IMG/VR virus record: IMGVR_UViG_3300046495_000010
Location: 1 to 39,653 of that record
Direction: 5' to 3' (one strand)
DNA from: a virus
Taxonomy: Duplodnaviria; Caudoviricetes
DNA: 39,653 nucleotides
Shown here: positions 1 through 39,653 of the stretch, one piece after another
Layout of the letters: every line of letters starts with the position of its first letter
How positions within the stretch are numbered: position 1 is the stretch's first letter
Notes under the pieces: generated by a model
What the model saw: only the letters and a program-made list of their open reading frames with translations
Told to the model about the DNA's origin: nothing
The model's database searches: none
Translations under genes and position numbers: made by a program

Positions 1-1
1 G

Positions 2-1735
2 TCCGGCCATGCAACAGGCAGTCTGGCAATTCCGGGTGTCATCCCTCTCGTGCCCGGCGAGTTTGTCTCTGCGCGCGGGTGGGTGCGTCCCTCGGTGACC
101 AAGAACTTCACCCCGAGGATCTACCAGTTCCCGGCTGGCGGTTCTATACCCGGCCCGCAAGTCTCCTGCCCCGCGAATGTCTGGACCGAGATCAGGGTCG
201 AGAACATCACCGTCGCGCCGTCACAGGCTGGGCTGCTGTTCGCGCTCTACACCCCCGCCACGGAGCAGTGGGTTGCCGGGGACACCCTTGATGCGTCGGC
301 TGTCGTCATCGAGAAGGCCCAGTCAGCAGGTGCTTACTTCGATGGTTCCTCGGTCGTGTCCGGCTTCACGGCTGCGTGGACTGGCACAGCCAACAACTCG
401 CCCTCGACCTTGGTTGTCCCTGCCCACACCTACAAGTGGACGGGTGCCCCCAACGCCTCATCCTCTGTCGAGACCACCAACGTAGGCACGCCAGCGATCA
501 ACGGCGTCTGTGCCCTATCGGGCTCCGGGGCACTTACGTCCGCAGGAACACCACAGACCAGCACCGGCGTGGCACTGTCCGGCTCGGGCACCCTCGCTGC
601 CGCTGGCAGCGCCCCGGCTATCAAGGGTGCAGCGGCCCTGTCCGGGGTGGGCGCCCTGAGCGTGGTCGGGGGCCAGTCCGCCAACGTGCCTCTGGGCGGC
701 TCCGGCACCCTGACCGCGACCGGCAGCGCCCCCACCATCGCCCTTGCCGTAGCCCTGTCGGGAACCGGGTCCCTGACCCCTGCACCCACCACCCTCGCGG
801 TCCCGGGCACCGCCGCTCTGTCCGGCTCGGGCGCGCTGACCGTGGCCGGTGTCCCCGGCTACTCCCGGGCCGCCGCCCTGAGCGGAGCCGGTGCCCTGTC
901 CGCAGCGGCAACCCCCGGGCTGCTAGGCGAAGTGCCGCTGTCGGGCTCGGGCTCCCTGAGCGTGGCCGGAGTTCCCGGCTACCGGGGCACCGTCGCCCTG
1001 TCCGGGTCCGGGTCCCTTTCCGTGGCAGGTGCCCCTGCCGTCACCTTGGCCGCCGCCCTGTCCGGGTCCGGGTCCCTTTCCGTGGCGGGTGTGGCGGGGC
1101 TGGGGTCCGGTGCGGCCCTGACGGGCTTGGGGACCCTGACCCTGACCGGTGCCCCCGCAGTGACCAAGGCCCTGCCGCTGGGCGGTACGGGAACCCTGAG
1201 CACGACGCGGTCTGTGACCACCAGCGGTGTCGCCGCCCTGAGCGGGTCGGGCGCTTTGGGGGTCAGCGGTGTCCCCGGCTACTTCAGGGCCGCAGCCCTG
1301 TCCGGGTCCGGCACGCTTGGCGTCACCGGCGTCGCCGTCGAACGCATCGACGCCTACGGGACCACCGCCCTGTCCGGGGCCGGGTCCCTGAGCGCCAGCG
1401 GCACCCCGCGCACCAGATCGGCGGCAGGACTGTCCGGGGATGGGTCCCTGACCCTGACCGCGATCATCGCCACCAGCAGGCCGCTGGTCCTGTCCGGGTC
1501 CGGGTCCCTTTCCGTGCAGGGCGCCGCCGTGTCCATTCAGGGCGCCGCCGACCTGTCCGGGGACGGGCTGCTGGCCGTGGTCGGGCACCGGCCACCACCT
1601 GATGTGGCTATGAGCGGTTCGCTACCGGCCCGGCGCTGGACCGGGACTAACCTGAGAGCACGCAGCACCGTCGGTGCGCTCGGAGAGCGCGGCTGGACCG
1701 GGTCCCTGCCGCACGAGCACGCTGGCGCGAACTAG
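2..1735 (+). CDS. Virion fibre/decoration protein with Gly/Ser/Ala/Thr repeats (5' truncated)
   Basis: Frame is open from base 2. YFDGS...WTGTANNS motif typical of actinophage minor tail proteins, then about 18 LSGxGxL repeats with ~20-aa period. Confidence 0.75.
   Translation, partial: SGHATGSLAIPGVIPLVPGEFVSARGWVRPSVTKNFTPRIYQFPAGGSIPGPQVSCPANVWTEIRVENITVAPSQAGLLFALYTPATEQWVAGDTLDASAVVIEKAQSAGAYFDGSSVVSGFTAAWTGTANNSPSTLVVPAHTYKWTGAPNASSSVETTNVGTPAINGVCALSGSGALTSAGTPQTSTGVALSGSGTLAAAGSAPAIKGAAALSGVGALSVVGGQSANVPLGGSGTLTATGSAPTIALAVALSGTGSLTPAPTTLAVPGTAALSGSGALTVAGVPGYSRAAALSGAGALSAAATPGLLGEVPLSGSGSLSVAGVPGYRGTVALSGSGSLSVAGAPAVTLAAALSGSGSLSVAGVAGLGSGAALTGLGTLTLTGAPAVTKALPLGGTGTLSTTRSVTTSGVAALSGSGALGVSGVPGYFRAAALSGSGTLGVTGVAVERIDAYGTTALSGAGSLSASGTPRTRSAAGLSGDGSLTLTAIIATSRPLVLSGSGSLSVQGAAVSIQGAADLSGDGLLAVVGHRPPPDVAMSGSLPARRWTGTNLRARSTVGALGERGWTGSLPHEHAGAN
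520..1575 (+). repeat. Coding tandem repeat, ~60-bp period (LSGSGSLSV units)
   Basis: CTGTCCGGGTCCGGGTCCCTTTCCGTG occurs identically near 998, 1058 and 1490, with degenerate copies about every 60 nt. Confidence 0.9.
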
Positions 1736-1743
1736 GAGGCCAC

Positions 1744-2019
1744 ATGCCTGTCAACGACTACCCCCGCGAGACCAACGAGCCTCAGCAGGTCGTGGTCCTT
1801 GACGGCACCACCCCGGTCACCGTCGGGGTCAAGATCGCCATGACTGACTACCACACCCGCCCCACCGTCTGGGACGACCCGGTGATCCTTGACGACGGCA
1901 GCATGGGCGTGCTCGTGGACGGGCTGAGCCCGGGGGTCTGGCGGGTCTGGGCCAAGGTCACCGGCCTCGTCGGCGACATCGAACCGGTCGTGGACTGCGG
2001 GTACTTCACCGTCAACTAG
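1744..2019 (+). CDS. Small beta-rich virion protein (probable fibre adaptor)
   Basis: AGGAGG RBS; 91 aa with G-x-W-R-V-W-A-K-V...E-P-V motif seen next to actinophage fibre genes. Confidence 0.55.
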   Translation: MPVNDYPRETNEPQQVVVLDGTTPVTVGVKIAMTDYHTRPTVWDDPVILDDGSMGVLVDGLSPGVWRVWAKVTGLVGDIEPVVDCGYFTVN

Positions 2020-2069
2020 GCGCGGCGTGCCTGCCGTCCCGGTAGCGGCCACACCCCTACGCTGAGCGT

Positions 2070-2645
2070 GTGGCGAACCCTCTGCTGAGCGACCCCCGCG
2101 CGGTCATCGGGATTCTGAAACGGCCCCTGACCACCGCAGAGTTGGACCGTGTCGACGCCCTGTCCGACGCGGTGGTGGCCACCCTTGAACTGCACCTGAA
2201 CCGGTGGCTGTTCCAGCGGCGGGTCTACGCCGAGAAGCACCGGACCGGGACTCAGGGCCGGATCGTGCTGTACCACGAGCCCGTCGCGTGGATCGACGCC
2301 CTGCACTACGGCTCGGCGTCCGCCGCGTCGGTGGCGTTCGCCGAGGACGGGGTCTGGGAGGAGCCCGGAGCCTTCCCGGCGGGGACCACCGTGTGGGTCG
2401 ACTACACCGCAGGCGACGACTACCCCGAGGTGGCGTGGGCCGGGGCCGCCACCGACCTGATCGCCAACGTCGTGGCCCGCACGCTGGCCCTGCCCGGTCA
2501 GGTCGCCACCGGTGCGCTCAAGTCCTACTCGGTGGAGGGCACCTCGATCACCTACGCCACCCCGGACGCCCCCGGCAACAAGGGCCGCCTGACCGTCGGG
2601 GATCTCGGCACCCTCGCCCGGCTGCGAGTCCCGGTAGTCCTGTGA
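2070..2645 (+). CDS. Head-to-tail adaptor
   Basis: Position and size; N-terminal helical segment and C-terminal KSYSVEGTSITY motif typical of adaptors. Confidence 0.7.
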   Translation: MANPLLSDPRAVIGILKRPLTTAELDRVDALSDAVVATLELHLNRWLFQRRVYAEKHRTGTQGRIVLYHEPVAWIDALHYGSASAASVAFAEDGVWEEPGAFPAGTTVWVDYTAGDDYPEVAWAGAATDLIANVVARTLALPGQVATGALKSYSVEGTSITYATPDAPGNKGRLTVGDLGTLARLRVPVVL

Positions 2646-3049
2646 GCGGCAACGAGGTCTTCCCCATCCCCGAGCCGGAGTTCTTGTGGGTCCACAACAT
2701 GGTCGGGCTGCGGATGACCGGGGCATCCATGACCGTTGTGGAGGACGCCGAGGGCCAGTGGCACCGGGAGCCGTCCAGCGCGGCGTCGGTCACGTTCGTG
2801 GGCTACGTCGCCGACGCCCAGCCTGCCGAGATCGACCGGGCCGCCGCCCGGGGCATCGTCCTTGACGCGGTGGCGCTGGCGCCCCTGTCGACCGCGATGC
2901 AGGCAAGTGACTGGCTGGACTGCACCACCGACGCGAGTATCCCGCCGTGGTTGCAGCACACGTTCATCATCAAACTCGTCAACCCGAACCTGTCCCACGT
3001 GCGCCTGATGCTGACCCGCTCGGACTACCCCGCTCCCTACCCCGACTAG
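2642..3049 (+). CDS. Head-to-tail stopper/closure protein
   Basis: GTG overlaps the upstream stop (GTGA); 135 aa, beta-rich, syntenic position. Confidence 0.6.
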   Translation: MSGNEVFPIPEPEFLWVHNMVGLRMTGASMTVVEDAEGQWHREPSSAASVTFVGYVADAQPAEIDRAAARGIVLDAVALAPLSTAMQASDWLDCTTDASIPPWLQHTFIIKLVNPNLSHVRLMLTRSDYPAPYPD

Positions 3050-3057
3050 GAGGACCC

Positions 3058-3567
3058 ATGCCGATCGAGGGCGACACCGGTGCCATCGCCAAGACGCTGC
3101 GCGCGGGCCGGGCCGGGATCAACCGTGACCTTGACCGGGTGGGGGTCCAACTTGTGTCCCGGCTGCGGGTGACGCTGAGCACTCCCGGGCAGGGACGCGT
3201 GTACGACCAGAGGTTCTTTACCAACCGCCGGGGCCGGGTCATCGCCTACGGCAAGCGGGTCCCCCACCGGGCGTCCGCGCCCGGGGACCCGCCCGCCCGC
3301 GACACCGGCGTCCTCGCCGCGTCCGTCTCGGCCCACGTCACCCGCCGCCCTGACGGGGCCGAACTGTCGGTGGGCTCAAGTCTGGACTATGCGGTCTACA
3401 CCGAGTTCGGGTCCCGGTTCAGCATCCGGCGACTGGCCACGGTCGCCCCCCGCCCGTGGATGCGGCCCACCATCGCCGCCTCCTACGCCATGATCCGCAG
3501 CGAGGTCGCGGACGGCATCGAGGGCAGGGAACGGGCCATGGCACGCAGCCTCGGAGGGCGGGGCTGA
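3058..3567 (+). CDS. HK97 gp10-like neck/tail completion protein
   Basis: AGGAGG RBS; SAPGDPPARDTGxL, YAxYxEFG and APRPWMRP motifs. Confidence 0.85.
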   Translation: MPIEGDTGAIAKTLRAGRAGINRDLDRVGVQLVSRLRVTLSTPGQGRVYDQRFFTNRRGRVIAYGKRVPHRASAPGDPPARDTGVLAASVSAHVTRRPDGAELSVGSSLDYAVYTEFGSRFSIRRLATVAPRPWMRPTIAASYAMIRSEVADGIEGRERAMARSLGGRG

Positions 3568-3998
3568 TGCTCGCCGCGACGATCGAGGGGTCGGTCATCG
3601 ACCTGCTGCGCGAGGCCGGGCTGGTCGGCGGGCGGGTCTGGGCTGAGGACGCCCCCGAGGGCGCGACCCGCCCGTACATCACCTTGCTGGGGCCGTTGTC
3701 GACGGTCGCACGGCTGCGCGGGGACGGCGGGGAGACGATGGGCTCTGAGCGGCTCATTCAGGTCAATCTGTGGCAGGACCGGCGGCTGCCCGGCGGGGCA
3801 GGTTCGGGGGTCGACCCGTCCCTCGTCGGGCGTCTGGTCCTCGCCCTTGACGGCGGGGTCCTCGACCTCGACCCGGCGGTCGGCAAGGTCTACCAGTGCC
3901 ACGTCCAAGACCTTCAGCGTGTCGCGGAGCCGGATGGGACGAACCTGACACACCACGCCCTTACGCTGAGTATTAAGCATGACCGAGGCGCCATCTAG
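3567..3998 (+). CDS. Tail terminator protein
   Basis: TGATG coupling; RVW...AP...PYIT and QVNLW motifs; lies just before the major tail gene. Confidence 0.7.
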   Translation: MLAATIEGSVIDLLREAGLVGGRVWAEDAPEGATRPYITLLGPLSTVARLRGDGGETMGSERLIQVNLWQDRRLPGGAGSGVDPSLVGRLVLALDGGVLDLDPAVGKVYQCHVQDLQRVAEPDGTNLTHHALTLSIKHDRGAI

Positions 3999-4109
3999 GA
4001 CGGGCAGCGGCCAGCCACGGACCCCCGACCGGCAGCACAGATTCACAGGCACACAGAACGCACCACAGAACGGCAGGCACCATCCGATCGAGGGTCAAGG
4101 AGGCCCGCT

Positions 4110-4664
4110 ATGCCCGTCACCCATCGCAGTGTGTATTTCGACGTTCACGACTTCAAGGTCTACTCGATGCTCACCGACACCACCGGCGCCTCAGGGCCGA
4201 CGTACGGCCCAGCCGTGGATGTGCCCGGCATCGCCGAGGTGTCGATGGACCCCAACCTTCAGACCGCCGAACTGAAGGGCGACGCGAAGATCATCGCCAA
4301 AAAGGGCCGCGTCGACAAGGTCACCATGAAGTGCACCTACGGCAAACTGAGCCTTGACGTGCTGGACGTCATCATGGAGGGCGACCTGACCGACCAGACC
4401 ACCGTGTCGGCGAAGTTCCGGGTCCTTGGCACGAACAGCCTGCCGTACTTCAAGGCGATGTTCACCATCGACGATGTGGAGATGGGCCTCGGGTCCCTTC
4501 AGATGACCGTCTGGAAGGCGCAGATTTCCGGCGGCACCCTCATCACCTCCAAGACCGACGAGTTCGGCCAGCCGGACATGGAGATCGAGGGCATCGCGTG
4601 CGAGAGCAACGACGCCCTGTTCGACGTCGACTTCTACGCGGCCAAGACTCCGCTGCCCGCATGA
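4110..4664 (+). CDS. Major tail (tube) protein
   Basis: AGGAGG RBS; TYGxAVDVPGI...ELKGD motif of siphovirus tube proteins; synteny. Confidence 0.85.
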   Translation: MPVTHRSVYFDVHDFKVYSMLTDTTGASGPTYGPAVDVPGIAEVSMDPNLQTAELKGDAKIIAKKGRVDKVTMKCTYGKLSLDVLDVIMEGDLTDQTTVSAKFRVLGTNSLPYFKAMFTIDDVEMGLGSLQMTVWKAQISGGTLITSKTDEFGQPDMEIEGIACESNDALFDVDFYAAKTPLPA

Positions 4665-5323
4665 GCACCGCAGGGTCCGTAAGCCCTGCCGTCCTCAAGA
4701 ACCGTGGTGTGCCCATGACGGTGCACACCGTAGTCCGCGACGCCGACGGCAGGCCGACAAATGAGCGTGCGATCGACGACGCAGGCGAGTTCATCATGGA
4801 CCCCGCCAAACGGTACGTGCGGTTCGACAACAACATCCTGTCCGACATCGAGGACCCCGTCATCGGCTGGGGCAGTGTCGACAACTGGGAGGAGGCCCTC
4901 GTTGCCGCGCCGTTCAGCACGGTCCGCGCGACCTTGGCCATCTGCTGGGGGTTCGACCCGTCCAGCAAGGACGACCTGCGGGTTGTCGGGGCGATCTGCC
5001 CTGATGCCACTGAGGAGGTCGGGACCCTGATCGGGGCCGCGTACATGCTGGCCAACGGGATGGACCCGGCTCTGGTGGGGGAAGCAATCCGCCAGTCGGA
5101 GGGCGAGATGGTGACGTCGAACAAGGCGAAACAGGCCCGGCTGGCGGAGGCGTTGAAGGCGGCAACGACCAAGGACGAGACAACGGAGGACGTCTCGCCG
5201 ACATCGCTTTCGGAGCCCATCCCGACCGACGACTCGCCGCCCGCATCCGACGCTACCCATGGCATGACTGGTTCCGAGCATGGATCGTCGTCGGACGTGA
5301 TCCTGACGAGTTCTGGCGTCTGA
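4661..5323 (+). CDS. Tail assembly chaperone (G form)
   Basis: ATGA overlap with the major tail gene; lies between tube and tape measure genes; Ser/Thr/Pro-rich C-terminus. Confidence 0.75.
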   Translation: MSTAGSVSPAVLKNRGVPMTVHTVVRDADGRPTNERAIDDAGEFIMDPAKRYVRFDNNILSDIEDPVIGWGSVDNWEEALVAAPFSTVRATLAICWGFDPSSKDDLRVVGAICPDATEEVGTLIGAAYMLANGMDPALVGEAIRQSEGEMVTSNKAKQARLAEALKAATTKDETTEDVSPTSLSEPIPTDDSPPASDATHGMTGSEHGSSSDVILTSSGV

Positions 5324-5427
5324 GCCCGGGGCAGGTGGTCGCCGTGCTGAACGCCCACTCACAACCGGACAAGCCCCGGGGCTCAACAGCCGACCTCGTG
5401 CGGCTGGCGAAGTCAGCGAGGAGGTGA
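5077..5427 (+). CDS. Tail assembly chaperone -1 frameshift extension (G-T form)
   Basis: The -1 frame is open 5014-5427 and encodes YPWHDWFRAW...DEFWRLSPGQV, with no good start of its own. In-phase slippery G GGG GAA at 5077-5083. Confidence 0.65.
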   Translation, partial: GGSNPPVGGRDGDVEQGETGPAGGGVEGGNDQGRDNGGRLADIAFGAHPDRRLAARIRRYPWHDWFRAWIVVGRDPDEFWRLSPGQVVAVLNAHSQPDKPRGSTADLVRLAKSARR

Positions 5428-5430
5428 GCC

Positions 5431-8400
5431 ATGGCCATTGACCTGCCCACCCTTGTGCAGAGGGTCCGGGTTGACACCTCGGGGCTGTCCAAGGCGGAGG
5501 CACAAGCCAAGTCGTTCGCCTCCACGATGCAGGCGGCCAGCAAGGACATCGACTCCTCCACGACCAAACTCGCCAAGGACACCGAGGCGGGCACCAAGGC
5601 CACCGAGCGTTCCAACGCGGCGCACCGGGAGACCCCCGGCTCGGTCGGCCCGGCTACCAGCGCGATCCGCGAGCACATCAGCGCCAACCGTGAGCACACC
5701 GCCACATCGAACGCCTCGGGGGCGGCCACCCGCCGCCACGCCCGTGACCATGACGCGCTGGGCAACTCGGTACGCAAGTCCACCGCCGAGATGAAAAAGG
5801 CCAAGACCGACTCTAAGGTCCTCGGCGGGGTGTTCAAGAACCTCGCCAAGGTCATGGCCCCCGGCATGATCGTCGGCATCGCATCGTTCGTCAGCCCGCT
5901 GCTGACGTTGGTCAACTCCCTCGGCGCAGGGGCCATCGCCGTCGCCGGGTCGCTTGGTCAGATGGCCTCGGCGTTCGCTGCCACCGGCGCAGCCGCCGTC
6001 GGCAGCCTCGCACAGGTCAGTGGGGTGGCCGCCGCCCTGCCCGGGATCGCCGGGGCGCTGCTGACTGGTGTCGGCGCGGTCAAGGCAACATTCAAGGGGA
6101 TGACCGGCACCAGCGCAGGGTATGACGCTGCCGTCAAGAGCGCCTCTGCGGCCACGACCAGCCTCAGCGCCGCAGAGGCCAGATACCAGCAGGTGGCCAC
6201 CAACCCCAAGGCGACGGCAGCGCAGAAGGCGTCGGCCAAGGCTGCTCTCGATGCGGCTAAGGCCCGCTCAACTGCGGCAAACACGGCGGTCGCCAAGTTC
6301 GGGCCGACCGCGAGCACGATGGCCGCTGAGGTCAAGGTCTACAAGGATGCCTTCAAGGACATGGGTGACATCACCCGTTCCATCACGGTGCCCGCGTTCG
6401 TGGAGGGCATGAAGGCCGCAGCCCCCGCCCTTGGCGTCTTTAAGACCGGGGCCAAGCAACTGGCGCAGGAGATCGCGCCGCTGGCCAGATCGCTGGGCCA
6501 GTTCGTCGGCTCCAAGGGGTTCCTACGGGATCTGTCGACACTGGCCACCAACAACGCAAAGGTCTTTGGCCAACTGGGCGGCGCCCTCAAGCCAGCCGCC
6601 GGGGCCTTCACAAACATCGCTGTCGCCGCCGCCCCGATGACCCTCGCCCTTGCTGGCGCCGTACGCCAGTTCGCGGTGTTCTTCGAGAAGAAGACTGAGG
6701 ATCGCGGAGGGATGACCGCGTTTTTCAACCGGGCAGCGGTACAGGCCGTCGCTCTAGCCAAGAGCATCGGCAACGTCATCAGCGTGATTATCCGTATCGG
6801 CAGCATCGGGTCATCGGTGTTCTTTGGCACCAAGGGTCTTGCGGGCGGCATCCTTGAATCGACCACAAGGCTCAACACGTGGGTCAAGTCCGGGGCGGGC
6901 GTCGCCAAGATCACCGGGTACTTCCAGCGGATGAAACCGATCGCAGAAAACACGTTCGGCGCCATCGTCAACTTCGGTGCGGGGCTCATCAACCTCGCCA
7001 AGATCGGCTCCAACGTGTTCTTCGGCACCGGTGGGATGTCCGGGGGCATCGCCGACGTCGCCAAAAAGTTCAACGACTGGACCAAGAGCCCCGGCGGGAT
7101 TCAGGCCATCACCGGGTACTTCCAAGAGATGAAGCCCGTGGTCAGTGAGGCGATGCTGCTGCTCAAACAGGTCTTGGTCGACATGTTTAGTCTGGGCCGG
7201 GACAAGTCCACCGCCTCGATGCTCCAAATGATCCGCACCGACTTCCTGCCCATCGTCACCCAGATGCTCCAAAAAATGTCGGCCATGGCACCCGCCGTGC
7301 TGTCCACCCTCAAGGGCGTCGCGGACTTCGCCGGGTCCCTTGACCCGACCGTGATCCTTGCGGTGGCCAACGCGTTCGGCACGATGGTCTCCAACATCGG
7401 CACCCTCATCAGCATCATCCCCGGTCTGGGCACTGTCGTGTCCTTGCTGCTGGCGTACTTGTCGGCACGCAAACTGCTCGGCGGGGTGCTCGTGCCGCTT
7501 CTGGGGCTGGCAGGCGGCAAGGGTGGCATCGTGTCAACACTGCTGGGCGGGGCCACGACCGCAGGTGGGACCTTGCGCGCGGGTGGTGTCGCGGCTGGCG
7601 CCGCGATGGAAGCCTCAGCGGCCACCGCAGCCGAGACCCTGCGACTGGGGGCTGTCGGTGGCGGCAAGGGTGGCAAGGTCGCAAGCGCGGCGGGCACGGC
7701 GGCGACTATCGGCCCGTCCGTGGTCGGTGGCGGCGGCAAGATGGCGGTCCTGTCTAGTGCGGCCAAGGTCGCGCTGCGTGGCGCGATCTGGGCGGCGATC
7801 GGATACATGATCGGAGACACGATCGTGAACCTGACCGCCGCGCCCGCCGCAAAGCAAGGCGAAACGGGAGCCAAGGAAGTCACCGACGCCAAGACAGTGT
7901 GGGAGAAGTCCGACAAGGGTCCGGCGGCAGCCGCGACGTACACGAAGGCGCTGCAAGATGGCGCCGCCAAGATCAAGTCGTCCAGTGATGGTCTGGGTGG
8001 GGCGCTCCTGTACGGGATCAGCAACGTCGGCACTGGCGTCGCCAATTTCTTTGGCGGCACCAACAAGCGGAACCTTTCTCAGGCGCAGAAGGATGCCGTT
8101 GCCGCGATCGACAAGGAGACGGCACAGGTCAAGTTGGAGACCGACGCGCGGCGGGCCGCATGGCTGATGACCCCGGCAGGCAAGAAATGGCAGGCGCAGC
8201 AGGATGCCGCAAATGCCGCCAAGAACAAGGAGGCTGCCAAGCCCAAGAACGCCGAGCAGACGTTGCAGGCCCGCTACGACAAGGACGTCACCGACGCCAA
8301 AGCCATCGTGGCCAAGTACGAGAAGGACAAGGCCGCGCGGTGGCGCTCGACCTACCCCAAGAACCGCATCAACATCGAGCGGGAGGCCCCCCCGCCTGAG

Positions 8401-9471
8401 GTCGCCCGTGCGCGCAAACTCATCGCCGACGCCGCCAAGGCCGAGGCGGAGGAGGCGAGGCAGCGCAAGATCGCCGCTCAGATCAAGACGGTCGGGTGGC
8501 TGAAAGACATCGCGGATTACTCCGCCCAGCAGGCCGCTAAGCGTGTCGAGGGTCCCGGCGGGCGCCGCTACGATCCCCGGCTGCAAGATAAGGCCAACGC
8601 AGACGCGGCCAAACTGCGTGCTGCTCAGGAGGAGTTGAACAGGCTGCGGGGAATACCCACTGGGACCAACCGGCCACAAACGGGCATCCCGACGACTACG
8701 CCCACCCCGCCCGGTACGGCCACGCCGCTGACACCTAATCAGACCCTCGTTGCCACCGCCGCGAGGACTGCCGCCACCGTTCAGGCGGCGCTGGCCCGAA
8801 TCCCGGGGATGGGCACTGCCGCCGACGCCGCTTTGCAGCAGAAACTTGTGCTGGGGCTGGCGATGATCCCGCCCGCGATGAGGCCGCAGTTGACCTCACT
8901 GAACGCCGGGGTGGAGAACGCCCTCGCCGGGCTGCCAGCCTCGGTCCGTGCGGCGGTGGGCCTGCCACCGCTGGACCCCAACGCGTGGTTCGTCGCCGGG
9001 AAGGGCCTGACCCAGAAACTCGCCGACGGGCTGAACGCGGGTCTGTCTCACGTGATCGAGACCGGGGCGGCGATCTCCAACGGGCTCTCCATGCTGTTCG
9101 GTGGCTCCCCGGTGGAGGCAGGCCCGCTCGTGTCGTTCAACAACGGCAAAGCCGGTCTAGGTCTGGCCGACAAACTTGCCGTGGGTCTGGACAAAGGCAG
9201 GCCGAGAGTGACCAAGGCCGCGTCCGGGTTGGCCGCGTCGGTGGCAGCCACGACCATCCCGCAGATGCGCGGCACGGTCACCTCCCCGTTCACACCCAAG
9301 CCTGCCGCCGCAGAGGTTGCGGGCGGCGCGGCGGCACCCCGGCCCGTGCAGTTCCATATCGGCACCGTGGAGGACGGCGACACGTTGCTGCGTCGGGCTC
9401 GGGCCACCGACCGGATGATGTCGCTGGCTGAGGGCGGGGACTCGATGCAGATGAGGGGGATCGGGATATGA
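5431..9471 (+). CDS. Tape measure protein
   Basis: 1346 aa, Ala/Gly-rich, helical with hydrophobic stretches; GGAGGTG RBS; C-terminal SPxxxGP motif; follows the chaperone. Confidence 0.95.
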   Translation: MAIDLPTLVQRVRVDTSGLSKAEAQAKSFASTMQAASKDIDSSTTKLAKDTEAGTKATERSNAAHRETPGSVGPATSAIREHISANREHTATSNASGAATRRHARDHDALGNSVRKSTAEMKKAKTDSKVLGGVFKNLAKVMAPGMIVGIASFVSPLLTLVNSLGAGAIAVAGSLGQMASAFAATGAAAVGSLAQVSGVAAALPGIAGALLTGVGAVKATFKGMTGTSAGYDAAVKSASAATTSLSAAEARYQQVATNPKATAAQKASAKAALDAAKARSTAANTAVAKFGPTASTMAAEVKVYKDAFKDMGDITRSITVPAFVEGMKAAAPALGVFKTGAKQLAQEIAPLARSLGQFVGSKGFLRDLSTLATNNAKVFGQLGGALKPAAGAFTNIAVAAAPMTLALAGAVRQFAVFFEKKTEDRGGMTAFFNRAAVQAVALAKSIGNVISVIIRIGSIGSSVFFGTKGLAGGILESTTRLNTWVKSGAGVAKITGYFQRMKPIAENTFGAIVNFGAGLINLAKIGSNVFFGTGGMSGGIADVAKKFNDWTKSPGGIQAITGYFQEMKPVVSEAMLLLKQVLVDMFSLGRDKSTASMLQMIRTDFLPIVTQMLQKMSAMAPAVLSTLKGVADFAGSLDPTVILAVANAFGTMVSNIGTLISIIPGLGTVVSLLLAYLSARKLLGGVLVPLLGLAGGKGGIVSTLLGGATTAGGTLRAGGVAAGAAMEASAATAAETLRLGAVGGGKGGKVASAAGTAATIGPSVVGGGGKMAVLSSAAKVALRGAIWAAIGYMIGDTIVNLTAAPAAKQGETGAKEVTDAKTVWEKSDKGPAAAATYTKALQDGAAKIKSSSDGLGGALLYGISNVGTGVANFFGGTNKRNLSQAQKDAVAAIDKETAQVKLETDARRAAWLMTPAGKKWQAQQDAANAAKNKEAAKPKNAEQTLQARYDKDVTDAKAIVAKYEKDKAARWRSTYPKNRINIEREAPPPEVARARKLIADAAKAEAEEARQRKIAAQIKTVGWLKDIADYSAQQAAKRVEGPGGRRYDPRLQDKANADAAKLRAAQEELNRLRGIPTGTNRPQTGIPTTTPTPPGTATPLTPNQTLVATAARTAATVQAALARIPGMGTAADAALQQKLVLGLAMIPPAMRPQLTSLNAGVENALAGLPASVRAAVGLPPLDPNAWFVAGKGLTQKLADGLNAGLSHVIETGAAISNGLSMLFGGSPVEAGPLVSFNNGKAGLGLADKLAVGLDKGRPRVTKAASGLAASVAATTIPQMRGTVTSPFTPKPAAAEVAGGAAAPRPVQFHIGTVEDGDTLLRRARATDRMMSLAEGGDSMQMRGIGI

Positions 9472-9908
9472 GCCGCTCGATTCTGGTGAACCGGGCCAGC
9501 CTCGGCCTCGGCAACCTGCAACTGTGGCAGCGCGGGAAGTACATCCTGCCGGACGGCACGTTCGGCCCCGGCGAGACCGCCCAGCGGCGGGAGTTCGCGG
9601 AGTCCCCGATGGTCGCCGGACGGTACGCGTCATCCATCGTGGAGGGCCAGCGGACCGCGACGATGGCGGTCCATGTCATCTCGGCCACTGAGGTCGGGTT
9701 GCAGGGGTTGGTCCAAGAGGTCATCACGGCGATGACCCAGTTCCGTTTCACCATGGCGTGGCAGTGGAACGGGCTGTCCGGCACGTGGCAGTGTGAGTGC
9801 GCGGACTGGACGTTGGGCACCTCCGCGATCTTGGATGAGGAGTGGTTGGCGGTCAACAACCAAGCGGTGTACTTCACCGTCCCGCACCGGAGGGTCAGTG
9901 GTCTGTGA
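9468..9908 (+). CDS. Minor tail protein (distal tail, Dit-like)
   Basis: ATGA overlap directly after the tape measure gene; 146 aa, beta-rich. Confidence 0.6.
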   Translation: MSRSILVNRASLGLGNLQLWQRGKYILPDGTFGPGETAQRREFAESPMVAGRYASSIVEGQRTATMAVHVISATEVGLQGLVQEVITAMTQFRFTMAWQWNGLSGTWQCECADWTLGTSAILDEEWLAVNNQAVYFTVPHRRVSGL

Positions 9909-10318
9909 TGGCTAACGGCTACCTGTCTGACGCGTTCGCTGACTCGTTGCTCGCGGCGTGGCTGACCGGCACTGCCCTGCCAGCCAGTTACTTCGTCGGG
10001 CTGACCTTGGCGTTGCCTACCGACAACACGGGCACTGGCATCGAGATCCCTGACGCGGGCGAGTACGCCCGGGTGGAGATCGGCGCCAACGCTGGCTCGT
10101 GGACCTCGATGGGTGCGGGGTCCCGCTCGATAGAGTCAGCGGTCGACCTCGCGTTCCCTACCGCCGTGACGGACTGGGGCCAGATCCTCGGGTACACCCT
10201 GCACGACCCGTCCAGCAACTACGTCGGGTTCGGCATCCTCAACCCGTACACCATCACCGCCGGGATGGTCGCCCGGCTGCTGGCCGGGACCATCGTCATC
10301 ACCCTCCCAGCCCAGTAG
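9908..10318 (+). CDS. Minor tail/fibre-associated protein
   Basis: TGATG coupling; YxxL...P...G.E...YARV...FPTAxxDWG motif of a widespread small phage tail family. Confidence 0.7.
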   Translation: MANGYLSDAFADSLLAAWLTGTALPASYFVGLTLALPTDNTGTGIEIPDAGEYARVEIGANAGSWTSMGAGSRSIESAVDLAFPTAVTDWGQILGYTLHDPSSNYVGFGILNPYTITAGMVARLLAGTIVITLPAQ

Positions 10319-10329
10319 AAGGAGAAGCC

Positions 10330-10728
10330 ATGGCAACACTGATGACCGATACGGAGCGCAACGCGCTGGCCGACTACCAAGCCGGGCGGATCTCCTACCT
10401 GAGCCTGCACACGGCCAGCCCCGGCACCACCGGCGCCTCCGAGACCACCGGGGGCTCGCCCGCGTACGCGCGCAAGGCGATCACGTTCACCTCCGCAGGC
10501 GCCCAAGGAACCCTCGGTGCCGTGAAGCAACCGGCCACGGTCGGGGTGGCGTGGAGCAGTGAGGTGGTGTTCGACGCCCCAGCGGGGACGTACACCCACT
10601 GGGGGACGTGGACCGCGTCGACCTCAGGGACCTACCGGATCGGCAACGCCCTCGATCTTCCTGAGACCTCCTCCGGGCAGACGCAGGTCACTGTGAGCAT
10701 CGGTGTGGGTCAGGTCGCGGGCGCCTAG
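10330..10728 (+). CDS. Minor tail/fibre-associated protein (same family as upstream gene)
   Basis: AAGGAG RBS; SLHTASPGTTGASE.TGGSPAYARKAITF...THWGTWTASTSG motif. Confidence 0.75.
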   Translation: MATLMTDTERNALADYQAGRISYLSLHTASPGTTGASETTGGSPAYARKAITFTSAGAQGTLGAVKQPATVGVAWSSEVVFDAPAGTYTHWGTWTASTSGTYRIGNALDLPETSSGQTQVTVSIGVGQVAGA

Positions 10729-10755
10729 CCATGTTCATCGGCGGGCGGGCGCCCG

Positions 10756-13700
10756 ATGAGTAGCCCCACCGTTCTGGTTGCTGTCGCCACGTCGTCCTAC
10801 CCCTACGACGAAGCCACGATCTACACCTCCGTCGACGGGGCCAACTGGGTGGAGACGGGCGCCGGAGTATTCGCCTACTCCTCCTACTACTCCGGCGGGG
10901 TGGACTGGTCACCGGCCCGTGGCCTGTTCGTCGTGGCCAGCGGCAACGGAGAGGTCACCACCTCCACCAACGGGACAACGTGGTCGCCCATTTCATGGGT
11001 CACTGGCGGTTCCAATGTCCGGGTGGTCATCTGGGCGGCGTCGCTGTCGAAGTTCGTCATCACAGGCTTCGGCGGCACGTTCTGGACATCTCCCGACGCG
11101 AGCACGTGGACCACTGTCGCCCCAGAGGCTTGGCTGAACGGCAGCCAACTCGCGTGGCTACCGGCCTTTGAGTTGTTCATCTGCGCGACGGGCGATTCCA
11201 GCGGGTTCGCCACCTCCGGCGACCTGAGCAACTGGACCTCATACACGGTTGCCACCAACTACTACACGTTCGCGTACGCCGCCTCCGACGACGCCATCGT
11301 GGTCGTTGGAAGCGACCCGGACAACCATGGGGCCGTGTGGAACTCCACCGACGGCACCACGTGGTCCTCGGCGGGCGTCATCACGGAGGCGGGCTGGCTC
11401 TCGGCAGTGACGTGGTCACCAGACCTTGACCTGTTCGTGGCCGTCAGCGCCGCCGGTGACATCCTGTCCAATCCCAGCGGCGACACGGGAGACTGGACGG
11501 TCCGCCACAACACCGGCGGGCTCCTCAGCGCGGTGACGTGGTCGCCGGGCCTCGGGCTTTTCGTGGTCGGCGGCGACGCCGGGGTGACCCTGACCTCCCC
11601 GGACGGGATCGACTGGACCGAGGCCGCTGCTATCGGGACACCCCTGAGTCTCACAGGGGTTGCGTCCGGCCCCGCGGCCACCTTCGGCCCCTCACCGATC
11701 AACGTCCGCTCCTCGTCGCGCTCCCACGGCATCCTGTTCAACAAGGCGCCGATCACCGTTGGCTCCTCGTCACGCTCCCACGGCATCCTGTTCAACAAGG
11801 CGCCGATCACCGTTGGGTCCACCTCGGAGTCCGCCCAGCCCGGGATCTTGACCGCCTACGACGGGGAGCCGCACGACATCCTCGCCCCGGTGGTGCTCAC
11901 GGGCCGGATCAGCGCCGACCTGCCCGCACCCGTGCCACCGGTGGACTCCGACGGGATCGCCGACCCCACCGAGGCACCCGCCGTGGTCTCCTCCGACACC
12001 GACGCGGGGCACCTGCCCGCCGGGACCTACCAGTACGCGTATGCCGGGTGGGTCGGTGACATGGGGCAGGCAACCGGCTCCTCACCGTGGAGTGAGCCCA
12101 TCACCTTGACCACCGAGGACACCATCACCGCCACCTACCCGACCCTGCCCGGCGCCGACGGCTACCTCCTCTACCGCCGGGAGGGCTCTGAGTCTGTCGG
12201 GGCGGTCAGTGTCACGTTCGTGGTCGTCGGGTCGCAGGTCACCTCGGTGGACACCGGGACCCCGGTGGGGACCTACCCGGCGGACGGCTCACAGACTGAT
12301 GGCGACAACGCGCCGTTCCCGGTCGGCACCCCGATCATCAACGACAGGGACGGGCACCCGCAGCCTGCCGGGTCAAACGCCAGCCATGGCCCGACGATCA
12401 CGGTGAACTCCACCGCGACGTGGGCGGTCGCGCCGACGACGCTGCGCCGGGAGTCGCTGATCTTCAACCGGCCCACCGCGTTCGGGCGTTTCCACCAGCC
12501 GGTCGGCTGGCTGCCCGCCGACGTTGTCAGCGCACCATGGGGTCAGGTTCAGGTCATCATCGACGGCAAGGATGTGACGTACTTTCGTGCCCACCCGATG
12601 GAGGTTCGGCAGTGGAGCAGCAACGAGCCCAATGGTGACGCGGCGTGCGAGATCCACTTTCCTCAGATCAGTTGGTTTGAGCGGCCCGGCGAGCATGACC
12701 TCGGATGGCTTGAGGGGGGCAGCGACGTCGACATGGTCCTGCACCGCCCGGGCGGCACCCGCAAGACCCTCTTTGAGGGTCTGGTGGTCGGAGTCGGGCT
12801 TGACGGGCAGGGCGCCGGGGTCAAGGTCGACGTCCTCGGCACCCTGTATCAGGCCGACCACACCCCCTACGTGCAAGAGTTGTATAAGCGAAACCGTGAT
12901 ATTGGCACGGCGATCAAATACATCATGGACGGCACGATCTCGCGGCACTTCCTGCCCTGTAACGCCCCGGTCACCGGGATCAGGACCAACACCCGGGGCA
13001 GCGGCGGCCCCCGGCTGACCCAAGGCGTCCAAGACCTGCTGGCCACCGCGTTCACCAGTGACGCGACCAACCAATGGACCATCACCAATGACCCCGGGCG
13101 CAGACCGGTGGTCCGCCTCAAGGACAAGTCCACCCGGCACTGGTCGATGGCGATGGGCCACCCGGGTCTGACCCTGAGCATCGCCGACGACTTCCAGCAG
13201 TTGGTCGGTGTGGTGTTCGGCTCGGGGGTAGCCCTTGACGGGGGCGCTTGGTACAACGCCAAGTATCCCGGGGTGCGGGTGGACGACGCGCCGTTGTTCC
13301 CGCTGCCGGTCGGGGAGGTGTTCATGGCCGGGGACTCCCACCACGGGTTCGACGCGATGGCCGACCAGTTGCGCTCCTACGGCTACTCGATGCTCAGCGG
13401 TGACACCTACGCCGCCGCCGACGAGGGCCACATCAGGGATGCCCAACGCAGCCACGGCATCACCATCGACGGGATCGTCGGGGCGCAGACATGGACCGCC
13501 CTGTTCGGGGTTGGTGGGTCCACTCCCTCACTGGACGGCGCGCACATCGCCCCGCTGGCGGCGGTGCCGTGGAACGTGGCCCTGCTGGAACGGCTCGACG
13601 GCTCGATCATCGGGCCGAACCCGAAGTACGACAGGTCCAAACTGGCTATCGGGCGGCTGGAAGAATACGGCGAGGGGGTCAGCAAGGCCGAGGGTCTGGT

Positions 13701-14583
13701 CTTCGCCCGGGGCGAGATTCAGGCCGCGCTGCGCCACGACCCGATGTGGGTGGGCTCAGCGACCCTGAGCATGGACCCTGAGAATGGTTCACGCTGGGAG
13801 ATGCGCGCAGGCCAGAACCTCTTTGTGAAGTTCGCCTACCCGGCCCCGGTCCGGCGAGGGGTCGATGACGGGCTGCTGCTGCACATCAGCCAAGCCACGG
13901 TCACTCTCGGCGGCGACGTCGCCCTTGAACTGTCCTACCTTGGCCACGACATGACTACCCTCGCGGCGATCGTCAAGCGGAACAAGGACAATTTGGACCC
14001 GGCGAGGCGCGGCCCCGGGTCCCAGCACCGGACCAGCCGGATCAGCAAGGACGCGGTCATTCCGTGGGACGCCGAGGCTGGCGGCGGTAAGGTCCCGCTG
14101 CATAACCTGCAAGGCAACTTCTGGACGGTGGTCCGTATCCCTGCCGGGCAGATCGGCTCGATCGTGTCCACCCGCTACATCTGCTCGACGGCGGCGTGGT
14201 ACGACACCCTCGAAAAGGCGTTCAAGGTCGAGGCGGGGCTCTCTGGCGCCAAAGAGTTCTGCATCGCGGTGTTCGACATGCCGGTGACTGCGAACTTCCT
14301 GCGAGACACCGTCGGTAACCCGCTGACCAACGCCCGGGTGTGGACCGAGCGGGCGGCGCGGCTGGAAAAGGCGGGGCTGATCCAAGCGTACGGGGCCTCC
14401 GACCAGCCTGCCGGGTACTGGCCCGGCGCGGGCAGTGAGGGCGACCCGCTGACCGGCAAACTGTTCGACGGCTCGGCGTGGGAGTGGCAGTCTGCCCAGC
14501 CGCCGTACCTGTGGGTCGCTGAGTTCTGCACCCAGTCCACCCGGGTCGCCGGGCAGTTCCGCAACGCACCACTGGGAGGTTAG
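10756..14583 (+). CDS. Large tail-tip protein: beta-propeller, linker, baseplate hub-like domain and peptidoglycan-binding domain
   Basis: N-terminal WSPxxxLFVxV / TSxDGxxWT (BNR/Asp-box-like) repeats. IIDGKDVTYFR starts the hub-like region. QRSHGITIDGIVGAQTWTAL is a PG_binding_1-type motif. Confidence 0.8.
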   Translation: MSSPTVLVAVATSSYPYDEATIYTSVDGANWVETGAGVFAYSSYYSGGVDWSPARGLFVVASGNGEVTTSTNGTTWSPISWVTGGSNVRVVIWAASLSKFVITGFGGTFWTSPDASTWTTVAPEAWLNGSQLAWLPAFELFICATGDSSGFATSGDLSNWTSYTVATNYYTFAYAASDDAIVVVGSDPDNHGAVWNSTDGTTWSSAGVITEAGWLSAVTWSPDLDLFVAVSAAGDILSNPSGDTGDWTVRHNTGGLLSAVTWSPGLGLFVVGGDAGVTLTSPDGIDWTEAAAIGTPLSLTGVASGPAATFGPSPINVRSSSRSHGILFNKAPITVGSSSRSHGILFNKAPITVGSTSESAQPGILTAYDGEPHDILAPVVLTGRISADLPAPVPPVDSDGIADPTEAPAVVSSDTDAGHLPAGTYQYAYAGWVGDMGQATGSSPWSEPITLTTEDTITATYPTLPGADGYLLYRREGSESVGAVSVTFVVVGSQVTSVDTGTPVGTYPADGSQTDGDNAPFPVGTPIINDRDGHPQPAGSNASHGPTITVNSTATWAVAPTTLRRESLIFNRPTAFGRFHQPVGWLPADVVSAPWGQVQVIIDGKDVTYFRAHPMEVRQWSSNEPNGDAACEIHFPQISWFERPGEHDLGWLEGGSDVDMVLHRPGGTRKTLFEGLVVGVGLDGQGAGVKVDVLGTLYQADHTPYVQELYKRNRDIGTAIKYIMDGTISRHFLPCNAPVTGIRTNTRGSGGPRLTQGVQDLLATAFTSDATNQWTITNDPGRRPVVRLKDKSTRHWSMAMGHPGLTLSIADDFQQLVGVVFGSGVALDGGAWYNAKYPGVRVDDAPLFPLPVGEVFMAGDSHHGFDAMADQLRSYGYSMLSGDTYAAADEGHIRDAQRSHGITIDGIVGAQTWTALFGVGGSTPSLDGAHIAPLAAVPWNVALLERLDGSIIGPNPKYDRSKLAIGRLEEYGEGVSKAEGLVFARGEIQAALRHDPMWVGSATLSMDPENGSRWEMRAGQNLFVKFAYPAPVRRGVDDGLLLHISQATVTLGGDVALELSYLGHDMTTLAAIVKRNKDNLDPARRGPGSQHRTSRISKDAVIPWDAEAGGGKVPLHNLQGNFWTVVRIPAGQIGSIVSTRYICSTAAWYDTLEKAFKVEAGLSGAKEFCIAVFDMPVTANFLRDTVGNPLTNARVWTERAARLEKAGLIQAYGASDQPAGYWPGAGSEGDPLTGKLFDGSAWEWQSAQPPYLWVAEFCTQSTRVAGQFRNAPLGG
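11695..11820 (+). repeat. 54-bp coding tandem repeat, ~2.3 copies (PITVGSSSRSHGILFNKA)
   Basis: Units start at 11695, 11749 and 11803; CGCTCCCACGGCATCCTGTTCAACAAGGCGCCGATCACCGTTGG is exactly duplicated. Confidence 0.95.
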
Positions 14584-14585
14584 AG

Positions 14586-14825
14586 ATGAGCACAGTGCGC
14601 GGGCACAGCGGCAAGGACGCGGAGGTCCCGGTCCTTGGCGCCCCGGCGACCTTTGGTGAGGGCGGGTCGACGCCGACGGGGATTCCGCCGCTGCGGCAGC
14701 GGGCACGCAACGACGGGCTGACCACCGACACCCGGCAGGAGAAACGGCAACTGGCGGCGTCCCCGATGCTGGTCCCGACCCAGTGGTGGGTCGGTGCCCC
14801 GGGCACCGGCGGCGGTAGCACATGA
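14586..14825 (+). CDS. Hypothetical tail-associated protein
   Basis: GGAGG RBS; coupled to the next gene by ATGA. Confidence 0.6.
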   Translation: MSTVRGHSGKDAEVPVLGAPATFGEGGSTPTGIPPLRQRARNDGLTTDTRQEKRQLAASPMLVPTQWWVGAPGTGGGST

Positions 14826-15418
14826 CGTTCGTGCACCGGTTCTGGACCGGTGCACCGCGCCCGGGGCACCAGTGGACGACTGCGGTGGTGCAGTGGGCGC
14901 ACCCGGACGCCGACGTGGCGGAGTGGACCACTGAGACGCTGCCACCTGATCTGCTGGCGCTGCTGGACCCGGGCGACGACCCACGGCACCTGTCCAATGT
15001 GGCGCGGTACTGGCTGCTGCACGAGTACGGCGGGCTCTGGCTGGACCACGACGTCATCCCTTTGCGGGACCTGACTGGCGGCCAGCAACCGTGGACGGCC
15101 TCGTTGCGCGGGCGCCGGGAGGGCGCCGCGATGTGGTTCCCGGCCCCGGGGCACCTGATGCTGGCCGAACTGGTCGCCGTGGCCGCGCTGGGCGCGTCGC
15201 CGTCGGCGCCCTCGCCGATCCGCTCGGGTGCCCGCGTGCTGCACCGGGTGGGGCTGCGCTACCCCGAGGTCGCCTACGAGCCCCGGGTGCTTCCTCTGGA
15301 CGCGCTGGGGCGCCACACGGGTATCGGTGAGGTGTGGGCGGTGGCCCAGTGGCAGACATCGAGTGCGAACTTGAGCCGCGCGCCGCTGGCCCACCCGGGC
15401 GCACCGCTGGCACCATGA
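14822..15418 (+). CDS. Glycosyltransferase, GT32/Gly_transf_sug (DxD) type
   Basis: VHRFW.G...SNVARYWLLHEYGGLWLDHDV matches the SD..R...L...GG.Y.DxD signature. Confidence 0.85.
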   Translation: MTFVHRFWTGAPRPGHQWTTAVVQWAHPDADVAEWTTETLPPDLLALLDPGDDPRHLSNVARYWLLHEYGGLWLDHDVIPLRDLTGGQQPWTASLRGRREGAAMWFPAPGHLMLAELVAVAALGASPSAPSPIRSGARVLHRVGLRYPEVAYEPRVLPLDALGRHTGIGEVWAVAQWQTSSANLSRAPLAHPGAPLAP

Positions 15419-15421
15419 GTT

Positions 15422-15814
15422 ATGGCCGACAACCGTTGGGACGGTGTTGAACGGAGGGCCGGGACGATTGAAGTTGAGCAGCGGATGGGTCGTATCGAGG
15501 AGGGCTTTACCCGCCTTCAGAGCGAGTTGCGTCAGATCCGGCGCGATCAGAGCCAGATGAAGTCCGCGATGGAGACGTTGATCGCCCAAGGCCACGATCA
15601 GGTGGTGCGGGAGGATGAGCGTGCCCGGCTGCTGGCTGAGGCGGACAAGAAACGCGCTGACGCGTTGGAGGAGACGGCGCGGCTCTTGGAGATCCAGAAG
15701 ACCAAGACCGAGATCCGCTGGACCCCGGTGCAGAAGATCCTCGCGGTCACCGTGGTGGTCATCGGGGGGATGTCGCTGGCCCTTGAGGTCTGGCTGAACG
15801 TGGTGGTCCGATGA
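15422..15814 (+). CDS. Lysis-cassette membrane protein (coiled coil plus C-terminal TM)
   Basis: WDGVERR start, heptad-like region, hydrophobic C-terminus; upstream of the endolysin. Confidence 0.65.
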   Translation: MADNRWDGVERRAGTIEVEQRMGRIEEGFTRLQSELRQIRRDQSQMKSAMETLIAQGHDQVVREDERARLLAEADKKRADALEETARLLEIQKTKTEIRWTPVQKILAVTVVVIGGMSLALEVWLNVVVR

Positions 15815-16134
15815 GCGATCGGGATGGGCTCTCGCGGGTGAGGGACGTGGCCCTCATCATCTGCGTGGTTCTTGTGATCCTGAACTTGGTCACGACCCTG
15901 CGGATCGTCGGGCTGACCAACGACCTGAACGAGGCGCAGGCGCGCGGGCACCAGCACGCGGTCAACGACTGCGAAACCCTGAAGGCGGTGACCCAGTCCC
16001 TCATCGACCTGAACGTCAACCTCATCACGATCGACCAGCGCGGCGACCTGACTGACAAGTCGCTGGCGGCGGCCCGGGTCAAGGCCGTGGCCGACCTGAA
16101 AAAGATCCAGCCCACTACCTGCGGCAACGAGTAA
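15811..16134 (+). CDS. Lysis-cassette membrane protein (N-terminal TM)
   Basis: ATGA overlap; VALIICVVLVILNLV helix; two Cys in the soluble part. Confidence 0.65.
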   Translation: MSDRDGLSRVRDVALIICVVLVILNLVTTLRIVGLTNDLNEAQARGHQHAVNDCETLKAVTQSLIDLNVNLITIDQRGDLTDKSLAAARVKAVADLKKIQPTTCGNE

Positions 16135-16198
16135 GCCCTGCTCCTCGGCGATACGCTGAAGTGGTCAGCGACACCACCTTTGGGGAGAGTGGCACACG

Positions 16199-16330
16199 AT
16201 GAGTGAGCAACCTGACCGGCTGAACATTCTTGGGCAGGTCGACCCTGTCCCCAGACAGAGCGATAACGGCCCCAAGCCCGGCGACGGCCCGGACCCGGAC
16301 CCCGCCGACGTCACGATCGGCGAGGAGTAA
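16199..16330 (+). CDS. 43-aa acidic/Pro-rich peptide
   Basis: GGGGAGAG RBS; MSEQPDRLN...TIGEE; its 3' end provides the endolysin RBS. Confidence 0.5.
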   Translation: MSEQPDRLNILGQVDPVPRQSDNGPKPGDGPDPDPADVTIGEE

Positions 16331-16332
16331 CC

Positions 16333-17043
16333 GTGGCTGTCGTGACGGCCTCCACGGTGCTGAACAAGGCCCTGTCCCATGTGGGGGTGGTGGAGTCCCC
16401 GCCCGGGTCCAACTGCCAGCAGTTCGGGACGGCCTACGGCTGGCCGTGTGTGGCGTGGTGCGACATCTTCGTCTCGCAGGTCGGCTTTGAGGCCAGCGGC
16501 TCGTACGCGCTGCTGGGCAAGTTCGCGTACACCCCCACCCATGCGGGCTGGTGGCAGTCCAAGGGCCGCTGGGGCACGACCCCGAGGGTCGGGGCGGTGG
16601 TGTTCTTTGACTGGGACGACGTCCCGGCATCCAAGGACGACATCGACCATGTGGGGCTGGTCCTCGCCGTGCTGCCGGGCGGGCTGGTCCGTACCGTTGA
16701 GGGCAACAGCGGCACGCCTGCCCATCCTCAGGACGGGGTGTGGGTCCATGACCGCAACCCGGCGTGCATCGCCGGGTACGGCTACCCTGCCTACGGCAGC
16801 GCGCCCAAGCCGCCGGTGGTTCCGCCGTTCCCCGGCTACACCCGCCTCGGGTCGTCCGGCACTGCGGTCCGGGCGGTCCAGCAACGACTGAAGGACCGGG
16901 GCTGGACCATCGCGGTCGACGGGATCTTCGGCCCGGCCACCGACAATGTGGTGCGCCTGTTCCAGCGGGAGAAGGGCCTTGGTGTGGACGGGATCGTTGG
17001 CCCGATCACGTGGACCGCTCTGTGGACCAGCCCGGTGACCTAG
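16333..17043 (+). CDS. Endolysin, CHAP domain plus PG-binding domain
   Basis: AWCDIFVS catalytic Cys, DHVGLV His and TVEGN; C-terminal VDGIFGPAT...FQ...VDGIVGPITWTAL. Confidence 0.93.
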   Translation: MAVVTASTVLNKALSHVGVVESPPGSNCQQFGTAYGWPCVAWCDIFVSQVGFEASGSYALLGKFAYTPTHAGWWQSKGRWGTTPRVGAVVFFDWDDVPASKDDIDHVGLVLAVLPGGLVRTVEGNSGTPAHPQDGVWVHDRNPACIAGYGYPAYGSAPKPPVVPPFPGYTRLGSSGTAVRAVQQRLKDRGWTIAVDGIFGPATDNVVRLFQREKGLGVDGIVGPITWTALWTSPVT

Positions 17044-17083
17044 ACTTGGACCGGACGCCGGGCGATCACCTCCCTCGACGTAC

Positions 17084-17155
17084 GCGTGGCGCCCGCGCAG
17101 GCATCTAACCGCCCCGATTCGCTACCGGGTTGCGGGCCTGAGGCGGGCGCCACGC
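17084..17155 (+). terminator. Long GC-rich stem-loop between the lysis and recombination modules
   Basis: Perfect 13-bp inverted repeat GCGTGGCGCCCGC (17084-17096) / GCGGGCGCCACGC (17143-17155) with inner stems; no U-tract. Confidence 0.55.
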
Positions 17156-17240
17156 CCCTGCTCCCACCGGGCACGAAGTTGTTAACGTGGCATACTTGCC
17201 GGTGGAGACCCGATTAAGCGACCGGGTCCGTGGAGGCGAC

Positions 17241-17441
17241 ATGGCTATCAGGCGCAAGGGGCGACCCCTTGCTGTGACCCCTGCCCCACCGCCGAGGTTC
17301 ACCCCGCAGGAGAAGATCGTCGAACTGGCTGCGATCTCAGCGGAGATCGCGTCGATGGAGGCGCAGGAGGCCCAGCGTGCGGTGGAGAACGCGGACCGGC
17401 TCGCGGCGATCACCGCACGGATCGAGGCTCTTAATGACTGA
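17241..17441 (+). CDS. Hypothetical coiled-coil protein
   Basis: GGAGG RBS before ATG 17241. Confidence 0.65.
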   Translation: MAIRRKGRPLAVTPAPPPRFTPQEKIVELAAISAEIASMEAQEAQRAVENADRLAAITARIEALND

Positions 17442-17444
17442 GCC

Positions 17445-17840
17445 GTGACCGACTTCGCCCATAGCGCGTTCGCTGCTGAGGCCCGGGTCCGTAAGGCGGT
17501 GCGGATCGAGGCGGCGCTGCGGATGGCCGGGCTGGACACTGCCGCCGCCAAGGGGCTGGACGAGGCGGGCCGACGGGCCATGGAGCGGGCCGCCGGGGTG
17601 CGCCGCTCTAGCGATGAGACGTGGGCTGCGGCGTTGCGGCTGATGGACTCCTTCCGCCCGGGCCAGCAGCAGTGGGACGGCTGCCCGGTGGACGGGGAGC
17701 AGCAGGGGGACCCGGGGATCTGCCACAACTGCGGGTCGGTGATCTACCACGCGGCGGTCAAAGGCCCGATGCGGTTCTGCTCCCAGATTTGTGTGGAGGC
17801 CCACCACACGTGGCACCTGCGCGGGGCTCCGCAGGGCTGA
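17445..17840 (+). CDS. Hypothetical protein with C-terminal Zn finger
   Basis: CHNCG...RFCSQIC motif. Confidence 0.65.
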   Translation: MTDFAHSAFAAEARVRKAVRIEAALRMAGLDTAAAKGLDEAGRRAMERAAGVRRSSDETWAAALRLMDSFRPGQQQWDGCPVDGEQQGDPGICHNCGSVIYHAAVKGPMRFCSQICVEAHHTWHLRGAPQG

Positions 17841-17919
17841 GCGTCCGGGCACTGTCGGTGGCCGGTGACACAGTTACACCAGTAGCGAATTGACCCCCCA
17901 CCGAGAGAGTGAAACGCCC

Positions 17920-19038
17920 ATGAGCACCACACCTGAAGACCGGCCCCTTGTTGCGATGAGCGGCGGTGATCTGGCGATCAGCGAGGACCAGCACTCGTGG
18001 TCGTCCGCGCAGATCGCGGCCCTTGCCCAACTGGGCTTGAAGGACGCCGACGACTCTGACCTGCAAGTGTTCTTTCACGTCGTGCAGAAAACGGGTCTTG
18101 ATCCGTTCGCAAGGCAAGTTTATATGATCTACCGCAACGACCCGCAGTCTCCGACGGGGCGCAAGGCCACGATCCAGACGGGCATCGACGGCGGGCGTCT
18201 GGTGGCCCAGCGCGCGGCCCGCCGGGACCGGGTCAGCATCGGGTATGAGGACACCTTGTACCGCAAGCATGACGGGACGTGGACGGACTGCTGGGATGAC
18301 CCGGACCTGAACCCGGTGGCTGTGAAGGTCACGGTCCTGCGCGACGGGCAACGCTATCCCCACATCGCGCACTGGCGCGAGTACGTCCAGACGTACAAGG
18401 GGAACCCGAACAGGATGTGGTCCCAGATGCCCGCCAACCAGTTGGCCAAGTGCTCGGAGATGGGCGCGCTGCGTAAGGCGTTTCCCCAAGACCTGTCCGG
18501 TGTCTACGAGCAGGCCGAGATCCCGACGGGGCCGGGGGCGGGGGTGAGCATCGCTCCCCCGGACATCCCCAACCCGGAGGCCCTGCCGGTCGACGAGGCG
18601 GTCCGGGGGCTGTACGAGCAGGCTCTTGCCCATGCGGGCGACGGCGCCGCGCTGGCGAAGGTGTGGGCTGACGGGCGGGCGGCGAACCTGCTGGATGAGA
18701 GCGTCACCCATCAGGGCACCAAGGGCAAACTGGGCAACCTGATCCTGCACCTGCGGACCGCCCCCAAGGGCGGCGGGGATGTGGTGGACGCCGAGGTCGT
18801 GGACGACCCGAAGCCGCCCAAGCCCAAGGCCAAGGCGGCGGCGCGCAAGCAGCAGCAGGAGCCTGTGGTCGTGGAGTTCGACGAGATGACCCAGCCGGTC
18901 CGGGCGATGAAGGACACCCCGCTGCCTTCGGGGGACACGCTGGCGTGCGGGTGTGACACTGACACGGTGTGGCGCACCGGGGAGCACGGCCCGGACTGCA
19001 CCCTGACCCCCACGCAGGAGGAGCCGCCCCATGAGTGA
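17920..19038 (+). CDS. bet: Phage single-strand annealing protein, Bet/RecT family
   Basis: TGLDPFARQVY, IQTGIDG.RLVA and W..MP..QLAKC.E..ALRKAFPQDLSGVY signatures. Confidence 0.93.
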   Translation: MSTTPEDRPLVAMSGGDLAISEDQHSWSSAQIAALAQLGLKDADDSDLQVFFHVVQKTGLDPFARQVYMIYRNDPQSPTGRKATIQTGIDGGRLVAQRAARRDRVSIGYEDTLYRKHDGTWTDCWDDPDLNPVAVKVTVLRDGQRYPHIAHWREYVQTYKGNPNRMWSQMPANQLAKCSEMGALRKAFPQDLSGVYEQAEIPTGPGAGVSIAPPDIPNPEALPVDEAVRGLYEQALAHAGDGAALAKVWADGRAANLLDESVTHQGTKGKLGNLILHLRTAPKGGGDVVDAEVVDDPKPPKPKAKAAARKQQQEPVVVEFDEMTQPVRAMKDTPLPSGDTLACGCDTDTVWRTGEHGPDCTLTPTQEEPPHE

Positions 19039-20077
19039 GTACGAGGCTGACGCGTACGACCTGCCGACCCGGGCGCAGGTGGAGCCTGCGGGGGCGTGGG
19101 GCCAAGGGCTGACCACCCACGCCGAGCGCCTCGCGTCGGTGATGGCGGCGATGGACGCCGCCCGGCCCCGGACCCAGCAGGTGCAACTGGGGATCAGCGC
19201 GATCGGCAAGTGCCACCGCTACGCCGGGTACGTCCACCACGGCGTCGACCCCTCCGATGAGAAGTGGACCCACCCGGCGGCCCTGCTGGGCACCCTGCTG
19301 CACGCGGCGCTGCTGCCGGTGCTGGCCGAGAAGTGGAACGGTGAGCACTCGGTGCCGGTGGTGGTCAGCCTCGGCGATGACCTGCCCCCGATCCCGGGCG
19401 AGGCCGACCTTGTCATCGCCGACGAGGTCATCGACCTGAAGACCGGCACGGAGGCGGTCATCGAGCAGGTCATCCGTGACGGTGAGCCCAAACGCGACCA
19501 CCACCGGCAAACCAACCTGTACCGCCTCGGGCTGACCCAGATGGGATGCACCATCAACTGGGCGTCCATCCTGTATCTGGGGCGCTCCCGTGGGGAGACG
19601 GTGTCCTTTGAGGCCCCGTTCGACGAGCAGGTCGTAGACGAGGCACGCCGGTGGTGGCGGGCCGTCCAAGCCTGCCCCAAACCGGAAGCGCTGGACCGGG
19701 GTGAGCGCGGCCCGGGCCTGTCGATCATCTGCGACGGATGCCAGTTCCGCACCCGCTGCTGGCCCAACGCCCAAGCCAGCCTGATCGACGAGGGCGGGGA
19801 CTCCGCCACCGAGTCGGCCCTGACGATGCTGCGTGAGTCCCTCGACCGGCGTAACGCCGCCGACAAGGACGCCGACTTCGCCAAGGCCATCCTTGCCGGG
19901 ACGATGCCGGGCCAGTACGGGATCTGGCGGGCGTGGTACGCGGGCGGCGGGATGCGACTAGACCAGCAGGAGGCCAAACGCATCCTGACCGAGCACGACC
20001 TGCCGGTGCCCATGAAGATGTCCGAGAAGTCGCTGCGGGTCGGGGTCGCCGCCAACCGTAAGGGCAACACCAAGTGA
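19031..20077 (+). CDS. PD-(D/E)XK (Cas4/RecB-like) exonuclease
   Basis: SAIGKCHR, GTLLH, GEADL...VIDLKT, Q...Y and CDGCQF...C motifs; adjacent to the annealase. Confidence 0.9.
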   Translation: MSEYEADAYDLPTRAQVEPAGAWGQGLTTHAERLASVMAAMDAARPRTQQVQLGISAIGKCHRYAGYVHHGVDPSDEKWTHPAALLGTLLHAALLPVLAEKWNGEHSVPVVVSLGDDLPPIPGEADLVIADEVIDLKTGTEAVIEQVIRDGEPKRDHHRQTNLYRLGLTQMGCTINWASILYLGRSRGETVSFEAPFDEQVVDEARRWWRAVQACPKPEALDRGERGPGLSIICDGCQFRTRCWPNAQASLIDEGGDSATESALTMLRESLDRRNAADKDADFAKAILAGTMPGQYGIWRAWYAGGGMRLDQQEAKRILTEHDLPVPMKMSEKSLRVGVAANRKGNTK

Positions 20078-20259
20078 CAGCGGCCCGGCGGGTCGCCACA
20101 CTGAGACGGGTCGTGGCCGACATGGCTGATGACGCCGCAGCCCTTGAGGGCGCCCCGTTCGACGGCCCGACCCTCGGGGTGGCCCTCGGGCACCTGATGG
20201 CCGCCGTCGCCACCACCGCGAGGGCCTTGGCCGACCACATCGAGGAGAGCGACACATGA
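20074..20259 (+). CDS. Hypothetical protein
   Basis: GTGA/ATGA coupling at both ends. Confidence 0.6.
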   Translation: MTAARRVATLRRVVADMADDAAALEGAPFDGPTLGVALGHLMAAVATTARALADHIEESDT

Positions 20260-20342
20260 CACGGTTGCAGTGGGTCCTGACAATGCTGGCGGTACTGGTC
20301 CTGCTGCTGACCGCGCTGATCGCCATAGCGGTCAGCGCATGA
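20256..20342 (+). CDS. 28-aa single-TM peptide
   Basis: MTRLQWVLTMLAVLVLLLTALIAIAVSA; GAGGAG RBS; ATGA overlaps at both ends. Confidence 0.6.
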   Translation: MTRLQWVLTMLAVLVLLLTALIAIAVSA

Positions 20343-20857
20343 GCCCGGTGGAGTTGCCGTTCACGATCGTGGACGTCCCGACCGGCTTTGAGGTCCACAT
20401 CGACCCCAAGATCGCCGCCGAGGCCCTCGCCAAGATCGGCTGGACGGTCTGGCCCCCGGTCAGCGCCGAGGAGGCGTTAGCGATCATGGCCCACGTCAAA
20501 GCGCCAGCGAGCCTGCCCCAGCAGGCCGCTGAGGTCCCTGTCTTCCGGGTGGGCAGCCAACTACACCGGCTGCTGGACGCGTACGCGTCCACTGTCAAGA
20601 CGGGATTGACAGACGAGGACGCCGCAACCGACGCAGGTCTACTGGGGTCGTGCTACTGGAAACGCGCCTCAGAACTGCGCCGCTACGCCCTGATCGCCCC
20701 GGTCCTGAACAACGGGAAGCCGGTCACCCGGAAGGGCTCAGCAGGGACCCCACGGCGGGTCTGCGTCATCACCGCAGCGGGACGCAACTACCTCCAAAAC
20801 CCCCTGAGCAGCATAAAAGGGGCATCTAGTGCAGATTGGCCCCCGCAACAGGAGTAG
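20339..20857 (+). CDS. Winged-helix DNA-binding protein
   Basis: GLTDEDAA...WKRASELRR..LI...TRKG.AG..RRV..IT..G motif. Confidence 0.7.
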   Translation: MSPVELPFTIVDVPTGFEVHIDPKIAAEALAKIGWTVWPPVSAEEALAIMAHVKAPASLPQQAAEVPVFRVGSQLHRLLDAYASTVKTGLTDEDAATDAGLLGSCYWKRASELRRYALIAPVLNNGKPVTRKGSAGTPRRVCVITAAGRNYLQNPLSSIKGASSADWPPQQE

Positions 20858-20867
20858 GGTCACCAAC

Positions 20868-20915
20868 GAACGAAGGCGGTCCGCCCCATCACTGGGACGA
20901 ACCGCCTCTACGTTC
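20868..20915 (+). terminator. Stem-loop after the recombination operon
   Basis: GAACG/CGTTC and AGGCGGT/ACCGCCT arms with inner CCCA/TGGG stem. Confidence 0.45.
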
Positions 20916-21036
20916 AACCACGCGCGCCTACCACGGGCGCCGTGGCGCTGGTCCCTACACCCTTAACCGAAAGGAACGCCCCCATGCTAACCCCTTTACG
21001 CGGCACCGCTGCACGCGAAGCCCATAATTTAGATCA

Positions 21037-21050
21037 CGTTCACGTGAACG
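21037..21050. promoter_or_regulatory. Perfect 14-bp palindrome, candidate operator
   Basis: CGTTCACGTGAACG, flanked by GATC on both sides, between CATAAT (21023-21028) and ATG 21061. Confidence 0.5.
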
Positions 21051-21060
21051 GATCACTGCG

Positions 21061-21645
21061 ATGACATGGGCACTGAGCAACACCGCGATGCAAGCCACCT
21101 TCCCCGCCGAAAAGGGCCTCTCCCAACGCGCGATGCGCCACATCCTCGCCGCCATGGCCAAGATCGCCCAGTCCGACGGCACATTCCGCTACGGCCTGCG
21201 CGCCAGCAAACTCGCCACCCTCGCCGATTACAGCCTCTCAGTCATCCGCCACTTTGAGCGAGTCGCCCTCAAACTCGGCATCCTTGAACGCGTCGAGGTC
21301 GGCGGCGGACGCAAAGCCACCAAATGGCGCATCAACCTCGACACCCTCCTGACCTACCTCCCCGAAAAAGCACGCCTGCGACCCGCCCCTAAGACGGCAG
21401 CACCCCGGAAAAAACACGGCTCTGACGCACACACAGGGTGGCTCAGCGGGTTACTCGGTGGCCACGGCACCAAACCCCGCCAACAAACCCTCTCCCTGCT
21501 CACCGGCGACCCCACCACAGTCACCGACGTCTGCACCCACGGAGGCGAAGGAGGCAACCAACCCACCACCGGCCTCCCCCGCTGCCCCTCCTGCCGCCAC
21601 CAAACACTCAGAACACTCATCGACGCCACACCCCTGCTCGCATGA
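21061..21645 (+). CDS. RepA-like/HTH replication initiator-like protein with C-terminal Zn finger
   Basis: IL..MA..A..DG...LA.....S...I.....L..LG.L......GR winged-helix pattern; C-terminal CTHG...RCPSCR. Confidence 0.6.
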   Translation: MTWALSNTAMQATFPAEKGLSQRAMRHILAAMAKIAQSDGTFRYGLRASKLATLADYSLSVIRHFERVALKLGILERVEVGGGRKATKWRINLDTLLTYLPEKARLRPAPKTAAPRKKHGSDAHTGWLSGLLGGHGTKPRQQTLSLLTGDPTTVTDVCTHGGEGGNQPTTGLPRCPSCRHQTLRTLIDATPLLA

Positions 21646-21884
21646 CTGACCTCACGTGCCCCCGACACCCCGGCTTCCCAGCCGGGCGCTGCCCGGAGTG
21701 CGTGGCGGAGGCCGCTGACGGGCCTCCGCCACAGATCGAGGCGGTCAAGGCTGCGCTGCGACGCTCGGTTCTCAGACGAGCCGAGGAGGACGAGAGGGTT
21801 CGGCGGGCTGAGGCGGTGACGATGGCGGTTGCGCTGTTGCGGCGGGCTCGGGCGGCGTGTGGTGAGGGCACGCTTATCGTGTGA
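21642..21884 (+). CDS. Small Zn-finger protein
   Basis: ATGA overlap; CPRHP....RCPEC. Confidence 0.65.
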   Translation: MTDLTCPRHPGFPAGRCPECVAEAADGPPPQIEAVKAALRRSVLRRAEEDERVRRAEAVTMAVALLRRARAACGEGTLIV

Positions 21885-21968
21885 GCAAATTGAGGATACG
21901 GTCAGCCTTTTGGGTGGGTAGGGGGCAGAATGGGCGCCCTGTACCTCGGACCCCCCTCGGAGCGCACT

Positions 21969-22412
21969 ATGACTGCTGTCAAGCCCAAGCGTGTTCGTCC
22001 TACTGTGGCTGAGCGGTTGGCTGCGGGGTTGAAGCGGATGCCGAATGGGTGTCTTGAGTGGACGAAGTCGTGTAACGAGTCGGGGTATGGGCGGATTGGG
22101 GCTGGTCGGCGGGGGACGGTGTGTACCCACCGGCTGGCGTGGGAGTTGGCTCACGGGCCGATCCCGGTGGGGATGCAGGTGCTCCATCATTGTGACAACC
22201 GGCGGTGTTGTGATGCTGAGAAGTGTCTGTTCTTGGGGACGAACGCGGACAACATGGCTGACAAGGACGCGAAGGGGCGGAACAACAACACCCGGAAGAC
22301 GGTGTGTCCGGCGGGTCACCGGTACTCGGAGGCGAACACCTACCGTTGGGGTGGGACTCGGATGTGTCGGAGGTGTCGGCGTGAGCGTCAGTGGGCGTCG
22401 GCGGCGGCGTAG
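21969..22412 (+). CDS. HNH endonuclease (HNH_3 type) with C-terminal Zn finger
   Basis: CLEW...GYG...HRLAWELAHGPIP.GM.VLHHCDNRRC...LGTNADNM.D; KT.CPAGH.Y...NT...CRRC. Confidence 0.9.
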   Translation: MTAVKPKRVRPTVAERLAAGLKRMPNGCLEWTKSCNESGYGRIGAGRRGTVCTHRLAWELAHGPIPVGMQVLHHCDNRRCCDAEKCLFLGTNADNMADKDAKGRNNNTRKTVCPAGHRYSEANTYRWGGTRMCRRCRRERQWASAAA

Positions 22413-22827
22413 TGATGATCTGGGGGCGGCGCTGCTGAGTAAGGCGGCGTGGGAGGTGTTGCGGGGGCAGTTGGTGTTGCGGTGTGGGGGGCGCTGTGAG
22501 GCGTCTGGGGCGCCTTTGGTGGATGGGCGGTGGGCGGTGCACCATCGGGATTCTCGGGGCATGGGGGGCACTAGGCGGGACGGGATCAATGCTCTGAGCA
22601 ATCTGCTGGCGTTGAGTGAGGACGCGCATCGGTGGGTTCATGCGAATCCGGCTGGGGCGTTGCTGATGGGGTGGATCTGTTCGACCTCGGATGTGCCGTC
22701 GGAGACGTCGGTCTCTACCCCGGTGGTGCTGTATTCGGGTCGGCGGGTGTTGCTGGACCCGGGGTGGCCGGGGTATCTGGATGCTCCGGGGGCTCCGTAC
22801 GATCTGGGGCCACATCCGTTCCGGTGA
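22381..22827 (+). CDS. HNH endonuclease (second family)
   Basis: GGAGGTG RBS before GTG 22381; R.GGRCE...HHR.SRGMGG...NLLAL...H.WVH.NP...GW. Confidence 0.8.
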   Translation: MSVSGRRRRRSDDLGAALLSKAAWEVLRGQLVLRCGGRCEASGAPLVDGRWAVHHRDSRGMGGTRRDGINALSNLLALSEDAHRWVHANPAGALLMGWICSTSDVPSETSVSTPVVLYSGRRVLLDPGWPGYLDAPGAPYDLGPHPFR

Positions 22828-22844
22828 GTGTTAACGAGGTGTGC

Positions 22845-22895
22845 TTGACAGTTTACCGGGTATCGGAGTAGCGCGTACCGGGTGAGCGTGCGCTA
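22845..22895 (+). promoter_or_regulatory. Possible promoter/operator
   Basis: TTGACA at 22845-22850 followed by TACCGGGT twice and a GTAGCGC/GCGCTAC stem; no good -10. Confidence 0.3.
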
Positions 22896-22945
22896 CGCTT
22901 GATCTGCAAGGCGTACGCCCACCTTTGGAGGCAGGTGAGATCCTG

Positions 22946-23173
22946 ATGGCTACCGAGATTGAGGCTGCCCACCGGGTAGTCGCCGATCGTGTCGACGAGA
23001 TCGTGGTCGAGGCGATGGATGGCACGGTGGAGGCTCACCGTGTGGAGAACATCACCAACGCCAAGGCCCGGAGTATGCCGTGGGCTCGGGTGACCAAGGC
23101 GTATGCGGCGTTGCGGGGTATGGAGCAGTGCCCGGCGTGTACGGGGCTTGGGATGGTCCCGCCTCGGCACTGA
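22946..23173 (+). CDS. Hypothetical protein with CxxCxGxG motif
   Basis: AGGTGA RBS; CPACTGLG. Confidence 0.65.
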   Translation: MATEIEAAHRVVADRVDEIVVEAMDGTVEAHRVENITNAKARSMPWARVTKAYAALRGMEQCPACTGLGMVPPRH

Positions 23174-23433
23174 GGCTAGGGTCAGGGTGTTAGTGGGGGG
23201 CGGGCCGGGTTGTACCCTTCGGTTCCCCCGAGGTTAGTGGCGCCGCCCGCTCCCCCAGTTAGTGCAGGGTTGCCTAACTTATTCCCGTTTGGCACCAATT
23301 TTTTTCGGACACGGCTGCGCCGCGCTTGTCAACGACCCGCGCCGGGAGCGAACATCGAGGGATAACCCCTTGGCGAGGAGGTCCCTGTGGCTGTGTCATC
23401 TCCTGCGGCGGCGAGCCCGCCACGGCGCAAGAA

Positions 23434-23493
23434 TGTGGATAAACCGCCCAAATCTGTGAATAAGGGGTTGGCTGCCGCACTGGTTCATCCACA
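23434..23493. promoter_or_regulatory. Cluster of three DnaA boxes
   Basis: TGTGGATAA 23434-23442 (reverse complement of TTATCCACA), TGTGAATAA 23455-23463 (reverse complement of TTATTCACA) and TCATCCACA 23485-23493, all in a 368-bp intergenic gap. Confidence 0.7.
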
Positions 23494-23541
23494 GTCCATC
23501 AGAGAGTTCCACCGGGCGGTCGCCGTAGTGACCGGCGCCCG

Positions 23542-23889
23542 GTGAGTGAGCAACCGGCCCTGTTCGGGGATGAGGTCGCCTCGATCGGGTTGCGGGACAA
23601 GGTCAGTACCGCCCGGCGGCAGCGGGCCACCCTCGCCCGGGGCTTCCACCCGATCAGCGGCTACCCGCTGCATCAGGACGCCGCCCCCACCGATGACCGG
23701 CACGGCGAGGGGCTGCGCTGCCGCAACTGCTACTTCGCCGGGCGGGCGATCCACGCCGACGTGTTCAAGTGCAGCCTCGACAGTGGGGCGCACATCACCC
23801 ACGGCGAATCAACTGACCTTCGGTTGTGGTTCCCGGCGTGCTCAGCCCACGTGGCCGACTCGCCGCTGAGCGAGGGCGACAAGTCGTGA
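23542..23889 (+). CDS. Cys-rich hypothetical phage protein
   Basis: CRNC...KC...DLRLWFPAC. Confidence 0.7.
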   Translation: MSEQPALFGDEVASIGLRDKVSTARRQRATLARGFHPISGYPLHQDAAPTDDRHGEGLRCRNCYFAGRAIHADVFKCSLDSGAHITHGESTDLRLWFPACSAHVADSPLSEGDKS

Positions 23890-24077
23890 AGACCGCCCCC
23901 GTCCCGGCCAAGACCAGCACCGACGTGCCGGTGCGGGTCCGGTGCTTGGCGTGCGGGGCGCACACAGAGGTGCACGTCGCTACCCGTGGGCGGCTCGCCG
24001 CACTGACCAACGAGCAACGCGCCGTCCTTGACGAGTTCACCCGGACCCACGATGCCACCCAAGTCGTCGCCCGGTGA
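23886..24077 (+). CDS. Small Zn-ribbon protein
   Basis: GTGA overlap; CLACG...H. Confidence 0.55.
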   Translation: MKTAPVPAKTSTDVPVRVRCLACGAHTEVHVATRGRLAALTNEQRAVLDEFTRTHDATQVVAR

Positions 24078-24327
24078 CATCCGCTGGGGGATGGCCCACC
24101 GCCCCTCCGTCGAGCCGGTCGTAGAGGGCCAGATCGCCGGTTGCGCCGCGTGCGGGGCACTGTTTCTGGCCGCCGACAGAGACGGTGTCCTGCGCTGGAT
24201 TCGGCGCCGCTGGTGGCACCATGGTGCCGTGCGGGCCACCGTAACCCGGTGGTCCAACTCACGGCGAGGGGGAACCACCGATGCACCTGAGACTGTGGCC
24301 CGGCAAAGACGAGTACCGCCACCATGA
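24052..24327 (+). CDS. Hypothetical protein (start uncertain)
   Basis: CAACG motif; fills the gap on the + strand. Confidence 0.4.
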   Translation: MPPKSSPGDIRWGMAHRPSVEPVVEGQIAGCAACGALFLAADRDGVLRWIRRRWWHHGAVRATVTRWSNSRRGGTTDAPETVARQRRVPPP

Positions 24328-24442
24328 GCGCGCCACCTGCATGGTCTGCGCGGTCCTGCGTGAGCAGTCCAAAGCCAACCACCCCGCCGGGCGCAACTGG
24401 TTCCCGGCTGGCCCCCCTGAACCGGTCGAGACCGATGGGTAG
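24281..24442 (+). CDS. 53-aa hypothetical protein
   Basis: GAGGGGG RBS; HHxxxxCMVC motif. Confidence 0.5.
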   Translation: MHLRLWPGKDEYRHHERATCMVCAVLREQSKANHPAGRNWFPAGPPEPVETDG

Positions 24443-24505
24443 ATACCGGGGCGCCCACCGGCCCCGCCACTGCTGGGTCTGCCGGGTCCTGAACGGCCCG
24501 CCGCG

Positions 24506-24598
24506 ATGAGCAACCCGCTGGTCTACCTCGCCCTCGGGCTCACCGCAGCCCTGAGCCTGCTCATCCTCATCGAAAGGTGGGTGCGGAAATATGGCTGA
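24506..24598 (+). CDS. 30-aa single-TM peptide
   Basis: MSNPLVYLALGLTAALSLLILIERWVRKYG; overlaps its neighbours. Confidence 0.5.
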   Translation: MSNPLVYLALGLTAALSLLILIERWVRKYG

Positions 24599-25394
24599 GT
24601 TCAGCGTGGCCATCGGCCAAGACGAAACCACCGTGACCTGCTCGACCTGCGGCCAAACAACCACCGGGTCCAACACCGACCTGCTCATCGACTACATCCG
24701 CACCGACCACACCTGCCCCCCCATCAGCGAAACCATCCCCTCCCCCGACCCCGAAACCCGCATCGCCAACCCCACCGACGACGACACCCAACAAGACACC
24801 GGCGCCACCGCCTACCCCGGCACCACCATCACCAACCGCCGCCCCACCCCCCGGACCGGACGCATCCCCGAATGGACCGACCCCCGCGTCACCAGCGCCA
24901 TCATCGACGCCGTCGCAGGAGGCGCCTACCTCACCACCGCAGCCACCGCCGCAGGCATCCACGAATCCACCCTGTTCCGCTGGCTCGCCGAAGCCAAAGC
25001 CGACGACGCACCCGAGCAACTGCACGAGTTCTACGAGGCGGTGACGCGCGCACGCGCGATGGCTGAGCAGACGGCGGTGGAGTTCTTGTGGGATGTGGCC
25101 AAGGGCGGGCACCTGATCCGGCAGTCGACCCGTCACGATCCTGCTGGTGAGGGGTACGTGGTCGAGGAGTCTTTCACCGCCCCGGACGCCAAGCCGGTGA
25201 TGTTCCTGCTGGAACGCTCGTTCCCGCAAAGGTGGACGCGGCGTAGCCAGTTGGATGTGGGGCTGAACCCCGACGGTCCGGCGTATGGGCCGACGGGCCA
25301 AGATGACGTTGAGCGGTTGAACGTGCTCGCGCAGCGTGCGGCGGCGGCGTTGGCGACCGTGCGCGGCGAGGTGGTTGCTGAGGAGTCCGCATAA
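24591..25394 (+). CDS. Terminase small subunit-like HTH protein
   Basis: IIDAVAGGAY.TTAA.AAGI.ESTLFRW...EFYEAV.RARA.AE...D.K...FLLERSFP..W pattern of actinophage TerS-like proteins. Confidence 0.7.
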   Translation: MAEFSVAIGQDETTVTCSTCGQTTTGSNTDLLIDYIRTDHTCPPISETIPSPDPETRIANPTDDDTQQDTGATAYPGTTITNRRPTPRTGRIPEWTDPRVTSAIIDAVAGGAYLTTAATAAGIHESTLFRWLAEAKADDAPEQLHEFYEAVTRARAMAEQTAVEFLWDVAKGGHLIRQSTRHDPAGEGYVVEESFTAPDAKPVMFLLERSFPQRWTRRSQLDVGLNPDGPAYGPTGQDDVERLNVLAQRAAAALATVRGEVVAEESA

Positions 25395-25403
25395 GGAGGG
25401 GTT

Positions 25404-25598
25404 ATGGATCGGATCAAGAACGAACCGGCGGTGCTGGCGGGGATCATCGCGGCGCTGATCGGGGTCGCGGTGGCGTTCGGGCTGAACCTGTCCACTGAGC
25501 AGCAGGCGGCGATCATGGGGCTGGTCACCATCGTGTTGGGGGTGGGGGTCCGTACGCAGGTCGTCCCGACCCGGACGTTGCCGCCGGACAAGCCCTGA
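25404..25598 (+). CDS. Holin-like two-TM protein
   Basis: AAGGAGG RBS; EPAV...TM...LSTEQQAAI...TM...RTQVVP pattern of actinophage holins. Confidence 0.7.
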   Translation: MDRIKNEPAVLAGIIAALIGVAVAFGLNLSTEQQAAIMGLVTIVLGVGVRTQVVPTRTLPPDKP

Positions 25599-25735
25599 TG
25601 GACGCGTGGTTCGCGTGGCTGCTGCTGGTGGTGCTGGTCGGGTGCTGGTTCGGGGCCGGGGTGTGGGTCGGGTACTGGCTGGCCGGGCGTCGTGAGCACG
25701 AAAACGATGTTACTGACGAGTATTTATGGGAGTAG
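25598..25735 (+). CDS. 45-aa membrane peptide
   Basis: TGATG coupling; MDAWFAWLLLVVLVGCWFGAGVWVGYWL plus acidic tail. Confidence 0.6.
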   Translation: MDAWFAWLLLVVLVGCWFGAGVWVGYWLAGRREHENDVTDEYLWE

Positions 25736-25753
25736 CCCACCGGCGGGCAAGAC

Positions 25754-25848
25754 GCCCCGATATGCTCAGGTTTGCCCCTGATCGCGTTCAGGTGGCGCCC
25801 CGATCGCGTTCGGGGCAGACGACAGGCCCTCGCCCGCGCGGGGGCCTG
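25754..25848 (+). ncRNA. Candidate structured RNA or cis-element of tandem hairpins
   Basis: CCTGA-TCGCGT-TCAGG (25777-25792) and GCCCCGA-TCGCGT-TCGGGGC (25797-25816) share a loop and show a compensatory stem change; further hairpin at 25823-25848. Confidence 0.45.
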
Positions 25849-25972
25849 CCTGCGGTTATGGTGCTGTGATGAAGTTCGGTCTCGACCTGAAAACCCGGTC
25901 GTCGGCGTGGCGCTCCCAGATGCCTCACGACGCGCGTAGGGCGCCAGCGTCCTGAAGGGGCGGCTGATCTGG

Positions 25973-26134
25973 GTGAGCCTGCCGTACGCCACCTACGGGC
26001 TGGTCGTGGACGGCGGGCGGGTCGTGGCTGCTCCCCCGATCGCGGCGTGGATGCTCGGGCGCACCGAGGTGCATGTGGCGGGCTGGCTGCGGGCTCGGGG
26101 CGCCACAGTCGTGCCCCTCGACCCCCCATTGTGA
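25973..26134 (+). CDS. Small hypothetical protein (start uncertain)
   Basis: WVSLPYATYGLVVDGGRVVAAPPIAAWMLG reads as real protein; in-frame TAG at 25937 limits the N-terminus. Confidence 0.55.
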   Translation: MSLPYATYGLVVDGGRVVAAPPIAAWMLGRTEVHVAGWLRARGATVVPLDPPL

Positions 26135-26182
26135 TACATTGGAGTTGTATACGAGGTAAGCAACCCCGACCACGAGAGGTGA
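26129..26182 (+). promoter_or_regulatory. Extended -10 promoter at the start of the small-ORF island
   Basis: GTGATACATT (26131-26140) matches the TGnTACA(C/A)T of the repeat family but lacks the palindrome; GAGAGGTGA RBS downstream. Confidence 0.5.
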
Positions 26183-26188
26183 CCCCCC

Positions 26189-26578
26189 ATGACCAACCCC
26201 ACCCCCCCGATCTGCCCCCGCTGCCGAGGGTTCATCCCCAACAACGACCACCCCGGCGAGTACGAGGGCGCCCTGTCCCGGCTGACCCGCACCGAGGACC
26301 AGTCCACGTGGGTGTTCATCTGCTCCGCGTGCGGGCTCGACGAAGCCATGGGCCGAGGTCTGATCCCGCAGGCGGCATGGCCCCTGCTGACCGCGACGTC
26401 CATCCCGGCCAACCTTGAACTGTCCTACGCCGAGGAGATCACCGCCGCCGTCGGGCAGTTGCCTAGCCCCCTGCCCGACCGGGAGCCGAAGTCACACCGG
26501 CTGACCCGCGACGACGGAACCACCATGATCGTCACGGACGTGCCCGGCATCGGACGGGACGAGAACGACCATGGCTGA
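26189..26578 (+). CDS. Zn-finger protein, paralog A1
   Basis: ICPRC.G.IP.N..PGEY.GA.SRLTR...ICS.CG.DEAMG. Confidence 0.8.
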   Translation: MTNPTPPICPRCRGFIPNNDHPGEYEGALSRLTRTEDQSTWVFICSACGLDEAMGRGLIPQAAWPLLTATSIPANLELSYAEEITAAVGQLPSPLPDREPKSHRLTRDDGTTMIVTDVPGIGRDENDHG

Positions 26579-26798
26579 CGCTGAGAAGTGGGCACGCCTG
26601 TCAGTTCCCGACAAGCCCCGGGAACGCATCAAGGTCGCCGTCAACCTCACCATCGACGTCGACAAACAGGCATGGATGGACACCTACGGCCCCAACGGGA
26701 GCCTGCGGCAGGACATCAAGGACTACGCCCTCGGCTGCGTCGCCCAGTCCGCAGGCATCGAGGAGTGCGACGGCACAGTCGAGGCGACCCTGCGATGA
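26571..26798 (+). CDS. Hypothetical protein
   Basis: Overlap-coupled ORF with high GC3. Confidence 0.7.
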   Translation: MADAEKWARLSVPDKPRERIKVAVNLTIDVDKQAWMDTYGPNGSLRQDIKDYALGCVAQSAGIEECDGTVEATLR

Positions 26799-27097
26799 GC
26801 CGACCGCTACGCACCGAGGCCGAGAAGGCGCAGGAGGCCCTCGACCTCGCCGAGCGCAAACTCGCCCGCAAAGAGCACCTGCTCGCTGAGGCCGTCGCCG
26901 TCGCCACCGAACTGAAGGCCAAGGCTGACGAGGTCAGAGCGATCCGTGACTACGCCGCCAAACACCCCGCCCTACTCAAGACAGCGGCGCCGATCCCCGA
27001 TATGAGGACCGACGCAGAGTGGGCCGAGCACAAGGCGGCCCGCTCCCCCAGCGGCAGACCACCCAACGAGATCCCGGCTGAGGAGGCCAAAGCATGA
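26795..27097 (+). CDS. Coiled-coil hypothetical protein
   Basis: ATGA overlaps; heptad-like helix ending YAAKHPAL. Confidence 0.7.
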   Translation: MSRPLRTEAEKAQEALDLAERKLARKEHLLAEAVAVATELKAKADEVRAIRDYAAKHPALLKTAAPIPDMRTDAEWAEHKAARSPSGRPPNEIPAEEAKA

Positions 27098-27393
27098 CTG
27101 GAAAAGTGGCCCCACTGTCACTGACACGCAACCCGATCATGGTCAAAGAGCACCGGATCATCAAGGTCCCCGCCGAACTGATGCGCCCCGGCTACATCAT
27201 CCTTGAGGGCGTCGTCTACGGCGTACGACCCGTCAACCACGGGTTCATGCTGGACGTGGTCAACTCCACCGTGTTCGCCCGCGAAGGCGAGACCGTGCAG
27301 GTCTACGCCCAGATCGAACAGGACATGGCCAAGGCCATCGCCGAGACCATCGACGAGGACGCGGCGGCGTACAAGAGGAGCGTGAGGGCATGA
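27094..27393 (+). CDS. Hypothetical protein
   Basis: GAGGAGG RBS; ATGA overlaps. Confidence 0.7.
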   Translation: MTGKVAPLSLTRNPIMVKEHRIIKVPAELMRPGYIILEGVVYGVRPVNHGFMLDVVNSTVFAREGETVQVYAQIEQDMAKAIAETIDEDAAAYKRSVRA

Positions 27394-27818
27394 GCATGGG
27401 CGGTGCGGCGTTCGGGATCAAAGCCCCGATCTGCCCACGCTGCCTCGGGTACATCCCGGGCAACGAAAACCCCGGAGAGTACCCCGGCGCCACGTCCCGC
27501 CTCACACGCGGACGCGACGACGACCCAGTCGAAATCTGCTCCGAGTGCGGACGCGACGAGGCCATGGGCAACGGCATGGTCCCCCAGTCCGCGTGGCCCA
27601 TCAAGACCGCCACCTCCCCGTCGGCCAACGCCGTCATGCCAGTCGACAGCAAGCACCGGAACGCCGGGTACAACACCGAGGGTCAGTGGGCTGACCCTGA
27701 CGGCGCCGGGGCGCAGATACAGGCCGACCTGAACAACCAGTTGTCGACCGCCAGCGACCGGCTGGGCCGGATGCTGACCCAGCACAGTGAGTCCGACATC
27801 GACGGGAGGACCCCATGA
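27390..27818 (+). CDS. Zn-finger protein, paralog A2
   Basis: Same motif set as 26189-26578. Confidence 0.8.
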   Translation: MSMGGAAFGIKAPICPRCLGYIPGNENPGEYPGATSRLTRGRDDDPVEICSECGRDEAMGNGMVPQSAWPIKTATSPSANAVMPVDSKHRNAGYNTEGQWADPDGAGAQIQADLNNQLSTASDRLGRMLTQHSESDIDGRTP

Positions 27819-28063
27819 CCCAACCTGAGGTGCTCCGGCACGCCATCAACGTCGTCGCCCAGCAGGCCATCTACGCCGCCACCCGAGAGGACGTCGGGAC
27901 GGGCGTCGAGTGGGGCATGTACCCCGAGATCGGCGAGGACGACTGGAAACGCGTGCTACGTCAGATCGACCGGGCCACCCCCCCACCCACGCGCGGGGAG
28001 TACGACGCCGCCTACGAACTGCTCACCTCCCGCGCCGACCCGACAGCAGAGCCCAACCCATGA
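27815..28063 (+). CDS. Hypothetical protein
   Basis: GGAGG RBS; WGMYPEIGEDDW motif. Confidence 0.7.
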   Translation: MTQPEVLRHAINVVAQQAIYAATREDVGTGVEWGMYPEIGEDDWKRVLRQIDRATPPPTRGEYDAAYELLTSRADPTAEPNP

Positions 28064-28410
28064 GCACCGTCAAGATCCTGCGCGTCGACGTCGACGCCAC
28101 CACCGAGGTCCTACACGTGCAGAACAACCTCGACGGCCTCAAAGCCGCGATCGGCGGCGGCTGGCTAGAGCCCATCGCCGCCACCGACGGGCTGCGCGGG
28201 TGGACCGCCTACCTTGACGAGGAGGGCAAGATCAAGGGCATGGGCGTCAACGTGGCAGCCACCTACCTCGCCCGGTCCATGGGCTGGGCCAGCGCCGACG
28301 TCCTGTGCGGGCCGGTGATCTTCCTCGGCCCCGTCGACCACGAGGGCGACGAGACCGACGTGGCCAACATCGTCCTGACCGCAGCACGAGCCCAAGGGAT
28401 ACTGCCATGA
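28060..28410 (+). CDS. DUF3846-like protein
   Basis: L..L..AIGGGWLE...YLDEEGK..G..VN..AT...D.LCGPVIFLG..D.EG signature. Confidence 0.8.
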   Translation: MSTVKILRVDVDATTEVLHVQNNLDGLKAAIGGGWLEPIAATDGLRGWTAYLDEEGKIKGMGVNVAATYLARSMGWASADVLCGPVIFLGPVDHEGDETDVANIVLTAARAQGILP

Positions 28411-28619
28411 GCATCATCGACCCACGCAACGTGGTCCTGACCGAGACCATCAACTTCCGTCTCGACGCCGAGACCCGCGACGCGATCGACAAGTGGGCCG
28501 GGCAGGAGAACCGGAAACGCTCTGACATGGCCCGGGTCCTGATCGAGGAAGCCCTCGCCGCCAGAGCCAAACGCGCGATACGCCGCGTCCAGCACGATGG
28601 GGCGCCCGCTGAAACGTAG
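28407..28619 (+). CDS. Ribbon-helix-helix (CopG-like) DNA-binding protein
   Basis: TINFRLD.E...IDKWA..ENRKRSDMARVLIEEAL. Confidence 0.85.
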   Translation: MSIIDPRNVVLTETINFRLDAETRDAIDKWAGQENRKRSDMARVLIEEALAARAKRAIRRVQHDGAPAET

Positions 28620-28667
28620 ACTCCACCTCACGTGGGGGGTGAGCGACCCGCCGCCGGAGGAGGAGAC

Positions 28668-28814
28668 ATGGCTGGCGACGGGCTCAACCCCTGTCCTGAA
28701 TGTGCCCAAGGCAAGTGCGCGAACTGCATCGGGGAGACGTGGGACCCGCAGGCTGACGACGTCGTGGACGTGTGCCCGTGTGCGGAGGCAACACCTCACG
28801 AGGTGGCCCGGTGA
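28668..28814 (+). CDS. Small Cys-rich protein
   Basis: GGAGGAG RBS; CPECAQGKCANC...CPC. Confidence 0.7.
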   Translation: MAGDGLNPCPECAQGKCANCIGETWDPQADDVVDVCPCAEATPHEVAR

Positions 28815-29113
28815 ACCTGTTTCGCGGTAAGGACCACGACACGGCGCCGATGGCCTGCCCGGCGTGCTGGTACAGGGTCGACGCGGCGACCGGGATCACC
28901 AGCGACGAAGCCCCCGAGGACGGCAGCGTGTCCATCTGTCTGGCGTGCGGGGCGATAAGTGTCTACTGCAACGGGGCCAGCGCCCTGCGCCCGCCCACGG
29001 TCGAGGAACGCGGGGAGTTGATGGGCGACCCCGACATCCAGAAGGCTGTGCTGGGGGTCCTGAACGCCAAGGACCACTCCCCCGACTGGCCCAAGGGCGG
29101 CAGGCTTCGGTGA
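28811..29113 (+). CDS. Zn-ribbon protein
   Basis: CPAC...DAATG...PEDG.VSICLACG...LRPPT.EE. Confidence 0.7.
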   Translation: MNLFRGKDHDTAPMACPACWYRVDAATGITSDEAPEDGSVSICLACGAISVYCNGASALRPPTVEERGELMGDPDIQKAVLGVLNAKDHSPDWPKGGRLR

Positions 29114-29523
29114 GCCTGCGTCTGTGGCATGGTGGGGTTCCCGGTCTGGGAGTCGGGGACCTGATCGTGCCCGGCCATCAGCGCAAGCCGGTGGCCGGGT
29201 GCGCGTTCTGTGAGGCTCGCGCGGCGCAGGCTGCCGGTGGCCTGCCTCCGGCAGTGGACCCCCTGTCCCGGGTCCACGACCGGGTGTACCTGTCCGCAGA
29301 CCGGGAGTACGCCCGGCACTACGCGTCCCTGTACGGGTATGGCGACCTGTACCGGGTAGAGCCGCTCGGGGACGTACAGCGTTCGACTGAGGACTCCTTT
29401 GAGACCTACCTCGCCGCCCAAGCCCGGGTGCTCGCCGTGTACGCCCGGGCTGTGCTGCTCACGGCCTCCCAGCGCCGGGCGCTGGACCGGGCGTGGGCTG
29501 CCGCCGACGCGGCCCGCCGATGA
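29110..29523 (+). CDS. Arr-like ADP-ribosyltransferase-fold protein
   Basis: LWHGG...L.VGDLIVPG / RVYLSAD...A..YA / GDLYRVEPLG parallels Arr FYHGT..L..GDL..G / VYFT / IYIVEPTG. Confidence 0.7.
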   Translation: MSLRLWHGGVPGLGVGDLIVPGHQRKPVAGCAFCEARAAQAAGGLPPAVDPLSRVHDRVYLSADREYARHYASLYGYGDLYRVEPLGDVQRSTEDSFETYLAAQARVLAVYARAVLLTASQRRALDRAWAAADAARR

Positions 29524-29963
29524 GCCTTGATGACGTCGCGTTCTACGCGCTGCTGGCCGGGTTCTGCGTGGCCACATGGCGCAAGGACCAACGCTGGCGT
29601 GACGGGTGGTGGTGCGCCTTCGGGATACTGCTCATCGTCATCACCCGGTTCCTGTTCGACCCGCACTACTCCGACGGCATCGGGCAGCGGCTCCTGTCCC
29701 TGACCGGCGGCCTGTTGTGGCTGGGCATCGTCATCGCCCGCTACCCCCGCTCAGGAATCCCCTGCTGGCATTACGGGCACGTCTGGGCGACGACCGTGGT
29801 CACTGCGGGCGGGCACGCGATCTTCTCCACCGAAAACGCCGACCCTGAGACCGAACGGCAACTCGCAGCCCGGTTCGCTGACGTCCCGCACGCGCAGGTC
29901 AGCAGCCAGTGCGCGGTGTGCAGGCGGCCACGACCTGACGGCGAGCCTCCCCCGGGGTCCTGA
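29520..29963 (+). CDS. Three-TM membrane protein with C-terminal C...GH.W...CxxC
   Basis: ATGA overlap; three hydrophobic segments. Confidence 0.7.
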   Translation: MSLDDVAFYALLAGFCVATWRKDQRWRDGWWCAFGILLIVITRFLFDPHYSDGIGQRLLSLTGGLLWLGIVIARYPRSGIPCWHYGHVWATTVVTAGGHAIFSTENADPETERQLAARFADVPHAQVSSQCAVCRRPRPDGEPPPGS

Positions 29964-29985
29964 GTGCCCGTAGCAGGCTGGGCCA

Positions 29986-30255
29986 GTGGAGCCCCTGTGG
30001 TGCGTATGCGCCGATCAGATGGACCTATTCGCGGAGGACCTGATGGAGCCAGCCCATACCCCGACACACTGCACCGGGACCACGACGGTCAACGGGGTCG
30101 AGGTCGAGTTCGACTACGTGGGGTGTTCGGTGTGCCGTATCGACCATCCCATCATCGGTCCCGGGATCGCTCAGCCGTGGGAGCGGGCGCACCCGGTGCC
30201 GCTGCCGTCGACGGCCACACAGACCGTTCCCGACGGCAGGGAGATGCGTCTCTAG
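29986..30255 (+). CDS. Cys-rich hypothetical protein (start uncertain)
   Basis: WCVC...HC...CSVC. Confidence 0.55.
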   Translation: MEPLWCVCADQMDLFAEDLMEPAHTPTHCTGTTTVNGVEVEFDYVGCSVCRIDHPIIGPGIAQPWERAHPVPLPSTATQTVPDGREMRL

Positions 30256-30274
30256 CGGGTAGGGCGAAACTCCG

Positions 30275-30306
30275 TTCTGGTGTCAACACGGAGTTGACAC
30301 CCAGAA
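30275..30306. repeat. Inverted repeat with TGTCAAC-N5-GTTGACA core
   Basis: TTCTGGTGTCAAC / GTTGACACCCAGAA (one bulge), directly upstream of cassette repeat 1. Confidence 0.75.
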
Positions 30307-30307
30307 G

Positions 30308-30352
30308 GTGCTTACCGAGTTAGCAAATGTGTTACACTTGAAGTGGAGGGGA
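30308..30352 (+). promoter_or_regulatory. Cassette repeat 1 (palindrome plus extended -10)
   Basis: GTGCTTACCGAGTTAGCAAATGTGTTACACTTGAAGTGGAGGGGA. Confidence 0.85.
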
Positions 30353-30397
30353 TGGGGTAGCCACCCGAGATCCCCCCGGCAAGTGGAGGTGACAGAC

Positions 30398-30577
30398 ATG
30401 AGGCTCTACGAGTTCGACGCAGTCCTCGGTCTGCGACGCGTCCTGCCCCCTGTGTTCCAGCAGGGCGGATGGGGCCGCGCAGTCGTGGAGCCACCGGCCA
30501 AACCAGCGGTGGTCGTTCAGTTCCCCAAGGGTCCGGTGTTCACGCCCCGGCCAGCGTTCGTCGCAAGGGGGCTGTGA
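30398..30577 (+). CDS. Hypothetical protein
   Basis: GGAGGTGA RBS before ATG 30398. Confidence 0.65.
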   Translation: MRLYEFDAVLGLRRVLPPVFQQGGWGRAVVEPPAKPAVVVQFPKGPVFTPRPAFVARGL

Positions 30578-30873
30578 TGTGCGACCACGAAGGCCGAGAG
30601 TGCCCGGGGCGTTCCTGCGAGTGCGTGTGCATGAACTGCCTGCCGTACGACGAGAACGGCAACTGGGTCAGTTCCGTCAACTTCACCTTCCCGCTGCGTA
30701 ACGGACGACACCGCACCACGCAGGCCGAGAACCGCAGGACCGGCGAGATGCTCGGCTCCTACGACTACGAGCACAAAGAGGGATGGACCTCTGACGGCGC
30801 CAACTTCACCGGCCCCGGCGCAGAGTTCGCGTGGGTCGCAGCCGTGAACAAACTAGCCAAGGGAGGCAAGTGA
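30577..30873 (+). CDS. Hypothetical protein with Cys-rich N-terminus
   Basis: TGATG coupling; CDH...C...CECVCMNC. Confidence 0.65.
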   Translation: MCDHEGRECPGRSCECVCMNCLPYDENGNWVSSVNFTFPLRNGRHRTTQAENRRTGEMLGSYDYEHKEGWTSDGANFTGPGAEFAWVAAVNKLAKGGK

Positions 30874-31301
30874 TGGCCGTGTGGCGTGAAGTGACCGACC
30901 CCGAGCAGATCCGCGCCAGCGAGGCACGGCGAGTGGCCGCAAGGGGCGGGGTCAAACTCAGCCCCCGCGATCGGCTCGCCATGTACCGCACCGGCCACCT
31001 GTACGGGATCAAGGCCGAGGACCTGTCCGACGAGATCCCGCTGACACCCGGGACACTGGTCGTGCTCACCAAGAGTTCAGGGGCCGAGGGTCAGCCCGGC
31101 ACGATCGTGGAGGTCGAGGGCGACGAGGGCGACCCGTGCTTGGTCGCCGTGGAGTACCTCGTGGCGTTCGGTAGCAACGGGCCTCTCGTGGGCCATCCTC
31201 CCCTCTGGTTCCGCGACAAGGACGTCAAGGCCCAGCCTGCCAGTTCGCCCGGTGAGCGTGAGGACCCCCCGGGCTCTACCCTGACGGGAGTGCAGACATG
31301 A
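30873..31301 (+). CDS. Hypothetical protein with SH3-like C-terminal half
   Basis: TGATG coupling; PGTLVVL...GQPGTIVEV...VAVEY...WF...DV. Confidence 0.65.
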   Translation: MAVWREVTDPEQIRASEARRVAARGGVKLSPRDRLAMYRTGHLYGIKAEDLSDEIPLTPGTLVVLTKSSGAEGQPGTIVEVEGDEGDPCLVAVEYLVAFGSNGPLVGHPPLWFRDKDVKAQPASSPGEREDPPGSTLTGVQT

Positions 31302-31540
31302 TCGCCCCCGAGGAAATCAGGGCCATGGTGACTCGCAGGGACTACAACGCCATCGCGGCGACGTTCGCCGATGAGATCGCACTGCTGGATCTGCTGCCGA
31401 ACGCGGACGCTGAGCGGGGCGTGGTGTGGCGTCTGGCCCGGCGGCTGGCGCTGGTGCTCAAGGCTGACAACCCGAAGTTCGATACGGCCCGGTTCTTGAA
31501 GGCGTGCGGGTTGCCCAAGGCGTTCGTGCCCGGCGAGTAA
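31298..31540 (+). CDS. Small phage protein with DNPxFDxxRFLxAC motif
   Basis: TRRDY.AIA...LA..L..DNPKFD..RFLKACG, a motif recurrent in phage early regions. Confidence 0.75.
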   Translation: MIAPEEIRAMVTRRDYNAIAATFADEIALLDLLPNADAERGVVWRLARRLALVLKADNPKFDTARFLKACGLPKAFVPGE

Positions 31541-31542
31541 AG

Positions 31543-31593
31543 GTGTAAACCCGGTTAGCAACCGTGGTACACTTGAAGTAGCGAGAGAGGTGA
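31543..31593 (+). promoter_or_regulatory. Cassette repeat 2
   Basis: GTGTAAACCCGGTTAGCAACCGTGGTACACTTGAAGTAGCGAGAGAGGTGA. Confidence 0.9.
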
Positions 31594-31598
31594 GAGAC

Positions 31599-31868
31599 AT
31601 GGCGATGACCAAGGCCCAGATCCGGGCATGGCTGCTCGACTACGCATGGCTCGACGAGCCCGAAGCGGCCAAAGCCGCCAACGTCGACTGCATCATGGCC
31701 CAAGAGGACTACGAGTTCGTCGACGTCGTGGCCGACCAGTTCGCCGGAGCACAGGAAACCGGCGGCGGCCCGGCAGAGTTCGCCGCAGGCATGGAGTTCG
31801 CCCTGAGCGCCCTCTACGAGTGCCACGAAGGGCCACACCTGCCCACCTGCCCACGGAACGAGGAGTAG
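31599..31868 (+). CDS. Acidic hypothetical protein
   Basis: RBS supplied by repeat 2; ends CHEGPHLPTCP. Confidence 0.7.
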   Translation: MAMTKAQIRAWLLDYAWLDEPEAAKAANVDCIMAQEDYEFVDVVADQFAGAQETGGGPAEFAAGMEFALSALYECHEGPHLPTCPRNEE

Positions 31869-31870
31869 CG

Positions 31871-32257
31871 ATGACGCGCGAGGCGTACGACCCAAACGGG
31901 CTCCGCAGAGTACCCCCAGTGGCCGAGGCCCTTGAGGAGGCGTACGACGCGCTGGACGTCGCGCACATAGCCGCCAACCGCGACCTACGCCCCGAACAGC
32001 GCCAAGCCCTGAACGCCGCCCTCGCTGCCGCACGGGCAGCGTTGGAGGTCCCGCTGCTGCCCGGGGACGAGGAGCACAAGAGGTGCATCAGCGAGTTCGG
32101 CCCCCACCAGTTCCACGGGCAGCAGCCGGAAAGCGGCTACCGCAACTGCGACGAACTGATCGACGCCATGGGCCAAGGCCCAGAGGACCCGGACGCGCCG
32201 GACCCCGACTACGGCACACCCCACTACCCGAAGCCCGACATCTGGGAGGGACCATGA
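31871..32257 (+). CDS. Hypothetical protein
   Basis: GAGGAG RBS; ATGA overlap with the next gene. Confidence 0.65.
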   Translation: MTREAYDPNGLRRVPPVAEALEEAYDALDVAHIAANRDLRPEQRQALNAALAAARAALEVPLLPGDEEHKRCISEFGPHQFHGQQPESGYRNCDELIDAMGQGPEDPDAPDPDYGTPHYPKPDIWEGP

Positions 32258-32535
32258 CCACGTTCAACCTGAGTATCGACATGGACAACGCCGCGTTCGA
32301 CGGTGACGCGGTGACCGAGGTTCAGCGCATCCTGCGGGATCTCATCACGAACAGGCTGCCCCTGTTCCCACAACGGGGCGGCGGTCGTCTAGGCCGGAGC
32401 GTCGGCCCCCTGCATGACATCAACGGCAACACCGTCGGCACGTGGGAGGTCGTCGACGACGAGCCCGACGAGGCTGAGGAGCGCGAGATCCGCGAGCACC
32501 TCGGCTACGAACTGCCGAGAGAGGAAACGGTATGA
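32254..32535 (+). CDS. Small phage protein with NAAF...DxNGNxVG motif
   Basis: F.L.I..DNAAF...EV.RILR...DINGNTVG.W, a recurrent phage early-region family. Confidence 0.75.
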   Translation: MTTFNLSIDMDNAAFDGDAVTEVQRILRDLITNRLPLFPQRGGGRLGRSVGPLHDINGNTVGTWEVVDDEPDEAEEREIREHLGYELPREETV

Positions 32536-32690
32536 GCGTCGACGATCTGGCTCAGCCGAGCCCGGCTGAGGATCTGGACTACGTGGCGTGGATGGACGCA
32601 CAGGACCACGTCCTGCCGTGCGGGTGCATGGCGTCGGCCCCGGAGCATCACTGCGAGGACCCGGTCCCTGACGACGACGGTGCCCCGTGA
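32532..32690 (+). CDS. 52-aa acidic Cys/His peptide
   Basis: ATGA/GTGA overlaps; LPCGC...HHC. Confidence 0.6.
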   Translation: MSVDDLAQPSPAEDLDYVAWMDAQDHVLPCGCMASAPEHHCEDPVPDDDGAP

Positions 32691-32773
32691 ACTGGGCGCT
32701 GGCGATCTCGCTGGTCAGCCTCGGGTTCGTGATCGGGATGCTGACCGCTGACCTGATGGCGCGGCGGCGATGA
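32687..32773 (+). CDS. 28-aa single-TM peptide
   Basis: VNWALAISLVSLGFVIGMLTADLMARRR; coupled at both ends. Confidence 0.55.
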   Translation: MNWALAISLVSLGFVIGMLTADLMARRR

Positions 32774-33051
32774 GGCCCCCGACCCAGTCCAACGCCATGG
32801 TCACCGTGAGTTTCGGGTTCACCTGCGGCTGCACCCAGCGGCCCAGCGCGCCCGTGCGGGCGATCGAGGCGTACTCGCTGCCCGGGGCCGTCATCATCTG
32901 CGAGCGCCATCAGGAGTACGCGGTGTGCAACCGGGTCACCACCCGGCTGGTCCACGACCCGGAGGTGCTGCGGCGGCTGCTGGCTGAGGCGGGCGTCGAC
33001 GAGGACGACACGTGGACGGTGCCGCTGACCCCTGACGGATTCCCCGATTGA
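32770..33051 (+). CDS. Hypothetical Zn-binding protein
   Basis: FTCGC...ICERH. Confidence 0.65.
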   Translation: MRPPTQSNAMVTVSFGFTCGCTQRPSAPVRAIEAYSLPGAVIICERHQEYAVCNRVTTRLVHDPEVLRRLLAEAGVDEDDTWTVPLTPDGFPD

Positions 33052-33106
33052 GTGCTAACCCGGTAACCAAACGTGTTACACTTGAGGTGGAGGGGGAGAG
33101 AGGGTG
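33052..33106 (+). promoter_or_regulatory. Cassette repeat 3
   Basis: GTGCTAACCCGGTAACCAAACGTGTTACACTTGAGGTGGAGGGGGAGAGAGGGTG. Confidence 0.9.
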
Positions 33107-33229
33107 ATGGAGATGACCGCACTGATGCTGGCACTGGTGCTGGCGCTGGCTGGTTACGCTGCCGGGCGAGTCGAGCAGCGACAGGTCGCCTACGCGTGGG
33201 CGCAGGCACGAGGAGAGGAACAGCGATGA
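33107..33229 (+). CDS. 40-aa membrane-anchored peptide
   Basis: MEMTALMLALVLALAGYAAGR...; RBS supplied by repeat 3. Confidence 0.6.
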   Translation: MEMTALMLALVLALAGYAAGRVEQRQVAYAWAQARGEEQR

Positions 33230-33636
33230 CCGAGGTGTTCACACTGCCCAAGCCGGAGTTCAAGACACCCGGCCTCGACTACAACGGCAAGCCCGCCCGA
33301 ACCCGCAAGGTCCACTACCCCGTGGGTCCGGTCACCAAGACCGACAAGGGCACCGAGCAGCGTGTCGTGCAGGTCTGGGTCGGGCACACCACCGACCGCA
33401 AAGAGTTCTACGCCCGAGCCAACCGGGTCGTCGTCGCCAACGAGGCGCCGTTCTGGGCGGTCGAGAGGTCCATGCTGTTCAACGGTGTCACCCTGATGCG
33501 CCAGCCGGTGGCCCGGTACAGCGTCAAGGCGCTGGAAGCGTTCACCGCCAAGGTGGTCGAACTGTTTGAGGCGCAGGTCGCCGTGACTCCCGTCCTGCGG
33601 GCGATGTTCAACGAGGACGAGGGCGAGTGGGCATGA
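33226..33636 (+). CDS. Hypothetical protein
   Basis: GAGGA RBS; C-terminal VARYS.KAL motif. Confidence 0.7.
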   Translation: MTEVFTLPKPEFKTPGLDYNGKPARTRKVHYPVGPVTKTDKGTEQRVVQVWVGHTTDRKEFYARANRVVVANEAPFWAVERSMLFNGVTLMRQPVARYSVKALEAFTAKVVELFEAQVAVTPVLRAMFNEDEGEWA

Positions 33637-33839
33637 GCCTGATTGAGGAGCGCAACGCGTGGCGGTGGATCGACTGGTCCGTGAAGGACCATGTCGACGA
33701 GGCTGAGCGGCTCGCCCGCCAGTATGCGGAGGAAGCGCACACGGCAGAGGTCCGGGCGGAGTTGCTCGCGCTGGTCCAGATCCACGCGACGCTGGCCCAG
33801 ACCAAGGCCCAACTACGCCAGACCGAGAGGGGCTACTGA
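33633..33839 (+). CDS. Helical small protein, paralog B1
   Basis: HVDEAERL...ELLALVQIHATLAQTKA. Confidence 0.75.
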   Translation: MSLIEERNAWRWIDWSVKDHVDEAERLARQYAEEAHTAEVRAELLALVQIHATLAQTKAQLRQTERGY

Positions 33840-34045
33840 TGAGCGATCGAGTTGAGGTCGCCGCGCTGCCGATGTGCGACGTGCACACGTACCTCAAGGG
33901 CAAGGACGACGTCCCAGCCGCCTACGACGGCAAGACCACGTCCGGCCCGTGGGCCAACATGTGTCAGGAGTGCTTTGACGAACTGGGCGTCGGGCTCGGG
34001 ACAGGACTCGGCCAGCGGTTGGTCGTGCGGGGAGAGGGAGCATGA
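33839..34045 (+). CDS. Small Cys-containing phage protein
   Basis: CD...YDGKT..GPWANMC..CF...G.GLGTGLGQ, a recurrent phage family. Confidence 0.8.
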   Translation: MSDRVEVAALPMCDVHTYLKGKDDVPAAYDGKTTSGPWANMCQECFDELGVGLGTGLGQRLVVRGEGA

Positions 34046-34239
34046 GCACGTACAAGATCATCCGGTTCCATCAGGACGGCCCCGACGAGACGGTCACCCA
34101 TGGGCTGACGTTGGAGGCGGCGCAGGCGCACTGCCGACGTGAGGACACCCATGGGGAGGGCTGGTTCGACGGCTATGAGGAGGAGCCCCCGGCTGGGGCG
34201 CCTCTTGATGGGCAGAACCGCTCTGGTGCCCTTGAGTGA
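34042..34239 (+). CDS. Small phage protein
   Basis: YKIIRF...GLTLEAAQAHC...WFDGY motif. Confidence 0.8.
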   Translation: MSTYKIIRFHQDGPDETVTHGLTLEAAQAHCRREDTHGEGWFDGYEEEPPAGAPLDGQNRSGALE

Positions 34240-34243
34240 CCGG

Positions 34244-34294
34244 GTGCTAACCACGTTAGCGAACGTGGTACACTTGAAGTAGAGGGAGAGGTGA
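34244..34294 (+). promoter_or_regulatory. Cassette repeat 4
   Basis: GTGCTAACCACGTTAGCGAACGTGGTACACTTGAAGTAGAGGGAGAGGTGA. Confidence 0.9.
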
Positions 34295-34299
34295 GCAAG

Positions 34300-34635
34300 A
34301 TGACAACCACCACCGAGTTCCGTGAGTGCGACACCGCCGAACTGCTCGCACAGATCGGTCGCATGAACATCTTTTCGATCAGCGGCGGGCGCGTGGAGCG
34401 CCGCGAGACCGGCGTGACCTTGCCGGTCGGGTCCGGGTACTCCGTGACCGTCGACCTGAACTGGGACGACACCTACGTCGTTCGCAGGATGTTCAAGCGC
34501 GGCGCCAAGGTCTGGGTCAAGGGCGAGGCCACCAACGTCTACGCCGAGGAAGTCGGCGAGACCGCCTACCGCGCGTCGTGTTTCCGCAACGGCCCGTGGG
34601 GCGACGGCGTCGACGGCTACTGGACAGGGAAGTGA
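34300..34635 (+). CDS. Hypothetical actinophage protein
   Basis: QIG..N...ISGGRV...GV.LPV..GY.V.V.L..DDTY.V.R. Confidence 0.75.
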   Translation: MTTTTEFRECDTAELLAQIGRMNIFSISGGRVERRETGVTLPVGSGYSVTVDLNWDDTYVVRRMFKRGAKVWVKGEATNVYAEEVGETAYRASCFRNGPWGDGVDGYWTGK

Positions 34636-34637
34636 GC

Positions 34638-35189
34638 ATGAGCGCACTGAACGTGGCTGAGGTCGTCAAAGAGAGTCTGTGGCACCTTGACGCCGAACTG
34701 GAAAAAGAGGGCTGGGACGCCCCGCCCCGGCTGCTGATGATGCTGCCCACGACCGTGGAGGACGTCGGGCTGGCGATCCAGATAAAGCCCCTGACCGGCT
34801 GGGACGTGGTCGTCCCCATGGCCAACAGCGCCCAGCGGGCGCTGGGCGCGATGGTCCACGTCTACGCCGAGATGCCCACCGAACTGCTGCGCGGCGGCAT
34901 CCCCGAAAACCTGTTCGCGCTCGCGTTCGTGTCTGAGTCGTGGATGCTGAAGGTCGACTACAAGGACGAGGGAGCCGCCGCGTCGGCGCTGAAGGCCGGG
35001 CGGGAGCACAAGATCAACGAGGACCCGCGCAGGGTCGAGGCCCGGGTGATCTACCTGCAACCGGTCGGCGGGCCGAGCGCGATGCTCATGCACGAGCGCG
35101 ACGGTGTGGTGGAGTTGCAGGAGGGCGACACCGCCGGTGGTGAGATCCCCCGGTTGCTGGCAGAGTTGGTCACAGCCCTGACACGCTAA
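34638..35189 (+). CDS. Hypothetical protein
   Basis: GWDAPPRL...SESWM...DPRRVEAR; its stop TAA lies inside repeat 5. Confidence 0.7.
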   Translation: MSALNVAEVVKESLWHLDAELEKEGWDAPPRLLMMLPTTVEDVGLAIQIKPLTGWDVVVPMANSAQRALGAMVHVYAEMPTELLRGGIPENLFALAFVSESWMLKVDYKDEGAAASALKAGREHKINEDPRRVEARVIYLQPVGGPSAMLMHERDGVVELQEGDTAGGEIPRLLAELVTALTR

Positions 35190-35231
35190 CCGGGTTAACA
35201 CAAGGTGCTACAATAGAGGTAGAGGGCAGGG
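35183..35231 (+). promoter_or_regulatory. Cassette repeat 5
   Basis: ACGCTAACCGGGTTAACACAAGGTGCTACAATAGAGGTAGAGGGCAGG. Confidence 0.85.
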
Positions 35232-35261
35232 GCAAGCGACCCGGCCCGGGAGGGAAACAGA

Positions 35262-35783
35262 ATGTACGTGCTCATCTTCCACAACGTCACCACACTGGCT
35301 GATCTCGCCGCACGCGGTGACGAGCACGCCGCGCAGGACATCGCCCGCGACAAGACCAACGCCAAGGCGCTGGCGATCTTCCGCCGGATGCCACACGGCA
35401 ACGACGACAAGGCACCCATCGAGCCCGGCGACAAGTTGGCCTACGTCGGCGACTTCGGCATCGAAGACCTCGACGCCACCGCGCTGGACGCCGCCAACGC
35501 CGCCTTCGCGGCAGGCAACGCACCCGGCGGCCCGAACGTCGACCTCTACCGCTCATGGCAGGTCCGCTCGCTGAGCGTCGGTGACGTCGTGATCGCCTAC
35601 CCGACCAACGGTGACAAGCCTGTCGCGTACGCGGTCGCAGGCTGCGGCTGGCAGCCCCTCGACGCCGATCTGGACGCCTACGAGGTCGACGTGAGCCGGG
35701 CGGATCTGCGTAACCCCGGGCCGTGGCAGAAGTGGGTCAAGCGCCCCGCCGACCACGTCTCCAACCAGTCAGAGGTCTGGTGA
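35262..35783 (+). CDS. YodL-like domain protein
   Basis: AF...N...RSLSVGDVV......AYAV...GW signature. Confidence 0.7.
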   Translation: MYVLIFHNVTTLADLAARGDEHAAQDIARDKTNAKALAIFRRMPHGNDDKAPIEPGDKLAYVGDFGIEDLDATALDAANAAFAAGNAPGGPNVDLYRSWQVRSLSVGDVVIAYPTNGDKPVAYAVAGCGWQPLDADLDAYEVDVSRADLRNPGPWQKWVKRPADHVSNQSEVW

Positions 35784-35959
35784 GCCGCCCCGGGCACGAC
35801 GCCCAGTGCGAGTGGGGCCAGAGATGCCCCATCGACATGGGCGGACTGCCCCCCGAGTACGCCGTCCGTGAGGACTGCAAGTGCGCCGTGCGCGCCTACC
35901 AGCGCGACCCCCTGCCCGGGGTCGAGGAGCCCCCCGACGCTCAGGAGGACCCATGGTGA
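35780..35959 (+). CDS. Small Cys-rich protein
   Basis: GTGA overlap; HDAQCEW...C...CKC. Confidence 0.6.
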   Translation: MSRPGHDAQCEWGQRCPIDMGGLPPEYAVREDCKCAVRAYQRDPLPGVEEPPDAQEDPW

Positions 35960-36375
35960 TGTTTGAGGCCACCATCCCCCAGTCGCTCGTGTTCTCGTTC
36001 GCCGGGCAGGCAGGCCAGTACCCGCAGTACGGGATGCCCGGGATCTCCTACTTCAAGGGTGTGATCTCTGCCAAGGTCTGGGTCAACTGCCTGCTGTTCC
36101 GCGATGAGCACGGCATCCTGCTCGGGGTCCTGAACCACTACCCGATGACCTCGGTGTGGGAGGAAGCGGGCAACGTCAACGTGTTCATCGACCCAGCCCA
36201 CAAACGCAAGGGCATCGGGACGGCGCTGGTCGCCGAGTGCATCGCCCGGTGGGGGCAGATCAACACCGCCCAGCAGCGGTTCACCCCAGAGGGCGCAGCG
36301 TGGGCTGAGAGGCTCGTGCTGGATGGACAGAACCGGGCCGACGGGTTCGGCGATTCACTGTCAAGACCGAGTTGA
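35953..36375 (+). CDS. GNAT-family acetyltransferase
   Basis: AGGAGG RBS; motif A VFIDPAHKRKGIGTALV. Confidence 0.85.
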   Translation: MVMFEATIPQSLVFSFAGQAGQYPQYGMPGISYFKGVISAKVWVNCLLFRDEHGILLGVLNHYPMTSVWEEAGNVNVFIDPAHKRKGIGTALVAECIARWGQINTAQQRFTPEGAAWAERLVLDGQNRADGFGDSLSRPS

Positions 36376-36395
36376 CGATAAAGGGAGAGCGTGTG

Positions 36396-36605
36396 ATGCC
36401 AGAGAAGAAATGGTCCCGCTGGACCATGAACCAGCACATCGACGAGGCCCAGCGCATCGTCGAGGGAGCCGTCCAGACCCCGCCGGGCACCTACGTCGAA
36501 CTGCTCGCGCTGGCTCAGGTCCACGCGACGATCGCACAGGCCAAGGCCGTCGACATGCTCGACACGACGGTGACCCGCCTCGCCGATCTCAAGGAGGGGC
36601 CATGA
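36396..36605 (+). CDS. Helical small protein, paralog B2
   Basis: HIDEAQRI...ELLALAQVHATIAQAKA. Confidence 0.75.
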   Translation: MPEKKWSRWTMNQHIDEAQRIVEGAVQTPPGTYVELLALAQVHATIAQAKAVDMLDTTVTRLADLKEGP

Positions 36606-36832
36606 GCCAAGAGCGGCTGATGATCGCCTGCGCCGACGGGGAGCACACCCGCTGCGACGGGTCAGGACGTGACTCGACCGTCGGGTGCTCGTGTCGCTGC
36701 CACCGCCGAAAGGCGGGACATGTCCACCAGTGGGCGCCTCTGCTGGGTGCCAGCAGGGGCCAACTGTGGCCTCAGCACTGTACCGATGGCGGCTGCACCG
36801 CGAAGTTGATCGACCACGAGGTGGTGTGGTGA
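36602..36832 (+). CDS. Cys/His-rich protein
   Basis: AAGGAGG RBS; C..GEH..C...CSCRCH...H.HQW...C...C. Confidence 0.7.
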   Translation: MSQERLMIACADGEHTRCDGSGRDSTVGCSCRCHRRKAGHVHQWAPLLGASRGQLWPQHCTDGGCTAKLIDHEVVW

Positions 36833-37260
36833 TGGAAAACCAGTGCTTTAGCGCCGGACGGCTCGCGGCAGAGGCGCAGGAGGTGGCGGCGCGACCGGGG
36901 TACGTCTCGTGCCCTACGTGTGGGCGTGACGTCCATGTCAACAAGGACGGGACTTTGCACATCCACTCAGGCTATGGCTATCGGCGGACCACACCGGAGT
37001 TCGTGATGATCCCCGGCAGCCTGTCCGTGGAGGCGGACGGGCTCGGCCCACGGCAGCCCCGTCAGCCGCCACCCAAGGGCATCTTGGCCACGGACATGCG
37101 GACCCTGATCGACAGCCTTGAGGTGATCGTGCAGGAGGCGACCTCCTACGGGACGTTGACGACCTGCACGGTGGAGGCTGACGTGACCGGCTCCACGGTG
37201 GTCGCTGTCTACGCCGAGGGTGACTGGTGGTTGAGGTGGAGCCCATGGACGTCATCCTGA
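36832..37260 (+). CDS. Hypothetical protein with Zn ribbon
   Basis: TGATG coupling; C...CPTCGR.V.V..DG.L..H. Confidence 0.65.
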   Translation: MENQCFSAGRLAAEAQEVAARPGYVSCPTCGRDVHVNKDGTLHIHSGYGYRRTTPEFVMIPGSLSVEADGLGPRQPRQPPPKGILATDMRTLIDSLEVIVQEATSYGTLTTCTVEADVTGSTVVAVYAEGDWWLRWSPWTSS

Positions 37261-37619
37261 ACCCGGGCGCCGGGGACGTCCCAGACGCGACGCTGGACCA
37301 CGCGATCGAGAACTGTCAGTGGTTCGCCGCCGACGTGATCGCCGCCCATGGGTACAGGGATGCGACGTGGGTGGCCAAGGACCCGCTCGGTCAAAACAGT
37401 GAGCAGCCGCGCGGCGGGCGGTGGGAGTTCGTGCTGACCTGTGAGCCGGATACGCCGGGGGCGCCGTTGGAGCAGTGGGTGCTGGACATGCCGGGGGTGC
37501 CGTTGGGGCGGGTCCGTTATCTCGGTGAGGAGGGCCAAAACCCGTTCGACTTCGTCCGGCTGTACGTGGATGGGTCGTCGTGGTTGTGGAAGTTCGCTGT
37601 CAACGTCTGCGGCCCCTGA
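37245..37619 (+). CDS. Hypothetical phage protein
   Basis: ILNPG...GRW.F...MPG.PL..VRY.....QNPFDF.RLYVDGSSWLW.FA. Confidence 0.75.
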   Translation: MDVILNPGAGDVPDATLDHAIENCQWFAADVIAAHGYRDATWVAKDPLGQNSEQPRGGRWEFVLTCEPDTPGAPLEQWVLDMPGVPLGRVRYLGEEGQNPFDFVRLYVDGSSWLWKFAVNVCGP

Positions 37620-37621
37620 GC

Positions 37622-37676
37622 CTGCTAACCGGGTTGGCAAATGTGCTACACTAGAAGTGGGGAGAGAGAGAGGTGA
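37622..37676 (+). promoter_or_regulatory. Cassette repeat 6
   Basis: CTGCTAACCGGGTTGGCAAATGTGCTACACTAGAAGTGGGGAGAGAGAGAGGTGA. Confidence 0.9.
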
Positions 37677-37766
37677 TGCGGAGTGAGAGGGCGCGGGCGC
37701 CCGACTGAGGCCCGCACGCAAGAGCCCGCCCCGGGTATGAGCCGGGACGGTAGGAAGGAGGGCGTG

Positions 37767-37949
37767 ATGACCAAGTACGTTGTCGCGCTGACTGCGGAGA
37801 CCGGGTGGGAAGCCTACCTGACCACGCAGGAGTACGAGGTCGAGGCACAGAACGCCGAGGCCGCAGAGGTTGCCGCAAGGCAACAGGCGCGCGAGAGGTA
37901 CGCCTACGAGCACGCCAACAACGGAACCGCGCAGGTTCGGGAGGTCTGA
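37767..37949 (+). CDS. Small protein with VEA..AE.A motif
   Basis: AAGGAGG RBS; KY.V...YEVEAQNAEAAE..A. Confidence 0.7.
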   Translation: MTKYVVALTAETGWEAYLTTQEYEVEAQNAEAAEVAARQQARERYAYEHANNGTAQVREV

Positions 37950-38332
37950 TGTTCACCGTCCAGATCGTGGAGGTCGACGGCTCCCCGCTGCACGCCGTGA
38001 CCGGGAAGTTGGCCCCGGAGTACGAGGGGCTGCCCGAGCCGTTCAAGGTTGCCCTGTACGAACTGATGGACAACCCCGAGGACAGCGTGTGCGCCAACTG
38101 CAACAAGCCCGTCGGGTTCGTCCTCGGAGGCGAGGACCCGACCTACGGGGAGTCGCTGGTCTGGCGCTGGGCCACGCTGGTGCGTGAGGCACCCGCCGAC
38201 CGTGAGGTGCTGGACCTGCTGGGCAAACTGACGGTGATGTTCACCGCGCCCCCGGTCGAGGTGCTCTGTGAGGACTGCTCCCTGAACTGGGTGCCGAGCG
38301 CGGGCATCGACCCCGAGAGTCAACCCGGTTAA
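37949..38332 (+). CDS. Zn-binding hypothetical protein
   Basis: TGATG coupling; CANC...LCEDC; its stop TAA lies inside repeat 7. Confidence 0.7.
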   Translation: MFTVQIVEVDGSPLHAVTGKLAPEYEGLPEPFKVALYELMDNPEDSVCANCNKPVGFVLGGEDPTYGESLVWRWATLVREAPADREVLDLLGKLTVMFTAPPVEVLCEDCSLNWVPSAGIDPESQPG

Positions 38333-38371
38333 CGAACCGTGATACAATTCTGGTAGCGCGAGAGGGAGGAA
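38317..38371 (+). promoter_or_regulatory. Cassette repeat 7
   Basis: GAGTCAACCCGGTTAACGAACCGTGATACAATTCTGGTAGCGCGAGAGGGAGGA. Confidence 0.8.
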
Positions 38372-38373
38372 CC

Positions 38374-38625
38374 ATGAGCCGTGACCGCATCTGCTACTGG
38401 CTAGACGAGACCCTGACCGACAAGGCAGGCCACTACGTGCCGGGGCTGGTCGTCGAGAACGAGTCCGGGTACTACGAGCAGACCAAGGTCGTGCTCGCCA
38501 CAGACTTCGCCACCGCCAAGGCCACGGTCGAGGCCCTCAACGCCGACATGGGCGTCACTCCCGAGGACGCCCGAGACATCGTCGCCTCCTCCATGTTCAA
38601 GGACGGCATCATCGACCATGAGTAA
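38374..38625 (+). CDS. Small phage protein
   Basis: Y.P.LVVENESGY...A......LN..MG.TPE.A..IVASSM. Confidence 0.75.
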   Translation: MSRDRICYWLDETLTDKAGHYVPGLVVENESGYYEQTKVVLATDFATAKATVEALNADMGVTPEDARDIVASSMFKDGIIDHE

Positions 38626-38872
38626 GGCTGAGGAGTTGGCCGCCAAGATGCTCACCGAGGCCCCTGTGCGCTGGAAGGCCAAGGTCCGGGCCTGTCCATC
38701 CTGCGGACGCACAGTGCTGACCACCGAACGCCTGATCCCCGGAGGCGGCTCCCAGACCACGTTCGTGGCCCACTCCCGGGTCGAGCCCACCGGCTGGTCC
38801 GCCCGCACGCTGGCACTGCCGGTAGCCACCCCCTACCAGACATGCGAGCAGTCAGGCAAGGACGTGCCATGA
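38618..38872 (+). CDS. Zn-ribbon hypothetical protein
   Basis: CPSCGR...H...C..SG. Confidence 0.65.
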   Translation: MSKAEELAAKMLTEAPVRWKAKVRACPSCGRTVLTTERLIPGGGSQTTFVAHSRVEPTGWSARTLALPVATPYQTCEQSGKDVP

Positions 38873-39147
38873 GCACCGTCATCATCTTCCAAGGCTTGGC
38901 CGGGACCCTCTGGGACGGCGAAGCGCCAACCCCCGGGCAGTACCTACGCGAGTACGACCACGAGTACGCCGGAGGGCTCGGCTGGGCCGACTGGACCTCG
39001 GACCCCACCAAGGCCCTGACGTTCGACTCCCCGGCTGAGGCGCTGCGCGTGTGGCGCTCCCAGTCGCGGACCCGGCCCGTCCGGGTCGACGGTCAGCCCA
39101 ACCGGCCCCTGACCGCCTACACCGTAGAGATCGGTGAGATCCCATGA
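38869..39147 (+). CDS. Hypothetical phage protein
   Basis: YL..YD.E..GG.G...WT.DP.KA..F...W..QS..RP.R.DG.PNRPLTAYTV. Confidence 0.75.
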   Translation: MSTVIIFQGLAGTLWDGEAPTPGQYLREYDHEYAGGLGWADWTSDPTKALTFDSPAEALRVWRSQSRTRPVRVDGQPNRPLTAYTVEIGEIP

Positions 39148-39653
39148 GAGCCGCACAGGTCCTCGACTACCAGAAGTCGCTACGGGACGGGCTGCGGACC
39201 GGGTTCTACCGCACCTACCTTGACGGGTTCCTGAAGTCCGTCACCATCAAGTCCGGCAGCGTCACCAACCGCCGCGACGCTGAACACCTCGGCGACGCGT
39301 GGGCCGACACCGAGATCGCCACCTTGGAGATCGCCTGCGCGTTCCACGTCGACCGTGAGATGGCGCCGCTGATCCGCCACGCCGCCGCCGGGCTGGACGA
39401 GGACTTCACGTGGTCCAAAGAGGTGTTCCCCACCGATCGCGGATTTATGATGTTCGACGAGCCGCTGACCCTGCGCGAGGTACGCCAGCGCACCATGCGG
39501 ACCGCCGCCGTGGTCTGGCGCTGGGGGAGCGGACCCTACGGGCAGGCCGGGGTCTGGCTCTCGATGTACTCCAAGTGGGACGACGCGCTGGACGAGGTCG
39601 CCGTGGAGATCCGCGAGCGCCTCGGGGACAGCCGGTGCCAGAGCCTCGGGCCG
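39144..39653 (+). CDS. Hypothetical protein (3' truncated)
   Basis: ATGA overlap; frame stays open to the window end (MRAAQVLDYQ...PTDRGFMMFDEPL...). Confidence 0.7.
   Translation, partial: MRAAQVLDYQKSLRDGLRTGFYRTYLDGFLKSVTIKSGSVTNRRDAEHLGDAWADTEIATLEIACAFHVDREMAPLIRHAAAGLDEDFTWSKEVFPTDRGFMMFDEPLTLREVRQRTMRTAAVVWRWGSGPYGQAGVWLSMYSKWDDALDEVAVEIRERLGDSRCQSLGP

What the first reader, a model, noticed from the sequence alone, without database searches (positions are those of the whole stretch)
30308..38371. Array of gene cassettes delimited by a repeated palindrome-promoter-RBS element
Seen: seven copies (30308, 31543, 33052, 34244, 35183, 37622, 38317) with consensus GTGCTAACCnGGTTAGC-n4/5-GTGnTACACTTGAAGTRGAGGGAGAG. 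The 15-bp dyad GCTAACC-N-GGTTAGC ends 8-9 bp upstream of a TACA(C/A)T hexamer preceded by TGn. Each copy heads a run of 2-7 translationally coupled small ORFs. Established: TGnTAnnnT is the extended -10 of primary sigma factors. Comparable repeated elements exist in other phages (SAS/ESAS of Cluster K mycobacteriophages, PeSL elements of T4-type phages). Inference: the dyad occupies the -35 position, so one dimeric regulator could switch all cassettes together. This would be a host-takeover or anti-defence regulon. I do not recognise this motif as described.
Basis: partly seen in the sequence, partly recalled or inferred. Interest (0 to 1): 0.85.

Follow-up and report, generated by a model that had tools for sequence, protein, structure and literature searches.

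The report
Repeated operator-promoter units in peat actinophage
An uncultured high-GC phage places near-identical copies of one 47-base DNA element in front of seven groups of small unknown genes; it is likely a host-type early promoter overlapped by a binding site for one phage repressor, a new version of a design already described in mycobacteriophages.

Summary
The seven copies are real (8 dyad matches vs 0.67 expected; held-out copies score 25-62 bits vs below 0 elsewhere). Each heads 2-7 coupled small ORFs. Contigs of the same or a sister phage add five more copies. Anatomy: dyad G(C/T)T(A/T)AC-N3-GT(T/A)A(G/A)C at about -35..-21, then 7-9 bp, extended -10 GTGnTAYAMT, purine-rich +1 region; no TTGACA-like -35. 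The dyad shows no pairing covariation. It also occurs alone: at +1..+15 of another extended -10 promoter (26147), and as three tandem sites (22830-22887), enriched in intergenic DNA. The binder is unidentified; an Arc/CopG-like gene (28407) is the best candidate. No anti-defence function was shown. The closest published case is the Cluster K ESAS (seven 46-47 bp promoter plus inverted-repeat units, PMC11373665), with unrelated sequence. Earlier notes of this scan report the same design in other actinophages. Side finding: a small HTH family sits beside GTCAA-N7-TTGAC in 24 of 28 loci, and this phage carries that second site too. New variant of a known kind.

The parts
30308..30354 (+). Element copy 1: dyad 30310-30324, extended -10 with hexamer at 30333, predicted +1 near 30345; 53-nt leader shared in part with two copies outside the window
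30398..31540 (+). Cassette 1: four small ORFs (30398, 30577, 30873, 31298), unknown function
31543..31589 (+). Element copy 2: dyad 31545-31559, -10 at 31568
31599..33051 (+). Cassette 2: six small ORFs, unknown function
33052..33098 (+). Element copy 3: dyad 33054-33068, -10 at 33077
33107..34239 (+). Cassette 3: five small ORFs; 33839 has relatives in Streptomyces, Arthrobacter and Gordonia phages
34244..34290 (+). Element copy 4: dyad 34246-34260 (both arms perfect), -10 at 34269
34300..35189 (+). Cassette 4: two ORFs; 34300 has a relative in prophi79-1
35183..35230 (+). Element copy 5: dyad 35185-35199 overlapping the upstream stop codon, 9-bp spacer, -10 at 35209
35262..37619 (+). Cassette 5: seven ORFs including a GNAT acetyltransferase-like gene (35956-36375)
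37622..37668 (+). Element copy 6: dyad 37624-37638, -10 at 37647; 108-nt leader
37767..38332 (+). Cassette 6: two ORFs
38317..38364 (+). Element copy 7: dyad 38319-38333 inside the end of the upstream ORF, 9-bp spacer, -10 at 38343
38374..39653 (+). Cassette 7: four ORFs in the window, continuing beyond its end; 38374 has relatives in Cluster M mycobacteriophages
26131..26161 (+). Separate extended -10 (GTGATACATT, 26131-26140) with a dyad-only site at predicted +1..+15 (26147-26161, 17.1 bits), heading the coupled run 26189-28619
22830..22899 (+). Three weak dyad sites in tandem (22830, 22851, 22873; 9.8, 6.3, 11.5 bits; 21-22 bp apart) followed by TACGCT at 22894, upstream of gene 22946
22946..23173 (+). 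75-aa lineage-restricted protein with a CxxCxGxG tail; second candidate regulator or target; fold not resolved
28407..28619 (+). 70-aa ribbon-helix-helix, Arc/CopG-like protein, last gene of the run that starts behind the 26147 site; best candidate binder (inferred)
   Evidence: Pfam RHH_5 E 4.8e-5, below cut-off; PHROG Arc-like repressor E 9.5e-7
30282..30298 (.). Second dyad type GTCAA-N7-TTGAC, 11 bp upstream of the first array dyad; also at 20594 and 36360

Best explanation
Each copy is likely a strong early promoter for the host's housekeeping RNA polymerase (extended -10, no -35 box), overlapped at about -35 to -21 by a twofold-symmetric site that likely binds one phage-encoded repressor, which would shut all cassettes off together later in infection or in a dormant state. 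Shown: the repeat, its geometry, its place at cassette heads, symmetric conservation without pairing covariation, and dyad-only sites elsewhere. Inferred: transcription from these sites, early timing, repression rather than activation, and the Arc/CopG-like protein 28407 as binder (about 0.3 for that gene, since only about half of a roughly 100-kb genome was seen). The copies likely spread by duplication or recombination and may anchor exchange of cassettes between strains.
For: GTGnTA(C/T)A(C/A)T is present in 11 of 12 copies and TGnTATACT in the twelfth; G-16 T-15 G-14 is the actinobacterial extended -10, which lowers the need for an activator (PMC6212719 abstract, sigma-B enzyme). No copy has more than 3 of 6 matches to TTGACA at 16-19 bp spacing. 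G1, A5 and C6 are invariant in 24 of 24 half-sites, and variation is symmetric. Pairing and covariation do not exceed shuffles (242 and 170 of 500), so it is a protein site, not a hairpin. Dyad-only hits in 15 intergenic stretches outside the array: 3 at 9 bits or more vs 0.08 in shuffles, 6 at 4 bits or more vs 0.57. The best one lies at +1..+15 of the best extended -10 outside the array, where an activator would not work. Three sites lie two helical turns apart at 22830-22887. Precedent: CopG represses an extended -10 promoter through a 13-bp element over the -35 box, with boxes 9 bp centre to centre like the half-sites here (PMC2724298 passages); the 28407 gene lies in the run headed by the +1 site. 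Strain data: homology resumes at 30306 in one run, and further copies appear with other flanks.
Against: No start site, binding or timing was observed. RNA-library contigs fall on and off the array, and two span copy 5, so they neither show nor rank transcription. The left arm sits 16, 17 or 18 bp from the -10 (1, 7 and 4 of 12 copies), exactly the tolerance of a -35 contact, which fits an activator equally; recent duplication could also explain it. Apart from 26147, the dyad-only sites are weak, and the intergenic set was drawn after the hits were seen. A whole-region Markov null gave less: 4 hits at 8 bits or more vs 1.0, maximum 4. The RHH assignment is below Pfam's cut-off, and nothing links it to this site except position. 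No integrase or cI-like gene was seen in the sequence available, so a dormant state is not shown. No copy-to-copy deletion joint was listed in four DNA runs (2 joints not shown).
Confidence: 0.6

Rival explanations
1. The dyad is an activator site that replaces the -35 box: a phage dimer binds it and recruits or remodels host sigma region 4, making these middle promoters (as T4 MotA or mycobacterial PafBC do; both recalled, not checked in a call).
For: No -35 box in 12 of 12 copies; the left arm is held at 16-18 bp from the -10.
Against: The -10 region is near optimal; a strong dyad lies at +1..+15 of the 26131 promoter, which has no dyad at -35; tandem sites at 22830-22887. The recalled PafBC motif does not match by eye.
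Confidence: 0.2
2. PeSL-like unit: the dyad acts as an RNA stem-loop that ends the upstream transcript, and the repeat mainly serves as a recombination anchor, with no protein binder.
For: The dyad starts within -14 to +6 bp of the upstream stop in six of seven copies. Homology between strains resumes at copy 1, and cassette 7 is far more diverged from L002 (88 differences in 1337 bp) than 33504-37948 (3 in 4445 bp).
Against: The stem is only 6 bp with a mismatch in 11 of 12 copies, has no covariation and no T tract; the terminator scan finds nothing at the copies. Divergence from L002 starts about 300 bp before copy 7. No copy-to-copy joints.
Confidence: 0.1
3. The dyad is bound by a host transcription factor that couples the cassettes to host state.
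For: No cognate regulator is proven in the phage sequence seen.
Against: The joint pattern gave 8 single hits in 185,579 genomes, none actinobacterial and none repeated. Recalled host boxes (LexA, CIRCE, IdeR, ClgR) differ in spacing or arm order. The dyad alone was not scanned in host genomes, and the host is unknown.
Confidence: 0.07

Closest known systems
ESAS plus SAS of Cluster K mycobacteriophages (PMC3203893; Adephagia re-reading in PMC11373665)
   Same: Seven intergenic 46-47 bp units holding a SigA-type promoter and an imperfect inverted repeat, in front of non-structural genes, next to a conserved ribosome-binding region; regulator unknown, repression proposed.
   Different: ESAS arms are 15-17 bp, contain TTGACA and span the whole promoter. 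Here the dyad is 6-3-6, there is no TTGACA, the -10 is extended and lies outside the dyad, and the SAS 13-mer is absent from the array. Sequences are unrelated: best dyad score in the Adephagia stretch is 8.9 bits.
PeSL cassettes of T4-type phages (PMC2839356, PMC4122927)
   Same: Repeated composite early-promoter units that bound small ORFan cassettes and can anchor exchange.
   Different: PeSLs have consensus -35 and -10 boxes and a terminator stem-loop of varying position; here the dyad has fixed sequence and register and no hairpin signature.
CopG/Pcr of plasmid pMV158 and Arc of phage P22 (PMC2724298)
   Same: An extended -10 promoter with a short symmetric element over the -35 region, two boxes 9 bp apart, bound by ribbon-helix-helix dimers that block polymerase.
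   Different: One autoregulated promoter with a true -35 box, not a genome-wide array; the binder here is only a candidate.
Cluster O 17-bp dyad (PMC4351075), Cluster M conserved repeats (PMC7953290), Arthrobacter phage Tank dyads
   Same: Short repeats before small right-arm genes of actinophages; some cassette genes are shared.
   Different: Different sequences. Cluster O sites are mostly not near promoters, and the Bongo and Tank repeats printed are not tied to an extended -10.

Membership tests
Cluster K ESAS/SAS | Multi-copy intergenic unit of promoter plus inverted repeat before non-structural genes | tested here: met
   7 copies in the window, 12 in all; no full copy found in the tail or head regions scanned
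Cluster K ESAS/SAS | 15-17 bp arms containing the -35 TTGACA, of ESAS consensus | tested here: not met
   6-bp arms, at most 3 of 6 to TTGACA; Adephagia units printed are unrelated
Cluster K ESAS/SAS | 13-bp SAS next to the start codon | tested here: not met
   With up to 2 mismatches only 2 hits, both in the tail region, none in the array
PeSL | Consensus -35 and -10 boxes | tested here: not met
PeSL | Stem-loop acting as terminator or attenuator | tested here: not met
   No covariation; no terminator-like site at the copies
PeSL | Recombination between copies (indels, mini-circles) | tested here: inconclusive
   No copy-to-copy joints in 4 DNA runs held as contigs; homology edges at or near copies 1 and 7
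Sigma-A extended -10 promoter | TGnTAnnnT | tested here: met
   12 of 12 copies
Sigma-A extended -10 promoter | Transcription starts 6-8 nt after the hexamer | tested here: inconclusive
   RNA runs are held only as contigs and cannot show starts
Repressor-operator regulon (Arc/CopG or lambdoid type) | Dyad overlapping polymerase contact sites, also at other promoter positions | tested here: met
   -35..-21 in the array; +1..+15 at 26147; tandem at 22830-22887
Repressor-operator regulon (Arc/CopG or lambdoid type) | Cognate protein binds and lowers transcription | not testable with these tools
   Candidate RHH gene 28407 only
Known structured RNA family | Rfam match | tested here: not met
   0 matches at E up to 1 in window, L003 and L004; leader z-scores -0.2 to -1.6

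The most novel reading that the evidence does not exclude
The dyad is a phage-specific replacement of the -35 box: one phage dimer activates a dozen or more extended -10 promoters from the -35 register and represses from +1, an actinophage middle-promoter system of the sigma-appropriation type. A second HTH/GTCAA-N7-TTGAC circuit, borrowed from actinobacterial mobile elements, is wired onto the first cassette.
Probability: 0.2. Interest if true: 0.65.

Novelty: new variant of a known kind. Interest (0 to 1): 0.36.

Why it matters
How actinophages time their many small early genes is mostly unknown; even for Cluster K ESAS the regulator is unidentified (PMC11373665). This array gives twelve natural variants of one compact promoter-operator, dyad-only sites and named candidate binders, so the repress-or-activate question can be tested with reporters in any actinobacterial host. 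The design itself is not surprising, and the genes it controls remain without function. The side finding, a predicted HTH-operator pair spread over actinobacterial mobile elements, could give a small portable switch.

Tried and rejected
Motif scans of viral contigs: strict patterns gave 0. Looser ones gave 67, 5 and 2 single hits without the dyad-plus-array context. Genome contigs gave 8 single hits in non-actinobacterial records. blastn of 30300-38200 against 50,697 phage records matched only one small gene in 5 Arthrobacter phage records. Relatives by major tail protein: 0 of 5 records searched carry GTGNTANAMT; three are fragments, and one (L083) came from the HTH search. The HTH gene in L004 was first taken as the binder, then set aside because its family tracks a different dyad. 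Two folds of protein 22946 were low confidence (pLDDT 59 and 50), so no fold search was run; Atlas searches of 22946 and 26571 named nothing. RNA runs were uninformative on starts. A hairpin or terminator reading was rejected. Paper searches; none showed this motif, but the library lacks most subscription papers, including the original Cluster M and phiC31 repeat papers, which I did not see.
Full report
Context. The window is a fragment of a 67% GC tailed phage: tail genes, CHAP endolysin, RecT and exonuclease, HNH genes, small terminase, then many small ORFs, all on the + strand. A second record is 98% identical over 11 kb and is estimated 28% complete at 30 kb, and a relative with an 85% identical major tail protein lies on a 98.7-kb contig, so the genome is about 100 kb and only about half was seen. 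Gene relatives are in actinophages. The stretch is held by 15 of 24 listed runs at half its words or more, labelled peat or permafrost metagenome, two of which may be its source. The host is unknown.

Observation. Seven copies are confirmed. The dyad with up to 3 mismatches gives 8 matches against 0.67 expected. Each held-out copy scores 25-62 bits while the best other site is below 0. Pairwise identity among copies is 0.60 over the 25 bp before the hexamer, 0.92 in it, 0.68 just after, and 0.26-0.27 in the flanks. The cassettes hold 4, 6, 5, 2, 7, 2 and at least 4 ORFs. One metagenome scan returned 3 loci: L002 is the same phage, L003 overlaps the window's end and adds two copies, and L004 adds three. 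L004 does not overlap the window, so its assignment to this phage rests on the shared element and leader, and on homologues of its HTH and of the window's tail protein both listing a 98,747-bp longest contig. Loose ends in a DNA run show further copies with other flanks.

Anatomy. Across 12 copies: dyad, then 7, 8 or 9 bp (1, 7 and 4 copies), then TA(C/T)A(C/A)T preceded by TGn in all and GTGn in eleven, then TGAAGTRG and a purine run. With the hexamer at -12, the dyad covers about -35 to -21 and its left arm fills the -35 register. No TTGACA-like hexamer is present (at most 3 of 6). In 24 half-sites G1, A5 and C6 are invariant; GCTAAC occurs 11 times. Pairing is 86% against 85% in shuffles and covariation is not above shuffles; there is no T tract or terminator call. 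This fits a site for a symmetric protein. Leaders are 18-19 nt in four copies and 41-108 nt in three. Three of twelve copies share a leader that can fold, but z-scores are weak and Rfam finds nothing.

Repressor or activator. The symmetric dyad profile finds sites outside the array: 26147 (17.1 bits), 22873 (11.5), 22830 (9.8), 14314 (8.1, in a gene), 17181 (7.4), 22851 and 21872 (6.3). In 15 intergenic stretches (1959 bp, chosen from my gene list after the hits were seen) there are 3 hits at 9 bits or more against 0.08 in shuffles. A Markov null over 1-30200 is less decisive at low scores (4 vs 1.0 at 8 bits; 1 vs 0.03 at 14 bits). Site 26147 lies at +1..+15 of the best extended -10 outside the array, a repressor position by established knowledge. 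That promoter heads a coupled run ending in an Arc/CopG-like gene at 28407. CopG represses an extended -10 promoter through two 4-bp boxes 5 bp apart over the -35 region (PMC2724298, passages; PMC3413123, passages), the same 9-bp centre spacing as here. The extended -10 makes RbpA dispensable for initiation by the M. tuberculosis sigma-B enzyme (PMC6212719, abstract and headings only). Against this, the 16-18 bp register is what a -35-replacing activator would need, and nothing shows binding. In 12.6 kb of head region from the second record there is no full element and one 12.6-bit dyad-only hit. I put repression at 0.6 and activation at 0.2.

Expression and recombination. Four RNA-library runs, held as contigs, cover parts of the array and of 19700-30000 alike, and two contigs span copy 5; they cannot show starts or levels. 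Four DNA runs list no joint between copies. One shows homology resuming at 30306, two bases before copy 1. Against L002, 33504-37948 differs at 3 of 4445 bp, 37949-38316 at 7 of 368 and 38317-39653 at 88 of 1337. Cassette exchange near the element is plausible, not shown.

Cassette function. Of the 30 cassette ORFs among 80 proteins scanned, one passes a Pfam cut-off (GNAT, 35956); PHROG hits are of unknown function. PADLOC gives 0 of 28 (27 window ORFs plus the full-length L003 form of the last; two ORFs under 40 aa left out). Host takeover or anti-defence stays a guess.

Spread. No other genome with the joint motif was found in viral contigs, genome contigs or phage records.

Second dyad. 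The L004 HTH (PHROG 686, E 8e-12) has 118 relatives and 28 viral loci. An exact GTCAA-N7-TTGAC lies within 130 bp before the match in 24 of 28 loci against 0.31 at random positions. Eleven loci share one site sequence, leaving 13 distinct ones, and the window was chosen. This phage has exact sites at 20594, 30282, 36360 and twice in L003, but none before its own HTH gene, which sits behind an array copy. The HTH probably reads this second site, not the array dyad (inference).

Comparison. Adephagia has seven intergenic 46-47 bp units with a SigA-like promoter and a 15-bp inverted repeat, proposed to be repressed by an unknown regulator (PMC11373665, passages; PMC3203893, passages and section 15 part 1 of 2). 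Their sequence and layout differ. PeSLs have consensus boxes and terminator stems (PMC2839356 passages; PMC4122927 abstract). Cluster O and M repeats differ too (PMC4351075 passages and section 8; PMC7953290 passages). No supplements were read; ESAS figures were seen only as legends. T4 MotA, PafBC, phiC31 and host boxes are recalled, not checked. Earlier notes of this scan describe the same design in several other uncultured actinophages; they are unchecked and are not counted as support.

Verdict. Real. It works like a repeated promoter-operator unit of the ESAS kind but is not an ESAS or a PeSL by sequence or layout. New variant of a known kind; interest 0.36.

Noticed in passing
L004:783-1037 (-); window 20594, 30282, 36360; L003 1209, 5904; L075-L102: A small HTH family (PHROG 686) of actinobacterial phages and mobile elements has an exact GTCAA-N7-TTGAC just before or over its start in 24 of 28 loci (0.31 at random): a predicted autoregulatory operator. 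This phage carries the gene and five such sites.
   Followed up: partly
window 22830-23173: Three tandem weak dyads with a TTGACA between the first two, ahead of a 75-aa protein with only 7 close relatives and an invariant CxxCxGxG tail.
   Followed up: partly
window 30345-30397; L003 3038-3085; L004 1038-1089 (-): Three copies share a leader starting GGGGATGGGGTAGCCACCC that can fold into nested stems with a variable 3' bulge; fold scores are not significant.
   Followed up: partly
L003:4629-5288: 220-aa protein whose N-terminus resembles an Lsr2 dimerisation domain (recalled, no database hit) followed by zinc-finger-like motifs; possible counter-silencer.
   Followed up: no
window 20800-26000: Alternating strong GC skew (-0.14, +0.32, -0.20, +0.17 per kb) around a 194-aa possible winged-helix gene (21061), two HNH genes and the small terminase; may mark an origin or packaging region.
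   Followed up: no
window 23180-23310: Gene-free stretch with GTTAGTG three times and a T run.
   Followed up: no
window 26189-26578 and 27390-27818; 33633-33839 and 36396-36605: Two pairs of paralogous small genes (75-85% DNA identity over parts).
   Followed up: no
L074 (Arthrobacter phage Tank 52000-67592): The dyad GGGTCGG-GYRA-CCGACCC recurs before many small leftward genes of Tank.
   Followed up: no
L001 1-6800 versus window 1-940: A 98% identical record has a different set of long Gly/Ala-rich and beta-helix-like genes upstream of the head-tail adaptor, so this module varies between strains.
   Followed up: no
P0122, P0239: About 80% identical homologues of the tail protein and of gene 22946 are labelled as coming from a Rhodoglobus MAG; a weak host lead that may be mis-binning.
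   Followed up: no
window 14822-15418; L130:2457-3047 (-): A DXD glycosyltransferase-like gene next to the lysis genes, and a methyltransferase-looking gene near the head genes with a 12.6-bit dyad-only hit upstream.
   Followed up: no
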